This document shows positions 1 through 32,000 of a stretch of 32,000 nt of DNA, one piece after another (the stretch's first letter is position 1; each line of letters starts with the position of its first letter). Under the pieces are notes generated by a model. The model was not told the DNA's origin and did not search any database. It saw nothing but the letters and a program-made list of their open reading frames with translations. The position numbers were made by a program, and so were the translations under genes. Where the stretch lies: contig FO203512.1 of the NCBI GenBank assembly GCA_000967895.1, positions 537,582 through 569,581 on the forward strand. The letters run 5' to 3'. The DNA is from Oleispira antarctica RB-8. Lineage in GTDB: Bacteria; Pseudomonadota; Gammaproteobacteria; Pseudomonadales; Oceanobacteraceae.

Positions 1-2
1 TC

Positions 3-140
3 ACCCGTCTTGAAGAGCAACGCTCGACCGATTGGATGCAGTATCAATCATTAACGGACTTTCTGGACGCCGATGATAAGAGCAAAACAGCGGAAGGCTA
101 CCCAGCGCCTTTGCGGGCAACGCTGATTGCTGAGGCTTAG
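3..140 (+). CDS. C-terminal end of a protein truncated by the window start (...[45 protein letters not shown]); function unknown
   Basis: Open frame from base 3 to TAG at 138-140; no start codon in the window. Confidence 0.55.
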
Positions 141-264
141 AATCATTTAAATGAACTATTTATAGAATAAATCACTGTCAAATTGTTCGAATCTGTCATT
201 ACTGACTACACTCAATGAGCGTATAAAAATTTTAGCGTCGTTAATAACAGATGAAGAGTAAGTT

Positions 265-744
265 ATGTCAGAAGCTGAACAATTAAGTGATGAGCAGCGT
301 CTTAGCCTTTTAGAGGGTAAAGTCGGTAAAAATAGAACAGTGATCACCATTGTTGCAATTACTATGGTGATCATCTTGTCGGTGTCTTTCACGGTTTTAC
401 TTCTTAAATTACTACGTGCTGACTCGCCTTATGTCACAACGGCTGCTTTTGAAGAGCAAAAGGTTGTTATACAGACATTACGCACAGAGCTAGAAAAGCA
501 GAAAAGTAAGGTCAGTACGTTGACTCTTACTTACCAGCAAAGCGAAGTAGCGACGTTCCAGCAAACCATGATTGAGCAAGAGCAGAGCTACCAAGCGTTT
601 TTCGCGACTTTAAAATTGGGTATGTTTGATCTCGCGAAAATGGTGCAAGGCTCACGTACTTGGCTGGATGTTTATAACGAAAAAATAGATGATGCCAAAT
701 ATTTGAGTCAGCAACGAGAGAAGAAGCTTCAGCGCTTAAAGTAG
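265..744 (+). CDS. Hypothetical single-TM protein with a C-terminal coiled coil
   Basis: 159-aa ORF; hydrophobic segment TVITIVAITMVIILSVSFTVLLL followed by a Lys/Glu/Gln-rich coiled-coil-like region; GAAG purine-rich stretch upstream of the ATG. Confidence 0.7.
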   Translation: MSEAEQLSDEQRLSLLEGKVGKNRTVITIVAITMVIILSVSFTVLLLKLLRADSPYVTTAAFEEQKVVIQTLRTELEKQKSKVSTLTLTYQQSEVATFQQTMIEQEQSYQAFFATLKLGMFDLAKMVQGSRTWLDVYNEKIDDAKYLSQQREKKLQRLK

Positions 745-763
745 AGCGTTTGAAATAACACGC

Positions 764-1078
764 TTATTCTATCCAAACTTCACGCACTGGCTCACCAAAA
801 TCGTCATAGATTATCTTCTTTCTAGGACGATTGCTTTTGGCTGGAGATGCTGGAGTTTCTGATTTTTTACGCTCATCAACTGCTTTTAACTCGTCTAAAA
901 GCGGTGTTCTCTTCTGTTTTCCTTGTTCGAAACCGCTACTGCGATCGTCAATCTTGCCATTAATCAAACCACTTTCTCCGCGCTGAAACTCACGCACTTC
1001 TCCACCCTTGTTAAGGTATTGGTCAACCTCGTTATTCATTTGCTGGCGGATTTCGCGCTTGGTTGGGCGTTTATTCAT
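764..1078 (-). CDS. Hypothetical small charged protein (KREIRQQMNNEVDQYLNKGGEVREF...)
   Basis: 104-aa ORF; charged, probably partly disordered; no strong family assignment. Confidence 0.65.
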   Translation of the reverse strand: MNKRPTKREIRQQMNNEVDQYLNKGGEVREFQRGESGLINGKIDDRSSGFEQGKQKRTPLLDELKAVDERKKSETPASPAKSNRPRKKIIYDDFGEPVREVWIE

Positions 1079-1233
1079 GGATAATGGTCATGATAGTAAT
1101 CATAGAGGTATCGACAGTTCGTTTTTCATTATGGGTGGTGAAAGTATAGATGGCAAAACTCACTCTACCACTTGATGCCTAATCTTGTTAGTTTAACGTA
1201 TATTAATCCATTCATGTTATACGAGAATTCTAA

Positions 1234-1554
1234 ATGAAAAACGATCGTTATTTACCTCAGGCCTTGCGTAAGCTTGCATTAGTCGTGGTGAGTATTTTTA
1301 TAATGACAGCCTGTACAGAAGAGACAATGAATAAGTGGTCACGTCAGGCAGATAATTTTTTAGGTGAAGATTTAACAGTATCGTATGTTGATGGCGGTAA
1401 AGTTGTTAAATCGTGGACGGTAAAAGACGGAAAGATCACGACAGGGCGCGACGATCAAGGCCGAGCCATTGGTTATTATTATTTTTGGAGTATTGAAACG
1501 GGCTATGTTCAGTTGCCAATTGAACGAACCTTGATTGAAGAGATCAGAAAGTAA
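1234..1554 (+). CDS. Small putative lipoprotein
   Basis: 106-aa ORF; hydrophobic N-terminus ending at a Cys (VVVSIFIMTAC). Confidence 0.75.
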   Translation: MKNDRYLPQALRKLALVVVSIFIMTACTEETMNKWSRQADNFLGEDLTVSYVDGGKVVKSWTVKDGKITTGRDDQGRAIGYYYFWSIETGYVQLPIERTLIEEIRK

Positions 1555-1632
1555 GCACGACTAGTCACTCGTTGATATTCGTCATTTTATAGAATTGACA
1601 TCTGTCATCTACTAATAATAAAAAGATAAAGC

Positions 1633-3000
1633 ATGAAAGAGACGTTACAGAAAATAATACAACCTTATGCTGCTCGTTTAATCTCCAGTAATAGGCTGTT
1701 AACGTTCAAGCGTCAGTTGCAAGAAGCGAAACGCAAGCTGCTTGGGCGTTCGCATCATATTGATGTTTATCTGCGTATTAATGACCCTTACAGTTATTTG
1801 TTGGTACAGGTCTTAGCGGATTTTGAGCAACGTTTTGATGTCGGTATTCAATTTAAGACCATCTTAAACCTACAGCAGGATATGTATCCCGAAGAAACTA
1901 TGTGGCATGACAATGGTTTCTTGGATGCGACCCATCTTGCAGATTTGTACAAGCTTGAATGGCCTGATAAAGCACCTGAAACAACAAGTGAAGAAGAGTT
2001 GAGTAAAGTAGGGCAAGGTACTTTATTGTTGTTACAGCTTGAAAGCTCAGGCGAACGCCCGAGTGACTGGGCTGCGGTTGAGAAAATATTTAAGCGCTAT
2101 TGGTTTCAGCAGCCTTTTGAATCTTTACCTGAGAGCGCGTTAACAGCTAATAAGCTAAGTGCTAATTCATTAAATGATCTTGCTTGCTCGCAGCAACTGC
2201 TGGCGAATGAGCAAGCCTTGGCTATTAAAGGCCATTATATGAGTGCAATGCTTAATTATGCCGGAGAGTGGTATTGGGGGCTCGATCGGTTAGATCATTT
2301 GGAAAAGCGTTTATTGCAGCTGGGCTTAGGGAATGGAAGTGAGGTTCTTTTTGATAAAACGTATCGTGACTTCTGTAAGACAGCACCTTTACTCGCTGCA
2401 AGTTCTCAGCATAAAAAATTGACGTTATATTTTTCTATTCGCAGTCCTTATTCTCACCTGGGCTTAAAGCAGGCAATTAAGCTGGCTCAGCATTATCAAT
2501 TAACATTTGAGGTTAAGCCCGTTCTGCCTATGGTGATGCGTGGATTACGAGTACCTGATACAAAAAAAATGTATATCTTTTATGATACCAAGCGTGAAGC
2601 CGAAAAATTGGGCATCGATTATGGTTTTGTAGCAGATCCTTTGGGTGAGGGTGTTAATCGCTGCTACTCATTATTTAAATATGCGCAATCGTGCAACAAA
2701 GAAACGGAGTATTTACTGAATTATGCTGAGGCCGTTAATGCCCAAGGCATTCGCTCCGAAACCGATGCGGGATTGAAACATATTGTTGAGCGCTCTGGGT
2801 TAGATTGGGATCATGCTAAGCCGTTATTAGTGCAGGATAATCGAGATCAGCAGTGGCAAGCTTGGGCAGAAGAAAATCGACAAGAAATGGTGGCATTAGG
2901 CTCTTGGGGTGTACCCACATTTCAATATGGCGACCTAGTATTGTGGGGGCAAGATAGGGCAGGCTTAATTGAACGAGCCGTTATACAGGACTTTTTATGA
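1633..3000 (+). CDS. Tandem DsbA-fold / 2-hydroxychromene-2-carboxylate isomerase-like (kappa-GST-like) protein
   Basis: 455-aa ORF with two related strand-helix starts: IDVYLRINDPYSYLLVQVLADF and LTLYFSIRSPYSHLGLKQAIKLA. The C-terminal half has GSWGVPTFQYGDLVLWGQDR, typical of HCCA isomerase/DsbA-like proteins. Confidence 0.75.
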   Translation: MKETLQKIIQPYAARLISSNRLLTFKRQLQEAKRKLLGRSHHIDVYLRINDPYSYLLVQVLADFEQRFDVGIQFKTILNLQQDMYPEETMWHDNGFLDATHLADLYKLEWPDKAPETTSEEELSKVGQGTLLLLQLESSGERPSDWAAVEKIFKRYWFQQPFESLPESALTANKLSANSLNDLACSQQLLANEQALAIKGHYMSAMLNYAGEWYWGLDRLDHLEKRLLQLGLGNGSEVLFDKTYRDFCKTAPLLAASSQHKKLTLYFSIRSPYSHLGLKQAIKLAQHYQLTFEVKPVLPMVMRGLRVPDTKKMYIFYDTKREAEKLGIDYGFVADPLGEGVNRCYSLFKYAQSCNKETEYLLNYAEAVNAQGIRSETDAGLKHIVERSGLDWDHAKPLLVQDNRDQQWQAWAEENRQEMVALGSWGVPTFQYGDLVLWGQDRAGLIERAVIQDFL

Positions 3001-3198
3001 GTGTTGAGTTTATTTTTAATTATTGATCAATAAATGAACTGTTTTGAGTGAAGAAAAGTCATTAATTGCGCCAGAAGAAAAAATTCATCAATGAATCTAT
3101 CTTTGTTTTAACAATCTGACATAAAACTCCATTACACTACGGCTCGCATTCAGTAGAATGCTTGGCTTATTGTGTGAAAATAATTAAAAGAGATAATT

Positions 3199-3966
3199 TT
3201 GAAGGTACTCTTGTCTGCTATATGGTCCGCTAAATGGTATTTATTAATCGGACTGTTCAGTTTTATTATATTTTTGGGAATGACGGCTCCATTGGCGTTT
3301 ATATGGCCTAAGGTTCAGCCTCATTTAGGACGCTTACCTGTTCAGGTCGAATTGGTCAGTGGTACCCTCTGGCAAGGCCAGGCGCGTGTGAATATTCCTA
3401 ATGTCGGTAAGGTTACTGGAAAGTGGGATATTCAATTGAGCGAGTTACTTGCTGGGCAACTTGCGGCAAATGTGAATATTTCAGGTGATGAGCTTAAGTT
3501 TAAGGGGCTCGTTCGTGGCAGTGCCGATCAAGTTGAAGTGATTGAAAGTGAAGCGTTTATGTCTTCACGCTATTTAGCGCCCTTATTACGACAAGGAAAT
3601 TCATCGTTGATCGGTGATTTTGAATTAAATAAATTTAATGCGCTTTTTTCTGTGAGCGATAAGCAGATATTAGCCGCTGATGGTCGACTGCTTTTTAGTG
3701 GTGGCGATGTTAGCTTTCCCCTTGATGGTAAAAAGATTAGTGCCACATTACCTATTTTGGTGGGGGTGATTAAAAAGCCTGCTGAGAATGTTGAATTGGT
3801 TATTACCAATACGGATGGTCAAGATATTGGTCGAGGATATGTACAGCCTGATGGCTGGGCGGGAATTGGTATTCGTCGTCGTTTCTTAGATATTTTAGGG
3901 TTACAGTGGCCTGCTGAAGTCGATGCAGAAAAAGTTATATTTGAAGCTTCCCAAAAGCTGTTATGA
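3199..3966 (+). CDS. gspN: Type II secretion system protein N
   Basis: 255-aa ORF, TTG start; N-terminal TM, LVSGTLWQGQARV...GKWDIQLSELLAGQLAANVNISGDELKFKG GspN-like pattern; directly upstream of gspC/gspD. Confidence 0.85.
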   Translation: MKVLLSAIWSAKWYLLIGLFSFIIFLGMTAPLAFIWPKVQPHLGRLPVQVELVSGTLWQGQARVNIPNVGKVTGKWDIQLSELLAGQLAANVNISGDELKFKGLVRGSADQVEVIESEAFMSSRYLAPLLRQGNSSLIGDFELNKFNALFSVSDKQILAADGRLLFSGGDVSFPLDGKKISATLPILVGVIKKPAENVELVITNTDGQDIGRGYVQPDGWAGIGIRRRFLDILGLQWPAEVDAEKVIFEASQKLL

Positions 3967-4044
3967 CCTCAATCAGAAAATAGACAAAGATTATACAAAG
4001 ACTATGGAAAGAAACATGAAACAGTTGGCAGTCAGGAGTGCAGA

Positions 4045-4914
4045 GTGACTGAACAAACAATCGTTATTTTGCCTTGGCAACGACTGGTTTTAATTTTAGG
4101 TAAGCTTACTTTTACCGTGTTAATCTCTAGCCAATTAGCCATTTTTACGTGGATGATATTAGCGCCTAGTTCCTTAGTATTGTCAGAACCAAGTCGCGCA
4201 CAAGGTGCCGCCGCAGTTATTCAAAATCAAAGTATTGCAGATATGCATATCTTTGGTGATGCGGTTGTGGAAGTGATGGAAGTTCCTAAAGAAGTAAATG
4301 CCCCTAAAACTCGTTTACGCCTAGAGTTGTTGGGAATTATGGCTGCAAGTATTGCAGAAAATTCTAGTGCGATCATTGCCCCGAAGGGCGGTGCAGGTGA
4401 AAATTACCGTATCGGAGATGTGGTTCAAGGCCGTACAAAGCTGGCAGCCGTGCAGCAAGATCAAGTGATCTTGGACAGTAATGGTAAGTTAGAAGCGCTG
4501 AAATTTGATCTAACCGACAAACAAGGCATTCAACAGTCCGCTAAGCCAACCCCCGCGCAAAGAAGAGCGCAAGCCGGTGGTACATTAAAAGAAAGATTCA
4601 GTCATATTCGCACTGCCTCAGATGCGGTAAGCCTATTAAGAGATGAGGTGGCTAATAATCCAGCGGGCGCCCTCAAGCAAATGGGGTTAGAAGTTGCGGG
4701 TAATGGCTCAGGCTATAAAGTTTCGAATTCGGGTTCAATGCTAACGCAGTTAGGCTTGCAACCGGGTGATGTGATTTTGTCTGTCAATGGACAGACATTG
4801 GGCAATTTAAATGATGATCAGATGTTATTAGAACAAGTGACTAATAGCGGTCAAGCGCGTTTGGAAATACAGCGTGGCAATCGTCGTTTTGTCGTTAACC
4901 ATACCATTAAATAA
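4045..4914 (+). CDS. gspC: Type II secretion system protein C with a C-terminal PDZ domain
   Basis: 289-aa ORF; N-terminal TM, LRLELLGIMAA homology region and PDZ motif LTQLGLQPGDVILSVNGQTL; adjacent to gspD. Confidence 0.93.
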   Translation: MTEQTIVILPWQRLVLILGKLTFTVLISSQLAIFTWMILAPSSLVLSEPSRAQGAAAVIQNQSIADMHIFGDAVVEVMEVPKEVNAPKTRLRLELLGIMAASIAENSSAIIAPKGGAGENYRIGDVVQGRTKLAAVQQDQVILDSNGKLEALKFDLTDKQGIQQSAKPTPAQRRAQAGGTLKERFSHIRTASDAVSLLRDEVANNPAGALKQMGLEVAGNGSGYKVSNSGSMLTQLGLQPGDVILSVNGQTLGNLNDDQMLLEQVTNSGQARLEIQRGNRRFVVNHTIK

Positions 4915-4925
4915 GGACTTAATCG

Positions 4926-6830
4926 GTGTTTAAGCGTTTTTGTAAAATTGCACTGTTGGCTATGACTATTGCCATCAGTATTCCTGCGTTGACTGTTCAT
5001 GCAGAAGATCAGAACTGGCAAGTAAATCTTAAAGATGCCGATATATCGGCGTTCATTGGACAGATTGCTGATATCACTGGTAAGAGCTTTGTTATTGACC
5101 CTAGGGTCAAAGGTAAGGTAACGGTGGTTTCAACTGAAACCATGAATACCGAAGCCGTTTATGAACTTTTCTTATCGGTGTTAAAAGTCCACGGCTATGC
5201 GGCGGTGCCAGCGGGTGATGTTGTCATGGTCGTGCAGCAAAACTCGGTTAAGCAGCAAGGTCGAGATTTAGAAGAGAAGTTCAAAAAACAAAGCCAAGAA
5301 ATGGTCACAAAAGTGATCATGATTAAAAATACACCGGCTTTGGATTTAGTGCCTATCTTGCGCCCGCTGGTGGCTAAATATGGCCACCTCGCGGGGGTGA
5401 AATCTGCCAATGCATTGATCATTTCCGATCATGCTTCAAACATCAATCGTATTGAACAGATTATCGATCGTCTTGATAAGTCTGGCTCTGAAGAGTTAGA
5501 AGTTATTCAATTGAAAGAAGCATGGGTTGGGAACGTTGTGACTATGTTGCAAAGTCTAGATCCCGATAAAGTGGCTCAAGGTAAAGGCTCTTCGAGTGGT
5601 GGTGCTGGTAGTATTCGAGTGGTTGCCGATGAGCGCAGCAATCGATTAATTATTAAGGGTGAGAAGACATCGCGAGAACGTATTCGTATATTGATTCAAC
5701 AGCTAGATAAGCCTTCTTATTTCTCAGGTAGCACCAAGGTTATTCGCTTGAAATACGCGGATGCCAAGAAGTTAGCAGAATTATTGAAAGGGGTTATGTC
5801 AGAATCGGACTCCGGTAGTAAAGATGCCAATAAAGCGAAAGGCAAAGCGAGTATTCATGCTGATGAAGAACTGAACGCTCTTGTGGTACGTGCTGAACCT
5901 TCTATTTTAAAAGAAATTGATGAAATTATTCATGAGCTGGATGTTCGTCGAGCTCAGGTACTAATTGAATCAGCTATTGTTGAAGTGACGGGTGAGGTGA
6001 GCGACTCTTTAGGTTTCCAATGGGCCTTGGGTGATACCGATAACCCTGTTGCGGGTACAAACTTTGGTAATGCTGGGCAGTCTTTATCAACGCTTGCCGC
6101 AGGTGTAGCGTCAGGCACTCCGACCTTGAGTAACGGTTTAACGTTAGGTGGCTTTAAAGAAACGAATGGTCAGGTAGATTTTGGTGTCATTCTACAAGCG
6201 TTAGAAAGTCAGAGTAATACTAACTTACTATCGACTCCTAGTATTATGACGCTTGATAACCAAGAAGCAGAAATTATTGTGGGCCAGAATGTTCCTTTCT
6301 TAACAGGTTCTACTTCGTCAAGTGCGAACAGCAATCCGTTTACCACCATTTCACGTGAAGATATTGGTGTAACGCTGAAAATTAAGCCGCATATCCATGA
6401 AGGTAATGAATTGCGTCTAGAGGTCGAGGTAAGCGCTGAGTCTGTGGCTAATACCACCGTTCAGGGACAGGCGGATTTGATTACCAATAAGCGTTCATTG
6501 AAAACAATGATTTTAGCCGCTGATGAAGAAACAATTGTATTAGGTGGTTTGATCAGTGACGACATTGTTGAAACAGAAAGTAAGGTTCCGCTGTTGGGTG
6601 ACATACCATTATTAGGTTGGTTATTTAAAAGTAAAAGTACACAACATGTGAAGCGTAATTTGATGGTTTTTTTACGCCCAACGATTGTATTGGATAAGCA
6701 AAAAGCGACGACTTTAACTCAAGACAAATACAATGGTGTTTGGGAGTTTGATTTGTCAGGTGATTTAGAAGTGGATGATGTGAATAGACGCATGAGTCGT
6801 TTATTTAAAGGTGTTCAACTGAGTAACTAA
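4926..6830 (+). CDS. gspD: Type II secretion system secretin
   Basis: 634-aa ORF; signal peptide, VNLKDADISAFIGQIADITGKSFVIDPRVKGKVTV, repeated N domains, and secretin core (VGQNVPFLTGS; IVLGGLISDD; KVPLLGDIPLLGWLF). Confidence 0.98.
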   Translation: MFKRFCKIALLAMTIAISIPALTVHAEDQNWQVNLKDADISAFIGQIADITGKSFVIDPRVKGKVTVVSTETMNTEAVYELFLSVLKVHGYAAVPAGDVVMVVQQNSVKQQGRDLEEKFKKQSQEMVTKVIMIKNTPALDLVPILRPLVAKYGHLAGVKSANALIISDHASNINRIEQIIDRLDKSGSEELEVIQLKEAWVGNVVTMLQSLDPDKVAQGKGSSSGGAGSIRVVADERSNRLIIKGEKTSRERIRILIQQLDKPSYFSGSTKVIRLKYADAKKLAELLKGVMSESDSGSKDANKAKGKASIHADEELNALVVRAEPSILKEIDEIIHELDVRRAQVLIESAIVEVTGEVSDSLGFQWALGDTDNPVAGTNFGNAGQSLSTLAAGVASGTPTLSNGLTLGGFKETNGQVDFGVILQALESQSNTNLLSTPSIMTLDNQEAEIIVGQNVPFLTGSTSSSANSNPFTTISREDIGVTLKIKPHIHEGNELRLEVEVSAESVANTTVQGQADLITNKRSLKTMILAADEETIVLGGLISDDIVETESKVPLLGDIPLLGWLFKSKSTQHVKRNLMVFLRPTIVLDKQKATTLTQDKYNGVWEFDLSGDLEVDDVNRRMSRLFKGVQLSN

Positions 6831-6868
6831 TCGCTTGAATTATCTTAAGTTAACGTTAAACAGTGAAT

Positions 6869-6897
6869 AAAAAAGGCCAGCTTAGCTGGCTTTTTTT
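6869..6897 (+). terminator. Rho-independent terminator downstream of gspD
   Basis: GCCAGC(6876-6881)-TTA-GCTGGC(6885-6890) followed by TTTTTTT. Confidence 0.85.
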
Positions 6898-6936
6898 ATG
6901 CCTGTAATTCCGTCTTTAAGGTTAAAAGTTTAATCA

Positions 6937-7530
6937 TCAAAGCACCTGAATATCTTGTTGTTCTAATAAATCGATCAAGGCGATTAATGGTAAACCAATT
7001 AAAGTATTAGGGTCTCGGCCCTCTAAGGCGCTGAATAAACGAATGCCTAAGCCCTCTGATTTAAAACTGCCTGCACAATCTAATGGCATTTCTTGTTCTA
7101 TATAGCGTTCAATTTGCGGCCGTGTTAGCGTGCGAAAATGAACACTAAACGGTTCTACTAGGCTATGGCATTGTTGATTGTCGCTATTGTAAACACACAG
7201 TCCTGTTAAAAAAGTAACGTGCTGACCACTGGCTTGGCTAAGTTGTTGAATCGCGTTCTCAACCGTATGAGGCTTGCCTAAAATCTGCTGCTGGCCATTC
7301 ACCTCTAATACCGCACATTGGTCGCTACCAATAATAATATGATGCGGATATTCCATTTTCAACGCTTTGGCTTTTTCAATGGCCAGGCGTTGTACATAAT
7401 CACTGGGCTGTTCGCTGGGTAATATTGACTCGTCGATATCGGGACTGGCGCAAATAAACGGTAGCTGTAACTTTTCTAATAACTGTTTGCGGTAGACAGA
7501 GCTGGAAGCGAGTAAAAGCGGTAATGACAT
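6937..7530 (-). CDS. Maf family nucleotide pyrophosphatase (YceF-like)
   Basis: 197-aa ORF starting MSLPLLLASSSVYRKQLLEKLQLPF; GSDQ motif and C-terminal GLPLIALIDLL typical of Maf proteins. Confidence 0.93.
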   Translation of the reverse strand: MSLPLLLASSSVYRKQLLEKLQLPFICASPDIDESILPSEQPSDYVQRLAIEKAKALKMEYPHHIIIGSDQCAVLEVNGQQQILGKPHTVENAIQQLSQASGQHVTFLTGLCVYNSDNQQCHSLVEPFSVHFRTLTRPQIERYIEQEMPLDCAGSFKSEGLGIRLFSALEGRDPNTLIGLPLIALIDLLEQQDIQVL

Positions 7531-7570
7531 ACGTTGTGAGCCTTGTGAATAAATCGCCTAAAAATTATGC

Positions 7571-7600
7571 AAAAAAAAGGAGCCGAAGCTCCTTTTTCTT
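7571..7600 (-). terminator. Terminator downstream of sodB (probably bidirectional by symmetry)
   Basis: A-rich tract, GGAGC(7579-7583)-CGAA-GCTCC(7588-7592), T-rich tract. Confidence 0.8.
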
Positions 7601-7629
7601 TTTAGCTACTTATTATAGTAACTGATCAC

Positions 7630-8211
7630 TTACGCTAGGTTAGCGTTAGCGAATTCCCAGTTAACCAATGCCCAGAAACCTTTAAGGTAATCAGGACGTA
7701 CATTGCGGTAATCAATGTAATAAGCGTGTTCCCACAAATCAACAGTGATCAGCGGAGTAATACCTTCTTCTGTGATTGGCGTGCCAGCGTTAGATGTATT
7801 AACGATGTCTAAAGAACCGTCAGCTAGTTGAACCAACCAAGTCCAGCTAGAACCGAAGTTGTTAACCGCTTTGTCGTTCAATTTTTCTTTCATCGCTTCG
7901 AAAGAACCGAAAGAAGCATTGATCGCTTCAGCGATAGCGCCCGTTGGTTCGCCGCCGCCGTTAGGGCTCATGCTGTTCCAGTAGAACGTATGGTTCCAGA
8001 TTTGTGCTGCGTTATTGAAAACAGGACCGGTAGAAGTCTTAACGATTTCTTCTAAAGATTTGTTTTCATCAGCAGTTCCGCCGATAAGACCATTTAACTT
8101 AACTACGTAAGTATTGTGGTGCTTGCCATAGTGAAATGACAATGTTTCTGCAGAAATATGTGGCTCTAATGCATCTTGTGCATAAGGCAATGCTGGTAAT
8201 TCAAACGCCAT
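7630..8211 (-). CDS. sodB: Superoxide dismutase [Fe]
   Basis: 193-aa ORF; [36 protein letters not shown]...[13 protein letters not shown]...[13 protein letters not shown] signatures. Confidence 0.98.
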
Positions 8212-8488
8212 GATTTTCTCTCCAATATTAGCTTGAATGATACGGATAACTGGTAAGGTTCAAATGGGAGTCGAAGCCTTACTTCCGCAATCTGGGGTGA
8301 ATAATAGCACACCTTAAATTATCCGCTACGCATGTAAAATGTGTGGTTTTAGTTTGATCACCTTATCCGTTATACTAGCGCCACTTAAATACCTAAGAAA
8401 ATACCTTAAAAGGCCTGTTTATAAAGCGCTAGGGTGTGAGTACAAGGTACTAATAATCATAATAATGAGCCAGATACTCGGGGCAACT

Positions 8489-9316
8489 ATGTCAAACGAT
8501 CAAGAATCCATACCAAAGATGCAAGCATCACAAGAAGACATGGCGATGCGCCAAAAGCAGTTACAGCAACGTCGTTTAGCAGCGCAGCGTGCAGCAAAGG
8601 CAAATCCATCGGCCGCACAGATAGCGGCACCAGCGCCTAAGCAAACACTTGCTATTATTGCTTTAGTATTGAGTTTGGGGATGGGCGGCTTTGCAGCTTT
8701 TTTGTTTATACAACTACAGGAAGCTAATGCACAGTTGGGGAAAACAGAAGATATTTTAAATGGGCACGCAACCAATTTAGCAGTCTTAAATGATAAATTA
8801 TCGGCTTCCGATGAAAATTCAAATCTATCGGTTGGCGCATTGAAAGTATTATTAAAAGATAACGCCAAAGAAATTCGCAAGCTTTGGGATCTTACGAACA
8901 AAGCGAACAAACCTAACATTGAGAAAAATACTAAAGCGATTTCTAGTGTAAAAGCATCGGTGGTTAAGGTTGATAAAAAAGCGACAGGTATCGATAAAAA
9001 AGTTGTATCGGCCAATAGCAATATTACTGGCAACAAAAACAGCATCGCCGCGCTAAAAACCAGCTTAGCCAATAGCCAAAAATCGTTAGAAACAAAGCTC
9101 GCTGATCTTAAGTCATCCGTTACAGGTTTACCTGAAGCGACTGAAAAGCGTATTGGTAATAATGAGCAGTCAATTCGTTCTATCGATGCGACCCGTAAGA
9201 AGTTAAACAGCTCTATGGCGGAAGTTGAATCTCAGTTTAATGAAATGAAATTAGAAATTGAAGATATTCAAATTCGTTTAGACCGTATGCAAAATGCGAT
9301 GACGGGTACTCTTTAG
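8489..9316 (+). CDS. Hypothetical TM plus coiled-coil protein
   Basis: 275 aa from the internal ATG at 8489 (MSNDQESIPKMQ...); one TM (TLAIIALVLSLGMGGFAAFLFI) and a long periodic coiled-coil region. The track ORF start at 8339 adds an unlikely extension. Confidence 0.75.
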   Translation: MSNDQESIPKMQASQEDMAMRQKQLQQRRLAAQRAAKANPSAAQIAAPAPKQTLAIIALVLSLGMGGFAAFLFIQLQEANAQLGKTEDILNGHATNLAVLNDKLSASDENSNLSVGALKVLLKDNAKEIRKLWDLTNKANKPNIEKNTKAISSVKASVVKVDKKATGIDKKVVSANSNITGNKNSIAALKTSLANSQKSLETKLADLKSSVTGLPEATEKRIGNNEQSIRSIDATRKKLNSSMAEVESQFNEMKLEIEDIQIRLDRMQNAMTGTL

Positions 9317-9320
9317 TTCA

Positions 9321-10220
9321 TTGTCTTATTTAGCTAACTCACAAGGTGTGCTCGCTATATTGCGGCATGCCTTGGAACTTCCTCCGCTTCAATTCTCAGA
9401 TATAAAAATCTTTCGTCAGCATTTAGCCTCCGGTTTTCAACGTTATTCTACAGTACAGAATGCTTTTTATTTAGGCGCGCAAGCGGCAACTTCAGGCATG
9501 GCTTTCTTAGCGGGCTATCAGAATGCGATACGGTGTTTGGATGTGAATTGTCCCAGCGATGAATTGGCTGCATTTTGTGTATCTGAAAAAGGGGTTAAGA
9601 AACCCTGGGATATGGCGACCCGACTATCGGTATCTGATGACGGTTATCTACTCGATGGAAAAAAAGGCTATGTGATGCTTTTACCAGGCGAGTTAGATCG
9701 TATGTATGTGGTTGCAAAAAACGACAAAGATCAGCTTGGTTGTCTTTATGTGCTGGCTAATACAGCCGGTATTTCAACGACCGATGCTTTAGCGGCTCCT
9801 TTTGTAGAAGATATTCCTCATAGTGGAGTGTGTTTTGATAAGGTAAAAATCCCGGCTGATCAGGTATTCGATATAGATGGCCATCAACAAGCAAATAAGC
9901 CGTTTCGTTATTGGGAAGATGTGCACGTTGCGCTGTCTATGATGGGGTGGATGTCACGAGAACTGTTAGGGAGGCAGCAATCATTCGATGGATTGGATGA
10001 TATGGTACAACTCATCTGTCAGTTAATAGAACAGTATGAAGAGCACCCAGACTATTATTGTCTTGAGAGTCTTTTGTTATTAGATAAAAGCCATGAAATC
10101 ATGGATAACTACTCCCAAAACTTATCAGAAGAATCGAAAATTCTATGGCTGAAAGACAGGTTGTTATTACAGATGGGGCAGAAAATGCGCCACCTTGTGA
10201 GAGCTAAAATGGTTAATTAA
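9321..10220 (+). CDS. Acyl-CoA-dehydrogenase-like protein, apparently shortened
   Basis: 299-aa ORF (TTG start). The middle segment resembles the ACAD beta domain (AAFCVSEKGVKKPWDMATRLSVSDDGYLLDGKKGYV...GVCFDKVKIPADQVFD); the C-terminal part does not look like a full catalytic helical domain. Confidence 0.5.
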   Translation: MSYLANSQGVLAILRHALELPPLQFSDIKIFRQHLASGFQRYSTVQNAFYLGAQAATSGMAFLAGYQNAIRCLDVNCPSDELAAFCVSEKGVKKPWDMATRLSVSDDGYLLDGKKGYVMLLPGELDRMYVVAKNDKDQLGCLYVLANTAGISTTDALAAPFVEDIPHSGVCFDKVKIPADQVFDIDGHQQANKPFRYWEDVHVALSMMGWMSRELLGRQQSFDGLDDMVQLICQLIEQYEEHPDYYCLESLLLLDKSHEIMDNYSQNLSEESKILWLKDRLLLQMGQKMRHLVRAKMVN

Positions 10221-10256
10221 CGCTAAAAAAACGTCTTGTAAAATCTTTGTAAATAT

Positions 10257-10676
10257 TCAGCGAGCAATAACATTTGTTATAACACTGGGTAATCTTAAGC
10301 CTGAGTTGTTAGTGGAGGGCGCACCTGTATTGATTGGTAGAATGCGATTCTCTGTTACACCTTCAGCATTAATTTCATATTGTTGCTGGTTAACAGAATC
10401 ATCCGCTACATTGCCGGGGCTTTCACCTTGGCTTTCAATACTTGTAATGCTCATCTCTTGATTTAAAAGTCTAGGGATATCAAGGCTTTGCGTCGTAGAT
10501 CGATTATAACGTTTAGCCGTGCTGTAGTCGTAGTGATGAGGATTTCTTTTGGCCTCATTAATCGCAGTGAAAATATCATTGTCATAATATTTATCATGAG
10601 GATTTATAGCCCAACTCAATGAAGGAGCGAGGGCTGTGATTATTACGGCTAATGCTTGGGTAACGGAAATCTTCAT
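10257..10676 (-). CDS. Hypothetical exported protein, paralogue of the 10693-11232 gene
   Basis: Starts MKISVTQALAVIITALAPSLSWA; shares YYxNDIxxAxxEAxxxP...YNRxTxxSxDxPxLxNxEMS with its neighbour. Confidence 0.7.
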   Translation of the reverse strand: MKISVTQALAVIITALAPSLSWAINPHDKYYDNDIFTAINEAKRNPHHYDYSTAKRYNRSTTQSLDIPRLLNQEMSITSIESQGESPGNVADDSVNQQQYEINAEGVTENRILPINTGAPSTNNSGLRLPSVITNVIAR

Positions 10677-10692
10677 TAACTTCACCATTAGA

Positions 10693-11232
10693 TCAAGGTT
10701 CTGGAGTTATATAGGCTCTTGAGCTGGCTTCTGAGCGAATATTTGTAGCGCTTCCAGAGAAGCTCTCGGTACGATACTCAACTTTATCCACCTTATAGAC
10801 CGCGGGTGAGAGCTCAGACGTTTCTGTAGAAGGCTGAATTGAAATGTCGAATCTATTGCTTTTAGTATCGGCTAAGAAGTCCAGTTCAGAGTCATCTTGT
10901 TTATTCGCAATAACATCTTCTGCATTCAGCTCCAAAGGCGATGTTCGCACAGGAGCAACGTCTCCAGGACCTGCGGCAGTAGCGTCGAGAGCGCCATCGA
11001 CAATTTCAGAAGACATTTCAGTATTCATTAATTTGGGGAAATCAAAGCTTTTTGATGTCGTTCGATTATACCAACGATTGCCCACGTAGGTTTCATTACT
11101 GGGGCTATTTTCAGCTTCTTTAACGGCTGCATCAATGTCATTCGAGTAATAAGGGTTGTCGCTTGATTGCGCGTTCGCAAGCATGACGCCACTAATTAAT
11201 AAGAATGAAGTGATAAAGAGTGGGGTTTTCAT
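10693..11232 (-). CDS. Hypothetical exported protein, paralogue of the 10257-10676 gene
   Basis: Best start at 11232 (MKTPLFITSFLLISGVMLANAQ, with upstream GGGAG); the track ORF 5' extension to 11394 looks spurious. Confidence 0.7.
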   Translation of the reverse strand: MKTPLFITSFLLISGVMLANAQSSDNPYYSNDIDAAVKEAENSPSNETYVGNRWYNRTTSKSFDFPKLMNTEMSSEIVDGALDATAAGPGDVAPVRTSPLELNAEDVIANKQDDSELDFLADTKSNRFDISIQPSTETSELSPAVYKVDKVEYRTESFSGSATNIRSEASSRAYITPEP

Positions 11233-11246
11233 TTTCAAACTCCCTA

Positions 11247-11276
11247 TTTTTTGTTGTTTTTTGTTATTTTTTGTTA
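11247..11276 (-). repeat. Three tandem 10-bp units, YAACAAAAAA on the minus strand
   Basis: Plus strand TTTTTTGTTG TTTTTTGTTA TTTTTTGTTA, ending 15 bp upstream of the ATG at 11232. Confidence 0.8.
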
Positions 11277-11341
11277 TGCATGGCATCATACAAGTGACAA
11301 CAAAATGATGCAAATGATCCCTTTGTGGATAGGACATAATA

Positions 11342-12001
11342 ATGATAAAAATCGGATTATTGCTGTTATCGGTATTCATGTTACCGAGCTGCACAATTTA
11401 CCAGTCTATTGGTCATAGTTTCGGAAGTTTTGTTTCTACCCCTAATGGACAAGATTTTCAACCTGTCGGCTATCGCTGGGATTATGAACATACCGCTTTA
11501 GTTTATGTGTATCGCCCAGCGTCGACTTGGGCGAATGACGAACTAGAATCGCCGAGCTTTTATTTGAATGGCGAGCGCTTATTCAATATTAAAGGCAATG
11601 GCTATACTTGGTATGAATTAAAACCAGGGACTTATGAAATTAAAATTCGTCGACCTCTATTGGGGCTAGAAGGCATTGAAGTAACTAATGCCGTCGATTT
11701 CACTTTAAGAATGGTCACAGAATTAGACTTAAATGCGAAAGCCGGCAGCGTTTATTACCTTCGATATTCTGAAGTTGATAAAGATGCGGCTAAGTTTGAG
11801 AATATGACTTTCCATGAAAATCCTTTGCAGTTAGTTACGCCAGAAGTGGCATTGGCTGAGATTCAGCAAACAAAAATGTTGGATGAAGGGCGAGGCTTAA
11901 TAGCAGATATCCCCGAAGAGGAAGTAAAAATAGCCGCACCTGCAAAAGAGAAGCCTCAGCAAGAGGAAAGCCCAGGAACGAAAAGTTGGAATCCTTTCTA
12001 G
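11342..12001 (+). CDS. Putative lipoprotein, DUF2846-like
   Basis: 219-aa ORF; N-terminal MIKIGLLLLSVFMLPSC and ALVYVYRPAS...FYLNGERLFNIKGNGYTWYELKPGTYEIKI...GSVYYLRY pattern. Confidence 0.75.
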   Translation: MIKIGLLLLSVFMLPSCTIYQSIGHSFGSFVSTPNGQDFQPVGYRWDYEHTALVYVYRPASTWANDELESPSFYLNGERLFNIKGNGYTWYELKPGTYEIKIRRPLLGLEGIEVTNAVDFTLRMVTELDLNAKAGSVYYLRYSEVDKDAAKFENMTFHENPLQLVTPEVALAEIQQTKMLDEGRGLIADIPEEEVKIAAPAKEKPQQEESPGTKSWNPF

Positions 12002-12069
12002 CGTCACCGTAGGCAAACAAAGCAATAGCCTGACGCTCTGTTTGAATTGAGTTACAATAAGCTATAACT

Positions 12070-12101
12070 AGATACCCGCCTCCCAGCGGGTATTATTTTT
12101 T
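12070..12101 (+). terminator. Rho-independent terminator
   Basis: ATACCCGC(12072-12079)-CTCCCA-GCGGGTAT(12086-12093) followed by a T-rich tract. Confidence 0.75.
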
Positions 12102-12147
12102 AGAAAGCTGGTTTTATAGCGCTAATAACTTGATGAGGACGTGACCC

Positions 12148-13674
12148 ATGGCAAATGCCGTCACCGTTGTTCGCCAAGATGATCTGATTGAGAGCATCGC
12201 GGACGCACTGCAATATATTTCGTATTACCACCCAAAAGACTTCATCGACGCGGTCCATGAAGCGTATCTAAGAGAAGAATCAAAAGCGGCCAAAGATGCC
12301 ATGGCTCAGATTCTAATCAACTCTCGCATGTGTGCTCAAGGCCACCGTCCAATTTGCCAAGATACCGGTATTGTTACCGTATTTTTAGAAATTGGTATGG
12401 ATGTGCGCTTCGAAGACGCCACGATGGGCATTGAAGATATCGCTAATGAAGGTGTGCGTCGCGCTTATACTCACCCTGATAACGTATTACGTGCTTCTGT
12501 TCTGGCCGATCCTGATGGTGCCCGCAGAAATACCAAAGATAATACGCCAGCGGTTATCCACGTTAAATTAGTTCCTGGTAATACGGTAGACGTTCATGTT
12601 GCAGCCAAAGGCGGCGGCTCTGAAGCTAAGTCTAAATTTGCGATGTTGAATCCATCTGACTCTGTTGTTGATTGGGTGCTTGAGCAAATTCCAAAAATGG
12701 GCGCAGGCTGGTGTCCACCAGGCATGCTGGGTATAGGCATCGGTGGTACGGCAGAAAAAGCGATGATGATTGCTAAAGAAGCGTTATTAGAGCCTGTAAA
12801 TATTCAAGAGCTACAAGCTCGTGGCGCTCAAACACGCGCTGAAGAGATTCGTTTAGAATTGTTCGATAAAGTGAACAAGCTAGGCATTGGCGCACAAGGC
12901 CTTGGTGGTCTAACCACCGTTGTTGATATCAAGGTTGCTGATTTCCCAACCCACGCTGCCAACAAGCCTGTGGCAATCATTCCAAACTGTGCGGCAACCC
13001 GTCACGCGCACTTCGTTTTAGATGGCAGCGGCCCAGTGGCATTGCCTGCACCTAAGCTTGAAGATTGGCCTGAAATTACGTGGGAAATTGGTGAAGGCGT
13101 TCGTCGCGTTAACCTAAACGAAATCACCCCAGAAATGGTTAAAGACTGGCAGCCAGGCGAGACCGTATTATTGTCTGGCAAGATGCTTACTGGTCGTGAT
13201 GCTGCGCACAAACGTATGGTTGATATGATCAATAAAGGCGAAGAACTGCCGGTTGATCTGAAAGGTCGCTTCATCTATTACGTAGGCCCTGTTGATCCAG
13301 TGCGTGAAGAAGTGGTTGGTCCTGCTGGCCCAACGACGGCTACTCGTATGGATAAATTTACCCGTACAGTCTTAGAAGAAACTGGCTTGCTAGGCATGAT
13401 CGGTAAAGCGGAACGTGGTCCAATGGCGATAGAAGCCATTCGTGATAACGAAGCGGTTTATTTAATGGCTGTGGGTGGTGCTGCTTACTTAGTATCACAA
13501 GCGATTAAAGGCGCTGAAGTGGTTGGTTTTGCTGATTTGGGTATGGAAGCAATCTATGAATTTGACGTTGTTGATATGCCAGTAACGGTTGCGGTTGATT
13601 CTCGTGGTTCTTCAGTGCACATCACTGGACCGCAAGAATGGAAAGCTAAAATTGCAGCACGACAAATTGATTAA
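12148..13674 (+). CDS. Fumarate hydratase, class I (Fe-S)
   Basis: 508-aa ORF; RMCAQGHRPICQDTGIVTVFLEIG, AAKGGGSEAKSKFAMLNPSDS, GIGIGGTAEKAM, GPVGPTTATRMD signatures. Confidence 0.97.
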   Translation: MANAVTVVRQDDLIESIADALQYISYYHPKDFIDAVHEAYLREESKAAKDAMAQILINSRMCAQGHRPICQDTGIVTVFLEIGMDVRFEDATMGIEDIANEGVRRAYTHPDNVLRASVLADPDGARRNTKDNTPAVIHVKLVPGNTVDVHVAAKGGGSEAKSKFAMLNPSDSVVDWVLEQIPKMGAGWCPPGMLGIGIGGTAEKAMMIAKEALLEPVNIQELQARGAQTRAEEIRLELFDKVNKLGIGAQGLGGLTTVVDIKVADFPTHAANKPVAIIPNCAATRHAHFVLDGSGPVALPAPKLEDWPEITWEIGEGVRRVNLNEITPEMVKDWQPGETVLLSGKMLTGRDAAHKRMVDMINKGEELPVDLKGRFIYYVGPVDPVREEVVGPAGPTTATRMDKFTRTVLEETGLLGMIGKAERGPMAIEAIRDNEAVYLMAVGGAAYLVSQAIKGAEVVGFADLGMEAIYEFDVVDMPVTVAVDSRGSSVHITGPQEWKAKIAARQID

Positions 13675-13690
13675 GCTTTAATCAATTTAA

Positions 13691-13727
13691 AAGGCCGAGC
13701 TTATGGCAACATAAGTTCGGCTTTTTT
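13691..13727 (+). terminator. Rho-independent terminator of the fumarase gene
   Basis: GCCGAGCTTATG(13694-13705)-GCAA-CATAAGTTCGGC(13710-13721) followed by TTTTTT; 12-bp stem with one G-T pair. Confidence 0.85.
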
Positions 13728-13830
13728 ATGCCTGTTGATAAATGCATGTGAATAAATACTAAGTAGCCGCAAAGTGAAGAGTCGCTATACTGATCCTATG
13801 CGAACCATCAATCTCTATAAGGAATTAATC

Positions 13831-14130
13831 ATGAGTTGTGACGCGAAGAAATTGGATAACCTGACTAGCGAAGATATTCCTGAAGGCTGGAAAATTAAAG
13901 AGGTTACGGGTATTGGGCAACTGGTGAAGGAATTTAAATTTAAAAACTTTGTCACTGCCATGCACTTTAGTAATGAAATCGCTGAATTAGCAGAATTACA
14001 CAATCATCATCCTATGATTATTAGTGAGTGGGGCAAGGTTACACTCTATTGGTGGACTCATACTGCGAAAGGAGTCAGTGCTCTCGATATTAAACTCGCC
14101 CAACTTTCTGATGAATTAAGCACCTCCTAA
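13831..14130 (+). CDS. phhB: Pterin-4a-carbinolamine dehydratase
   Basis: 99 aa from the ATG at 13831 with AAGGA upstream; FKFKNFVTAMHFSNEIAELAELHNHHPMIISEWGKVTLYWWTHTAKGVSALD. Confidence 0.95.
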   Translation: MSCDAKKLDNLTSEDIPEGWKIKEVTGIGQLVKEFKFKNFVTAMHFSNEIAELAELHNHHPMIISEWGKVTLYWWTHTAKGVSALDIKLAQLSDELSTS

Positions 14131-14175
14131 CATAAGCTTATTAATTATAGGTTTAAGCTTAAATTAAATCTCAGC

Positions 14176-14523
14176 TCAATGGCTAATCCCAATGTAGTCG
14201 ACCAGCATTGAGCGTCCTTCACAGCCTAATGATTTAATACTCACTTTATGCTTAAAATTAAGCGCCGCGAGTACTAACTGAAACTTTCTCTTTGCTACTT
14301 CTTGATTGTCACTATAAGACCGATACCTGTTTGACAATTTCCCGCCGCACTTATGTGATTTTAGTGACGTAAAGAAATCAAAGCCAGCCTGAGTATCGTC
14401 CTCTATTTGGTATAAAGAAATAATCAATAAGTTATTTTTTACATTATTCTCTTCGGCAAAAGAGGTTTGAATACCCCCTAGAACGAATGAAAATAAAAAA
14501 GCTACCTGAATCAATGACTTCAT
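14176..14523 (-). CDS. Small exported hypothetical protein with two Cys in the mature part
   Basis: 115 aa from the internal start at 14523 with GGAGG upstream on the minus strand; signal peptide MKSLIQVAFLFSFVLGGIQTSFA. Confidence 0.65.
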   Translation of the reverse strand: MKSLIQVAFLFSFVLGGIQTSFAEENNVKNNLLIISLYQIEDDTQAGFDFFTSLKSHKCGGKLSNRYRSYSDNQEVAKRKFQLVLAALNFKHKVSIKSLGCEGRSMLVDYIGISH

Positions 14524-14632
14524 AAACCCTCCTTTAGATAAAAGTATAGCCAATTTTTTAAAACCATCATCAAACCTGAATATATGAACTATGCTGACAT
14601 TAGAAATCTGATAAAAACATCAGGGTTAAGGA

Positions 14633-15700
14633 ATGTTGATGGTCGTTAAAAATTTAAGAATATTATGCATCGGTTTATTAATGTCACTGAATTATGTTCA
14701 GGCGGCAGAACCTGATTTACCGCACATGGCTGAGCCAGCACCGACTCTCTATACAGGCTTTGGCCAATTATTAGATGACGATAAAACGCTGGTCTTAGAA
14801 GAATTAATGGACTTAGATCAAAATATTCAGCGTATCGCACTTTATCATAATGGCGATCGCTTGCACCGCTTAATCCCCAAGCAAGTGCACCAAATGATCG
14901 AGAATAAACTCATGCGTCGTTTAATTGCGAATGGCCGTTTTGATGTCATTCAGTGTCTCGAATGTCGAACGACTAAAGTAGTGATGGCTGTTGATGAGTT
15001 GAAAATATCACAAGCTGCTGAAAATAATCAGCAATTAAGAGCGCTATCAAAAAAAGTGCGTGCAGATGCCTTTATGTTCTGGAGTGCATCTGTACATGAA
15101 AATAAATTTACTATTAATTTGCGCTTAGTCGATGGTAAAAATAATGAGCTGCTATGGCTGAAAGAATATTCTAAAAAGACCACTCAAGAAGCGGAAGAAA
15201 ATGATTTTGATAGAGTTCAATATGAATTCATTGTCGGCGCTTGGGGGGTGAAAGGAAAACGTGAAAGTACCGTTGCCGCCGGGAGTACTGAACTAAAGGG
15301 AGCAACAGTTTTTGGTATACGTCGTAGAGAAAGCACAGAGTTAAATGAAGATATTGAATATACCTTAGGTTTTGAATACTTCACAAACTATTCGTCTGAA
15401 GAACTATTTGATCTCAGTGGTTATAATCTTGAAGGTCGAGTTATTGCAGATATTCCTGCCTTAGATGATGTGCTGGATACGAAAGTTTATCTTGGCATAG
15501 GGCAGTCATTTTTTAATGATGCAAACAGTCTGATCTTTCGTTTTGGCTTTGAATTTCCCTTCTTTAAAGACGGATTTATGGATTTTGGTGTGATGTATAT
15601 GCGAGAAGCCAATGTTAAGTGGAAGACCGATGCTGCGTTTGAAGAAATAGGCACTTTCGGTGGTGCAAGTTATGACTTAACACTCGGTGTGCGCTTCTAA
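14633..15700 (+). CDS. Exported protein with a probable C-terminal outer-membrane beta-barrel-like domain; first gene of the motor-like block
   Basis: 355-aa ORF; signal peptide, N-terminal region with ECRTTKVV..., then alternating beta segments ending in YDLTLGVRF with terminal Phe. The start at 14639 has better SD spacing than 14633. Confidence 0.75.
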   Translation: MLMVVKNLRILCIGLLMSLNYVQAAEPDLPHMAEPAPTLYTGFGQLLDDDKTLVLEELMDLDQNIQRIALYHNGDRLHRLIPKQVHQMIENKLMRRLIANGRFDVIQCLECRTTKVVMAVDELKISQAAENNQQLRALSKKVRADAFMFWSASVHENKFTINLRLVDGKNNELLWLKEYSKKTTQEAEENDFDRVQYEFIVGAWGVKGKRESTVAAGSTELKGATVFGIRRRESTELNEDIEYTLGFEYFTNYSSEELFDLSGYNLEGRVIADIPALDDVLDTKVYLGIGQSFFNDANSLIFRFGFEFPFFKDGFMDFGVMYMREANVKWKTDAAFEEIGTFGGASYDLTLGVRF

Positions 15701-15709
15701 GGACGAATT

Positions 15710-16432
15710 ATGAAACAGTTAATAATTGCTTTATTGATAGTATTAATCAGTGCATGTACGCATGAAAGAACAAATAGAATGCTTACCCAGTATGGTGATA
15801 GTCAGCCTGATTTATTGGGAATTGGCGAACAGAGTACTGAAGCAACTGCTGAAATCTCGCTTGAGACCATAGAGAAGCGTAAGCAAGTTGCTGATTTAGC
15901 AAAAAAGAATCATGGTTTAATGCACATCCATCGCTACGGCCCTGGGTTTGATGTCTTAATGACATTAGATACGGGGGATAGCGATGTTAGTTTTAGTATG
16001 GCGCTGCCTTCAACACCGGGAAGTCTGCAAGACTCACTTCGAAGTGATTTACAAAAAAGTGCAGAAGAAATTGCTGAACAAAACAAACAAGTTCTTGAAA
16101 GCTTGGATGACGATAAAGCTGAACTTCATCATGAAGAATTAGATGAGCGCAGTGAATTAATTGAGCAAAAGAAAATTCAAGACTTTCAAGCTTCAACAAA
16201 ACACATCTTTAGTGCGCAGTCTTTATTTTATAAAAAGCAATATTGGCAATCATTGGATGAAACTAATAAAGCGCTAGAGCTAGTTCCAGACTCTGCTCAA
16301 GCGCATGCTTTGAAAGGCAGCATTTATTACAAAATGGGATTAAGTGCTGAAGCCAAAGCTAGTTGGCAGCAAGCGTTAGAAATAGATCCAACGATGGAAC
16401 AAGTCAAAACCAGTTTGACGCGCTTGAAGTAG
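15710..16432 (+). CDS. Lipoprotein with C-terminal TPR repeats
   Basis: 240-aa ORF; MKQLIIALLIVLISAC lipobox; TPR-like QSLFYKKQYWQSLDETNKALELVPDSAQAHALKGSIYYKMGLSAEAKASWQQALEIDPT. Confidence 0.85.
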   Translation: MKQLIIALLIVLISACTHERTNRMLTQYGDSQPDLLGIGEQSTEATAEISLETIEKRKQVADLAKKNHGLMHIHRYGPGFDVLMTLDTGDSDVSFSMALPSTPGSLQDSLRSDLQKSAEEIAEQNKQVLESLDDDKAELHHEELDERSELIEQKKIQDFQASTKHIFSAQSLFYKKQYWQSLDETNKALELVPDSAQAHALKGSIYYKMGLSAEAKASWQQALEIDPTMEQVKTSLTRLK

Positions 16433-16443
16433 GGGAACGGAAT

Positions 16444-18369
16444 ATGAAATTATTGATACAAGGTATCCTCAATCTGTGTCTGATCTGTGCAGTAGCTTAT
16501 CCTATTGTGAATGCTACGGCTGAGACTGGGAAAACCTTTGAAGTACCGGCTAAAAAAGATGAAATCGAAGAGGTGCGTTTTAAAGATGAAATGGAAGCGC
16601 GATTGAATCGAGACTTACAGGCATATCTTGGGAATAATCGCTTTATCATTCATGTTGAAGCCGAATTGAAAAAAACACGTACTGTTGTAAAAGAACGATC
16701 TAATACCGCGGCTAAGAATATTCCAGAACGCCCAGTATTTACTTCACAACCTTTGCCAGTATCAATCGATAATCGAACAAGAGAAATCGAAGAAACACTC
16801 CCTGGGCTTCCGACCAGTGATTTACCCATTTTCGAAGATAACAGTGTGGAAGTCGATGCGTTGAAAGGCCGTGTTCAGCAATTAGAGAATGAGCGGCAGC
16901 AAGCTCTGGGATATGCTGAAAAATTACGCCAAGAAGCTGAAAAGCAGATAGAAAAAATTAAAGAAAAAACGCTAGGTTATAGAAATTCTATTAATAAACT
17001 CACTATAACCGTGGTATTAGATAAAAGTTTAAAAGATGAGCAAATAGAATTCATTCGTAATTTGATTACTCGTAAAGCGCGCTTAGATGAATTACGAGGA
17101 GACTCTTTAAGCATTGTTCGTACAGAGTTTAAAGACGTTAAGCAAGATGTTGTACTGGATGGTTGGCAACAATACCAAGGCTGGATCATGTTAGCTTGTT
17201 TTGGCTTTATGATGTTGTTATTACTGCTGGTGCTCTATTTATTTAATAAGCGCTTGAGTGAGAGTCTAAAAGAGAATCAGCGAAGAAGTGATAACTTTGA
17301 TAGCCTGACTGTTCCGGCTGCCGTTGAAATGGCTCCTATTGATCATTCGGAAAATGAGGGTAATGATAAGCGTCGTCAGCTTAATGAAATGCGCCAAGAG
17401 CTCGTGACGATTGGCTTAGGCCAGCCACAGCTATTTCAACAGCGTATTAACGAACAGTTAAATAGCGGAAATAGTCAAAATGTAGCGGCCTTATATGAAG
17501 TATTAGGAAAGGGGTTGTTTCGCAGTCTTTGCCCAAAAATATTAAATTCTGATGCTGAAACTTTAGCAGACCAAGTCGCACAACAGCCTTTAGATAATGA
17601 ACAAAAACTTACTTATTTAAATAATCTGCGTCACGAGATGTTAAAAGCGTTAAGTGATGATGAAACGGGTAATGCTCCCTTTGCTTTTTTGGAAAAATTA
17701 AATGATTCACAAGTTTTATATTTAATAAAAGAAGAAGAAACGCGGATCAAAGCGTTGGTTTTATCGCAAGTTCCTGCAAAAAGAGCGGCCAGTTTAGTGC
17801 AGCGACTAGAGGGGCGTGAGCAATCTGCGGTAGCGTATGAATTGGGTGAGTTTGAAACCTTACCCGTATCAACCTTCAAAGACGTTGCGGATCGTTTAGC
17901 ACAAAAATCTTTGAATGTTCCAAGCTTTGAGAATGTATCTGCGAATGGTCTGTCAGTATTAATTAATATGCTAGACACCATGAGCAGTGGTGAAGAAACT
18001 CGTTTACTTAAAACATTAAAAGCGGATAAACCTGAAACCTATTATCGTTTGCGCCAAGTATATTATACCTATGCTGATTTGATGCGAACCCCTGAGCGAG
18101 TGATTGCGAATGAGCTTAGAGATGTTGATCGTACGGTGATGGCGTTATCGCTATGCCATACTACAACCGAATTCAAACGACATGTGTTAACGGGGTTGCC
18201 AGCCAAGCTACGATCTTCTGTCATTGCAGAATTGAAAATACAAGAAGGCCAAGCAGCACAAGAGCAAACTGAGCAGGCTAGAAATCAAGTTGTGGCTAAG
18301 ATGCGTGAAGTATTAAAAGCAGGCCGCTTTTCTATGGAAGAATTGATCGCTGTTGCGAATCCAAGTTAA
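16444..18369 (+). CDS. FliF(C-terminal)-FliG-like fusion membrane protein
   Basis: 641 aa from the ATG at 16444. N-terminal signal/TM, FliF-like periplasmic part (LNRDLQAYLGNNRFIIHVEAELKKTRTVV...INKLTITVVLDKSLKDEQIEFIRNLITRKARLDELRGDSLSIVRTEF), TM (WIMLACFGFMMLLLLLVLYLF), then a FliG-like cytoplasmic part (EEETRIKALVLSQVPAKRAASLVQRL...VIANELRDVDRTVMALSLCHTTTEFKRHVLTGLPAKLRSSVIAEL...QARNQVVAKMREVLKAGRFSMEEL). Confidence 0.8.
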   Translation: MKLLIQGILNLCLICAVAYPIVNATAETGKTFEVPAKKDEIEEVRFKDEMEARLNRDLQAYLGNNRFIIHVEAELKKTRTVVKERSNTAAKNIPERPVFTSQPLPVSIDNRTREIEETLPGLPTSDLPIFEDNSVEVDALKGRVQQLENERQQALGYAEKLRQEAEKQIEKIKEKTLGYRNSINKLTITVVLDKSLKDEQIEFIRNLITRKARLDELRGDSLSIVRTEFKDVKQDVVLDGWQQYQGWIMLACFGFMMLLLLLVLYLFNKRLSESLKENQRRSDNFDSLTVPAAVEMAPIDHSENEGNDKRRQLNEMRQELVTIGLGQPQLFQQRINEQLNSGNSQNVAALYEVLGKGLFRSLCPKILNSDAETLADQVAQQPLDNEQKLTYLNNLRHEMLKALSDDETGNAPFAFLEKLNDSQVLYLIKEEETRIKALVLSQVPAKRAASLVQRLEGREQSAVAYELGEFETLPVSTFKDVADRLAQKSLNVPSFENVSANGLSVLINMLDTMSSGEETRLLKTLKADKPETYYRLRQVYYTYADLMRTPERVIANELRDVDRTVMALSLCHTTTEFKRHVLTGLPAKLRSSVIAELKIQEGQAAQEQTEQARNQVVAKMREVLKAGRFSMEELIAVANPS

Positions 18370-18378
18370 GGATCAAGT

Positions 18379-19182
18379 ATGAATCGATTTTCGTTTAGTA
18401 CACTGGTTGGGATAACGGTCGCTATTAGCCTTTTCATGTACGCCATTGTTTCGAGCACCAATAACTATTTAATGTTTATTAGTGTCTCAAGCTTTGCTTT
18501 GGTGGCGGGAAGCACGTTTGCAGCCTCTTTGATTAGCTATACCACAGCAGACGTCCTTACCGCGATTAAAGCATTATTTGAGACCTTGTTTCATGCGCCG
18601 ACCAGTTCGAAACATTTACGCGGCCATGTAGAGCGCTTTATTGAATGGGGAAGTATTTATCGTCAACAAGGTATTGCGGGATTAGAGTCTTCGCTAACGG
18701 ACAAAGAGCGCAGAGATCCATTTTTAGCACACGGTATGGAGCTATTAAGCAGTGGTTATAAAAACCATGACATTCGTACTATTTTAACCGATGACATGGA
18801 CGCTTTCTGGCAACGAATGACTGTCGAGTCAAAAGTATTAAATACGATGGCTGTTTATGCTCCCGGCTTTGGTATGGTTGGTACCATCATCGGTTTGATT
18901 ATTATGCTCGATAATATGAATGGCGATATGGCCGCCTTAGGTAAAGGTTTGGCATTGGCATTAATTACAACGCTATATGGCGTTGTATTGGCCAACATTT
19001 TCTTTAGACCTGCTGCCAACCAAGTGACCGAAAAACAAGAATCATTATACTTTCGTGATCAAATGATTGTTGAAGGGTTTGTATTGTTAGCCGAGAAGCG
19101 TGACGCATTATTTATGCAAGATCGGTTGAATGCTTACCTCAAACCAAGTGCACGTTATCAGCCAATAGAAGAAGAGCTGTAA
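18379..19182 (+). CDS. MotA/PomA-family stator protein
   Basis: 267-aa ORF; TM pairs and ERRDPFLAHGMELLSSG...VYAPGFGMVGTIIGLIIMLDNM...GKGLALALITTLYGVVLANIFFRP, typical of PomA/MotA. Confidence 0.95.
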   Translation: MNRFSFSTLVGITVAISLFMYAIVSSTNNYLMFISVSSFALVAGSTFAASLISYTTADVLTAIKALFETLFHAPTSSKHLRGHVERFIEWGSIYRQQGIAGLESSLTDKERRDPFLAHGMELLSSGYKNHDIRTILTDDMDAFWQRMTVESKVLNTMAVYAPGFGMVGTIIGLIIMLDNMNGDMAALGKGLALALITTLYGVVLANIFFRPAANQVTEKQESLYFRDQMIVEGFVLLAEKRDALFMQDRLNAYLKPSARYQPIEEEL

Positions 19183-19862
19183 TGACAGAGTCGGTTTCTA
19201 ATAAACACAGGGGGCTAAGACGTCGTCGCCCCAATTTTGAGGATTCATCCAGCTCTTGGTTAATTACCTACTCTGATGCAGTTACTTTGCTGCTCGCTTT
19301 TTTTGTAATGATATTATCTGTCTCAGATTTGAATCAGGGAAAAGTGGAAGCGCTAAAAGAAGGTCTAACAGAAGCGATGACAGGAGAGGCGCCTCCTACA
19401 CCATTTACCGATATTAAAAATGGCTTAGAGCAATTAATTGAGCAGGATGGCTTGCAAGATCAAGTCTCTGTTACTCTAGATAAAGAAGGTGTGAAAATAG
19501 AGTTTTCAAATGTTTCATTATATCAATCAGGTTCGGCCGATATTAAAATTGATGCGATTAAAACACTGAATAAAGTAACTCAAGTTATACTAAAAACCAG
19601 CCATAAGACTCACATGGTCGAAGTGGGTGGGCATACTGATAATGTTCCAATTCATACCGAAAAATTCCCATCAAATTGGGAGTTGTCGTCTGCGCGAGCA
19701 ACCAATGTTGTTAAGTACTTATTAGCAGAAGGAATCGAAAAAGAACGACTAAAAGCGGCAGGTTACGCCGATAGCCGACCTAAAGAAAACAGCCTTAATT
19801 TACCCCTCAATCAGCAGCGTGAAGATAATCGACGCGTGGTTATTTTTGTAAAGCGTTACTAG
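19182..19862 (+). CDS. MotB/PomB-family stator protein with OmpA-like peptidoglycan-binding domain
   Basis: 226-aa ORF; single TM with conserved Asp (SWLITYSDAVTLLLAFFVMILSVSD); OmpA/MotB motif VEVGGHTDNVPI...NWELSSARATNVVKYLL...RLKAAGYADSRP...NRRVVIFV. Shares one base with the upstream stop (TAATG). Confidence 0.96.
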   Translation: MTESVSNKHRGLRRRRPNFEDSSSSWLITYSDAVTLLLAFFVMILSVSDLNQGKVEALKEGLTEAMTGEAPPTPFTDIKNGLEQLIEQDGLQDQVSVTLDKEGVKIEFSNVSLYQSGSADIKIDAIKTLNKVTQVILKTSHKTHMVEVGGHTDNVPIHTEKFPSNWELSSARATNVVKYLLAEGIEKERLKAAGYADSRPKENSLNLPLNQQREDNRRVVIFVKRY

Positions 19863-19902
19863 CGTTACATCATCAAACCCATCACTCAAGATCTTAATTC
19901 AT

Positions 19903-19950
19903 AGATGACATGAAAGTGTCATCTAATGTTATTAAATCTGTCACTTTCAT
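19903..19950. promoter_or_regulatory. Cluster of direct and inverted repeats upstream of the PhoX-like gene; possible Pho-box-like array
   Basis: Heptamers in 11-bp register resembling CTGTCAT: ATGACAT(19905), GTGTCAT(19916), CTGTCAC(19938). Also AGATGACA...TGTCATCT (8-bp stem) and ATGAAAGTG(19910-19918)...CACTTTCAT(19942-19950). Confidence 0.4.
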
Positions 19951-20005
19951 AAGCTACTCTGCGCTCTCCAGTAATTAATTTATAATAATTGAGAGAGAAT
20001 AGATT

Positions 20006-21913
20006 ATGGAACTCCTTCAGAAAAACGCTTTATACAAGGCGGTATTACTCGCGATGACAACGAGTATGTTAGTTGCTTGCGGCGGAGATTCGGATGGCGA
20101 CGATGGTATAAATGGTGCTAGCGGTGCTAACGGTACTAATGGTGCTAACGGTACTAATGGTGCAGACGGTCAAAATGCGGGAGGACCTGTTTCAGTAATT
20201 GACCCAACAAGCCTTGTTTTTACCGGTGTAAAAGCCCCAATGACTGATGCTGAAAAACGTACGGTTTTAGCCTCTGATGCCATGATTGACGGTAAGGTTT
20301 ATGGCGGTGCTTATAAAACATTAGTACGTTCTGGTGAGGATGTTAATGGTATCTACTTTGGTCAATTAGTTGATGAGTCGGGTAGCGTATTAAAAGCGGG
20401 TGATGGATCTATTAAAATCTCTGATTCAAATGAATTTACCTCATTATTACCGATCGGCAATAAATTATTCTCAGTTTCTCAGTTTGAAAGTAAGCCAGGT
20501 GCAATGTTCTTGATGGAATTAAATCAAGATGCTGTCGATGGTGAATTAACTGTAAAAAACATGAGCCAAATAGACCAGTCTGGCATTGATGGAGGCTGGG
20601 TTCATTGCGCGGCATCCGTAACCCCTTGGACAACGCATTTAGCGTCAGAAGAATATGAGCCGAATGCTCGTTCTCTGGTTACAGGGTCTGATGCTCAATC
20701 CGATGGCTATACAAGTGGCATGTTGGATTATTACGCCGATATTAACCAATGGAATCCGTATTTCTATGGTTGGAATATTGAAGTTGTTGTCTCAGAAGAT
20801 GCTCAAGTAACAAGTACAAAGCATTATGCAATGGGGCGTTTAGCATTTGAACTTTCTTATGTGATGCCTGATAAAAAAACAACCTATATGACGGATGATG
20901 GAACGAACGTTGGCTTATATATGTTCGTTGCTGATACAGCTGAAGATCTGAGCGCAGGCACGGCTTATGCCGCTAAATGGAATCAAACGTCTGCCGATGG
21001 CATGGGCGCGGCTGACTTAGAATGGATTTCTTTAGGTCATGCGACAGATGCTGAGATTAAAGATTATGTGAAAGGCACCAACGGTAAAACTGTTGCAACT
21101 TTCGCAGATATCTTCACGACGGCAGATGCGACAGGATCGACATGTCCTGATACTTTTACTGCGGTTAATGCCGGTGGTAAAGGACTTGAGTGTTTGAAAG
21201 TGAATGCAGGTATGGAAAAAGCGGCTTCTCGTTTAGAGACACGTCGTTATGCTGCATTAATGGGTGCAACGACAGAATTCAGAAAAGAAGAAGGCGTTAC
21301 TTTCGATAGTAAGCGTAACAAGCTGTATGTTGCTATGTCATCTATTGAAAAAGGCATGATGGATAATGACTCAAATGATTTTGGTGGGCCAAATCACATT
21401 GCACTTAATACCTTAAACAAATGCGGTGGCGTATACGAATTAGACCTTGGAGCAAATGCTGGAATGGGGTCCGACTTTGTTGCACAAAACATGAAGGGCC
21501 TGATTGCTGGTCGCCCAGTCGATGGCAGTGGTTATGGTACAACAACCGAGCCACAAGCTGTTGGTTATGAGAATGGTAATAAGTGTCACATTGATGGAAT
21601 ATCAAACCCAGATAACGTTACGTATATGACGGGCTACGATAAGTTAATTGTCGGTGAAGATACGGGTTCTGGTCACCAGAATGATGTTATTTGGGCTTAT
21701 GACTTTACCTCAGAAGATCTTGTTCGAATTCAAACCACACCTTATGGTTCTGAAACAACGTCTCCTTACTGGTATCCAAATATCAATGGCTGGGCGTACA
21801 TGACTTCCGTTATTCAGCATCCTTATGGTGAGTCTGATGGTGGTGAGAATACTGGGGCAGGAGAAGCGCGTGCTTACACGGGTTATGTCGGTCCTTTCCC
21901 CGCTGTAAACTAA
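20006..21913 (+). CDS. PhoX/DUF839-like lipoprotein with a collagen-like Gly-X-X linker
   Basis: 635-aa ORF; lipobox TTSMLVAC, Gly-X-X repeat, then a long beta-rich domain with VTPWTTHLASEEYEPNAR...FRKEEGVTFDSKRNKLYVAMSS...NKCHIDGISNPDNVTYMTGYDKLIVGEDTGSGHQNDVIWAYDF, resembling PhoX-type DUF839 proteins. Confidence 0.8.
   Translation: MELLQKNALYKAVLLAMTTSMLVACGGDSDGDDGINGASGANGTNGANGTNGADGQNAGGPVSVIDPTSLVFTGVKAPMTDAEKRTVLASDAMIDGKVYGGAYKTLVRSGEDVNGIYFGQLVDESGSVLKAGDGSIKISDSNEFTSLLPIGNKLFSVSQFESKPGAMFLMELNQDAVDGELTVKNMSQIDQSGIDGGWVHCAASVTPWTTHLASEEYEPNARSLVTGSDAQSDGYTSGMLDYYADINQWNPYFYGWNIEVVVSEDAQVTSTKHYAMGRLAFELSYVMPDKKTTYMTDDGTNVGLYMFVADTAEDLSAGTAYAAKWNQTSADGMGAADLEWISLGHATDAEIKDYVKGTNGKTVATFADIFTTADATGSTCPDTFTAVNAGGKGLECLKVNAGMEKAASRLETRRYAALMGATTEFRKEEGVTFDSKRNKLYVAMSSIEKGMMDNDSNDFGGPNHIALNTLNKCGGVYELDLGANAGMGSDFVAQNMKGLIAGRPVDGSGYGTTTEPQAVGYENGNKCHIDGISNPDNVTYMTGYDKLIVGEDTGSGHQNDVIWAYDFTSEDLVRIQTTPYGSETTSPYWYPNINGWAYMTSVIQHPYGESDGGENTGAGEARAYTGYVGPFPAVN
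20105..20176 (+). repeat. Eight Gly-X-X triplets (GIN GAS GAN GTN GAN GTN GAD GQN), including a perfect 18-bp tandem repeat
   Basis: GGTGCTAACGGTACTAAT occurs twice in tandem at 20123-20158. Confidence 0.95.
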
Positions 21914-21938
21914 TCGTAATAATTGCAGGTTAGTATTG

Positions 21939-21966
21939 AAAGGGTGGCATTAGCCACCCTTTTTTT
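21939..21966 (+). terminator. Rho-independent terminator after the PhoX-like gene
   Basis: AGGGTGGC(21941-21948)-ATTA-GCCACCCT(21953-21960)-TTTTTT. Confidence 0.9.
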
Positions 21967-21984
21967 ATTGAGAATATGTAAATT

Positions 21985-23724
21985 ATGTTTCGTTCTATTA
22001 ATTGTACTATTAATCGTACTATGCCTTGTCTGATAGTTTCTTGCTGTGTAGTTTTATGCCTTACGGCTTGTGATTTTTCTCAAGCTGATGAGCCTTCTCA
22101 ATCGAATGAGCTTTTCCAATCTAATAGTTCAGCAATAGATAAAAGTGCATTAACCAGTGATGTACTCAACAACCCCACTGCTTATATTCCCCCGCAGTGT
22201 TATACAAAAACTACCGCCACAGATGGCGCGATCCATAATCCTTGTTATGTTTGTCACACGGCCAGTAAAGCGCCCAATTTTTTAAATGATACCGATGTTC
22301 AGCAAGAACTTGTATTTCCTGAACCGGGCGTGATTAATCGTTGGGACAATATGTTTAAAGATTACAGTAAGCAAGTAGCCAAGATTAGCGATGAAACAAT
22401 ACTAAAGTATGTCCGCCAAGATAATTATAAAAACAGTCAAAATGAATTAATTTTAGCGGATAAATTACAAGCTTTACCTGCAGAGTGGGATAGAAATAAA
22501 AACGGCCAATGGGATGGGTTCATTCCCGACAGTTATTACAATTTTAATGACAAAGGATTTGATGTCGCCCCTAGTGGTGAATTAACAGGTTGGCGTGTCT
22601 TTGCTTATTATCCTTTTTTAGGCACCTTTATGCCTGTTAATGGTTCCACTGACGATGTCATGATTCGTTTACCAGAGATATTTAGGCAAGATGATAAGGG
22701 CATATTTGATGAGCGCGTTTATGAACTCAATCTATCTATTATCGAATCACTGCTAAAACAAAAAGATATTAATATTGCTGAAGTGGATGAAAATTTATAT
22801 CAAGTAGATTTGAACAAAGATGGCAAGTTGTCACACACAAGTACTATTCGTTTTTCATGGTCTCCAAACGATAATATTTTTATGAGCTACGTTGGCTTGG
22901 CTAAAGCTAAGCTGGCGGCTAAAGAAATAAATCTAGCAGCAGGACTTTACCCCGTTGGCACAGAGTTTCTTCACAGTGTTCGTTACATCGATGAAAAAGA
23001 CGGCAATACAGCAATGGCTGCTAGGATGAAAGAGTTGCGTTATGCCCGAAAAGAAAACTGGCGTAATTATTACCAGCTAGAACGCATTGCGATGAAAGAA
23101 GTAAAAGAACGCCATGATTTTCCCGATAGAACCAAGCAAGTTATCGGCAATATGGAAGTTGGATTAACCGTAGCGCAAGGTTGGACGTATCAAGGTTTTA
23201 TTGAAGATAAACAGGGCGACCTTAGACCCCAATCTTATGAAGAAAGTTATTTTTGTGTCGGTTGTCATAGTGGTACCGGAGCCACCGCAGATACCACTTT
23301 CTCGTTTTCGCGAAAATTTGATAGTGACAGTTTTAAGCAAGGTTGGTACAGCTGGCTTGAAAAAGACTTAGCTGGAATTAGCGATCCATTACGAAATGAT
23401 GGCTTAGGTGAGTATGGATATTATTTAACTCATAACCCGAGTGGTAATGAATACCGCAATAACGATGCGGTCAAAAATAAGTTTTATGATAAGCAGGGTA
23501 ATAAAAAAATAGGTGCTTTTAATGATCTGAAAACAGATATCAGTACCTTGTTAATGCCTGACGTTAAGCACGCGCTGATAATGAATAAAGCCTACAAGGT
23601 TATTGTTGATGAACAAAGTTATAGCCAAGGTCGAGATGGCCATGTTTCTGAGATTGTTAATATTCACAAAGAAGTCGAGTTAGGGCAGGATACCGGCATT
23701 GTTGATGTGCTTAATTTCCACTAG
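21985..23724 (+). CDS. Putative multi-haem (two CXXCH) lipoprotein with Ca-binding-like loops
   Basis: 579-aa ORF; lipobox VVLCLTAC; CYVCH (22243-22257) and CVGCH (23254-23268); EF-hand-like loops DRNKNGQWDGF and DLNKDGKLSH. Confidence 0.8.
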   Translation: MFRSINCTINRTMPCLIVSCCVVLCLTACDFSQADEPSQSNELFQSNSSAIDKSALTSDVLNNPTAYIPPQCYTKTTATDGAIHNPCYVCHTASKAPNFLNDTDVQQELVFPEPGVINRWDNMFKDYSKQVAKISDETILKYVRQDNYKNSQNELILADKLQALPAEWDRNKNGQWDGFIPDSYYNFNDKGFDVAPSGELTGWRVFAYYPFLGTFMPVNGSTDDVMIRLPEIFRQDDKGIFDERVYELNLSIIESLLKQKDINIAEVDENLYQVDLNKDGKLSHTSTIRFSWSPNDNIFMSYVGLAKAKLAAKEINLAAGLYPVGTEFLHSVRYIDEKDGNTAMAARMKELRYARKENWRNYYQLERIAMKEVKERHDFPDRTKQVIGNMEVGLTVAQGWTYQGFIEDKQGDLRPQSYEESYFCVGCHSGTGATADTTFSFSRKFDSDSFKQGWYSWLEKDLAGISDPLRNDGLGEYGYYLTHNPSGNEYRNNDAVKNKFYDKQGNKKIGAFNDLKTDISTLLMPDVKHALIMNKAYKVIVDEQSYSQGRDGHVSEIVNIHKEVELGQDTGIVDVLNFH

Positions 23725-23758
23725 TTAATCATAAATAGGAATCAACAGAGAATTTATT

Positions 23759-24487
23759 ATGATGCATCTAGATTTATTATCTGAATTTATTTTAGCCTGC
23801 TTTATTATGGGTTGTGGTATTGGCGCTGATGTAGCGATTGCTACGTTTGTTAGAGCGCATCAATTAGCTAAGCAAAAACAAACGAGGTACTGGGTTGTCG
23901 GGGTGACGGTTACTCATACCGTATTTCCAATGGTTGGCTATTTATTAGCGTATTTTAGTATTCAGTCTATTCCTCTATTAACCCCAATTGTTGGGGTGCT
24001 CGCTTTTTCATTCATTGCTTATTTTCTCTGGCAAGAACTGAATGGTTATTTAAATTCTGATGAAGGCGATCATGACGATCGACAATCGTTGGTCACATTC
24101 GCGTTGATTTTAGCCGTCAGTTGGGATGCTTTGTGGTCAGGCCCTGCTAAATCTGCACAGGTAATGAATTGGCCGCATGAGCTAGTGTGGGTTTCATTTA
24201 TTGTGGTGGGCTTCTTTGTTGCACTGTGTGCCTATGCTGGCTTACGGCTGGCTAAAAGGTTTAAGCAAACGAGTACTGAGTTCTCTGTCTTTATTATCGT
24301 AGGATTATGGATTCAATATTCAGTCATAGCGTATTTTGGCTTGCTGGCCCTTTTACGCTATACACTGTCATTAATGATTGATAGTTGGCAAGTATTCTCG
24401 ATTTCATCTGCAGTAGTTGCGATCGTAATGATGCTGCTCTTTATTCGAAATCAAAAAAACTTACCTGCACAGAAAACAGTTACTTAA
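23759..24487 (+). CDS. Polytopic inner-membrane protein of unknown function
   Basis: 242-aa ORF with about six hydrophobic segments, including a motif-rich SWDALWSGPAKSAQ. Confidence 0.75.
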   Translation: MMHLDLLSEFILACFIMGCGIGADVAIATFVRAHQLAKQKQTRYWVVGVTVTHTVFPMVGYLLAYFSIQSIPLLTPIVGVLAFSFIAYFLWQELNGYLNSDEGDHDDRQSLVTFALILAVSWDALWSGPAKSAQVMNWPHELVWVSFIVVGFFVALCAYAGLRLAKRFKQTSTEFSVFIIVGLWIQYSVIAYFGLLALLRYTLSLMIDSWQVFSISSAVVAIVMMLLFIRNQKNLPAQKTVT

Positions 24488-25838
24488 CTATTTCATAACA
24501 AGGGATGTAATCGCCATTAATTTTCATGCGCCCTTGAGCCGCCATTTGGGTTAATAACGCATCCATTGCATGCATGATATTCGCGTCGCCATTGATCTGA
24601 AATACGCCATGCTTTTTCACAGCCATAACACCATCTTCTTTTACATTACCTGCAACAATTCCAGAGAATGCACGTCTTAAATTGGCTGCTAGTTCGTGTA
24701 TGGGCATCGATTTTGATATTTCTAAAGCGGCCATATTTTCATGCGTTGGTTCAAAAGTCTGCTGAAAACTTTTTGCAATCGTAATGCCCCAGTTGAAAAA
24801 GAAAGCATCGTTAGTCGATTTACGATACTCCAAAACGTCGACTAAACCTGATTTCATTTTCTTGGCAACTCTTACTGGATCATCAATCACAATGTCGTAT
24901 CGTTGCTGTGCTTTTTTACCCAAGGTTAAGCCAATAAAATCATTTACCTGATCAAAGTATTCTGCACTCTCGGCAGGGCCTGTGAGTATCACGGGAAAGG
25001 GCATGTCTACATTGCTTGGGTGTAATAAAATACCTAATAGATAAAGTATTTCTTCTAACGTACCTGGGCCGCCAGGGAATACGATAATGCCATGAGATAA
25101 ACGGATGAAGCTTTCAAGGCGTTTTTCAATGTCGGGCAAAATAACCAATTCATTAACGATAGGATTGGGTGCTTCCGCGGCTATAATTCCTGGCTCTGTA
25201 ATACCAATGTAGCGGCCCGTTTTTATATGTTGTTTGGCATGACCAATGGTTGCACCTTTCATTGGGCCTTTCATCGCGCCTGGGCCGCAACCTGTACCCA
25301 CATCTAAGCCCCGTAAACCTAATTCATAGCCAACTTTTTTACTGTAGTTATACTCTTCACGTGGAATAGAGTGGCCACCCCAACAAACAACCAGTCGAGG
25401 TGAATAATCAGGTTGTAAAATATTAGCATTACGTAAAATATGAAAAGTGGCGTTGGTAATATCTTCGCTATTGTTCAAATCAAAGCGCTGACTTTGAATC
25501 ACTGAATCTTCGGTATATAGAATATCTCGTAGTACCGAAAACAAATGCTCTCTAATACCTTTAATGATGACACCATCTACAAAGGCATGAGAGGGTGCGC
25601 CTTTCACGTCGAGAGTAATGCCTCGGTCTTCTTGACTGACTCTAATATCAAAATCATGAAATTGCTTTATGGAGGATAAATAATCGTCAGAATTGCTTCC
25701 GCAATTTAATACCGCAAAAGCACAGCGACGGAAAAGCTCGTAGGTTTTACTGTTGATATCGCATATTTGTGAGACTTCATGTTTCGATAAAACCCGTAAG
25801 TTTTTCTTCGGGTGTATGTGTGCGTTAATTGTGTGCAT
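24480..25838 (-). CDS. ppnN: LOG-family pyrimidine/purine nucleotide 5'-monophosphate nucleosidase
   Basis: Track ORF runs to 25859; start at 25838 (MHTINAHIHPKKNLRVLSKHEV) is more likely. VVCWGGHSI, GLRGLDVGTGCGPGAMKGPMKGA, GIIVFPGGPGTLEE, RRAFSGIVAGNVKE, YIPCYEIVK match PpnN. Confidence 0.95.
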   Translation of the reverse strand: MHTINAHIHPKKNLRVLSKHEVSQICDINSKTYELFRRCAFAVLNCGSNSDDYLSSIKQFHDFDIRVSQEDRGITLDVKGAPSHAFVDGVIIKGIREHLFSVLRDILYTEDSVIQSQRFDLNNSEDITNATFHILRNANILQPDYSPRLVVCWGGHSIPREEYNYSKKVGYELGLRGLDVGTGCGPGAMKGPMKGATIGHAKQHIKTGRYIGITEPGIIAAEAPNPIVNELVILPDIEKRLESFIRLSHGIIVFPGGPGTLEEILYLLGILLHPSNVDMPFPVILTGPAESAEYFDQVNDFIGLTLGKKAQQRYDIVIDDPVRVAKKMKSGLVDVLEYRKSTNDAFFFNWGITIAKSFQQTFEPTHENMAALEISKSMPIHELAANLRRAFSGIVAGNVKEDGVMAVKKHGVFQINGDANIMHAMDALLTQMAAQGRMKINGDYIPCYEIVK

Positions 25839-25884
25839 ATAAAATCCTTCTGTGTGCATTGTCTGTCAGTCATCATTAATTGAG

Positions 25885-26559
25885 TTAAGCCCATAGCTCT
25901 AAAGGCCCGTAATGGCTGACTATTTTTATGATATCAGTACGAGTAACAATGCCTAATAGTTCATGTTGATCTGAAATAATCGGTAATGCGCCAAGGTCAT
26001 ACTCATACAGCGTACGAGTCGCTTGATGAATATCGGTATCGGGAGAAAAACAAAATACACGTTGTGTTGCAAACAGCATGATGTTTTTCAGGTTAATATT
26101 TTCTTGTATGCCTGGGCCTTGTAAAATATCGCGTTCGGACAGCATCGCTAAAACAGTATTGTCTTCAGCGGTAATAGGAATATGTTGGAAGCGATGGCGC
26201 TGAAAAAGCTGCCAAGCATCGGCAACGGTTGCTTTGGGGCTTAGGCTCACGACATTTTTTGACATGATATCGGCGAGTAGAAAAACTTGGCTGGGTTCTT
26301 TTTCGGCTTGGCGCTGTTTTTGAATGCTGTACGGATCTGCACGTTTAGCAATGGCCTGTTCAGAAGACTGTTGCGTACTGTCTTGTGTTGGCTGCTTTGC
26401 ATTATGGTTTTGTTGAGGTTGTTGATTATTACCCGAGAAGTGATGGTATTGGTCAATACCTGAACTACTTTTAGTCGCTTGAACTTTGATTGAATCTCGA
26501 GTATCTGCTTTTTGCGGTGTAACCACACGCCTGCCCATCTCTACAACGATCAGTGCCAA
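25885..26559 (-). CDS. Protein with a paired CBS domain (Bateman module)
   Basis: 224-aa ORF; MSKNVVSLSPKATVADAWQLFQRHRFQHIPITAEDNTVLAMLSERDIL and FCFSPDTDIHQATRTLYEYDLGALPIISDQHELLGIVTRTDIIKIV. Confidence 0.9.
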   Translation of the reverse strand: MALIVVEMGRRVVTPQKADTRDSIKVQATKSSSGIDQYHHFSGNNQQPQQNHNAKQPTQDSTQQSSEQAIAKRADPYSIQKQRQAEKEPSQVFLLADIMSKNVVSLSPKATVADAWQLFQRHRFQHIPITAEDNTVLAMLSERDILQGPGIQENINLKNIMLFATQRVFCFSPDTDIHQATRTLYEYDLGALPIISDQHELLGIVTRTDIIKIVSHYGPLELWA

Positions 26560-26722
26560 CTTGATTTCCTATTCTTAATATATACAAATCACTACTTTCT
26601 TCATAAGACCACTATCTATATTCTAGTGCAAGTTTAATGGTCTAATGTGAGTTATGGTGCGAGTGGTTGTGCGAGCGCTATCACCTAGTAAAATACAGTA
26701 TATAGAGTGTATCGAGTAAACA

Positions 26723-27589
26723 ATGGAACAAGTGTATAGATTAACCATATCTTGCCCTGATCGGGTAGGGATTGTGGCAAAAGTCGGAGAGTTTGTCTCC
26801 TCTCATGGTGGTTGGATTATTGAGGCGAATCACTACGCCGATACTTCCGTTGAGCTAGGGGGCAGTGGTTGGTTTTTTATGCGTCATTGCATCAAAGCTA
26901 ATTCCTTGCCGTTTGGCCTAGCAGAATTCAGAGAAAAATTTGCCGCCATCGCTGAAGAGTTCGGAATGGATTGGCAAATTAATGACAGTGCGCAAGCAAA
27001 GAAAATTATTCTAATGGCGAGTAAAGAAAGCCATTGCTTAAGTGACTTATTACACCGCGTACATAGCAAAGAATTATTCTGCGAAATTCCCTGTGTTATT
27101 TCTAACCATGACGATTTACGTTCGATGGTCGAATGGCACGGTATTCCATTTTTCCATGTGCCTGTGGATAAAAATAATAAGCAAGAACACTTCGATCGGG
27201 TGAATAGCATTATTGCTGAGCACAAAGCCGATAGCATTGTACTTGCTCGCTATATGCAGATTTTGCCTGCAGAAATTTGTCAGCAGTACGCTGGGCAGGT
27301 AATTAATATTCACCATAGCTTCTTACCGTCTTTTGCGGGTGCTAAGCCTTATCATCAAGCAGCAGAACGCGGCGTGAAGTTAATTGGTGCTACTTGCCAC
27401 TATGTAACAGAAGAATTAGATGCTGGGCCTATTATTGACCAAGACGTCATGCGTATTAGTCATCGTGATAGCATTGAAGATACAGTACGTTTAGGAAAAG
27501 ATGTTGAGAAACAGGTCTTGGCACGTGGCGTAAGAAGTCATGTTGAAGATCGTGTTTTATTACACGGTAATAAAACCATCGTATTCTAA
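26723..27589 (+). CDS. purU: Formyltetrahydrofolate deformylase
   Basis: 288-aa ORF; ACT-like N-terminus YRLTISCPDRVGIVAKVGEFVSSHGGWI, VLARYMQILP, NIHHSFLPSFAGAKPYHQAAERGVKLIGATCHYVTEELDAGPIIDQDV. Confidence 0.97.
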   Translation: MEQVYRLTISCPDRVGIVAKVGEFVSSHGGWIIEANHYADTSVELGGSGWFFMRHCIKANSLPFGLAEFREKFAAIAEEFGMDWQINDSAQAKKIILMASKESHCLSDLLHRVHSKELFCEIPCVISNHDDLRSMVEWHGIPFFHVPVDKNNKQEHFDRVNSIIAEHKADSIVLARYMQILPAEICQQYAGQVINIHHSFLPSFAGAKPYHQAAERGVKLIGATCHYVTEELDAGPIIDQDVMRISHRDSIEDTVRLGKDVEKQVLARGVRSHVEDRVLLHGNKTIVF

Positions 27590-27625
27590 AGAAAAGACAA
27601 CGCTGAGATGCAGCGTTGAATAATA

Positions 27626-27653
27626 AAAAGGGCGCTAATAAGCGCCCTTTTTT
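27626..27653 (+). terminator. Terminator downstream of purU, in the convergent purU/fbp gap
   Basis: GGGCGCT(27630-27636)-AATA-AGCGCCC(27641-27647)-TTTTTT; A-rich upstream arm suggests bidirectional function. Confidence 0.85.
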
Positions 27654-27681
27654 ATTTACCATCGATGTTAAGCGAGAGGTC

Positions 27682-28653
27682 TTACTTTTTATGGTAAGAC
27701 AAAGCGACATCAACTTCATCAATAGATCCCATCACCACAGAAACACGCTGATGAATATCGGTAGGTGTTACTTCCATAATAGGGGCATGAGCGGTACTGG
27801 CTTTACCACCGGCTTGCTCGATCAGCATGCTCATAGGATTTCCTTCGTACATTAAACGCAGCTTACCTGGCTTAGAAGGATCGCGGTTATCGTATGGGTA
27901 CATAAAAATACCGCCACGAGTAAGAATACGGTGAACTTCAGCAACCATGGCTGCAACCCAGCGCATGTTATAACGCTTACCTAATGGGCCTTCTTCACCT
28001 TGTAGCAAATCGGCTACGTAGTTTTGCATCTCAGGCAGCCAAAAACGCTGGTTAGACATGTTGATTGCGAATTCTTGAGTTTGTGCTGGGATTTGAACAT
28101 TTTCACGCATCAACAAAAACTCACCTGTTGCAGGATCCATTGCGAAAGAATGAACACCCTGGCCAGTGGTTAGCATCAAGATAGTGGATGGGCCATACAA
28201 AACATAACCGGCAGACACTTGTTCGGTACCGGCTTGCAAATAAGCTTCAGGTTTCGAGGCATCAACGTCTTTTGTTGTTTTTAAAATCGAAAAAATAGTA
28301 CCAACGGTTACGTTCACATCGATATTAGAAGAGCCATCTAGCGGATCAAACAAGACTAAGTATTCGCCGTTCTCATTACAGGCAACAGGAAAGTCTTCTT
28401 CTTCACTTGCCATGCCTTTGACCATGCTCATGCTGGCAAGCTGGTCTTTAATGATGTCGTTAGAGATGACATCTAATTTCTTTTGAGTCTCACCTTGAAT
28501 ATTCTCTTCGCCTGCACAACCTAAGATACCTGCTAATGCACCCTGTTGCAGTTTGTTAGAAATATCTACACAAGAAGTCATAAGACCATTAAGGATGGCA
28601 GCAATATCGCTAGGAGTATTGTGCGCTTGCAGGAAAGAAGGCAAAGATTGCAT
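27682..28653 (-). CDS. fbp: Fructose-1,6-bisphosphatase class 1
   Basis: 323-aa ORF; [65 protein letters not shown]. Confidence 0.97.
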
Positions 28654-28903
28654 ATCTGGTTCTCGGCAGTGATGAGACGAATGAGTAGGTGAATATAAAA
28701 CTGCTGCATCTTACCTGAAGTTGGCTTCAGTTTGAATGCCTAACGATTGAACAGTCGTCTAAGACAACAAAGAGTCTTAACGAATAATACTAAAATATTA
28801 GTAATGCGTCTTAGCCCCGTATGGACTGACCTATTGGTCTCTCACTAGCGACGAAAGGCAAGAGCAAGTACACTAGCGCAATACGATTATTGTGGTAGTT
28901 GGT

Positions 28904-30316
28904 ATGCATCTTCATATTTTGGGTATTTGTGGCACCTTCATGGGCAGTCTTGCCCAATTAGCAAAAGCTCAAGGGCATAAAGTAACGGGTTCAGATCAGG
29001 GGATTTACCCCCCAATGAGCGATCAACTTGCGCAAGCGGGCATTGACGTTATTGCAGGCTTTGATCCTGAGCAATTAGATCCCGCACCAGATTATGTGAT
29101 CGTTGGTAATGCCATGAGTCGCGGTAATCCAGCGGTTGAATATGTTTTAGATCGTGGTTTACCTTACATCTCTGGCCCTGACTGGATGGGTAAGTACTTA
29201 CTCGCCGATAAATGGGTGATGGCGGTTGCCGGTACTCATGGTAAAACCACGACTTCCAGCATGTTGGCTTGGATCTTAGAATTCGGCGGCATGAATCCGG
29301 GTTATCTGATAGGGGGCGTCCCTGAAAACTTCTCTACTTCTGCACGACTCACCGATTCTAATTTCTTTATAATAGAAGCAGACGAATACGATACGGCTTT
29401 TTTTGATAAGCGTTCTAAGTTTGTTCATTACCACCCAAGAACCTTGGTCATGAACAATCTTGAGTTTGATCATGCCGATATTTTTGATGATCTTGCTGCA
29501 ATCGAACGTCAATTTCATCACCTCGTGCGAACGGTGCCGTCTACGGGGCAAGTGATCTATCCCGTCGACAATGCCGCTTTGCAAAGAGTCATTGCGCAAG
29601 GGTGCTGGAGTGAGCAAGCACTTCTTAACCATTCTGGCGGATGGATGGTTGAAGCAATGTTAGCCGATTGCAGCCAGTTCAATGTTCTATATCGTGGCGA
29701 AAATGTGGCCAGTGTGATCTGGAAATTAAGCGGTGAACATAACATGGCGAATGCTTTAGCCGCTATTGTAGCGGCTCGCCATGTAGGAATAGAGCCTCAT
29801 ATCGCCGCCGAAGCCTTGGCAGAATTTCAATCTGTTAAGCGTCGCATGGAGCTGGTAGGAGAAGTCGGTGTAAAGGGGGGGGGCGATAGCATCCGCATTT
29901 ACGATGACTTTGCTCATCACCCAACAGCGATCAAGCTGACTCTCTCAGGCGCGAAAGCCGCTCAACAAGTGCAAAAAAGACGTGGGCGTTTAATCGCCGT
30001 ATTAGAACCCCGTTCGAATACAATGAAACTAGGCGAGCATAAAGCTAAGTTAGCTGCCAGTGTTGAAGATGCTGATGCGAGCTATTGGTTGGAGCCGGAA
30101 GGTTTGTCTTGGTCATTAACCGATGCTGTATCGGGTATGAAAAATCAGCAGGTATTTGATACCGTCGAAGCATTAGAGCAGCAATTGCTGGCCGATATTA
30201 AAAGCGGCGATGATGTTGTGATGATGTCGAATGGCAGTTTCTCAGGAATACATCGTTCGTTATTGGCGAAGTTGCTTGATCGAGTCGCAGTAGAAAAAAA
30301 AGGTGAATTATTATGA
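28904..30316 (+). CDS. mpl: UDP-N-acetylmuramate:L-alanyl-gamma-D-glutamyl-meso-diaminopimelate ligase
   Basis: MHLHILGICGTFMGSLAQLAKAQGHKVTGSD, AVAGTHGKTTTSSMLAWILE, DDFAHHPTAIKLTL. Track ORF begins at 28892; ATG at 28904 is preferred. Confidence 0.97.
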   Translation: MHLHILGICGTFMGSLAQLAKAQGHKVTGSDQGIYPPMSDQLAQAGIDVIAGFDPEQLDPAPDYVIVGNAMSRGNPAVEYVLDRGLPYISGPDWMGKYLLADKWVMAVAGTHGKTTTSSMLAWILEFGGMNPGYLIGGVPENFSTSARLTDSNFFIIEADEYDTAFFDKRSKFVHYHPRTLVMNNLEFDHADIFDDLAAIERQFHHLVRTVPSTGQVIYPVDNAALQRVIAQGCWSEQALLNHSGGWMVEAMLADCSQFNVLYRGENVASVIWKLSGEHNMANALAAIVAARHVGIEPHIAAEALAEFQSVKRRMELVGEVGVKGGGDSIRIYDDFAHHPTAIKLTLSGAKAAQQVQKRRGRLIAVLEPRSNTMKLGEHKAKLAASVEDADASYWLEPEGLSWSLTDAVSGMKNQQVFDTVEALEQQLLADIKSGDDVVMMSNGSFSGIHRSLLAKLLDRVAVEKKGELL

Positions 30317-30942
30317 GCCGCTCAGATACTCATGTGAATGCAGCGTCTAATGTTTGTATTGCCATCACGGGCGCATCTGGTTCGCCTTATGCGATGCGCT
30401 TAATCGAAGTCTTACTAAAAAGCGGTTGCACTGTATCGGTTATTATTTCTAAAGCCGCACAGCTAGTAATGGCAACAGAAACAGAATTTAAAATTCCGGG
30501 TCAAGTACGAGGCCAAGCTGAATACTTGCGTGAATATTTTGGTGCAAACGAAGAACAATTAAAGGTATACGGTCGAGAAGATTGGATGTCGCCTTGGGCA
30601 TCAGGCTCAGGCCGCAATGGCGCGTTGGTTATTTGTCCTTGCAGTACGGGCACATTATCGGCGGTTGCAACCGGTGCGAGTAATAATCTAATTGAACGCG
30701 CAGCGGATGTTGCATTAAAAGAACGTCGACAGCTTATTTTAGTGCCTCGAGAAACTCCATTTTCTACTTTGCACTTACAAAACATGTTAACCCTAAGCCA
30801 AATGGGGGCTGTTATTTTACCCGCCAGCCCAGGTTTTTATCGTCAGCCAGAGAGCATTGCGGATTTAGTCGATTTTCTCGTGGCGCGTATTCTTAATCAA
30901 TTAAACATTGAGCATGATTTGTTACCACGCTGGGGCGAATAG
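30313..30942 (+). CDS. ubiX: Flavin prenyltransferase UbiX
   Basis: 209-aa ORF overlapping the mpl stop; CIAITGASGSPYAMRLIEVL, ALVICPCSTGTLSAVATGASNNLIERAADVALKERRQLILVPRETPFSTLHLQNML. Confidence 0.97.
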   Translation: MSRSDTHVNAASNVCIAITGASGSPYAMRLIEVLLKSGCTVSVIISKAAQLVMATETEFKIPGQVRGQAEYLREYFGANEEQLKVYGREDWMSPWASGSGRNGALVICPCSTGTLSAVATGASNNLIERAADVALKERRQLILVPRETPFSTLHLQNMLTLSQMGAVILPASPGFYRQPESIADLVDFLVARILNQLNIEHDLLPRWGE

Positions 30943-30998
30943 CGAGCGATGGGTCAATACGAATCACCTTCTTAAATTAATAATTCTGGAAAATTAGT

Positions 30999-31334
30999 AT
31001 GAGCAAAGTAGAAAAGCGCGTATCAAAAGATGGCGATAAAGTAACTCACATGATAATGGGGCTTGTAGCCGGTATCATAATATCGGTTGTATCGTTGGAA
31101 TATTATGGTTACTTACGTCATTCAAAAGAATCAGATTCAGCCATGATTGAAGATTTCAAATTGTTAACACTAAAACCTGGCTACGATGTAAAAACATCGT
31201 CTAAACCTTCAGGAAAAACCGCTTTTTGCTCGGGTGGCAGCTTATTAATGAGAGCGGATAAAAATCCTGGTGTATCAGGCATATTGGTGGATAAAAAAGG
31301 CAGAATAATTCACTGTGATAATAAACAAATGTAA
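30999..31334 (+). CDS. Hypothetical single-TM protein
   Basis: 111-aa ORF; one hydrophobic segment MIMGLVAGIIISVVSL; Cys-containing C-terminus. Confidence 0.6.
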   Translation: MSKVEKRVSKDGDKVTHMIMGLVAGIIISVVSLEYYGYLRHSKESDSAMIEDFKLLTLKPGYDVKTSSKPSGKTAFCSGGSLLMRADKNPGVSGILVDKKGRIIHCDNKQM

Positions 31335-31434
31335 GGACTTTGCTTCAGACCCATGATCAAAATATAACAATTAGAAAGATCTGACCGTTACAGATTCAAA
31401 TTTAAAAAAGATACGATATATAAAGATAATAATT

Positions 31435-32000
31435 ATGAAATCACCACATTTAATCTTGTTGGGCAGTGCATTTTTGTTAGCACTGAACAGCCCACTTACG
31501 GTCGCTAGCATTGACGATATAGATAATGACGGCATCGCTGATAGCGTTGATACCGATCGCGATGGTGATGGACTTTCTAATTTTATGGAAACGGCCAGCG
31601 GTACTGATCCCGATGTGGCTGATCAATATGATATTGATAATGATGGTATTCCCGATGCCATTGATTCTGATCAGGATGGCGATGGCGTTCTTGATAAGAA
31701 TGATGACTTTCCGCGTGATGCCAATGCGATAAGAGATACCGATGGTGATGGCGTACCGGATCAACGCGATCAAGATATTGACGGCGATAATATTAGTAAT
31801 AACTACGAGCAGCAGCTCGGGTTTTCTATGAGTGACGCCAATGAAACACCTAATGATTATGATAATGACGGTTGGCCTGATGTACTCGATCCTGACATGG
31901 ATAATGATGGGTATGAAAACCAAAAAGATGCTTTCCCATTACTAGCATCTGAATGGAGCGATCTTGATGGCGATGGAGAAGGCGATAATACCGATACCGA
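31435..32000 (+). CDS. N-terminal part of a secreted thrombospondin type-3 repeat protein, running off the window
   Basis: Open frame from ATG at 31435: signal peptide MKSPHLILLGSAFLLALNSPLTVA then DIDNDGIADSVDTDRDGDGLSNFMET...DSDQDGDGVLDKNDDFP... Ca-binding repeats; no stop before 32000. Confidence 0.9.
   Translation, partial: MKSPHLILLGSAFLLALNSPLTVASIDDIDNDGIADSVDTDRDGDGLSNFMETASGTDPDVADQYDIDNDGIPDAIDSDQDGDGVLDKNDDFPRDANAIRDTDGDGVPDQRDQDIDGDNISNNYEQQLGFSMSDANETPNDYDNDGWPDVLDPDMDNDGYENQKDAFPLLASEWSDLDGDGEGDNTDT

Follow-up and report, generated by a model that had tools for sequence, protein, structure and literature searches.

Layout of the locus

Within the window, by which we mean the whole 32,000-nt stretch of DNA that was analysed, from the marine oil-degrader Oleispira antarctica RB-8, positions 14633-19862 hold five plus-strand open reading frames, placed as the earlier note had given them:

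14633-15700, + strand: g1, 355 aa, predicted outer-membrane barrel protein
15710-16432, + strand: g2, 240 aa, predicted TPR lipoprotein
16444-18369, + strand: g3, 641 aa, predicted FliF(RBM3)-TM-FliG fusion
18379-19182, + strand: g4, 267 aa, predicted stator A subunit
19182-19862, + strand: g5, 226 aa, predicted stator B subunit
19902..19925, + strand: possible operon-end hairpin, 10-bp stem, 40 nt past the g5 stop, with a weak T-rich tail after it

The spacings from g1 to g4 are 9, 11 and 9 bp and the g5 start lies on the g4 stop in a 1-bp ATGA overlap, which bears out the claim of five same-strand genes with gaps of about 10 bp or a 1-bp overlap. The g3 reading frame opens at TTG 16363; its true start is ATG 16444, since a 641-aa database protein (P0001, 100%) and the N-termini of the homologues agree on it. 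A purine-rich, RBS-like motif precedes each of the five starts. Judged from its sequence, the locus is a tightly packed operon, a point we count as established; its end may tentatively be placed at the hairpin, a terminator-like site in the consensus scan. Flagellar export, rod, hook and filament genes were looked for in the rest of the window and none was found, as the earlier note had also stated.

Anatomy of the encoded proteins

The predicted features, all encoded on the + strand, were as follows:

g1 aa 1-24: signal peptide
g1 aa ~60-182: periplasmic alpha/beta domain, TolB-N / LpoB / GNA1162 fold
g1 C108, C111: conserved CxxC
g1 aa ~194-355: C-terminal 8-strand beta-barrel with a terminal Phe of OMP type (end ...GVRF)
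g2 Cys17 (nt 15749-15760): lipobox L-I-S-A-C
g2 aa ~161-238 (nt 16190-16423): C-terminal TPR repeats
g3 aa 1-25: signal-like peptide
g3 aa 40-83: RBM3a
g3 aa 84-130: disordered loop
g3 aa 119-123 (nt 16798-16812): near-invariant LPGLP
g3 aa 131-171: long helix
g3 aa 174-227: RBM3b
g3 aa 240-278 (nt 17161-17277): TM helix, then linker
g3 aa 305-405: FliG_N-like domain
g3 aa 412-492: FliG_M
g3 aa 524-630: FliG_C
g3 aa 587-600 (nt 18202-18243): torque helix within FliG_C
g5 Asp32 (nt 19275-19277): channel aspartate in the single TM helix
g5 aa 20-66: plug region
g5 aa 114-203: OmpA-like peptidoglycan-binding domain

Pfam profiles placed flagellar domains in g3 (YscJ_FliF_C, 2.7e-9; FliG_M, 9.7e-14; FliG_C, 6.4e-14), and in a phmmer search of the PDB its residues 326-630 aligned with full-length FliG from Aquifex (3HJL, residues 21-326, E = 3e-13). 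The Aquifex and Thermotoga FliG proteins were the best PDB sequence matches, with the Vibrio FliF-FliG fusion at just 6e-6. In Foldseek searches the AlphaFold model of g3 (pLDDT 75) matched full-length FliG (3hjl, 3e-10; 8umx), its C-terminal domain superposed on MotAB-bound FliG_C (8ucs_H, TMt 0.84, rmsd 1.5 Å), and its periplasmic part resembled the FliF RBM3/collar rings 6sd1, 7d84 and 8z4d (E ~1e-3, probability 1.0), which contain 33-35 subunits. The g1 and g3 models are of moderate confidence (pLDDT 73-75, pTM 0.30-0.45). Torque-helix charges were retained in most homologues (K/R588 in 49/51, E/D596 in 45/51), whereas the R297-equivalent charge was not conserved on our reading of the 3HJL alignment, and LPGLP was kept in ~50/51. 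The periplasmic insertion, a long helix plus the disordered loop, varies in length between lineages. FliF RBM1 and RBM2 are absent from g3 by Pfam and alignment, and the position of the FliM-binding EHPQR motif reads EETR. On sequence and model together, g3 is a natural fusion of an RBM3-like ring-building domain, one TM helix and a full-length FliG-like protein. The ring candidate of the earlier note thus kept its fusion domains, by Pfam and Foldseek, and a FliG part of full length; it lost the FliM-binding motif, and what had been read as FliF came down to an RBM3-like module with one TM helix.

g4 has four hydrophobic helices and a large cytoplasmic loop, and matched Pfam MotA_ExbB (7.5e-26). 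Its full-length NCBIfam alignments, all under the equivalog cut-offs, were to MotP (2e-48), PRK09109 (2e-41), MotA (7e-39) and PomA (7e-37), and solved MotA/PomA structures were matched at 4e-29 to 1e-24 (phmmer), compared with 3.7e-3 for NCBIfam tolQ, far under its cut-off, and ~4e-3 for exbB. By reading of the alignments, g4 R95, E103, P162 and P211 would be the equivalents of E. coli MotA R90, E98, P173 and P222; R95 was found in 45/50 homologues, E103 in 44/50 and both prolines in 50/50. Similarly, g5 matched MotB_plug (1.3e-14) and OmpA (1.3e-15) in Pfam and, under the cut-offs, MotD (6e-53), MotS (3.5e-38) and MotB (3e-35) in NCBIfam, and its Asp32 was invariant (50/50). By these matches g4 is a MotA/PomA-type A subunit and g5 a MotB-type B subunit of a flagellar-type stator.

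g1 had no significant match in Pfam, with FlgT_M (17.2 bits, cut-off 31.2) and FlgO (14.3 bits, cut-off 22.6) below threshold, and is 100% identical to an O. antarctica RB-8 entry annotated 'conserved hypothetical protein'. Its AlphaFold model (pLDDT 73) resembled the small outer-membrane barrels NspA (3.5e-6), OmpA, Ail and OmpX (Foldseek versus PDB, E 3.5e-6 to 7e-4) and also matched TolB (5.7e-6), LpoB (9e-5) and GNA1162. The CxxC was present in 43/45 homologues and a C-terminal F/L in 45/45. As modelled, g1 is a secreted outer-membrane protein with a TolB-N/LpoB/FlgT-M-like periplasmic domain and a barrel. g2 carries TPR repeats (Pfam TPR_1, 3.5e-9; TPR_2, 9e-8; TPR_11, 4e-7) and gave weak NCBIfam matches, far under cut-offs, to the TPR lipoproteins PilW, Tgl and NlpI. 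The Thr that follows Cys17 at +2 points to sorting to the outer membrane, and nearly all homologues have the lipobox; the Aliivibrio fischeri copy has a plain signal peptide without the lipobox Cys. The barrel-like protein, the TPR lipoprotein and the complete stator pair with a peptidoglycan-binding domain proposed in the earlier note are all recovered by these analyses. From the profiles, alignments and models, we take the domain identities and the conserved coupling residues to be secure.

Distribution and published record

The five genes co-occur in ~45 loci of Oleispira, Thalassolituus, Bermanella, Moritella, Aliivibrio fischeri and metagenomic relatives, in the same order throughout L001-L045 wherever the contig was long enough. 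Further copies are these: all five genes in order at 23% g3 identity (L046); a metagenomic locus with MotA split into two ORFs (L047); a distant one with TPR and FliG-like genes and no adjacent MotAB (L048); one at 25% with the order kept and a divergent protein at the g1 position (L049); and one at 21% with five homologues in the permuted order FliG, g1-like, TPR, MotA, MotB (L050). At E<=1e-10 the g3 family comprised 306 representative clusters (50% identity); in most of them the protein has 550-720 aa and its match starts in the RBM/TM region and runs through FliG_C. Flanking genes vary by lineage (L002 versus L001, L039-L050). The Oceanospirillales copies keep the housekeeping neighbours fumarase and pterin-4a dehydratase, which indicates vertical descent rather than a defence island; a search for a plasmid-borne copy found none. 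dS was estimable in 10 of the 20 gene-by-locus comparisons and saturated in the remainder; wherever estimable, dN/dS was <=0.06, with at least one estimate for each of the five genes. Recurrence together with these values indicates an association beyond chance, and the sequences show co-inheritance of all five genes as a unit, so that the genes travel together across Oceanospirillales, Moritella, Aliivibrio and relatives at 21-25% identity, the synteny that the earlier note had asked after. To our knowledge, the named hosts (Oleispira, Thalassolituus, Bermanella, Oceanobacter, Moritella, Aliivibrio, Gynuella) are all polar-flagellated marine gammaproteobacteria.

The A. fischeri copy is VF_A0183-0187 (L045, ES114 chromosome II), an orthologous locus in which all five genes recur in unchanged order, with identities to the Oleispira proteins of 28% (g1), 28% (g3), 44% (g4) and 40% (g5); for g2 just a 47-residue TPR stretch aligned (38%). 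According to the searched text of Brennan et al. (2013, PMC3948606), the V. fischeri stator genes motA2/motB2 (VF_A0186/VF_A0187) are dispensable for soft-agar swimming, are not activated by FlrA and lie outside its flagellar regulon, and are patchily distributed among vibrios. That text treated motA2 and motB2 alone, as spare stator paralogues without a motility role, and did not discuss the FliF-FliG fusion, TPR and OM genes upstream or the idea of a separate machine. These data speak against the cassette being a dispersed part of the standard flagellum, a possibility the earlier note had raised, and a canonical flagellum is present in O. antarctica besides the cassette (PMC7318663). A literature search for an already described system with this exact five-gene set found no match. 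The five-gene system thus appears to be undescribed, its stator pair alone having been noticed in V. fischeri.

A candidate filament-less motor and its alternatives

The cassette shares with the flagellar motor core a MotA with a large loop and R/E contact charges, a MotB with plug, channel Asp and OmpA domain, and a g3 with the FliG N-M-C fold, a charged torque helix and a FliF RBM3-type domain with its adjacent TM helix. In contrast to that core, FliF and FliG are naturally fused in g3, RBM1 and RBM2, which house the export gate in FliF, are missing, and the beta-collar is replaced by the helix and LPGLP loop; EHPQR, FliM/N and the export apparatus, rod, hook and filament genes are lacking, and the partners are an OM barrel protein and a TPR lipoprotein. 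Artificial FliF-FliG fusions are reported to assemble rings (PMC6079021, PMC10941966). Tol-Pal (TolQRA-TolB-Pal-CpoB) is an envelope-spanning, ion-driven 5:2 motor tied to OM proteins, as the cassette is predicted to be, and it too combines a domain of TolB-N type, a TPR protein and an OmpA-type domain that binds PG. Unlike Tol-Pal, however, the cassette has a flagellar-type stator rather than TolQR, couples through a cytoplasmic-face FliG domain rather than a TolA TM helix docked in the motor, and has neither the TolB beta-propeller nor the Pal lipoprotein. Agl-Glt gliding, GldLM/T9SS, Zorya and ExbBD-TonB also rely on an inner-membrane ion-driven motor to power events at the outer membrane or outside it, Agl-Glt with OM barrels and TPR proteins, but none is known to have a FliG-type rotor domain or a FliF RBM, in agreement with the claim that ExbBD, TolQR, Agl/Glt and Zorya lack a FliF-FliG fusion. 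Those 5:2 motors have A subunits without the torque-generating loop of flagellar stators, and a plug plus OmpA is missing from most of their B subunits (PMC12505986); NCBIfam and PADLOC profiles of these types gave no specific match in the cassette. The stator scaffolds FlgT, FlgO, FlgP, MotX, MotY, PflA/B and MotK (Vibrio H-ring/T-ring, Campylobacter/alpha-proteobacterial) similarly set OM-associated and TPR/Sel1-type periplasmic proteins beside a Na+/H+ stator, and the N-domain of g1 has a TolB-N-like fold and a faint FlgT_M/FlgO sequence similarity below the Pfam cut-offs; unlike g1, none is known to have an integral 8-strand barrel, and the cassette offers no LP-ring as a seat. The faint similarity of g1 and the TPR stator scaffolds fit an accessory flagellar role equally well.

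We consider it somewhat probable that the products of the five genes make up a single self-contained stator-rotor module of flagellar origin, coupled to the outer membrane and devoid of flagellum-making parts. We infer complex formation, ring assembly, rotation, an LPGLP-TPR contact and a physiological output. g4 and g5 would make a MotA5B2-type ion channel and rotary stator unit, held to peptidoglycan by the g5 OmpA domain and gated by the g5 plug. Ion flow through the Asp32 channel would turn the MotA pentamer, whose cytoplasmic loop (R95/E103) would push the g3 torque-helix charges K588, E596, K598 and E601. Anchored in the inner membrane through its single TM helix, g3 most likely assembles into a ring, because its periplasmic domain is of the FliF-RBM3-like ring-building kind, and its FliG domains would then be the rotor; since there is no FliM/FliN and EHPQR is lost, this rotor would be switchless and turn in a single direction. 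The RBM3 insertion (~40-residue helix plus flexible LPGLP loop) would point to the outer membrane and may engage the g2 TPR lipoprotein and/or the g1 periplasmic domain, the OM pair being either the driven load or a scaffold, similar to an H-ring/T-ring, by which the stators are positioned. The preferred reading is that energy passes to the outer-membrane/peptidoglycan layer. As g3 lacks RBM1/2 and EHPQR, the window holds no flagellar genes, a canonical flagellum exists separately and motA2/motB2 are dispensable, the cassette would not be a swimming motor; its independence from the flagellum is less secure, because every named host is flagellated. The envelope-spanning machine of the earlier note is supported in part: it stands in anatomy, synteny and literature, and is refined on the extent of FliF, the FliM-binding motif and the prior notice of the stator pair.

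That every named host is flagellated also fits an accessory role at the canonical polar flagellum. The cassette would then supply alternative stators, much as Pseudomonas MotCD or Bacillus MotPS do, together with a periplasmic scaffold for them, for use under high load, in the cold, on surfaces or under pressure; g1 would be H-ring-like, g2 T-ring/MotX/MotK/PflB-like and g3 an adaptor docking at or near the flagellar rotor. The best g4 matches (MotP, PRK09109, PomA) and g5 matches (MotD, MotS), the sub-threshold g1 hits with a TolB-N-like fold common to FlgT, and the TPR proteins that scaffold stators elsewhere (MotK/MotC, reviewed in PMC13023049) agree with it, as does the down-regulation of motA2B2 with fliA, cheV2 and chemotaxis genes in one V. 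fischeri biofilm model. We nevertheless judge it unlikely: swimming is normal in motA2 and motB2 mutants and neither gene belongs to the FlrA regulon, in the searched text of PMC3948606; extra stators would have no need of the complete FliG-like rotor domain, conserved torque helix included, that the cassette carries; g3 cannot substitute in the MS/C-ring because RBM1/2 and the FliM-binding motif are missing; its FliG part is very divergent from gammaproteobacterial FliG; and the cassette, surrounded by housekeeping genes, travels as one block. Improbable, too, is a linear Tol-Pal/Ton-type force transducer, with g3 ringless, in single or few copies, acting like TolA/TonB: the stator, working on the FliG-like domain, would draw on the periplasmic arm of g3 or deform it in cycles, and this arm would tug g1 (TolB-N-like) and g2 (CpoB-like TPR) for envelope maintenance, OM tethering or remodelling. 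The part-by-part analogy with TolQ-TolR-TolA-TolB-Pal-CpoB (5:2 motor, extended IM-anchored long-helix protein, TolB-N/LpoB-like domain, TPR protein, OmpA-type PG binder) and the spacer-like g3 insertion of long helix and variable-length disordered loop suit this arrangement, but the periplasmic fold of g3 is the FliF RBM3 module that builds 33-35-mer rings, the stator is flagellar-type (plug, OmpA domain, large torque-generating loop) rather than TolQR/ExbBD, and FliG domains are known solely as ring-forming rotor elements.

A Zorya-like anti-phage or other defence or sensor system, in which the MotAB-type channel would sense envelope perturbation and signal to the cytoplasm, is very improbable and was already unlikely on gene content. 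g5 matches ZorB models at 1.4e-18, as any MotB would, but g4 reached only 15 bits against ZorA and the long ZorA tail is missing; no ZorC/ZorD-like or other effector genes were seen, and neither g1 nor g2 had a PADLOC match. The L046 copy adjoins a TraG/VirD4-like coupling-protein gene, suggesting a mobile element, and the distribution among vibrios is patchy in the searched text of PMC3948606; against this stand the constant Oceanospirillales neighbours and the lack of a plasmid copy in our search. Scarcely credible is a decaying relic of a second flagellar system without present function. Remnants of lost secondary flagellar clusters are common among bacteria and MotA is split in L047, yet all five genes are intact and, where dN/dS was estimable, under strong purifying selection, catalytic/contact residues persist across ~50 loci even at 21% identity, and the domain fusion is a constant feature, as are the two non-flagellar OM partners; the conservation data effectively refute this reading.

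Gene layout of the cassette and its surroundings

From the sequence, the earlier note had described five closely spaced same-strand genes with flagellar genes missing around them, and this description was confirmed in every particular (ORFs, spacing and absence of flagellar genes). The operon structure of the five genes, g1–g5 (together, the cassette), is as follows (window coordinates, strand, feature).

14633–15700, +, g1, predicted outer-membrane barrel protein, 355 aa
15710–16432, +, g2, TPR lipoprotein, 240 aa
16444–18369, +, g3, predicted FliF(RBM3)–FliG fusion (RBM, ring-building domain of FliF), 641 aa
18379–19182, +, g4, MotA-type protein, 267 aa
19182–19862, +, g5, MotB-type protein, 226 aa
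19902–19925, 10-bp hairpin 3' of g5

The intergenic gaps from g1 to g4 are 9, 11 and 9 bp, g4 and g5 share a 1-bp ATGA overlap, and a purine-rich motif resembling a ribosome-binding site precedes every one of the five starts. For g3, ATG 16444 was preferred because the resulting 641-aa product is 100% identical to the database protein P0001 and fits the N-termini of the homologues; the TTG at 16363, where the ORF opens mechanically, was rejected. The g1 product is 100% identical to an O. antarctica RB-8 'conserved hypothetical protein'. A promoter scan returned 16 sites versus 17.3 expected from shuffled sequences, i.e. no excess, and neither a convincing sigma-70 promoter upstream of g1 nor a sigma-28 or sigma-54 motif was read in the intergenic sequence.

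The 32-kb window contained no gene for a flagellar export apparatus, rod, hook or filament. The other genes encode GspN/C/D, Maf, SodB, a class I fumarase, a pterin-4a dehydratase, a PhoX-like lipoprotein, PpnN, FBPase, Mpl and similar proteins. The PhoX-like lipoprotein gene (20006–21913, +; lipobox LVAC; a collagen-like G-x-x repeat, GINGASGANGTNGANGTNGADGQN) lies directly 3' of the cassette and is followed at 21985–23724 (+) by a gene whose 579-aa product carries CYVCH and CVGCH, two haem-binding motifs of the CxxCH type; its Thalassolituus counterpart is assigned to Pfam Aq_1262. Both were rejected as cassette members: they adjoin the cassette in the Thalassolituus locus L001, but the related locus L002 has CTP synthase and enolase genes instead.

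On the other side of the cassette, a small divergent ORF (14176–14553, −) encodes a secreted protein of 125 aa from a TTG codon, without a Pfam match, and probably starts at an internal MKSLIQV... The same position holds a 114-aa minus-strand gene in L002 and no called gene in L001. A partial type II secretion cluster occupies 3199–6830 (+) in the order gspN-like (T2SSN, 6.7e-11), gspC (T2SSC plus PDZ) and gspD secretin; no gspE–M follow gspD, and maf and sodB come next on the opposite strand. At 1633–3000 (+), a 455-aa protein carries a DsbA-like thioredoxin domain in its C-terminal half (2.7e-18), its N-terminal ~260 aa having no Pfam match.

Predicted anatomy of the five proteins

Pfam models placed PF08345 (FliF C-terminal/RBM3 region) at g3 residues 58–229, FliG_M at 422–492 (9.7e-14) and FliG_C at 524–630 (6.4e-14), and by phmmer residues 326–630 aligned to residues 21–326 of full-length Aquifex FliG 3HJL (E 3e-13). 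The AlphaFold model (pLDDT 75) begins with a signal-like helix and an alpha-beta-beta/beta-alpha-beta RBM that is broken by a disordered loop of 47 residues and a helix of 40; next come a TM helix with its hydrophobic core at 248–266, a disordered linker and an all-helical FliG-like body. In Foldseek searches the cytoplasmic part resembled full-length FliG (3hjl, 8umx, 8wiw; E 3e-10 to 2e-8, 315 columns aligned), the periplasmic part resembled Salmonella and Vibrio FliF RBM3/collar rings (among them 6sd1, 7d84 and 8z4d; E ~1e-3, probability 1.0) and had a weaker match to SpoIIIAG, and the last domain superposed on FliG_C of the MotAB-FliG complex 8UCS (8ucs_H, TMt 0.84, rmsd 1.5 Å). Given these sequence and structure matches, g3 is a natural FliF(RBM3+TM)–FliG(N-M-C) fusion without FliF RBM1 and RBM2, which in FliF enclose the export gate. 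PF01514 gave no match in g3, TIGR00206 reached 17.5 bits versus a cut-off of 129.75, and the model holds one RBM and one TM helix, so the full FliF feature set (RBM1–3, two TM helices and an MS-ring housing the export gate) is not present. The features of the FliG family, namely N, M and C armadillo-type domains and a charged FliG_C torque helix, are all found; the TIGR00207 score (58.6 bits) is far under its cut-off (226.7), and g3 is therefore not a FliG equivalog.

The g4 product is a full-length MotA/PomA-type protein (MotA_ExbB, 7.5e-26 by Pfam; full-length alignment to solved MotA/PomA structures at 4e-29 to 1e-24). Its hydrophobic segments at 6–24, 31–52, 159–177 and 186–209, a large cytoplasmic torque-generating loop with an Arg/Glu pair and TM3/TM4 prolines make up the features of a flagellar-type A subunit. 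Similarly, g5 has those of the B subunit: a single TM segment with the channel Asp (Asp32), a plug helix (MotB_plug, 1.3e-14) and an OmpA-like peptidoglycan-binding domain (OmpA, 1.3e-15). The best NCBIfam models for the pair were MotP (164.6 bits, cut-off 394), PRK09109 (142/237), PomA (127/341), MotD (180/283) and MotS. Since all these scores are well under the equivalog cut-offs, which assigns neither protein to PomA/B, MotA/B, MotC/D or MotP/S, g4 and g5 are a distinct branch (subfamily) of flagellar-type stators. Thr residues in TM3/TM4 of g4 (GMVGT, ALITTLYG), which we take to be PomA-like and compatible with Na+, are not diagnostic.

Residue conservation was counted over ~50 loci, and equivalence to E. 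coli and Thermotoga residues is assumed from our reading of the alignments and established mutagenesis knowledge. The R/E charge pair of MotA contacts FliG in flagellar motors; in g4, R95 is kept in 45/50 loci and E103 in 44/50. The channel prolines P162 and P211 of g4 and Asp32 of g5 are each present in 50/50. On the torque helix of g3, K/R588 occurs in 49/51 and E/D596 in 45/51, and K598 and E601 are also conserved. The position of the FliM-binding EHPQR motif reads E-E-T-R, a degenerate form of which the family retains just E431 and R434, and a periplasmic loop motif, L119-P-G-L-P123, is near-invariant even at 20% overall identity.

The remaining two proteins are predicted outer-membrane partners. 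The model of g1 (AlphaFold, pLDDT 73) combines a signal peptide, an N-terminal alpha/beta domain (aa ~60–182) whose Foldseek neighbours are the TolB N-terminal domain, LpoB and GNA1162, and a C-terminal 8-strand barrel closest to NspA, OmpA-TM, Ail, OmpX and OmpW (E 3.5e-6 to 7e-4). Its last residue is the Phe typical of outer-membrane proteins, with F or L there in 45/45 homologues, and the sole Pfam signals were sub-threshold matches to FlgT_M and FlgO at residues 133–187. A CxxC motif in the periplasmic domain (C-L-E-C, aa 108–111, window 14954–14965), kept in 43/45 homologues and adjoining a low-confidence model segment (aa 113–126), may form a structural disulfide or else act in redox chemistry or metal binding. 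The g2 product carries a lipobox (LISAC; residue +2 is Thr) and, in its C-terminal part, TPR repeats (TPR_1, 3.5e-9); its homologues are often just ~180–190 aa, the constant parts being the lipid anchor and the TPR block.

Distribution and co-inheritance

Each GTDB species was represented by one genome in a scan with a profile from an 8-sequence alignment (A2), which recovered 43 loci with g3 relatives. Hosts were Oleispira, Thalassolituus, Bermanella, Oceanobacter, Oceaniserpentilla, Bacterioplanoides, Gynuella, Marinicellulosiphila and Saccharospirillaceae, and further Moritella sp. JT01 and three Aliivibrio species including A. fischeri ES114, on chromosome II. When the five Oleispira proteins were compared with these loci by tblastn, all five were found in the same order wherever the contig was long enough, with the sole exception of L043, which gave no g1 match. 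Oleispira, Thalassolituus and Bermanella have upstream neighbours in common (a DUF2846 protein, fumarase and pterin-4a dehydratase). Downstream neighbours differ, PhoX-like in L001 and CTP synthase plus enolase in L002, and the unit is therefore bounded to five genes. Searched exhaustively with HMMER, 1.84 billion representatives yielded 306 clusters of the g3 family at E ≤ 1e-10, most of them 550–720 aa and matched from the RBM/TM region through the end of FliG_C.

The arrangement was followed into more distant loci. L046, in the 21–25% identity range (g3 23%), has the same five genes in the same order, and L050, in the same range, has all five permuted (FliG-like, g1-like, TPR, MotA, MotB). 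L047 and L049, which belong to one subclade in this range, keep the order and carry a divergent protein at the g1 position (L047 5086–6336, L049 5177–6406; 409–416 aa, 29% mutual identity), which had no BLAST match to Oleispira g1, as well as an extra ~470-aa sixth gene after motB (L047 11108–12517, L049 10807–12222; 26% mutual identity, E 7e-22). The L047 MotA is split into ORFs of 131 and 137 aa, a frameshift or an assembly error. L048 (6197–9535) has just the TPR lipoprotein and FliG-fusion genes, then one for an uncharacterised protein of 207 aa, and motAB is not adjacent; this clade either has its stator genes at another site or operates in another way. Because co-inheritance survives deep divergence, changes of neighbourhood and permutation of gene order, there is strong evidence at the sequence level that the cassette would act as one functional unit. 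Comparison with the further copies in Oleispira gave saturated dS, a dN of 0.04–0.2 and, wherever it was computable, a dN/dS of at most 0.06.

In L046, a metagenomic copy, the cassette adjoins a gene for a TraG/VirD4-like coupling protein and several small unknown genes, then one for a 1045-aa unknown protein (1099–4501 and 10463–14778); here the cassette may be cargo of a conjugative or integrative element. No plasmid-borne g3 copy was found by tblastn among 72,556 plasmids. Two records stand outside the host range: L029 (JBLHVV010000051.1), a Bermanella-type cassette contig binned into a 'Crocinitomicaceae' (Bacteroidota) MAG, and P0376, a partial g1 homologue labelled Psychrobacter glaciei. 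Both look like binning contamination and not like real presence in non-flagellated lineages.

Relation to flagella and other envelope motors

O. antarctica has a normal polar flagellum made from other genes, with FleQ, FliL and FlaA/B detected in a proteome study (PMC7318663). The A. fischeri copy of the cassette is VF_A0183–0187, of which VF_A0186/0187 are the published motA2/motB2. According to Brennan et al. 2013 (PMC3948606), insertion mutants in V. fischeri motA2 or motB2 had normal soft-agar motility, motA1 or motB1 mutants were non-motile, FlrA activates motA1B1 and not motA2B2, and V. fischeri alone had motA2B2 when compared with the complete Vibrio genomes of that time. In one transcriptome study of an RscS-overexpression biofilm model, motA2B2 went down together with fliA and cheV2. 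In the literature searched there was no description of the five-gene system and no mention of VF_A0183–0185; the matches for 'FliG2' were spirochaete or lateral-flagellar FliG, and a Lysobacter paper concerns lost flagellar genes. As far as found, the five genes are undescribed as a system, although work on V. fischeri had drawn attention to the stator pair in 2013.

In contrast to the canonical flagellar motor, g3 and the cassette have no intact EHPQR motif with FliM/FliN partners, and no FliM or FliN gene occurs in the window or in any related locus. Co-encoding with export, rod and hook genes, co-regulation and a need for swimming likewise set the canonical motor apart, a comparison that draws on the 32-kb window for gene content and on the V. 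fischeri orthologue literature for swimming and regulation. The tolQ and exbB2 models matched at E 3.7e-3 and 17 bits versus cut-offs of 221 and 135, and the cassette has no TolA/TonB-like protein; membership of Tol-Pal/Ton (TolQR, ExbBD) was rejected on these NCBIfam values (E ~4e-3). ZorA models scored at most 15.4 bits on the cassette, no ZorC/D or ZorE effector genes accompany it, and g1 and g2 had no PADLOC match; Zorya or another defence system was rejected, the ZorB matches being generic to MotB. By the features that can be tested, the cassette is not a canonical flagellum, a Tol/Ton, a Zorya or a gliding system. The interpretation in the earlier note, a separate envelope machine, was largely borne out, in its anatomy, its co-inheritance and its lack of membership in these systems.

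We lean slightly towards a mechanism in which a stator-driven g3 rotor is coupled to the outer-membrane pair. From sequences and models, the cassette is predicted to work like a flagellar stator-rotor pair. The data show which domains the proteins have, which residues are kept, how the operon is built and that its genes are inherited together; that the proteins form a complex, that g3 builds a ring and turns, and that the outer membrane is coupled to it are inferred. The g4 and g5 proteins would assemble 5:2 into a stator unit of the flagellar type that is attached to peptidoglycan, ion flow would rotate the MotA pentamer, and its R95/E103 loop would drive g3 at the charged torque helix of its FliG domain. 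In FliF, the RBM3 module builds 33–35-mer rings; g3 probably assembles into an inner-membrane ring through this module, its FliG domains making a switchless rotor. The helix-plus-LPGLP insertion, which stands in place of the FliF beta-collar, may point at the outer membrane, where the g2 TPR repeats or the g1 periplasmic domain are candidate contacts, and the g1/g2 pair may be the load or else a concentric scaffold, the counterpart of the H- and T-rings.

The same parts could instead be an accessory to the polar flagellum. Every host with a name is flagellated, g1 bears a faint resemblance to FlgT/FlgO, and there are known stator scaffolds among TPR proteins; we nevertheless consider this unlikely, as the genetics and regulation of V. 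fischeri motA2/motB2 speak against it and the cassette has a dedicated but incompatible rotor protein, g3. A Tol-Pal-like linear transducer without a ring would explain why g1 has a TolB-N/LpoB-like fold, why a TPR protein is present and why the spacer is variable, but the RBM3 fold and the flagellar type of the stators do not fit, and it too seems improbable. Gene content and purifying selection contradict both a defence function, which we regard as very improbable, and a decaying relic, which is scarcely credible.

Tentatively, the stator-driven g3 rotor may belong to a free-standing rotary motor, in which a FliF(RBM3)–FliG ring is spun by dedicated stators and passes torque or tension to a barrel/TPR-lipoprotein complex in the outer membrane, with no export apparatus, rod or filament; this reading falls somewhat short of probable. 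If true, it would be the first FliG–MotA torque interface outside a flagellum. Flagellar-type stators (those with torque-generating loop, plug and OmpA domain) and FliG are currently treated as flagellum-specific, which a conserved cassette that joins such a stator to its own membrane-anchored FliG rotor and two outer-membrane proteins, and has no further flagellar part, would contradict; a 2025 phylogenetic MotAB survey holds stators of this architecture to be flagellar by definition, 'flagellar ion transporters' (PMC12505986). The motor could be a new class of envelope machine (for outer-membrane remodelling, surface-protein movement, vesiculation or adhesion) or a living relative of the rotor-stator module as it existed before it joined the type III secretion core, or separately from that core, and it bears on the evolutionary assembly of the flagellar motor. 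With five proteins only, it would be a minimal natural system for studies of stator-rotor coupling. The g3 family is widespread in marine Oceanospirillales, which dominate cold oil-spill communities, and the orthologous copy VF_A0183–0187 in the genetically tractable squid symbiont V. fischeri ES114 makes the proposal directly testable.

Follow-up and report, generated by a model that had tools for sequence, protein, structure and literature searches.

To our knowledge, the flagellum is the only setting from which FliG has been described as a rotor that receives torque, and all other motors of the MotA/MotB family that we know of (Ton, Tol, Gld, Agl and Zorya) use quite different partners. A 32,000-nt stretch of the Oleispira antarctica RB-8 genome (contig FO203512.1; hereafter the window, in whose numbering all positions are given) raises the question of what a FliG joined to part of FliF is doing there. 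An earlier note, made from the letters alone, had read a single 641-aa open reading frame at 16444-18369 on the plus strand as a natural FliF–FliG fusion outside any flagellar gene cluster. The reading frame holds, and so does its isolation, in that no fli, flg or flh genes occur in the 32-kb window; what had gone unmentioned is that a MotA/MotB pair lies immediately downstream. The fusion gene is the centre of a tight five-gene operon (14639-19862), whose intergenic gaps measure 9, 11, 9 and -1 nt. Because these gaps do not exceed 11 nt, the start codon of motB overlaps the stop codon of motA and a hairpin follows at the end, we take the five genes to be co-transcribed. The features are as follows.

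14586-14599, plus strand: conserved upstream motif GAACTATGCTGACA, about 40 nt before gene 1, from an alignment of the upstream regions of nine Oleispira-type loci
14639-15700, plus strand: gene 1, OLEAN_C05040, 353 aa, with signal peptide, periplasmic α/β domain and outer-membrane β-barrel
15710-16432, plus strand: gene 2, TPR lipoprotein, 240 aa, with lipobox LISAC and C-terminal TPR repeats at residues 170-237
16444-18369, plus strand: gene 3, FliF(RBM3-TM-tail)–FliG(N-M-C) fusion, OLEAN_C05060, 641 aa, UniProt R4YK22
16444-16524, plus strand: gene 3 residues 1-27, N-terminal hydrophobic signal peptide (or TM1), from hydropathy and an AF2 helix at residues 2-23
16525-17130, plus strand: gene 3 residues 28-229, periplasmic FliF RBM3/collar-like domain, from PF08345, profile and Foldseek
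17173-17256, plus strand: gene 3 residues 244-271, TM helix, Kyte-Doolittle peak 2.79
17377-17658, plus strand: gene 3 residues 312-405, FliG_N-like helical domain, aligning with the 3HJL N-terminal domain
17707-17919, plus strand: gene 3 residues 422-492, FliG middle domain, from PF14841
18013-18333, plus strand: gene 3 residues 524-630, FliG C-terminal domain, from PF01706 and Foldseek
18196-18237, plus strand: gene 3 residues 585-598, torque-helix equivalent LPAKLRSSVIAELK, from a HMMER alignment to T. maritima and Aquifex FliG
18379-19182, plus strand: gene 4, MotA/PomA-type stator A subunit, 267 aa, Pfam MotA_ExbB (7.5e-26)
19182-19862, plus strand: gene 5, MotB-type stator B subunit, 226 aa, Pfam MotB_plug (PF13677, 1.3e-14) and OmpA (PF00691, 1.3e-15)
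19902-19925, plus strand: hairpin with a 10-bp stem, a terminator-like site 40 nt after motB

The hairpin is likely the operon terminator. The motif GAACTATGCTGACA is a possible promoter element of the operon, for which there are no functional data; no sigma-54 or sigma-28 consensus was found upstream of the operon, either in the window or in 34 related loci, and a scan for sigma-70 sites returned them no more often than in shuffled sequence.

OLEAN_C05060, annotated as 'FliG-like protein', begins with MKLLIQG behind the ribosome-binding site GGAGAG; an alternative TTG start at 16363 would give a longer frame that overlaps gene 2. When its two halves were compared by profile search with FliF and FliG, each matched significantly, and its three Pfam matches all exceed the gathering cut-offs. 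The order of parts is thereby confirmed as a signal peptide, a periplasmic FliF RBM3/collar region, one TM helix and a full-length FliG with N, M and C domains. Cleavage of the signal peptide after NATA, assigned by eye, is likely. In the N-terminal half, YscJ_FliF_C (PF08345) matches residues 58-229 (E=2.7e-9), and a family profile aligns residues 42-325 with residues 235-534 of Salmonella FliF (6SCN; E=1.2e-8), that is, with RBM3, the collar, TM2 and the cytoplasmic tail. Foldseek searches with the AF2 model of the fusion (pLDDT 72.6) returned FliF RBM3 S-ring structures at E ~1e-3 (8FTF, 6SD1, 7CG7 and 8Z4D). What we took as the criterion for FliF, an RBM3/β-collar (S-ring) fold with TM2 and a cytoplasmic tail behind it, is thus present, and the membrane-proximal FliF region proposed in the earlier note is supported by Pfam, profile and fold comparison alike; the TM helix that it had placed at residues 247-269 agrees with the hydrophobic segment at 244-271. 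Two further features of the RBM3-like domain are a long helix (residues 134-171) and a disordered insertion loop, in which the motif LPGLP (nt 16798-16812) is invariant. RBM1 and RBM2, the SctJ-homology region of FliF, are indeed missing, as had been suggested for the N-terminal ring-building motifs, and only some 30 residues precede the RBM3-like region.

The C-terminal half is covered by FliG_M (PF14841, residues 422-492, E=9.7e-14) and FliG_C (PF01706, residues 524-630, E=6.4e-14), and PF14842 is precomputed on several members of the family. The family profile aligns residues 312-632 with full-length Aquifex FliG (3HJL residues 6-326; E=1.3e-20), the AF2 model retrieves full-length FliG structures with E down to 1e-9, and its FliG_C domain superposes on the MotAB-bound FliG fragment 8UCS (8UCS_H) and on 1QC7 with an rmsd of 1.5-1.8 Å, 8UCS being matched at 1.5 Å. 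The fusion therefore satisfies the criterion of a three-domain N-M-C armadillo architecture, and the cytoplasmic region can be called FliG-like, as first supposed, on the strength of profile, Pfam and fold. The torque helix, by contrast, had been placed one helix too early, at ELRDVDRTVMALSL (residues 557-570); its true equivalent is LPAKLRSSVIAELK. Here K588 corresponds to E. coli FliG R281 and E596 to D289, the former position being K or R in 41 of 43 loci and the latter E or D in 37 of 43, with the acidic position drifting in the most distant members of the family. Among the other classical FliG charges, K264 is replaced by an invariant Cys571, D288 by Ala or variable residues, and R297 has no equivalent. 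A hinge of the form Y-[FY]-T-[FY]-x-D stands for the MFxF of FliG. The FliM-binding motifs are replaced, EHPQR by EEETR and GGXG by GEFE; throughout the 43 loci the first position reads [HDE]-E-[DE]-x and the second G-[QE]-F-[ED]. Overall, identity to FliF and FliG is only about 15-20%, and the fusion stays far below the respective NCBIfam equivalog cut-offs, with 17.5 bits against 129.75 for FliF (TIGR00206) and 58.6 against 226.7 for FliG (TIGR00207).

The two downstream genes encode what would be the stator to this rotor. Gene 4 has four TM helices, seen as four hydrophobic segments by hydropathy, the cytoplasmic-loop residues R95 (nt 18661-18663) and E103 (nt 18685-18687), equivalent to E. 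coli R90 and E98, and two conserved prolines, the combination by which we recognise a MotA stator. R95 and E103 are each retained in 39 of 43 loci, and P162, T169, T198 and P211 in all 43. In gene 5, Asp32 in the TM helix (nt 19275-19277; kept in 43/43 loci) is followed by a plug and an OmpA-like peptidoglycan-binding domain, which meets the corresponding criterion for MotB. The residues on which ion conduction and the contact between MotA and FliG depend are thereby conserved. Stator structures in the PDB match gene 4 at 1e-25 to 4e-29 (8GQY, 8UCS, 6YSF and 8BRI) and gene 5 at 4e-29 (6YSF_A). The best NCBIfam models, MotP (164.6 against a cut-off of 394), PomA (127 against 341) and also MotA for gene 4, and MotD for gene 5 (180 bits against 283), are all missed at the equivalog level; judged by these scores, the pair is a distinct subfamily outside the named equivalog stator families. 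A search for charge co-variation between MotA and FliG gave no clear compensatory pairs, only lineage-level differences between a Bermanella and an Oleispira type.

The first two genes point to the outer membrane. The start of gene 1 at 14639 is supported by its relatives, which carry ATT where ATG stands at 14633, and its product is 100% identical to P0325, 'Conserved hypothetical protein [Oleispira antarctica RB-8]'. Its periplasmic domain (about residues 60-182) is LpoB/FlgT_M/FlgO-like, and its C-terminus forms an 8-stranded outer-membrane β-barrel ending in GVRF. Sequence searches of the PDB found nothing for this protein, and only fold comparison was informative: with the AF2 model (pLDDT 70.9), Foldseek matched the barrel to NspA, OmpA, OmpX and Ail, and the domain to the LpoB C-domain (TM 0.58), GNA1162, TolB-N and FlgT. 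Pfam matches are weak (FlgT_M, E=0.006; FlgO, 0.037; LpoB, 0.14). Gene 2, present in every locus examined, matches TPR_1 (3.5e-9) and TPR_2 in Pfam and is weakly similar to the TPR lipoproteins PilW, Tgl and NlpI in NCBIfam; against the PDB it found generic TPR proteins only, with no specific link to MotX or PflA/B.

These five genes belong together well beyond O. antarctica. They are syntenic in all 37 Oceanospirillales loci examined, from Oleispira, Thalassolituus, Bermanella, Oceaniserpentilla, Oceanobacter, Bacterioplanoides, Gynuella and Saccharospirillaceae, and more distant members, including Fibrobacterota-type loci, have the same components in three different gene orders. Even there, gene 1 is recognisable by hhalign (E=1e-41 in locus L044, 4e-8 in L039), and some accessory proteins in distant loci (1044 aa and Ig-like, 471 aa and 237 aa) had no informative family matches. 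The fusion itself matches 162 clusters at 50% identity with E<1e-30, and the periplasmic–TM–FliG layout with an equivalent internal TM is found in 127 of 131 full-length representatives, so that the architecture recurs in about 130 such clusters. In three loci (L035-L037) the tblastn match is limited to residues 312-634; split fusion genes were rejected there, the frames being intact at about 650 aa, and the limited match is explained by the more diverged N-terminal domain. Two distant loci adjoin TraG-like genes. A tblastn search of 72,556 plasmids for a plasmid-borne or mobile origin returned nothing. The module is under strong purifying selection: dN/dS is 0.02-0.065 in all five genes (dS being saturated), dozens of columns of the fusion are invariant down to 37% identity, and the reading frames are intact in every locus examined.

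O. antarctica has its true flagellum encoded elsewhere. A complete flagellar and chemotaxis cluster (OLEAN_C12070-C12510) lies about 700 genes from the module (OLEAN_C05040-C05080), so the fusion is not the genome's only FliF/FliG in a normal flagellar regulon, a finding that would have refuted the original proposal. Nor does it stand in a fliE-F-G-H-type operon, its neighbours being motA, motB, the TPR lipoprotein and the outer-membrane protein; export, export-gate, rod, hook and switch genes, fliM and fliN included, are absent from the vicinity of the module. The products of OLEAN_C05060 and OLEAN_C05040 are among the detected proteins in the proteome list of PMC7318663, and the fusion protein is thus made in cells; MotA, MotB and the TPR protein are not in that list. 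As the columns of the proteome table are mis-registered, we used presence only, and abundances and regulation remain uncertain.

Compared with the flagellar core (FliF, FliG and MotA5B2/PomA5B2), the module shares the RBM3/collar-TM-tail succession, FliG N-M-C with aromatic hinge and charged torque helix, the four-TM MotA with Arg/Glu loop and two prolines, and the MotB Asp32, plug and OmpA-like domain. It differs in that FliF and FliG are one polypeptide without RBM1, RBM2 or FliM/FliN-binding motifs, in that it is not part of the flagellar cluster and has no genes for an export gate, ATPase, rod, hook, filament or L/P-ring beside it, and in that it brings its own outer-membrane β-barrel and TPR lipoprotein. 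Covalent 1:1 linkage of FliF and FliG is also found in engineered or spontaneous fusions of Salmonella and Vibrio alginolyticus, and an engineered Vibrio fusion forms MS/S-rings solved by cryo-EM (8Z4D/8Z4G; PMC11481574). Those fusions, however, consist of full-length FliF and FliG in a normal flagellum, whereas OLEAN_C05060 is natural, lacks RBM1/RBM2 and is encoded in a separate operon. A natural fusion is not without precedent either, since Chlamydiaceae have a different, shorter one (Bergeron 2016, PMC4768692). This protein of about 330 aa is likewise a shortened FliF with a FliG-like domain outside a functional flagellum, but it comprises RBM2, an unassigned RBM and a FliG_M-like region only, lacks a MotAB partner, and an interaction with the injectisome has been proposed for it (PMC4768692), while the 641-aa OLEAN_C05060 combines RBM3 with a complete FliG and has MotAB encoded beside it. 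In the full-text literature we found only the engineered and chlamydial fusions, and no description of the module.

Other 5:2 ion-driven systems (ExbBD–TonB, TolQR–TolA–Pal, GldLM/T9SS, AglRQS–Glt and ZorAB) carry energy across the envelope for a non-flagellar task, and like the module they combine a MotA/MotB-family ion-powered unit with dedicated partners. The stator of the module is nevertheless of the flagellar (FIT, plug-bearing) type and not Exb/Tol-like (PMC12505986), and its partner is a proposed FliG ring instead of a TonB-, TolA- or GldM-type periplasmic arm. Zorya or another defence system was rejected as an identity for the module: PADLOC reported no Zorya system, matches to ZorA (E>=0.0017) are confined to the channel core that the two have in common, the length of MotA is 267 aa, where ZorA is defined by a long C-terminal tail, and there is no ZorC, ZorD or ZorE. 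For the outer-membrane proteins, the nearest likeness is to the Vibrio H-/T-ring and Campylobacter scaffolds (FlgT, FlgO, FlgP, MotX, MotY and PflA/B), which surround the rotor and position stators using LpoB/FlgT_M/FlgO-type folds and TPR/Sel1 repeats. The similarity of gene 1 to these is weak (E 0.006-0.04), its 8-stranded β-barrel is absent from them, and homologues of MotY and FlgP were not seen; that genes 1 and 2 act as a scaffold may be suggested by analogy only.

We therefore read 14639-19862 as encoding a rotor–stator machine that is complete in itself, with an origin in the flagellar motor but independent of the flagellum, and put the probability of this at roughly 0.6; its rotation is an inference. 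Its independence, too, has not been demonstrated: every close-clade host is flagellated, and the inference rests on where the genes lie, on the loss of the FliM motifs and on the absence of flagellar promoter motifs. In such a machine the RBM3 domains would oligomerise into an S-ring-like periplasmic ring, for which there are no ring data (rings of FliF have about 33-34 subunits), and TM helices and FliG domains would make up its counterpart within and beneath the inner membrane, with 1:1 stoichiometry enforced as in the engineered fusions. MotA5B2 units, presumably anchored to peptidoglycan by the OmpA domain, would conduct H+ or Na+ via Asp32, and the cytoplasmic loops of MotA (R95/E103) would push the FliG torque helix (K588/E596) and so turn the ring; for want of a switch, we propose, it would turn in one direction only. 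Two roles can be imagined for the outer-membrane protein and the TPR lipoprotein: they might be the load on which the torque acts, or a scaffold or bushing that positions the stators in the manner of the H/T rings of Vibrio. As output we favour a periplasmic or outer-membrane process that the machine supplies with ion-motive energy; what it does physiologically is unknown. The reduced rotor without export apparatus envisaged in the earlier note thus fits all the evidence and is strengthened by the adjacent MotA and MotB, although rotation is still inferred, while its other suggestion, a switch ring, is unsupported, given the replaced FliM-binding motifs and the lack of fliM and fliN nearby. 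Several points weigh against our reading: of the five charged residues classically recognised in FliG, three are not conserved, a rotor without an axle has no obvious load, MotA, MotB and the TPR protein are missing from the proteome list, and no experiment or structure shows a ring, rotation or phenotype for the module.

The missing axle and load, together with torque-helix charges that are conserved at only two of five positions and drift in distant members, would also suit a non-rotary transducer, in which MotAB acts as TolQR or ExbBD do and ion flow drives conformational work on the product of gene 1 or of gene 2, or on the coiled coil that the fusion has in the periplasm, the fusion itself being a static membrane platform or regulator that docks and gates the stators. 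A β-barrel with an LpoB/TolB-N-like domain and a TPR lipoprotein make up an envelope-spanning layout reminiscent of Tol-Pal and Ton, and the invariant LPGLP loop could, by inference, be a fixed tether to the TPR protein. We nonetheless think such a transducer unlikely, since the stator has the plug and long cytoplasmic loop of the flagellar and not the Exb/Tol type, since three FliG domains, the aromatic hinge and the R281/D289 equivalents have been kept together with R95/E103 of MotA, and since the ring-building RBM3 fold is retained.

It appears distinctly improbable that the module is an accessory of the ordinary polar flagellum, supplying an alternative rotor subunit, second stators and an H/T-ring-like scaffold that co-assemble with FliF and FliG under conditions such as cold, high load or low sodium. 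Stators are scaffolded by TPR/Sel1 proteins in Vibrio and Campylobacter, gene 1 weakly resembles the H-ring proteins FlgT_M and FlgO, and the close-clade hosts are all monopolarly flagellated; moreover, the O. antarctica genome paper interpreted an extra MotAB pair as a second stator system. Mixed rings are unlikely, however, for a fusion without RBM1 and RBM2 and so low in identity to FliF and FliG. The loss of FliM-binding motifs, the distance from the flagellar cluster, the lack of a sigma-54 or sigma-28 motif, and the fact that the five genes move together, into other phyla and other gene orders in which no flagellar genes adjoin them, likewise speak against a flagellar role. The absence of the N-terminal half of FliF and the scores far below the equivalog cut-offs might finally be taken as signs of a relic, a duplicated and truncated fliFG-motAB fragment drifting without current function, but the conservation data effectively refute this: intact frames in every locus, dN/dS of at most 0.065 at saturated dS, the invariant columns of the fusion, its detection by proteomics and the persistence of the family across phyla all contradict it.

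If the preferred reading, a self-contained rotor–stator machine, is true, it would add a new type of ion-driven machine, composed of a ring, a stator and an outer-membrane anchor and of unknown output. Naturally minimal and open to genetics, it would also allow the coupling of stator and rotor to be studied in the absence of export, switching and axial components, and make testable a long-standing question, whether the flagellar rotor–stator module can exist and evolve apart from the type III secretion core. For annotation, the genes of the module, now labelled 'flagellar motor switch protein FliG', MotA and MotB, would need correction: they may be wrongly counted among the flagellar stators as additional ones, and this may already have happened for O. 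antarctica. More tentatively, and with less than even confidence, the module could be an unrecognised envelope-spanning rotary nanomachine, a MotAB-driven FliG/FliF wheel without type III secretion core or filament that works independently of the flagellum in several phyla, including Oceanospirillales and Fibrobacterota. Such a machine would represent a new cellular use of torque, for example on insoluble substrates, where components of the outer membrane or the surface could be moved or remodelled. Whether it descends from a rotor–stator unit separable from the export apparatus or offers a view of one, it would bear directly on the evolution of the flagellar motor.

The protein encoded at 16444-18369 (OLEAN_C05060) had been taken in an earlier note for a natural fusion of FliF and FliG, and this assignment was borne out by Pfam, by a family profile built from 16 members, by AlphaFold2 modelling with Foldseek and by hydropathy. 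Each of the three Pfam matches exceeds its curated cut-off.

Features of the fusion protein (FliFG)
16444-18369, + strand: open reading frame of 641 aa, its start preceded by the ribosome-binding site GGAGAG
residues 1-26: signal-like N-terminal segment (hydropathy)
residues 58-229: YscJ_FliF_C (Pfam, E=2.7e-9)
residues 244-271: sole internal TM helix (hydropathy)
residues 422-492: FliG_M (Pfam, E=9.7e-14)
residues 524-630: FliG_C (Pfam, E=6.4e-14)

An alternative TTG start at 16363 gives a longer reading frame, which would run into the upstream gene. With the family profile, fusion residues 42-325 matched residues 235-534 of Salmonella FliF, comprising the third ring-building motif (RBM3), the collar, TM2 and the cytoplasmic tail, and residues 312-632 matched the entire Aquifex FliG (3HJL residues 6-326, E=1.3e-20). 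The AlphaFold2 model (pLDDT 72.6) retrieved full-length FliG structures first in Foldseek, followed by the RBM3 S-rings of Salmonella and Vibrio FliF, and its last domain superposes on the MotAB-bound FliG fragment 8UCS_H at 1.5 Å. Based on these results, the protein is FliF from RBM3 onward, without RBM1 and RBM2, joined head-to-tail to a complete FliG. The torque helix, which in FliG contacts MotA, had however been misplaced: ELRDVDRTVMALSL (residues 557-570) is the preceding helix, and the real equivalent is LPAKLRSSVIAELK (residues 585-598). Specific to the family is an insertion in the periplasmic domain, at the site of the FliF collar loop, made up of a disordered loop, in which the motif LPGLP is invariant, and a helix of 38 residues.

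The fusion gene is the third of five close-set genes on one strand (14639-19862, +), with successive gaps of 9, 11 and 9 nt, then a start/stop overlap, and a 10-bp hairpin 3' of the last gene. Gene 1 was assigned a start at 14639, since relatives carry ATT in place of the start codon at 14633; its product has the same sequence as 'Conserved hypothetical protein [Oleispira antarctica RB-8]'. Its model combines a periplasmic α/β domain like those of LpoB, GNA1162, TolB-N and FlgT with a C-terminal 8-stranded β-barrel of the OmpA/OmpX/NspA kind, ending in GVRF, and the weak Pfam matches to FlgT_M, FlgO and LpoB agree with this model. Gene 2 encodes a lipoprotein (lipobox LISAC) with TPR repeats at its C-terminal end, gene 4 a MotA/PomA-type protein with four hydrophobic segments (PDB stator matches at E=1e-25 to 4e-29), and gene 5 a MotB with plug and OmpA-like domain. 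About 40 nt 5' of gene 1, the stretch GAACTATGCTGACA (14586-14599) is kept in all Oleispira-type loci; it contains no recognisable sigma-70, sigma-54 or sigma-28 consensus.

Residues conserved across 43 loci
MotB Asp32: 43/43
MotA Pro162, Thr169, Thr198 and Pro211: 43/43
MotA Arg95 (position of E. coli R90 and PomA R88): 39/43
MotA Glu103 (position of E98 and E96): 39/43
FliG part of the fusion, K588 (K or R; aligned with E. coli R281): 41/43
FliG part of the fusion, E596 (E or D; aligned with D289): 37/43

The MFxF hinge of FliG is kept in the fusion as Y-[FY]-T-[FY]-x-D, whereas the K264 position is a nearly invariant Cys, the D288 position varies, and R297 lacks an equivalent. The FliM-binding EHPQR motif has become [HDE]E[DE]x..R, and GGXG has become G[QE]F[ED]. 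Judged by these residues alone, the ion channel and the core of the stator-rotor interface look functional, whereas the link to the FliM/FliN switch looks lost. The Thr pattern of MotA is common to PomA and other stators of the class, and a choice between H+ and Na+ cannot be made from it.

A genome scan recovered 37 loci in Oleispira, Thalassolituus, Bermanella, Oceaniserpentilla, Oceanobacter, Bacterioplanoides, Gynuella and Saccharospirillaceae, with all five genes in identical order wherever the contig reaches far enough; the nearest protein relatives are from Oleispira. Pairwise dN/dS lies at 0.02-0.065 for every module gene, with dS saturated. Searched exhaustively with the HMM, 1.84 billion cluster representatives yielded 162 clusters at E<1e-30, and the internal TM helix is present in 127 of the 131 listed family representatives of at least 500 aa (median start at residue 211, followed by ~370 cytoplasmic residues). 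Among distant members, carried for example by GCA_050293925.1, GCA_029884425.1 and the circular contigs of roughly 2 Mb behind L038 and L043, the gene order varies.

Gene orders in distant loci
FliFG, gene-1-like, TPR, MotA, MotB: L039 and L042, whose relatives carry the names Fibrobacterota or Fibrobacteria
Sel1/SPOR, MotA, MotB, gene 1, TPR, FliFG: L044 2191-16130, a gammaproteobacterial MAG
as in the window, plus additional downstream genes: L040, L041, L048 and L049
TPR, FliFG, MotA, MotB: L038

By hhalign, gene 1 is homologous to its counterparts in L044 (E=1e-41) and L039 (E=4e-8), while homology to the L048 counterpart is undetectable. As content stays constant though the order is shuffled, there is strong evidence that the five proteins act together. 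An outlier, L043 (7001-10709), encodes a 771-aa FliFG-like protein adjoining a KAP-family NTPase, with neither MotA nor MotB nearby.

Several neighbours of these loci were recorded as well. The L044 module directly adjoins Wza/Wzc/Wzy-type polysaccharide (EPS) export genes. In the distant clade of L041 (10463-14778) and L049 (11270-15588), a 1044-aa protein (Ig-like, with similarity to Glucodextran_B) and a 395-aa lipoprotein come after the module, and TraG/VirD4-like genes lie upstream on the opposite strand; the extra genes could be a load, an adhesin or a sign of mobile context. In some near-identical Oleispira contigs, L046 (3115-5001) and L047 (838-2724), three genes that the window lacks are inserted between fumarase and pterin dehydratase, with products of 99 aa, 124 aa and 339 aa, the last a Sel1-repeat protein.

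Otherwise the window holds housekeeping genes, among them those for T2SS C/D/N, SodB, Maf, fumarase, pterin dehydratase, a PhoX-like protein, FBPase and Mpl. The type II secretion genes (N-, C- and D-like) are situated ~8 kb 5' of the module, within regions 3199-6830 and 8339-10220, which also hold an unknown pair, one gene encoding an SMC-like coiled-coil protein of 325 aa and the other a protein of 299 aa with weak acyl-CoA-dehydrogenase-like matches. Pterin-4a-carbinolamine dehydratase stands just 5' of the module both here (13774-14130) and in the Fibrobacterota-type locus L039 (6083-6430), which may be coincidence. Divergent from the operon, a small secreted protein of 115-125 aa without family match (14176-14553, -) recurs beside the module at 33-73% identity in Oleispira, Thalassolituus and Bermanella loci, and may or may not belong to the system. 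On the other side (20006-23724) follow a PhoX-like lipoprotein with lipobox LVAC and a GxNGxxG run resembling collagen, which bears the annotation alkaline phosphatase OLEAN_C05090 and was found in the proteome, and then an unknown 579-aa protein; positional homologues come after motB in Oleispira and Thalassolituus, not in Bermanella.

The proteomics supplement of Gregson et al. 2020 (PMC7318663) lists 'FliG-like protein … GN=OLEAN_C05060' (R4YK22, length 641), 'Uncharacterized protein OLEAN_C05040' and, for the gene next after the operon, 'Alkaline phosphatase OLEAN_C05090' (635 aa), which places the operon at locus tags C05040 to C05080. The table is mis-registered as stored and was used for presence only; on this evidence, cells make at least two of the five products. 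The location of the fusion outside any flagellar cluster was likewise confirmed: there are no fli, flg or flh genes in the 32-kb window, and the complete flagellar and chemotaxis array of this monopolarly flagellated species (OLEAN_C12070-C12510; PMC3759055) is ~700 genes away, so that the fusion is not the only FliF/FliG of the genome; the condition that would have refuted the earlier reading, a sole FliF/FliG in a normal flagellar regulon, is not fulfilled. T. oleivorans similarly has one flagellar region, TOL_2479-2522. The O. antarctica genome paper ascribes 'two stator systems MotAB and PomAB' to swimming and swarming adaptation (PMC3759055); one of these pairs may be the module MotAB (18379-19862), thus misattributed to the flagellum, although we have not checked this against the genome annotation.

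The make-up of the module, its conservation, its expression and its separation from the flagellar genes rest on observation; function and rotation are unproven. We consider it probable, at roughly 0.6, that the module is a genuine stand-alone rotor-stator machine. Inferring from known MS-ring and stator structures, the RBM3 domains would form an S-ring-like ring in which every subunit contributes one TM helix and one FliG below, as in engineered Vibrio and Salmonella FliF-FliG fusions, which still make rings (PMC11481574). The ring would be driven by peptidoglycan-anchored MotA5B2 units, with the MotA loop acting on the torque helix of FliG, presumably in one direction, because there is no switch complex. 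The products of genes 1 and 2 may position the stators as a scaffold, by analogy with the H and T rings of Vibrio, or else be the load, and the LPGLP loop and helix are, speculatively, a contact for the TPR lipoprotein or gene 1.

Alternatively, the module could be a non-rotary, Tol/Ton-like transducer with the FliG platform as a dock, which we regard as unlikely. An accessory role for the polar flagellum appears less probable still; against it stand the distance to the flagellar array and the absence of any sigma-54 or sigma-28 consensus 5' of the operon in the window and 34 related loci. That the operon is merely a relic is hardly tenable, being contradicted by conservation and the proteomics data.

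By superfamily, the parts of the putative rotor-stator machine are flagellar rotor and stator proteins, yet none reaches equivalog level for FliG, FliF, MotA/MotP/PomA or MotB/MotD, and the fusion lacks both the RBM1/2 that define FliF and the FliM-binding features that define FliG. A natural FliF-FliG fusion has been described in Chlamydiaceae only (PMC4768692); unlike the present one, it has ~330 aa, RBM2 plus one further RBM, FliG_M only and no stator. In a recent survey of MotAB diversity (PMC12505986), stators of the plug-bearing flagellar type count as specific to the flagellum, and no such FliFG-MotAB module is mentioned. The UniProt name 'FliG-like' indicates that annotators had already noticed the FliG resemblance; a full-text literature search found no published description of the module, which does not exclude an earlier one elsewhere. 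More than an odd fusion protein, FliFG forms the core of a five-gene module that is expressed and conserved across phyla. With function and rotation still to be proven, this module looks like a flagellar motor cut down to wheel, engine and outer-membrane anchor, and there is a substantial chance that it represents a new class of machine.
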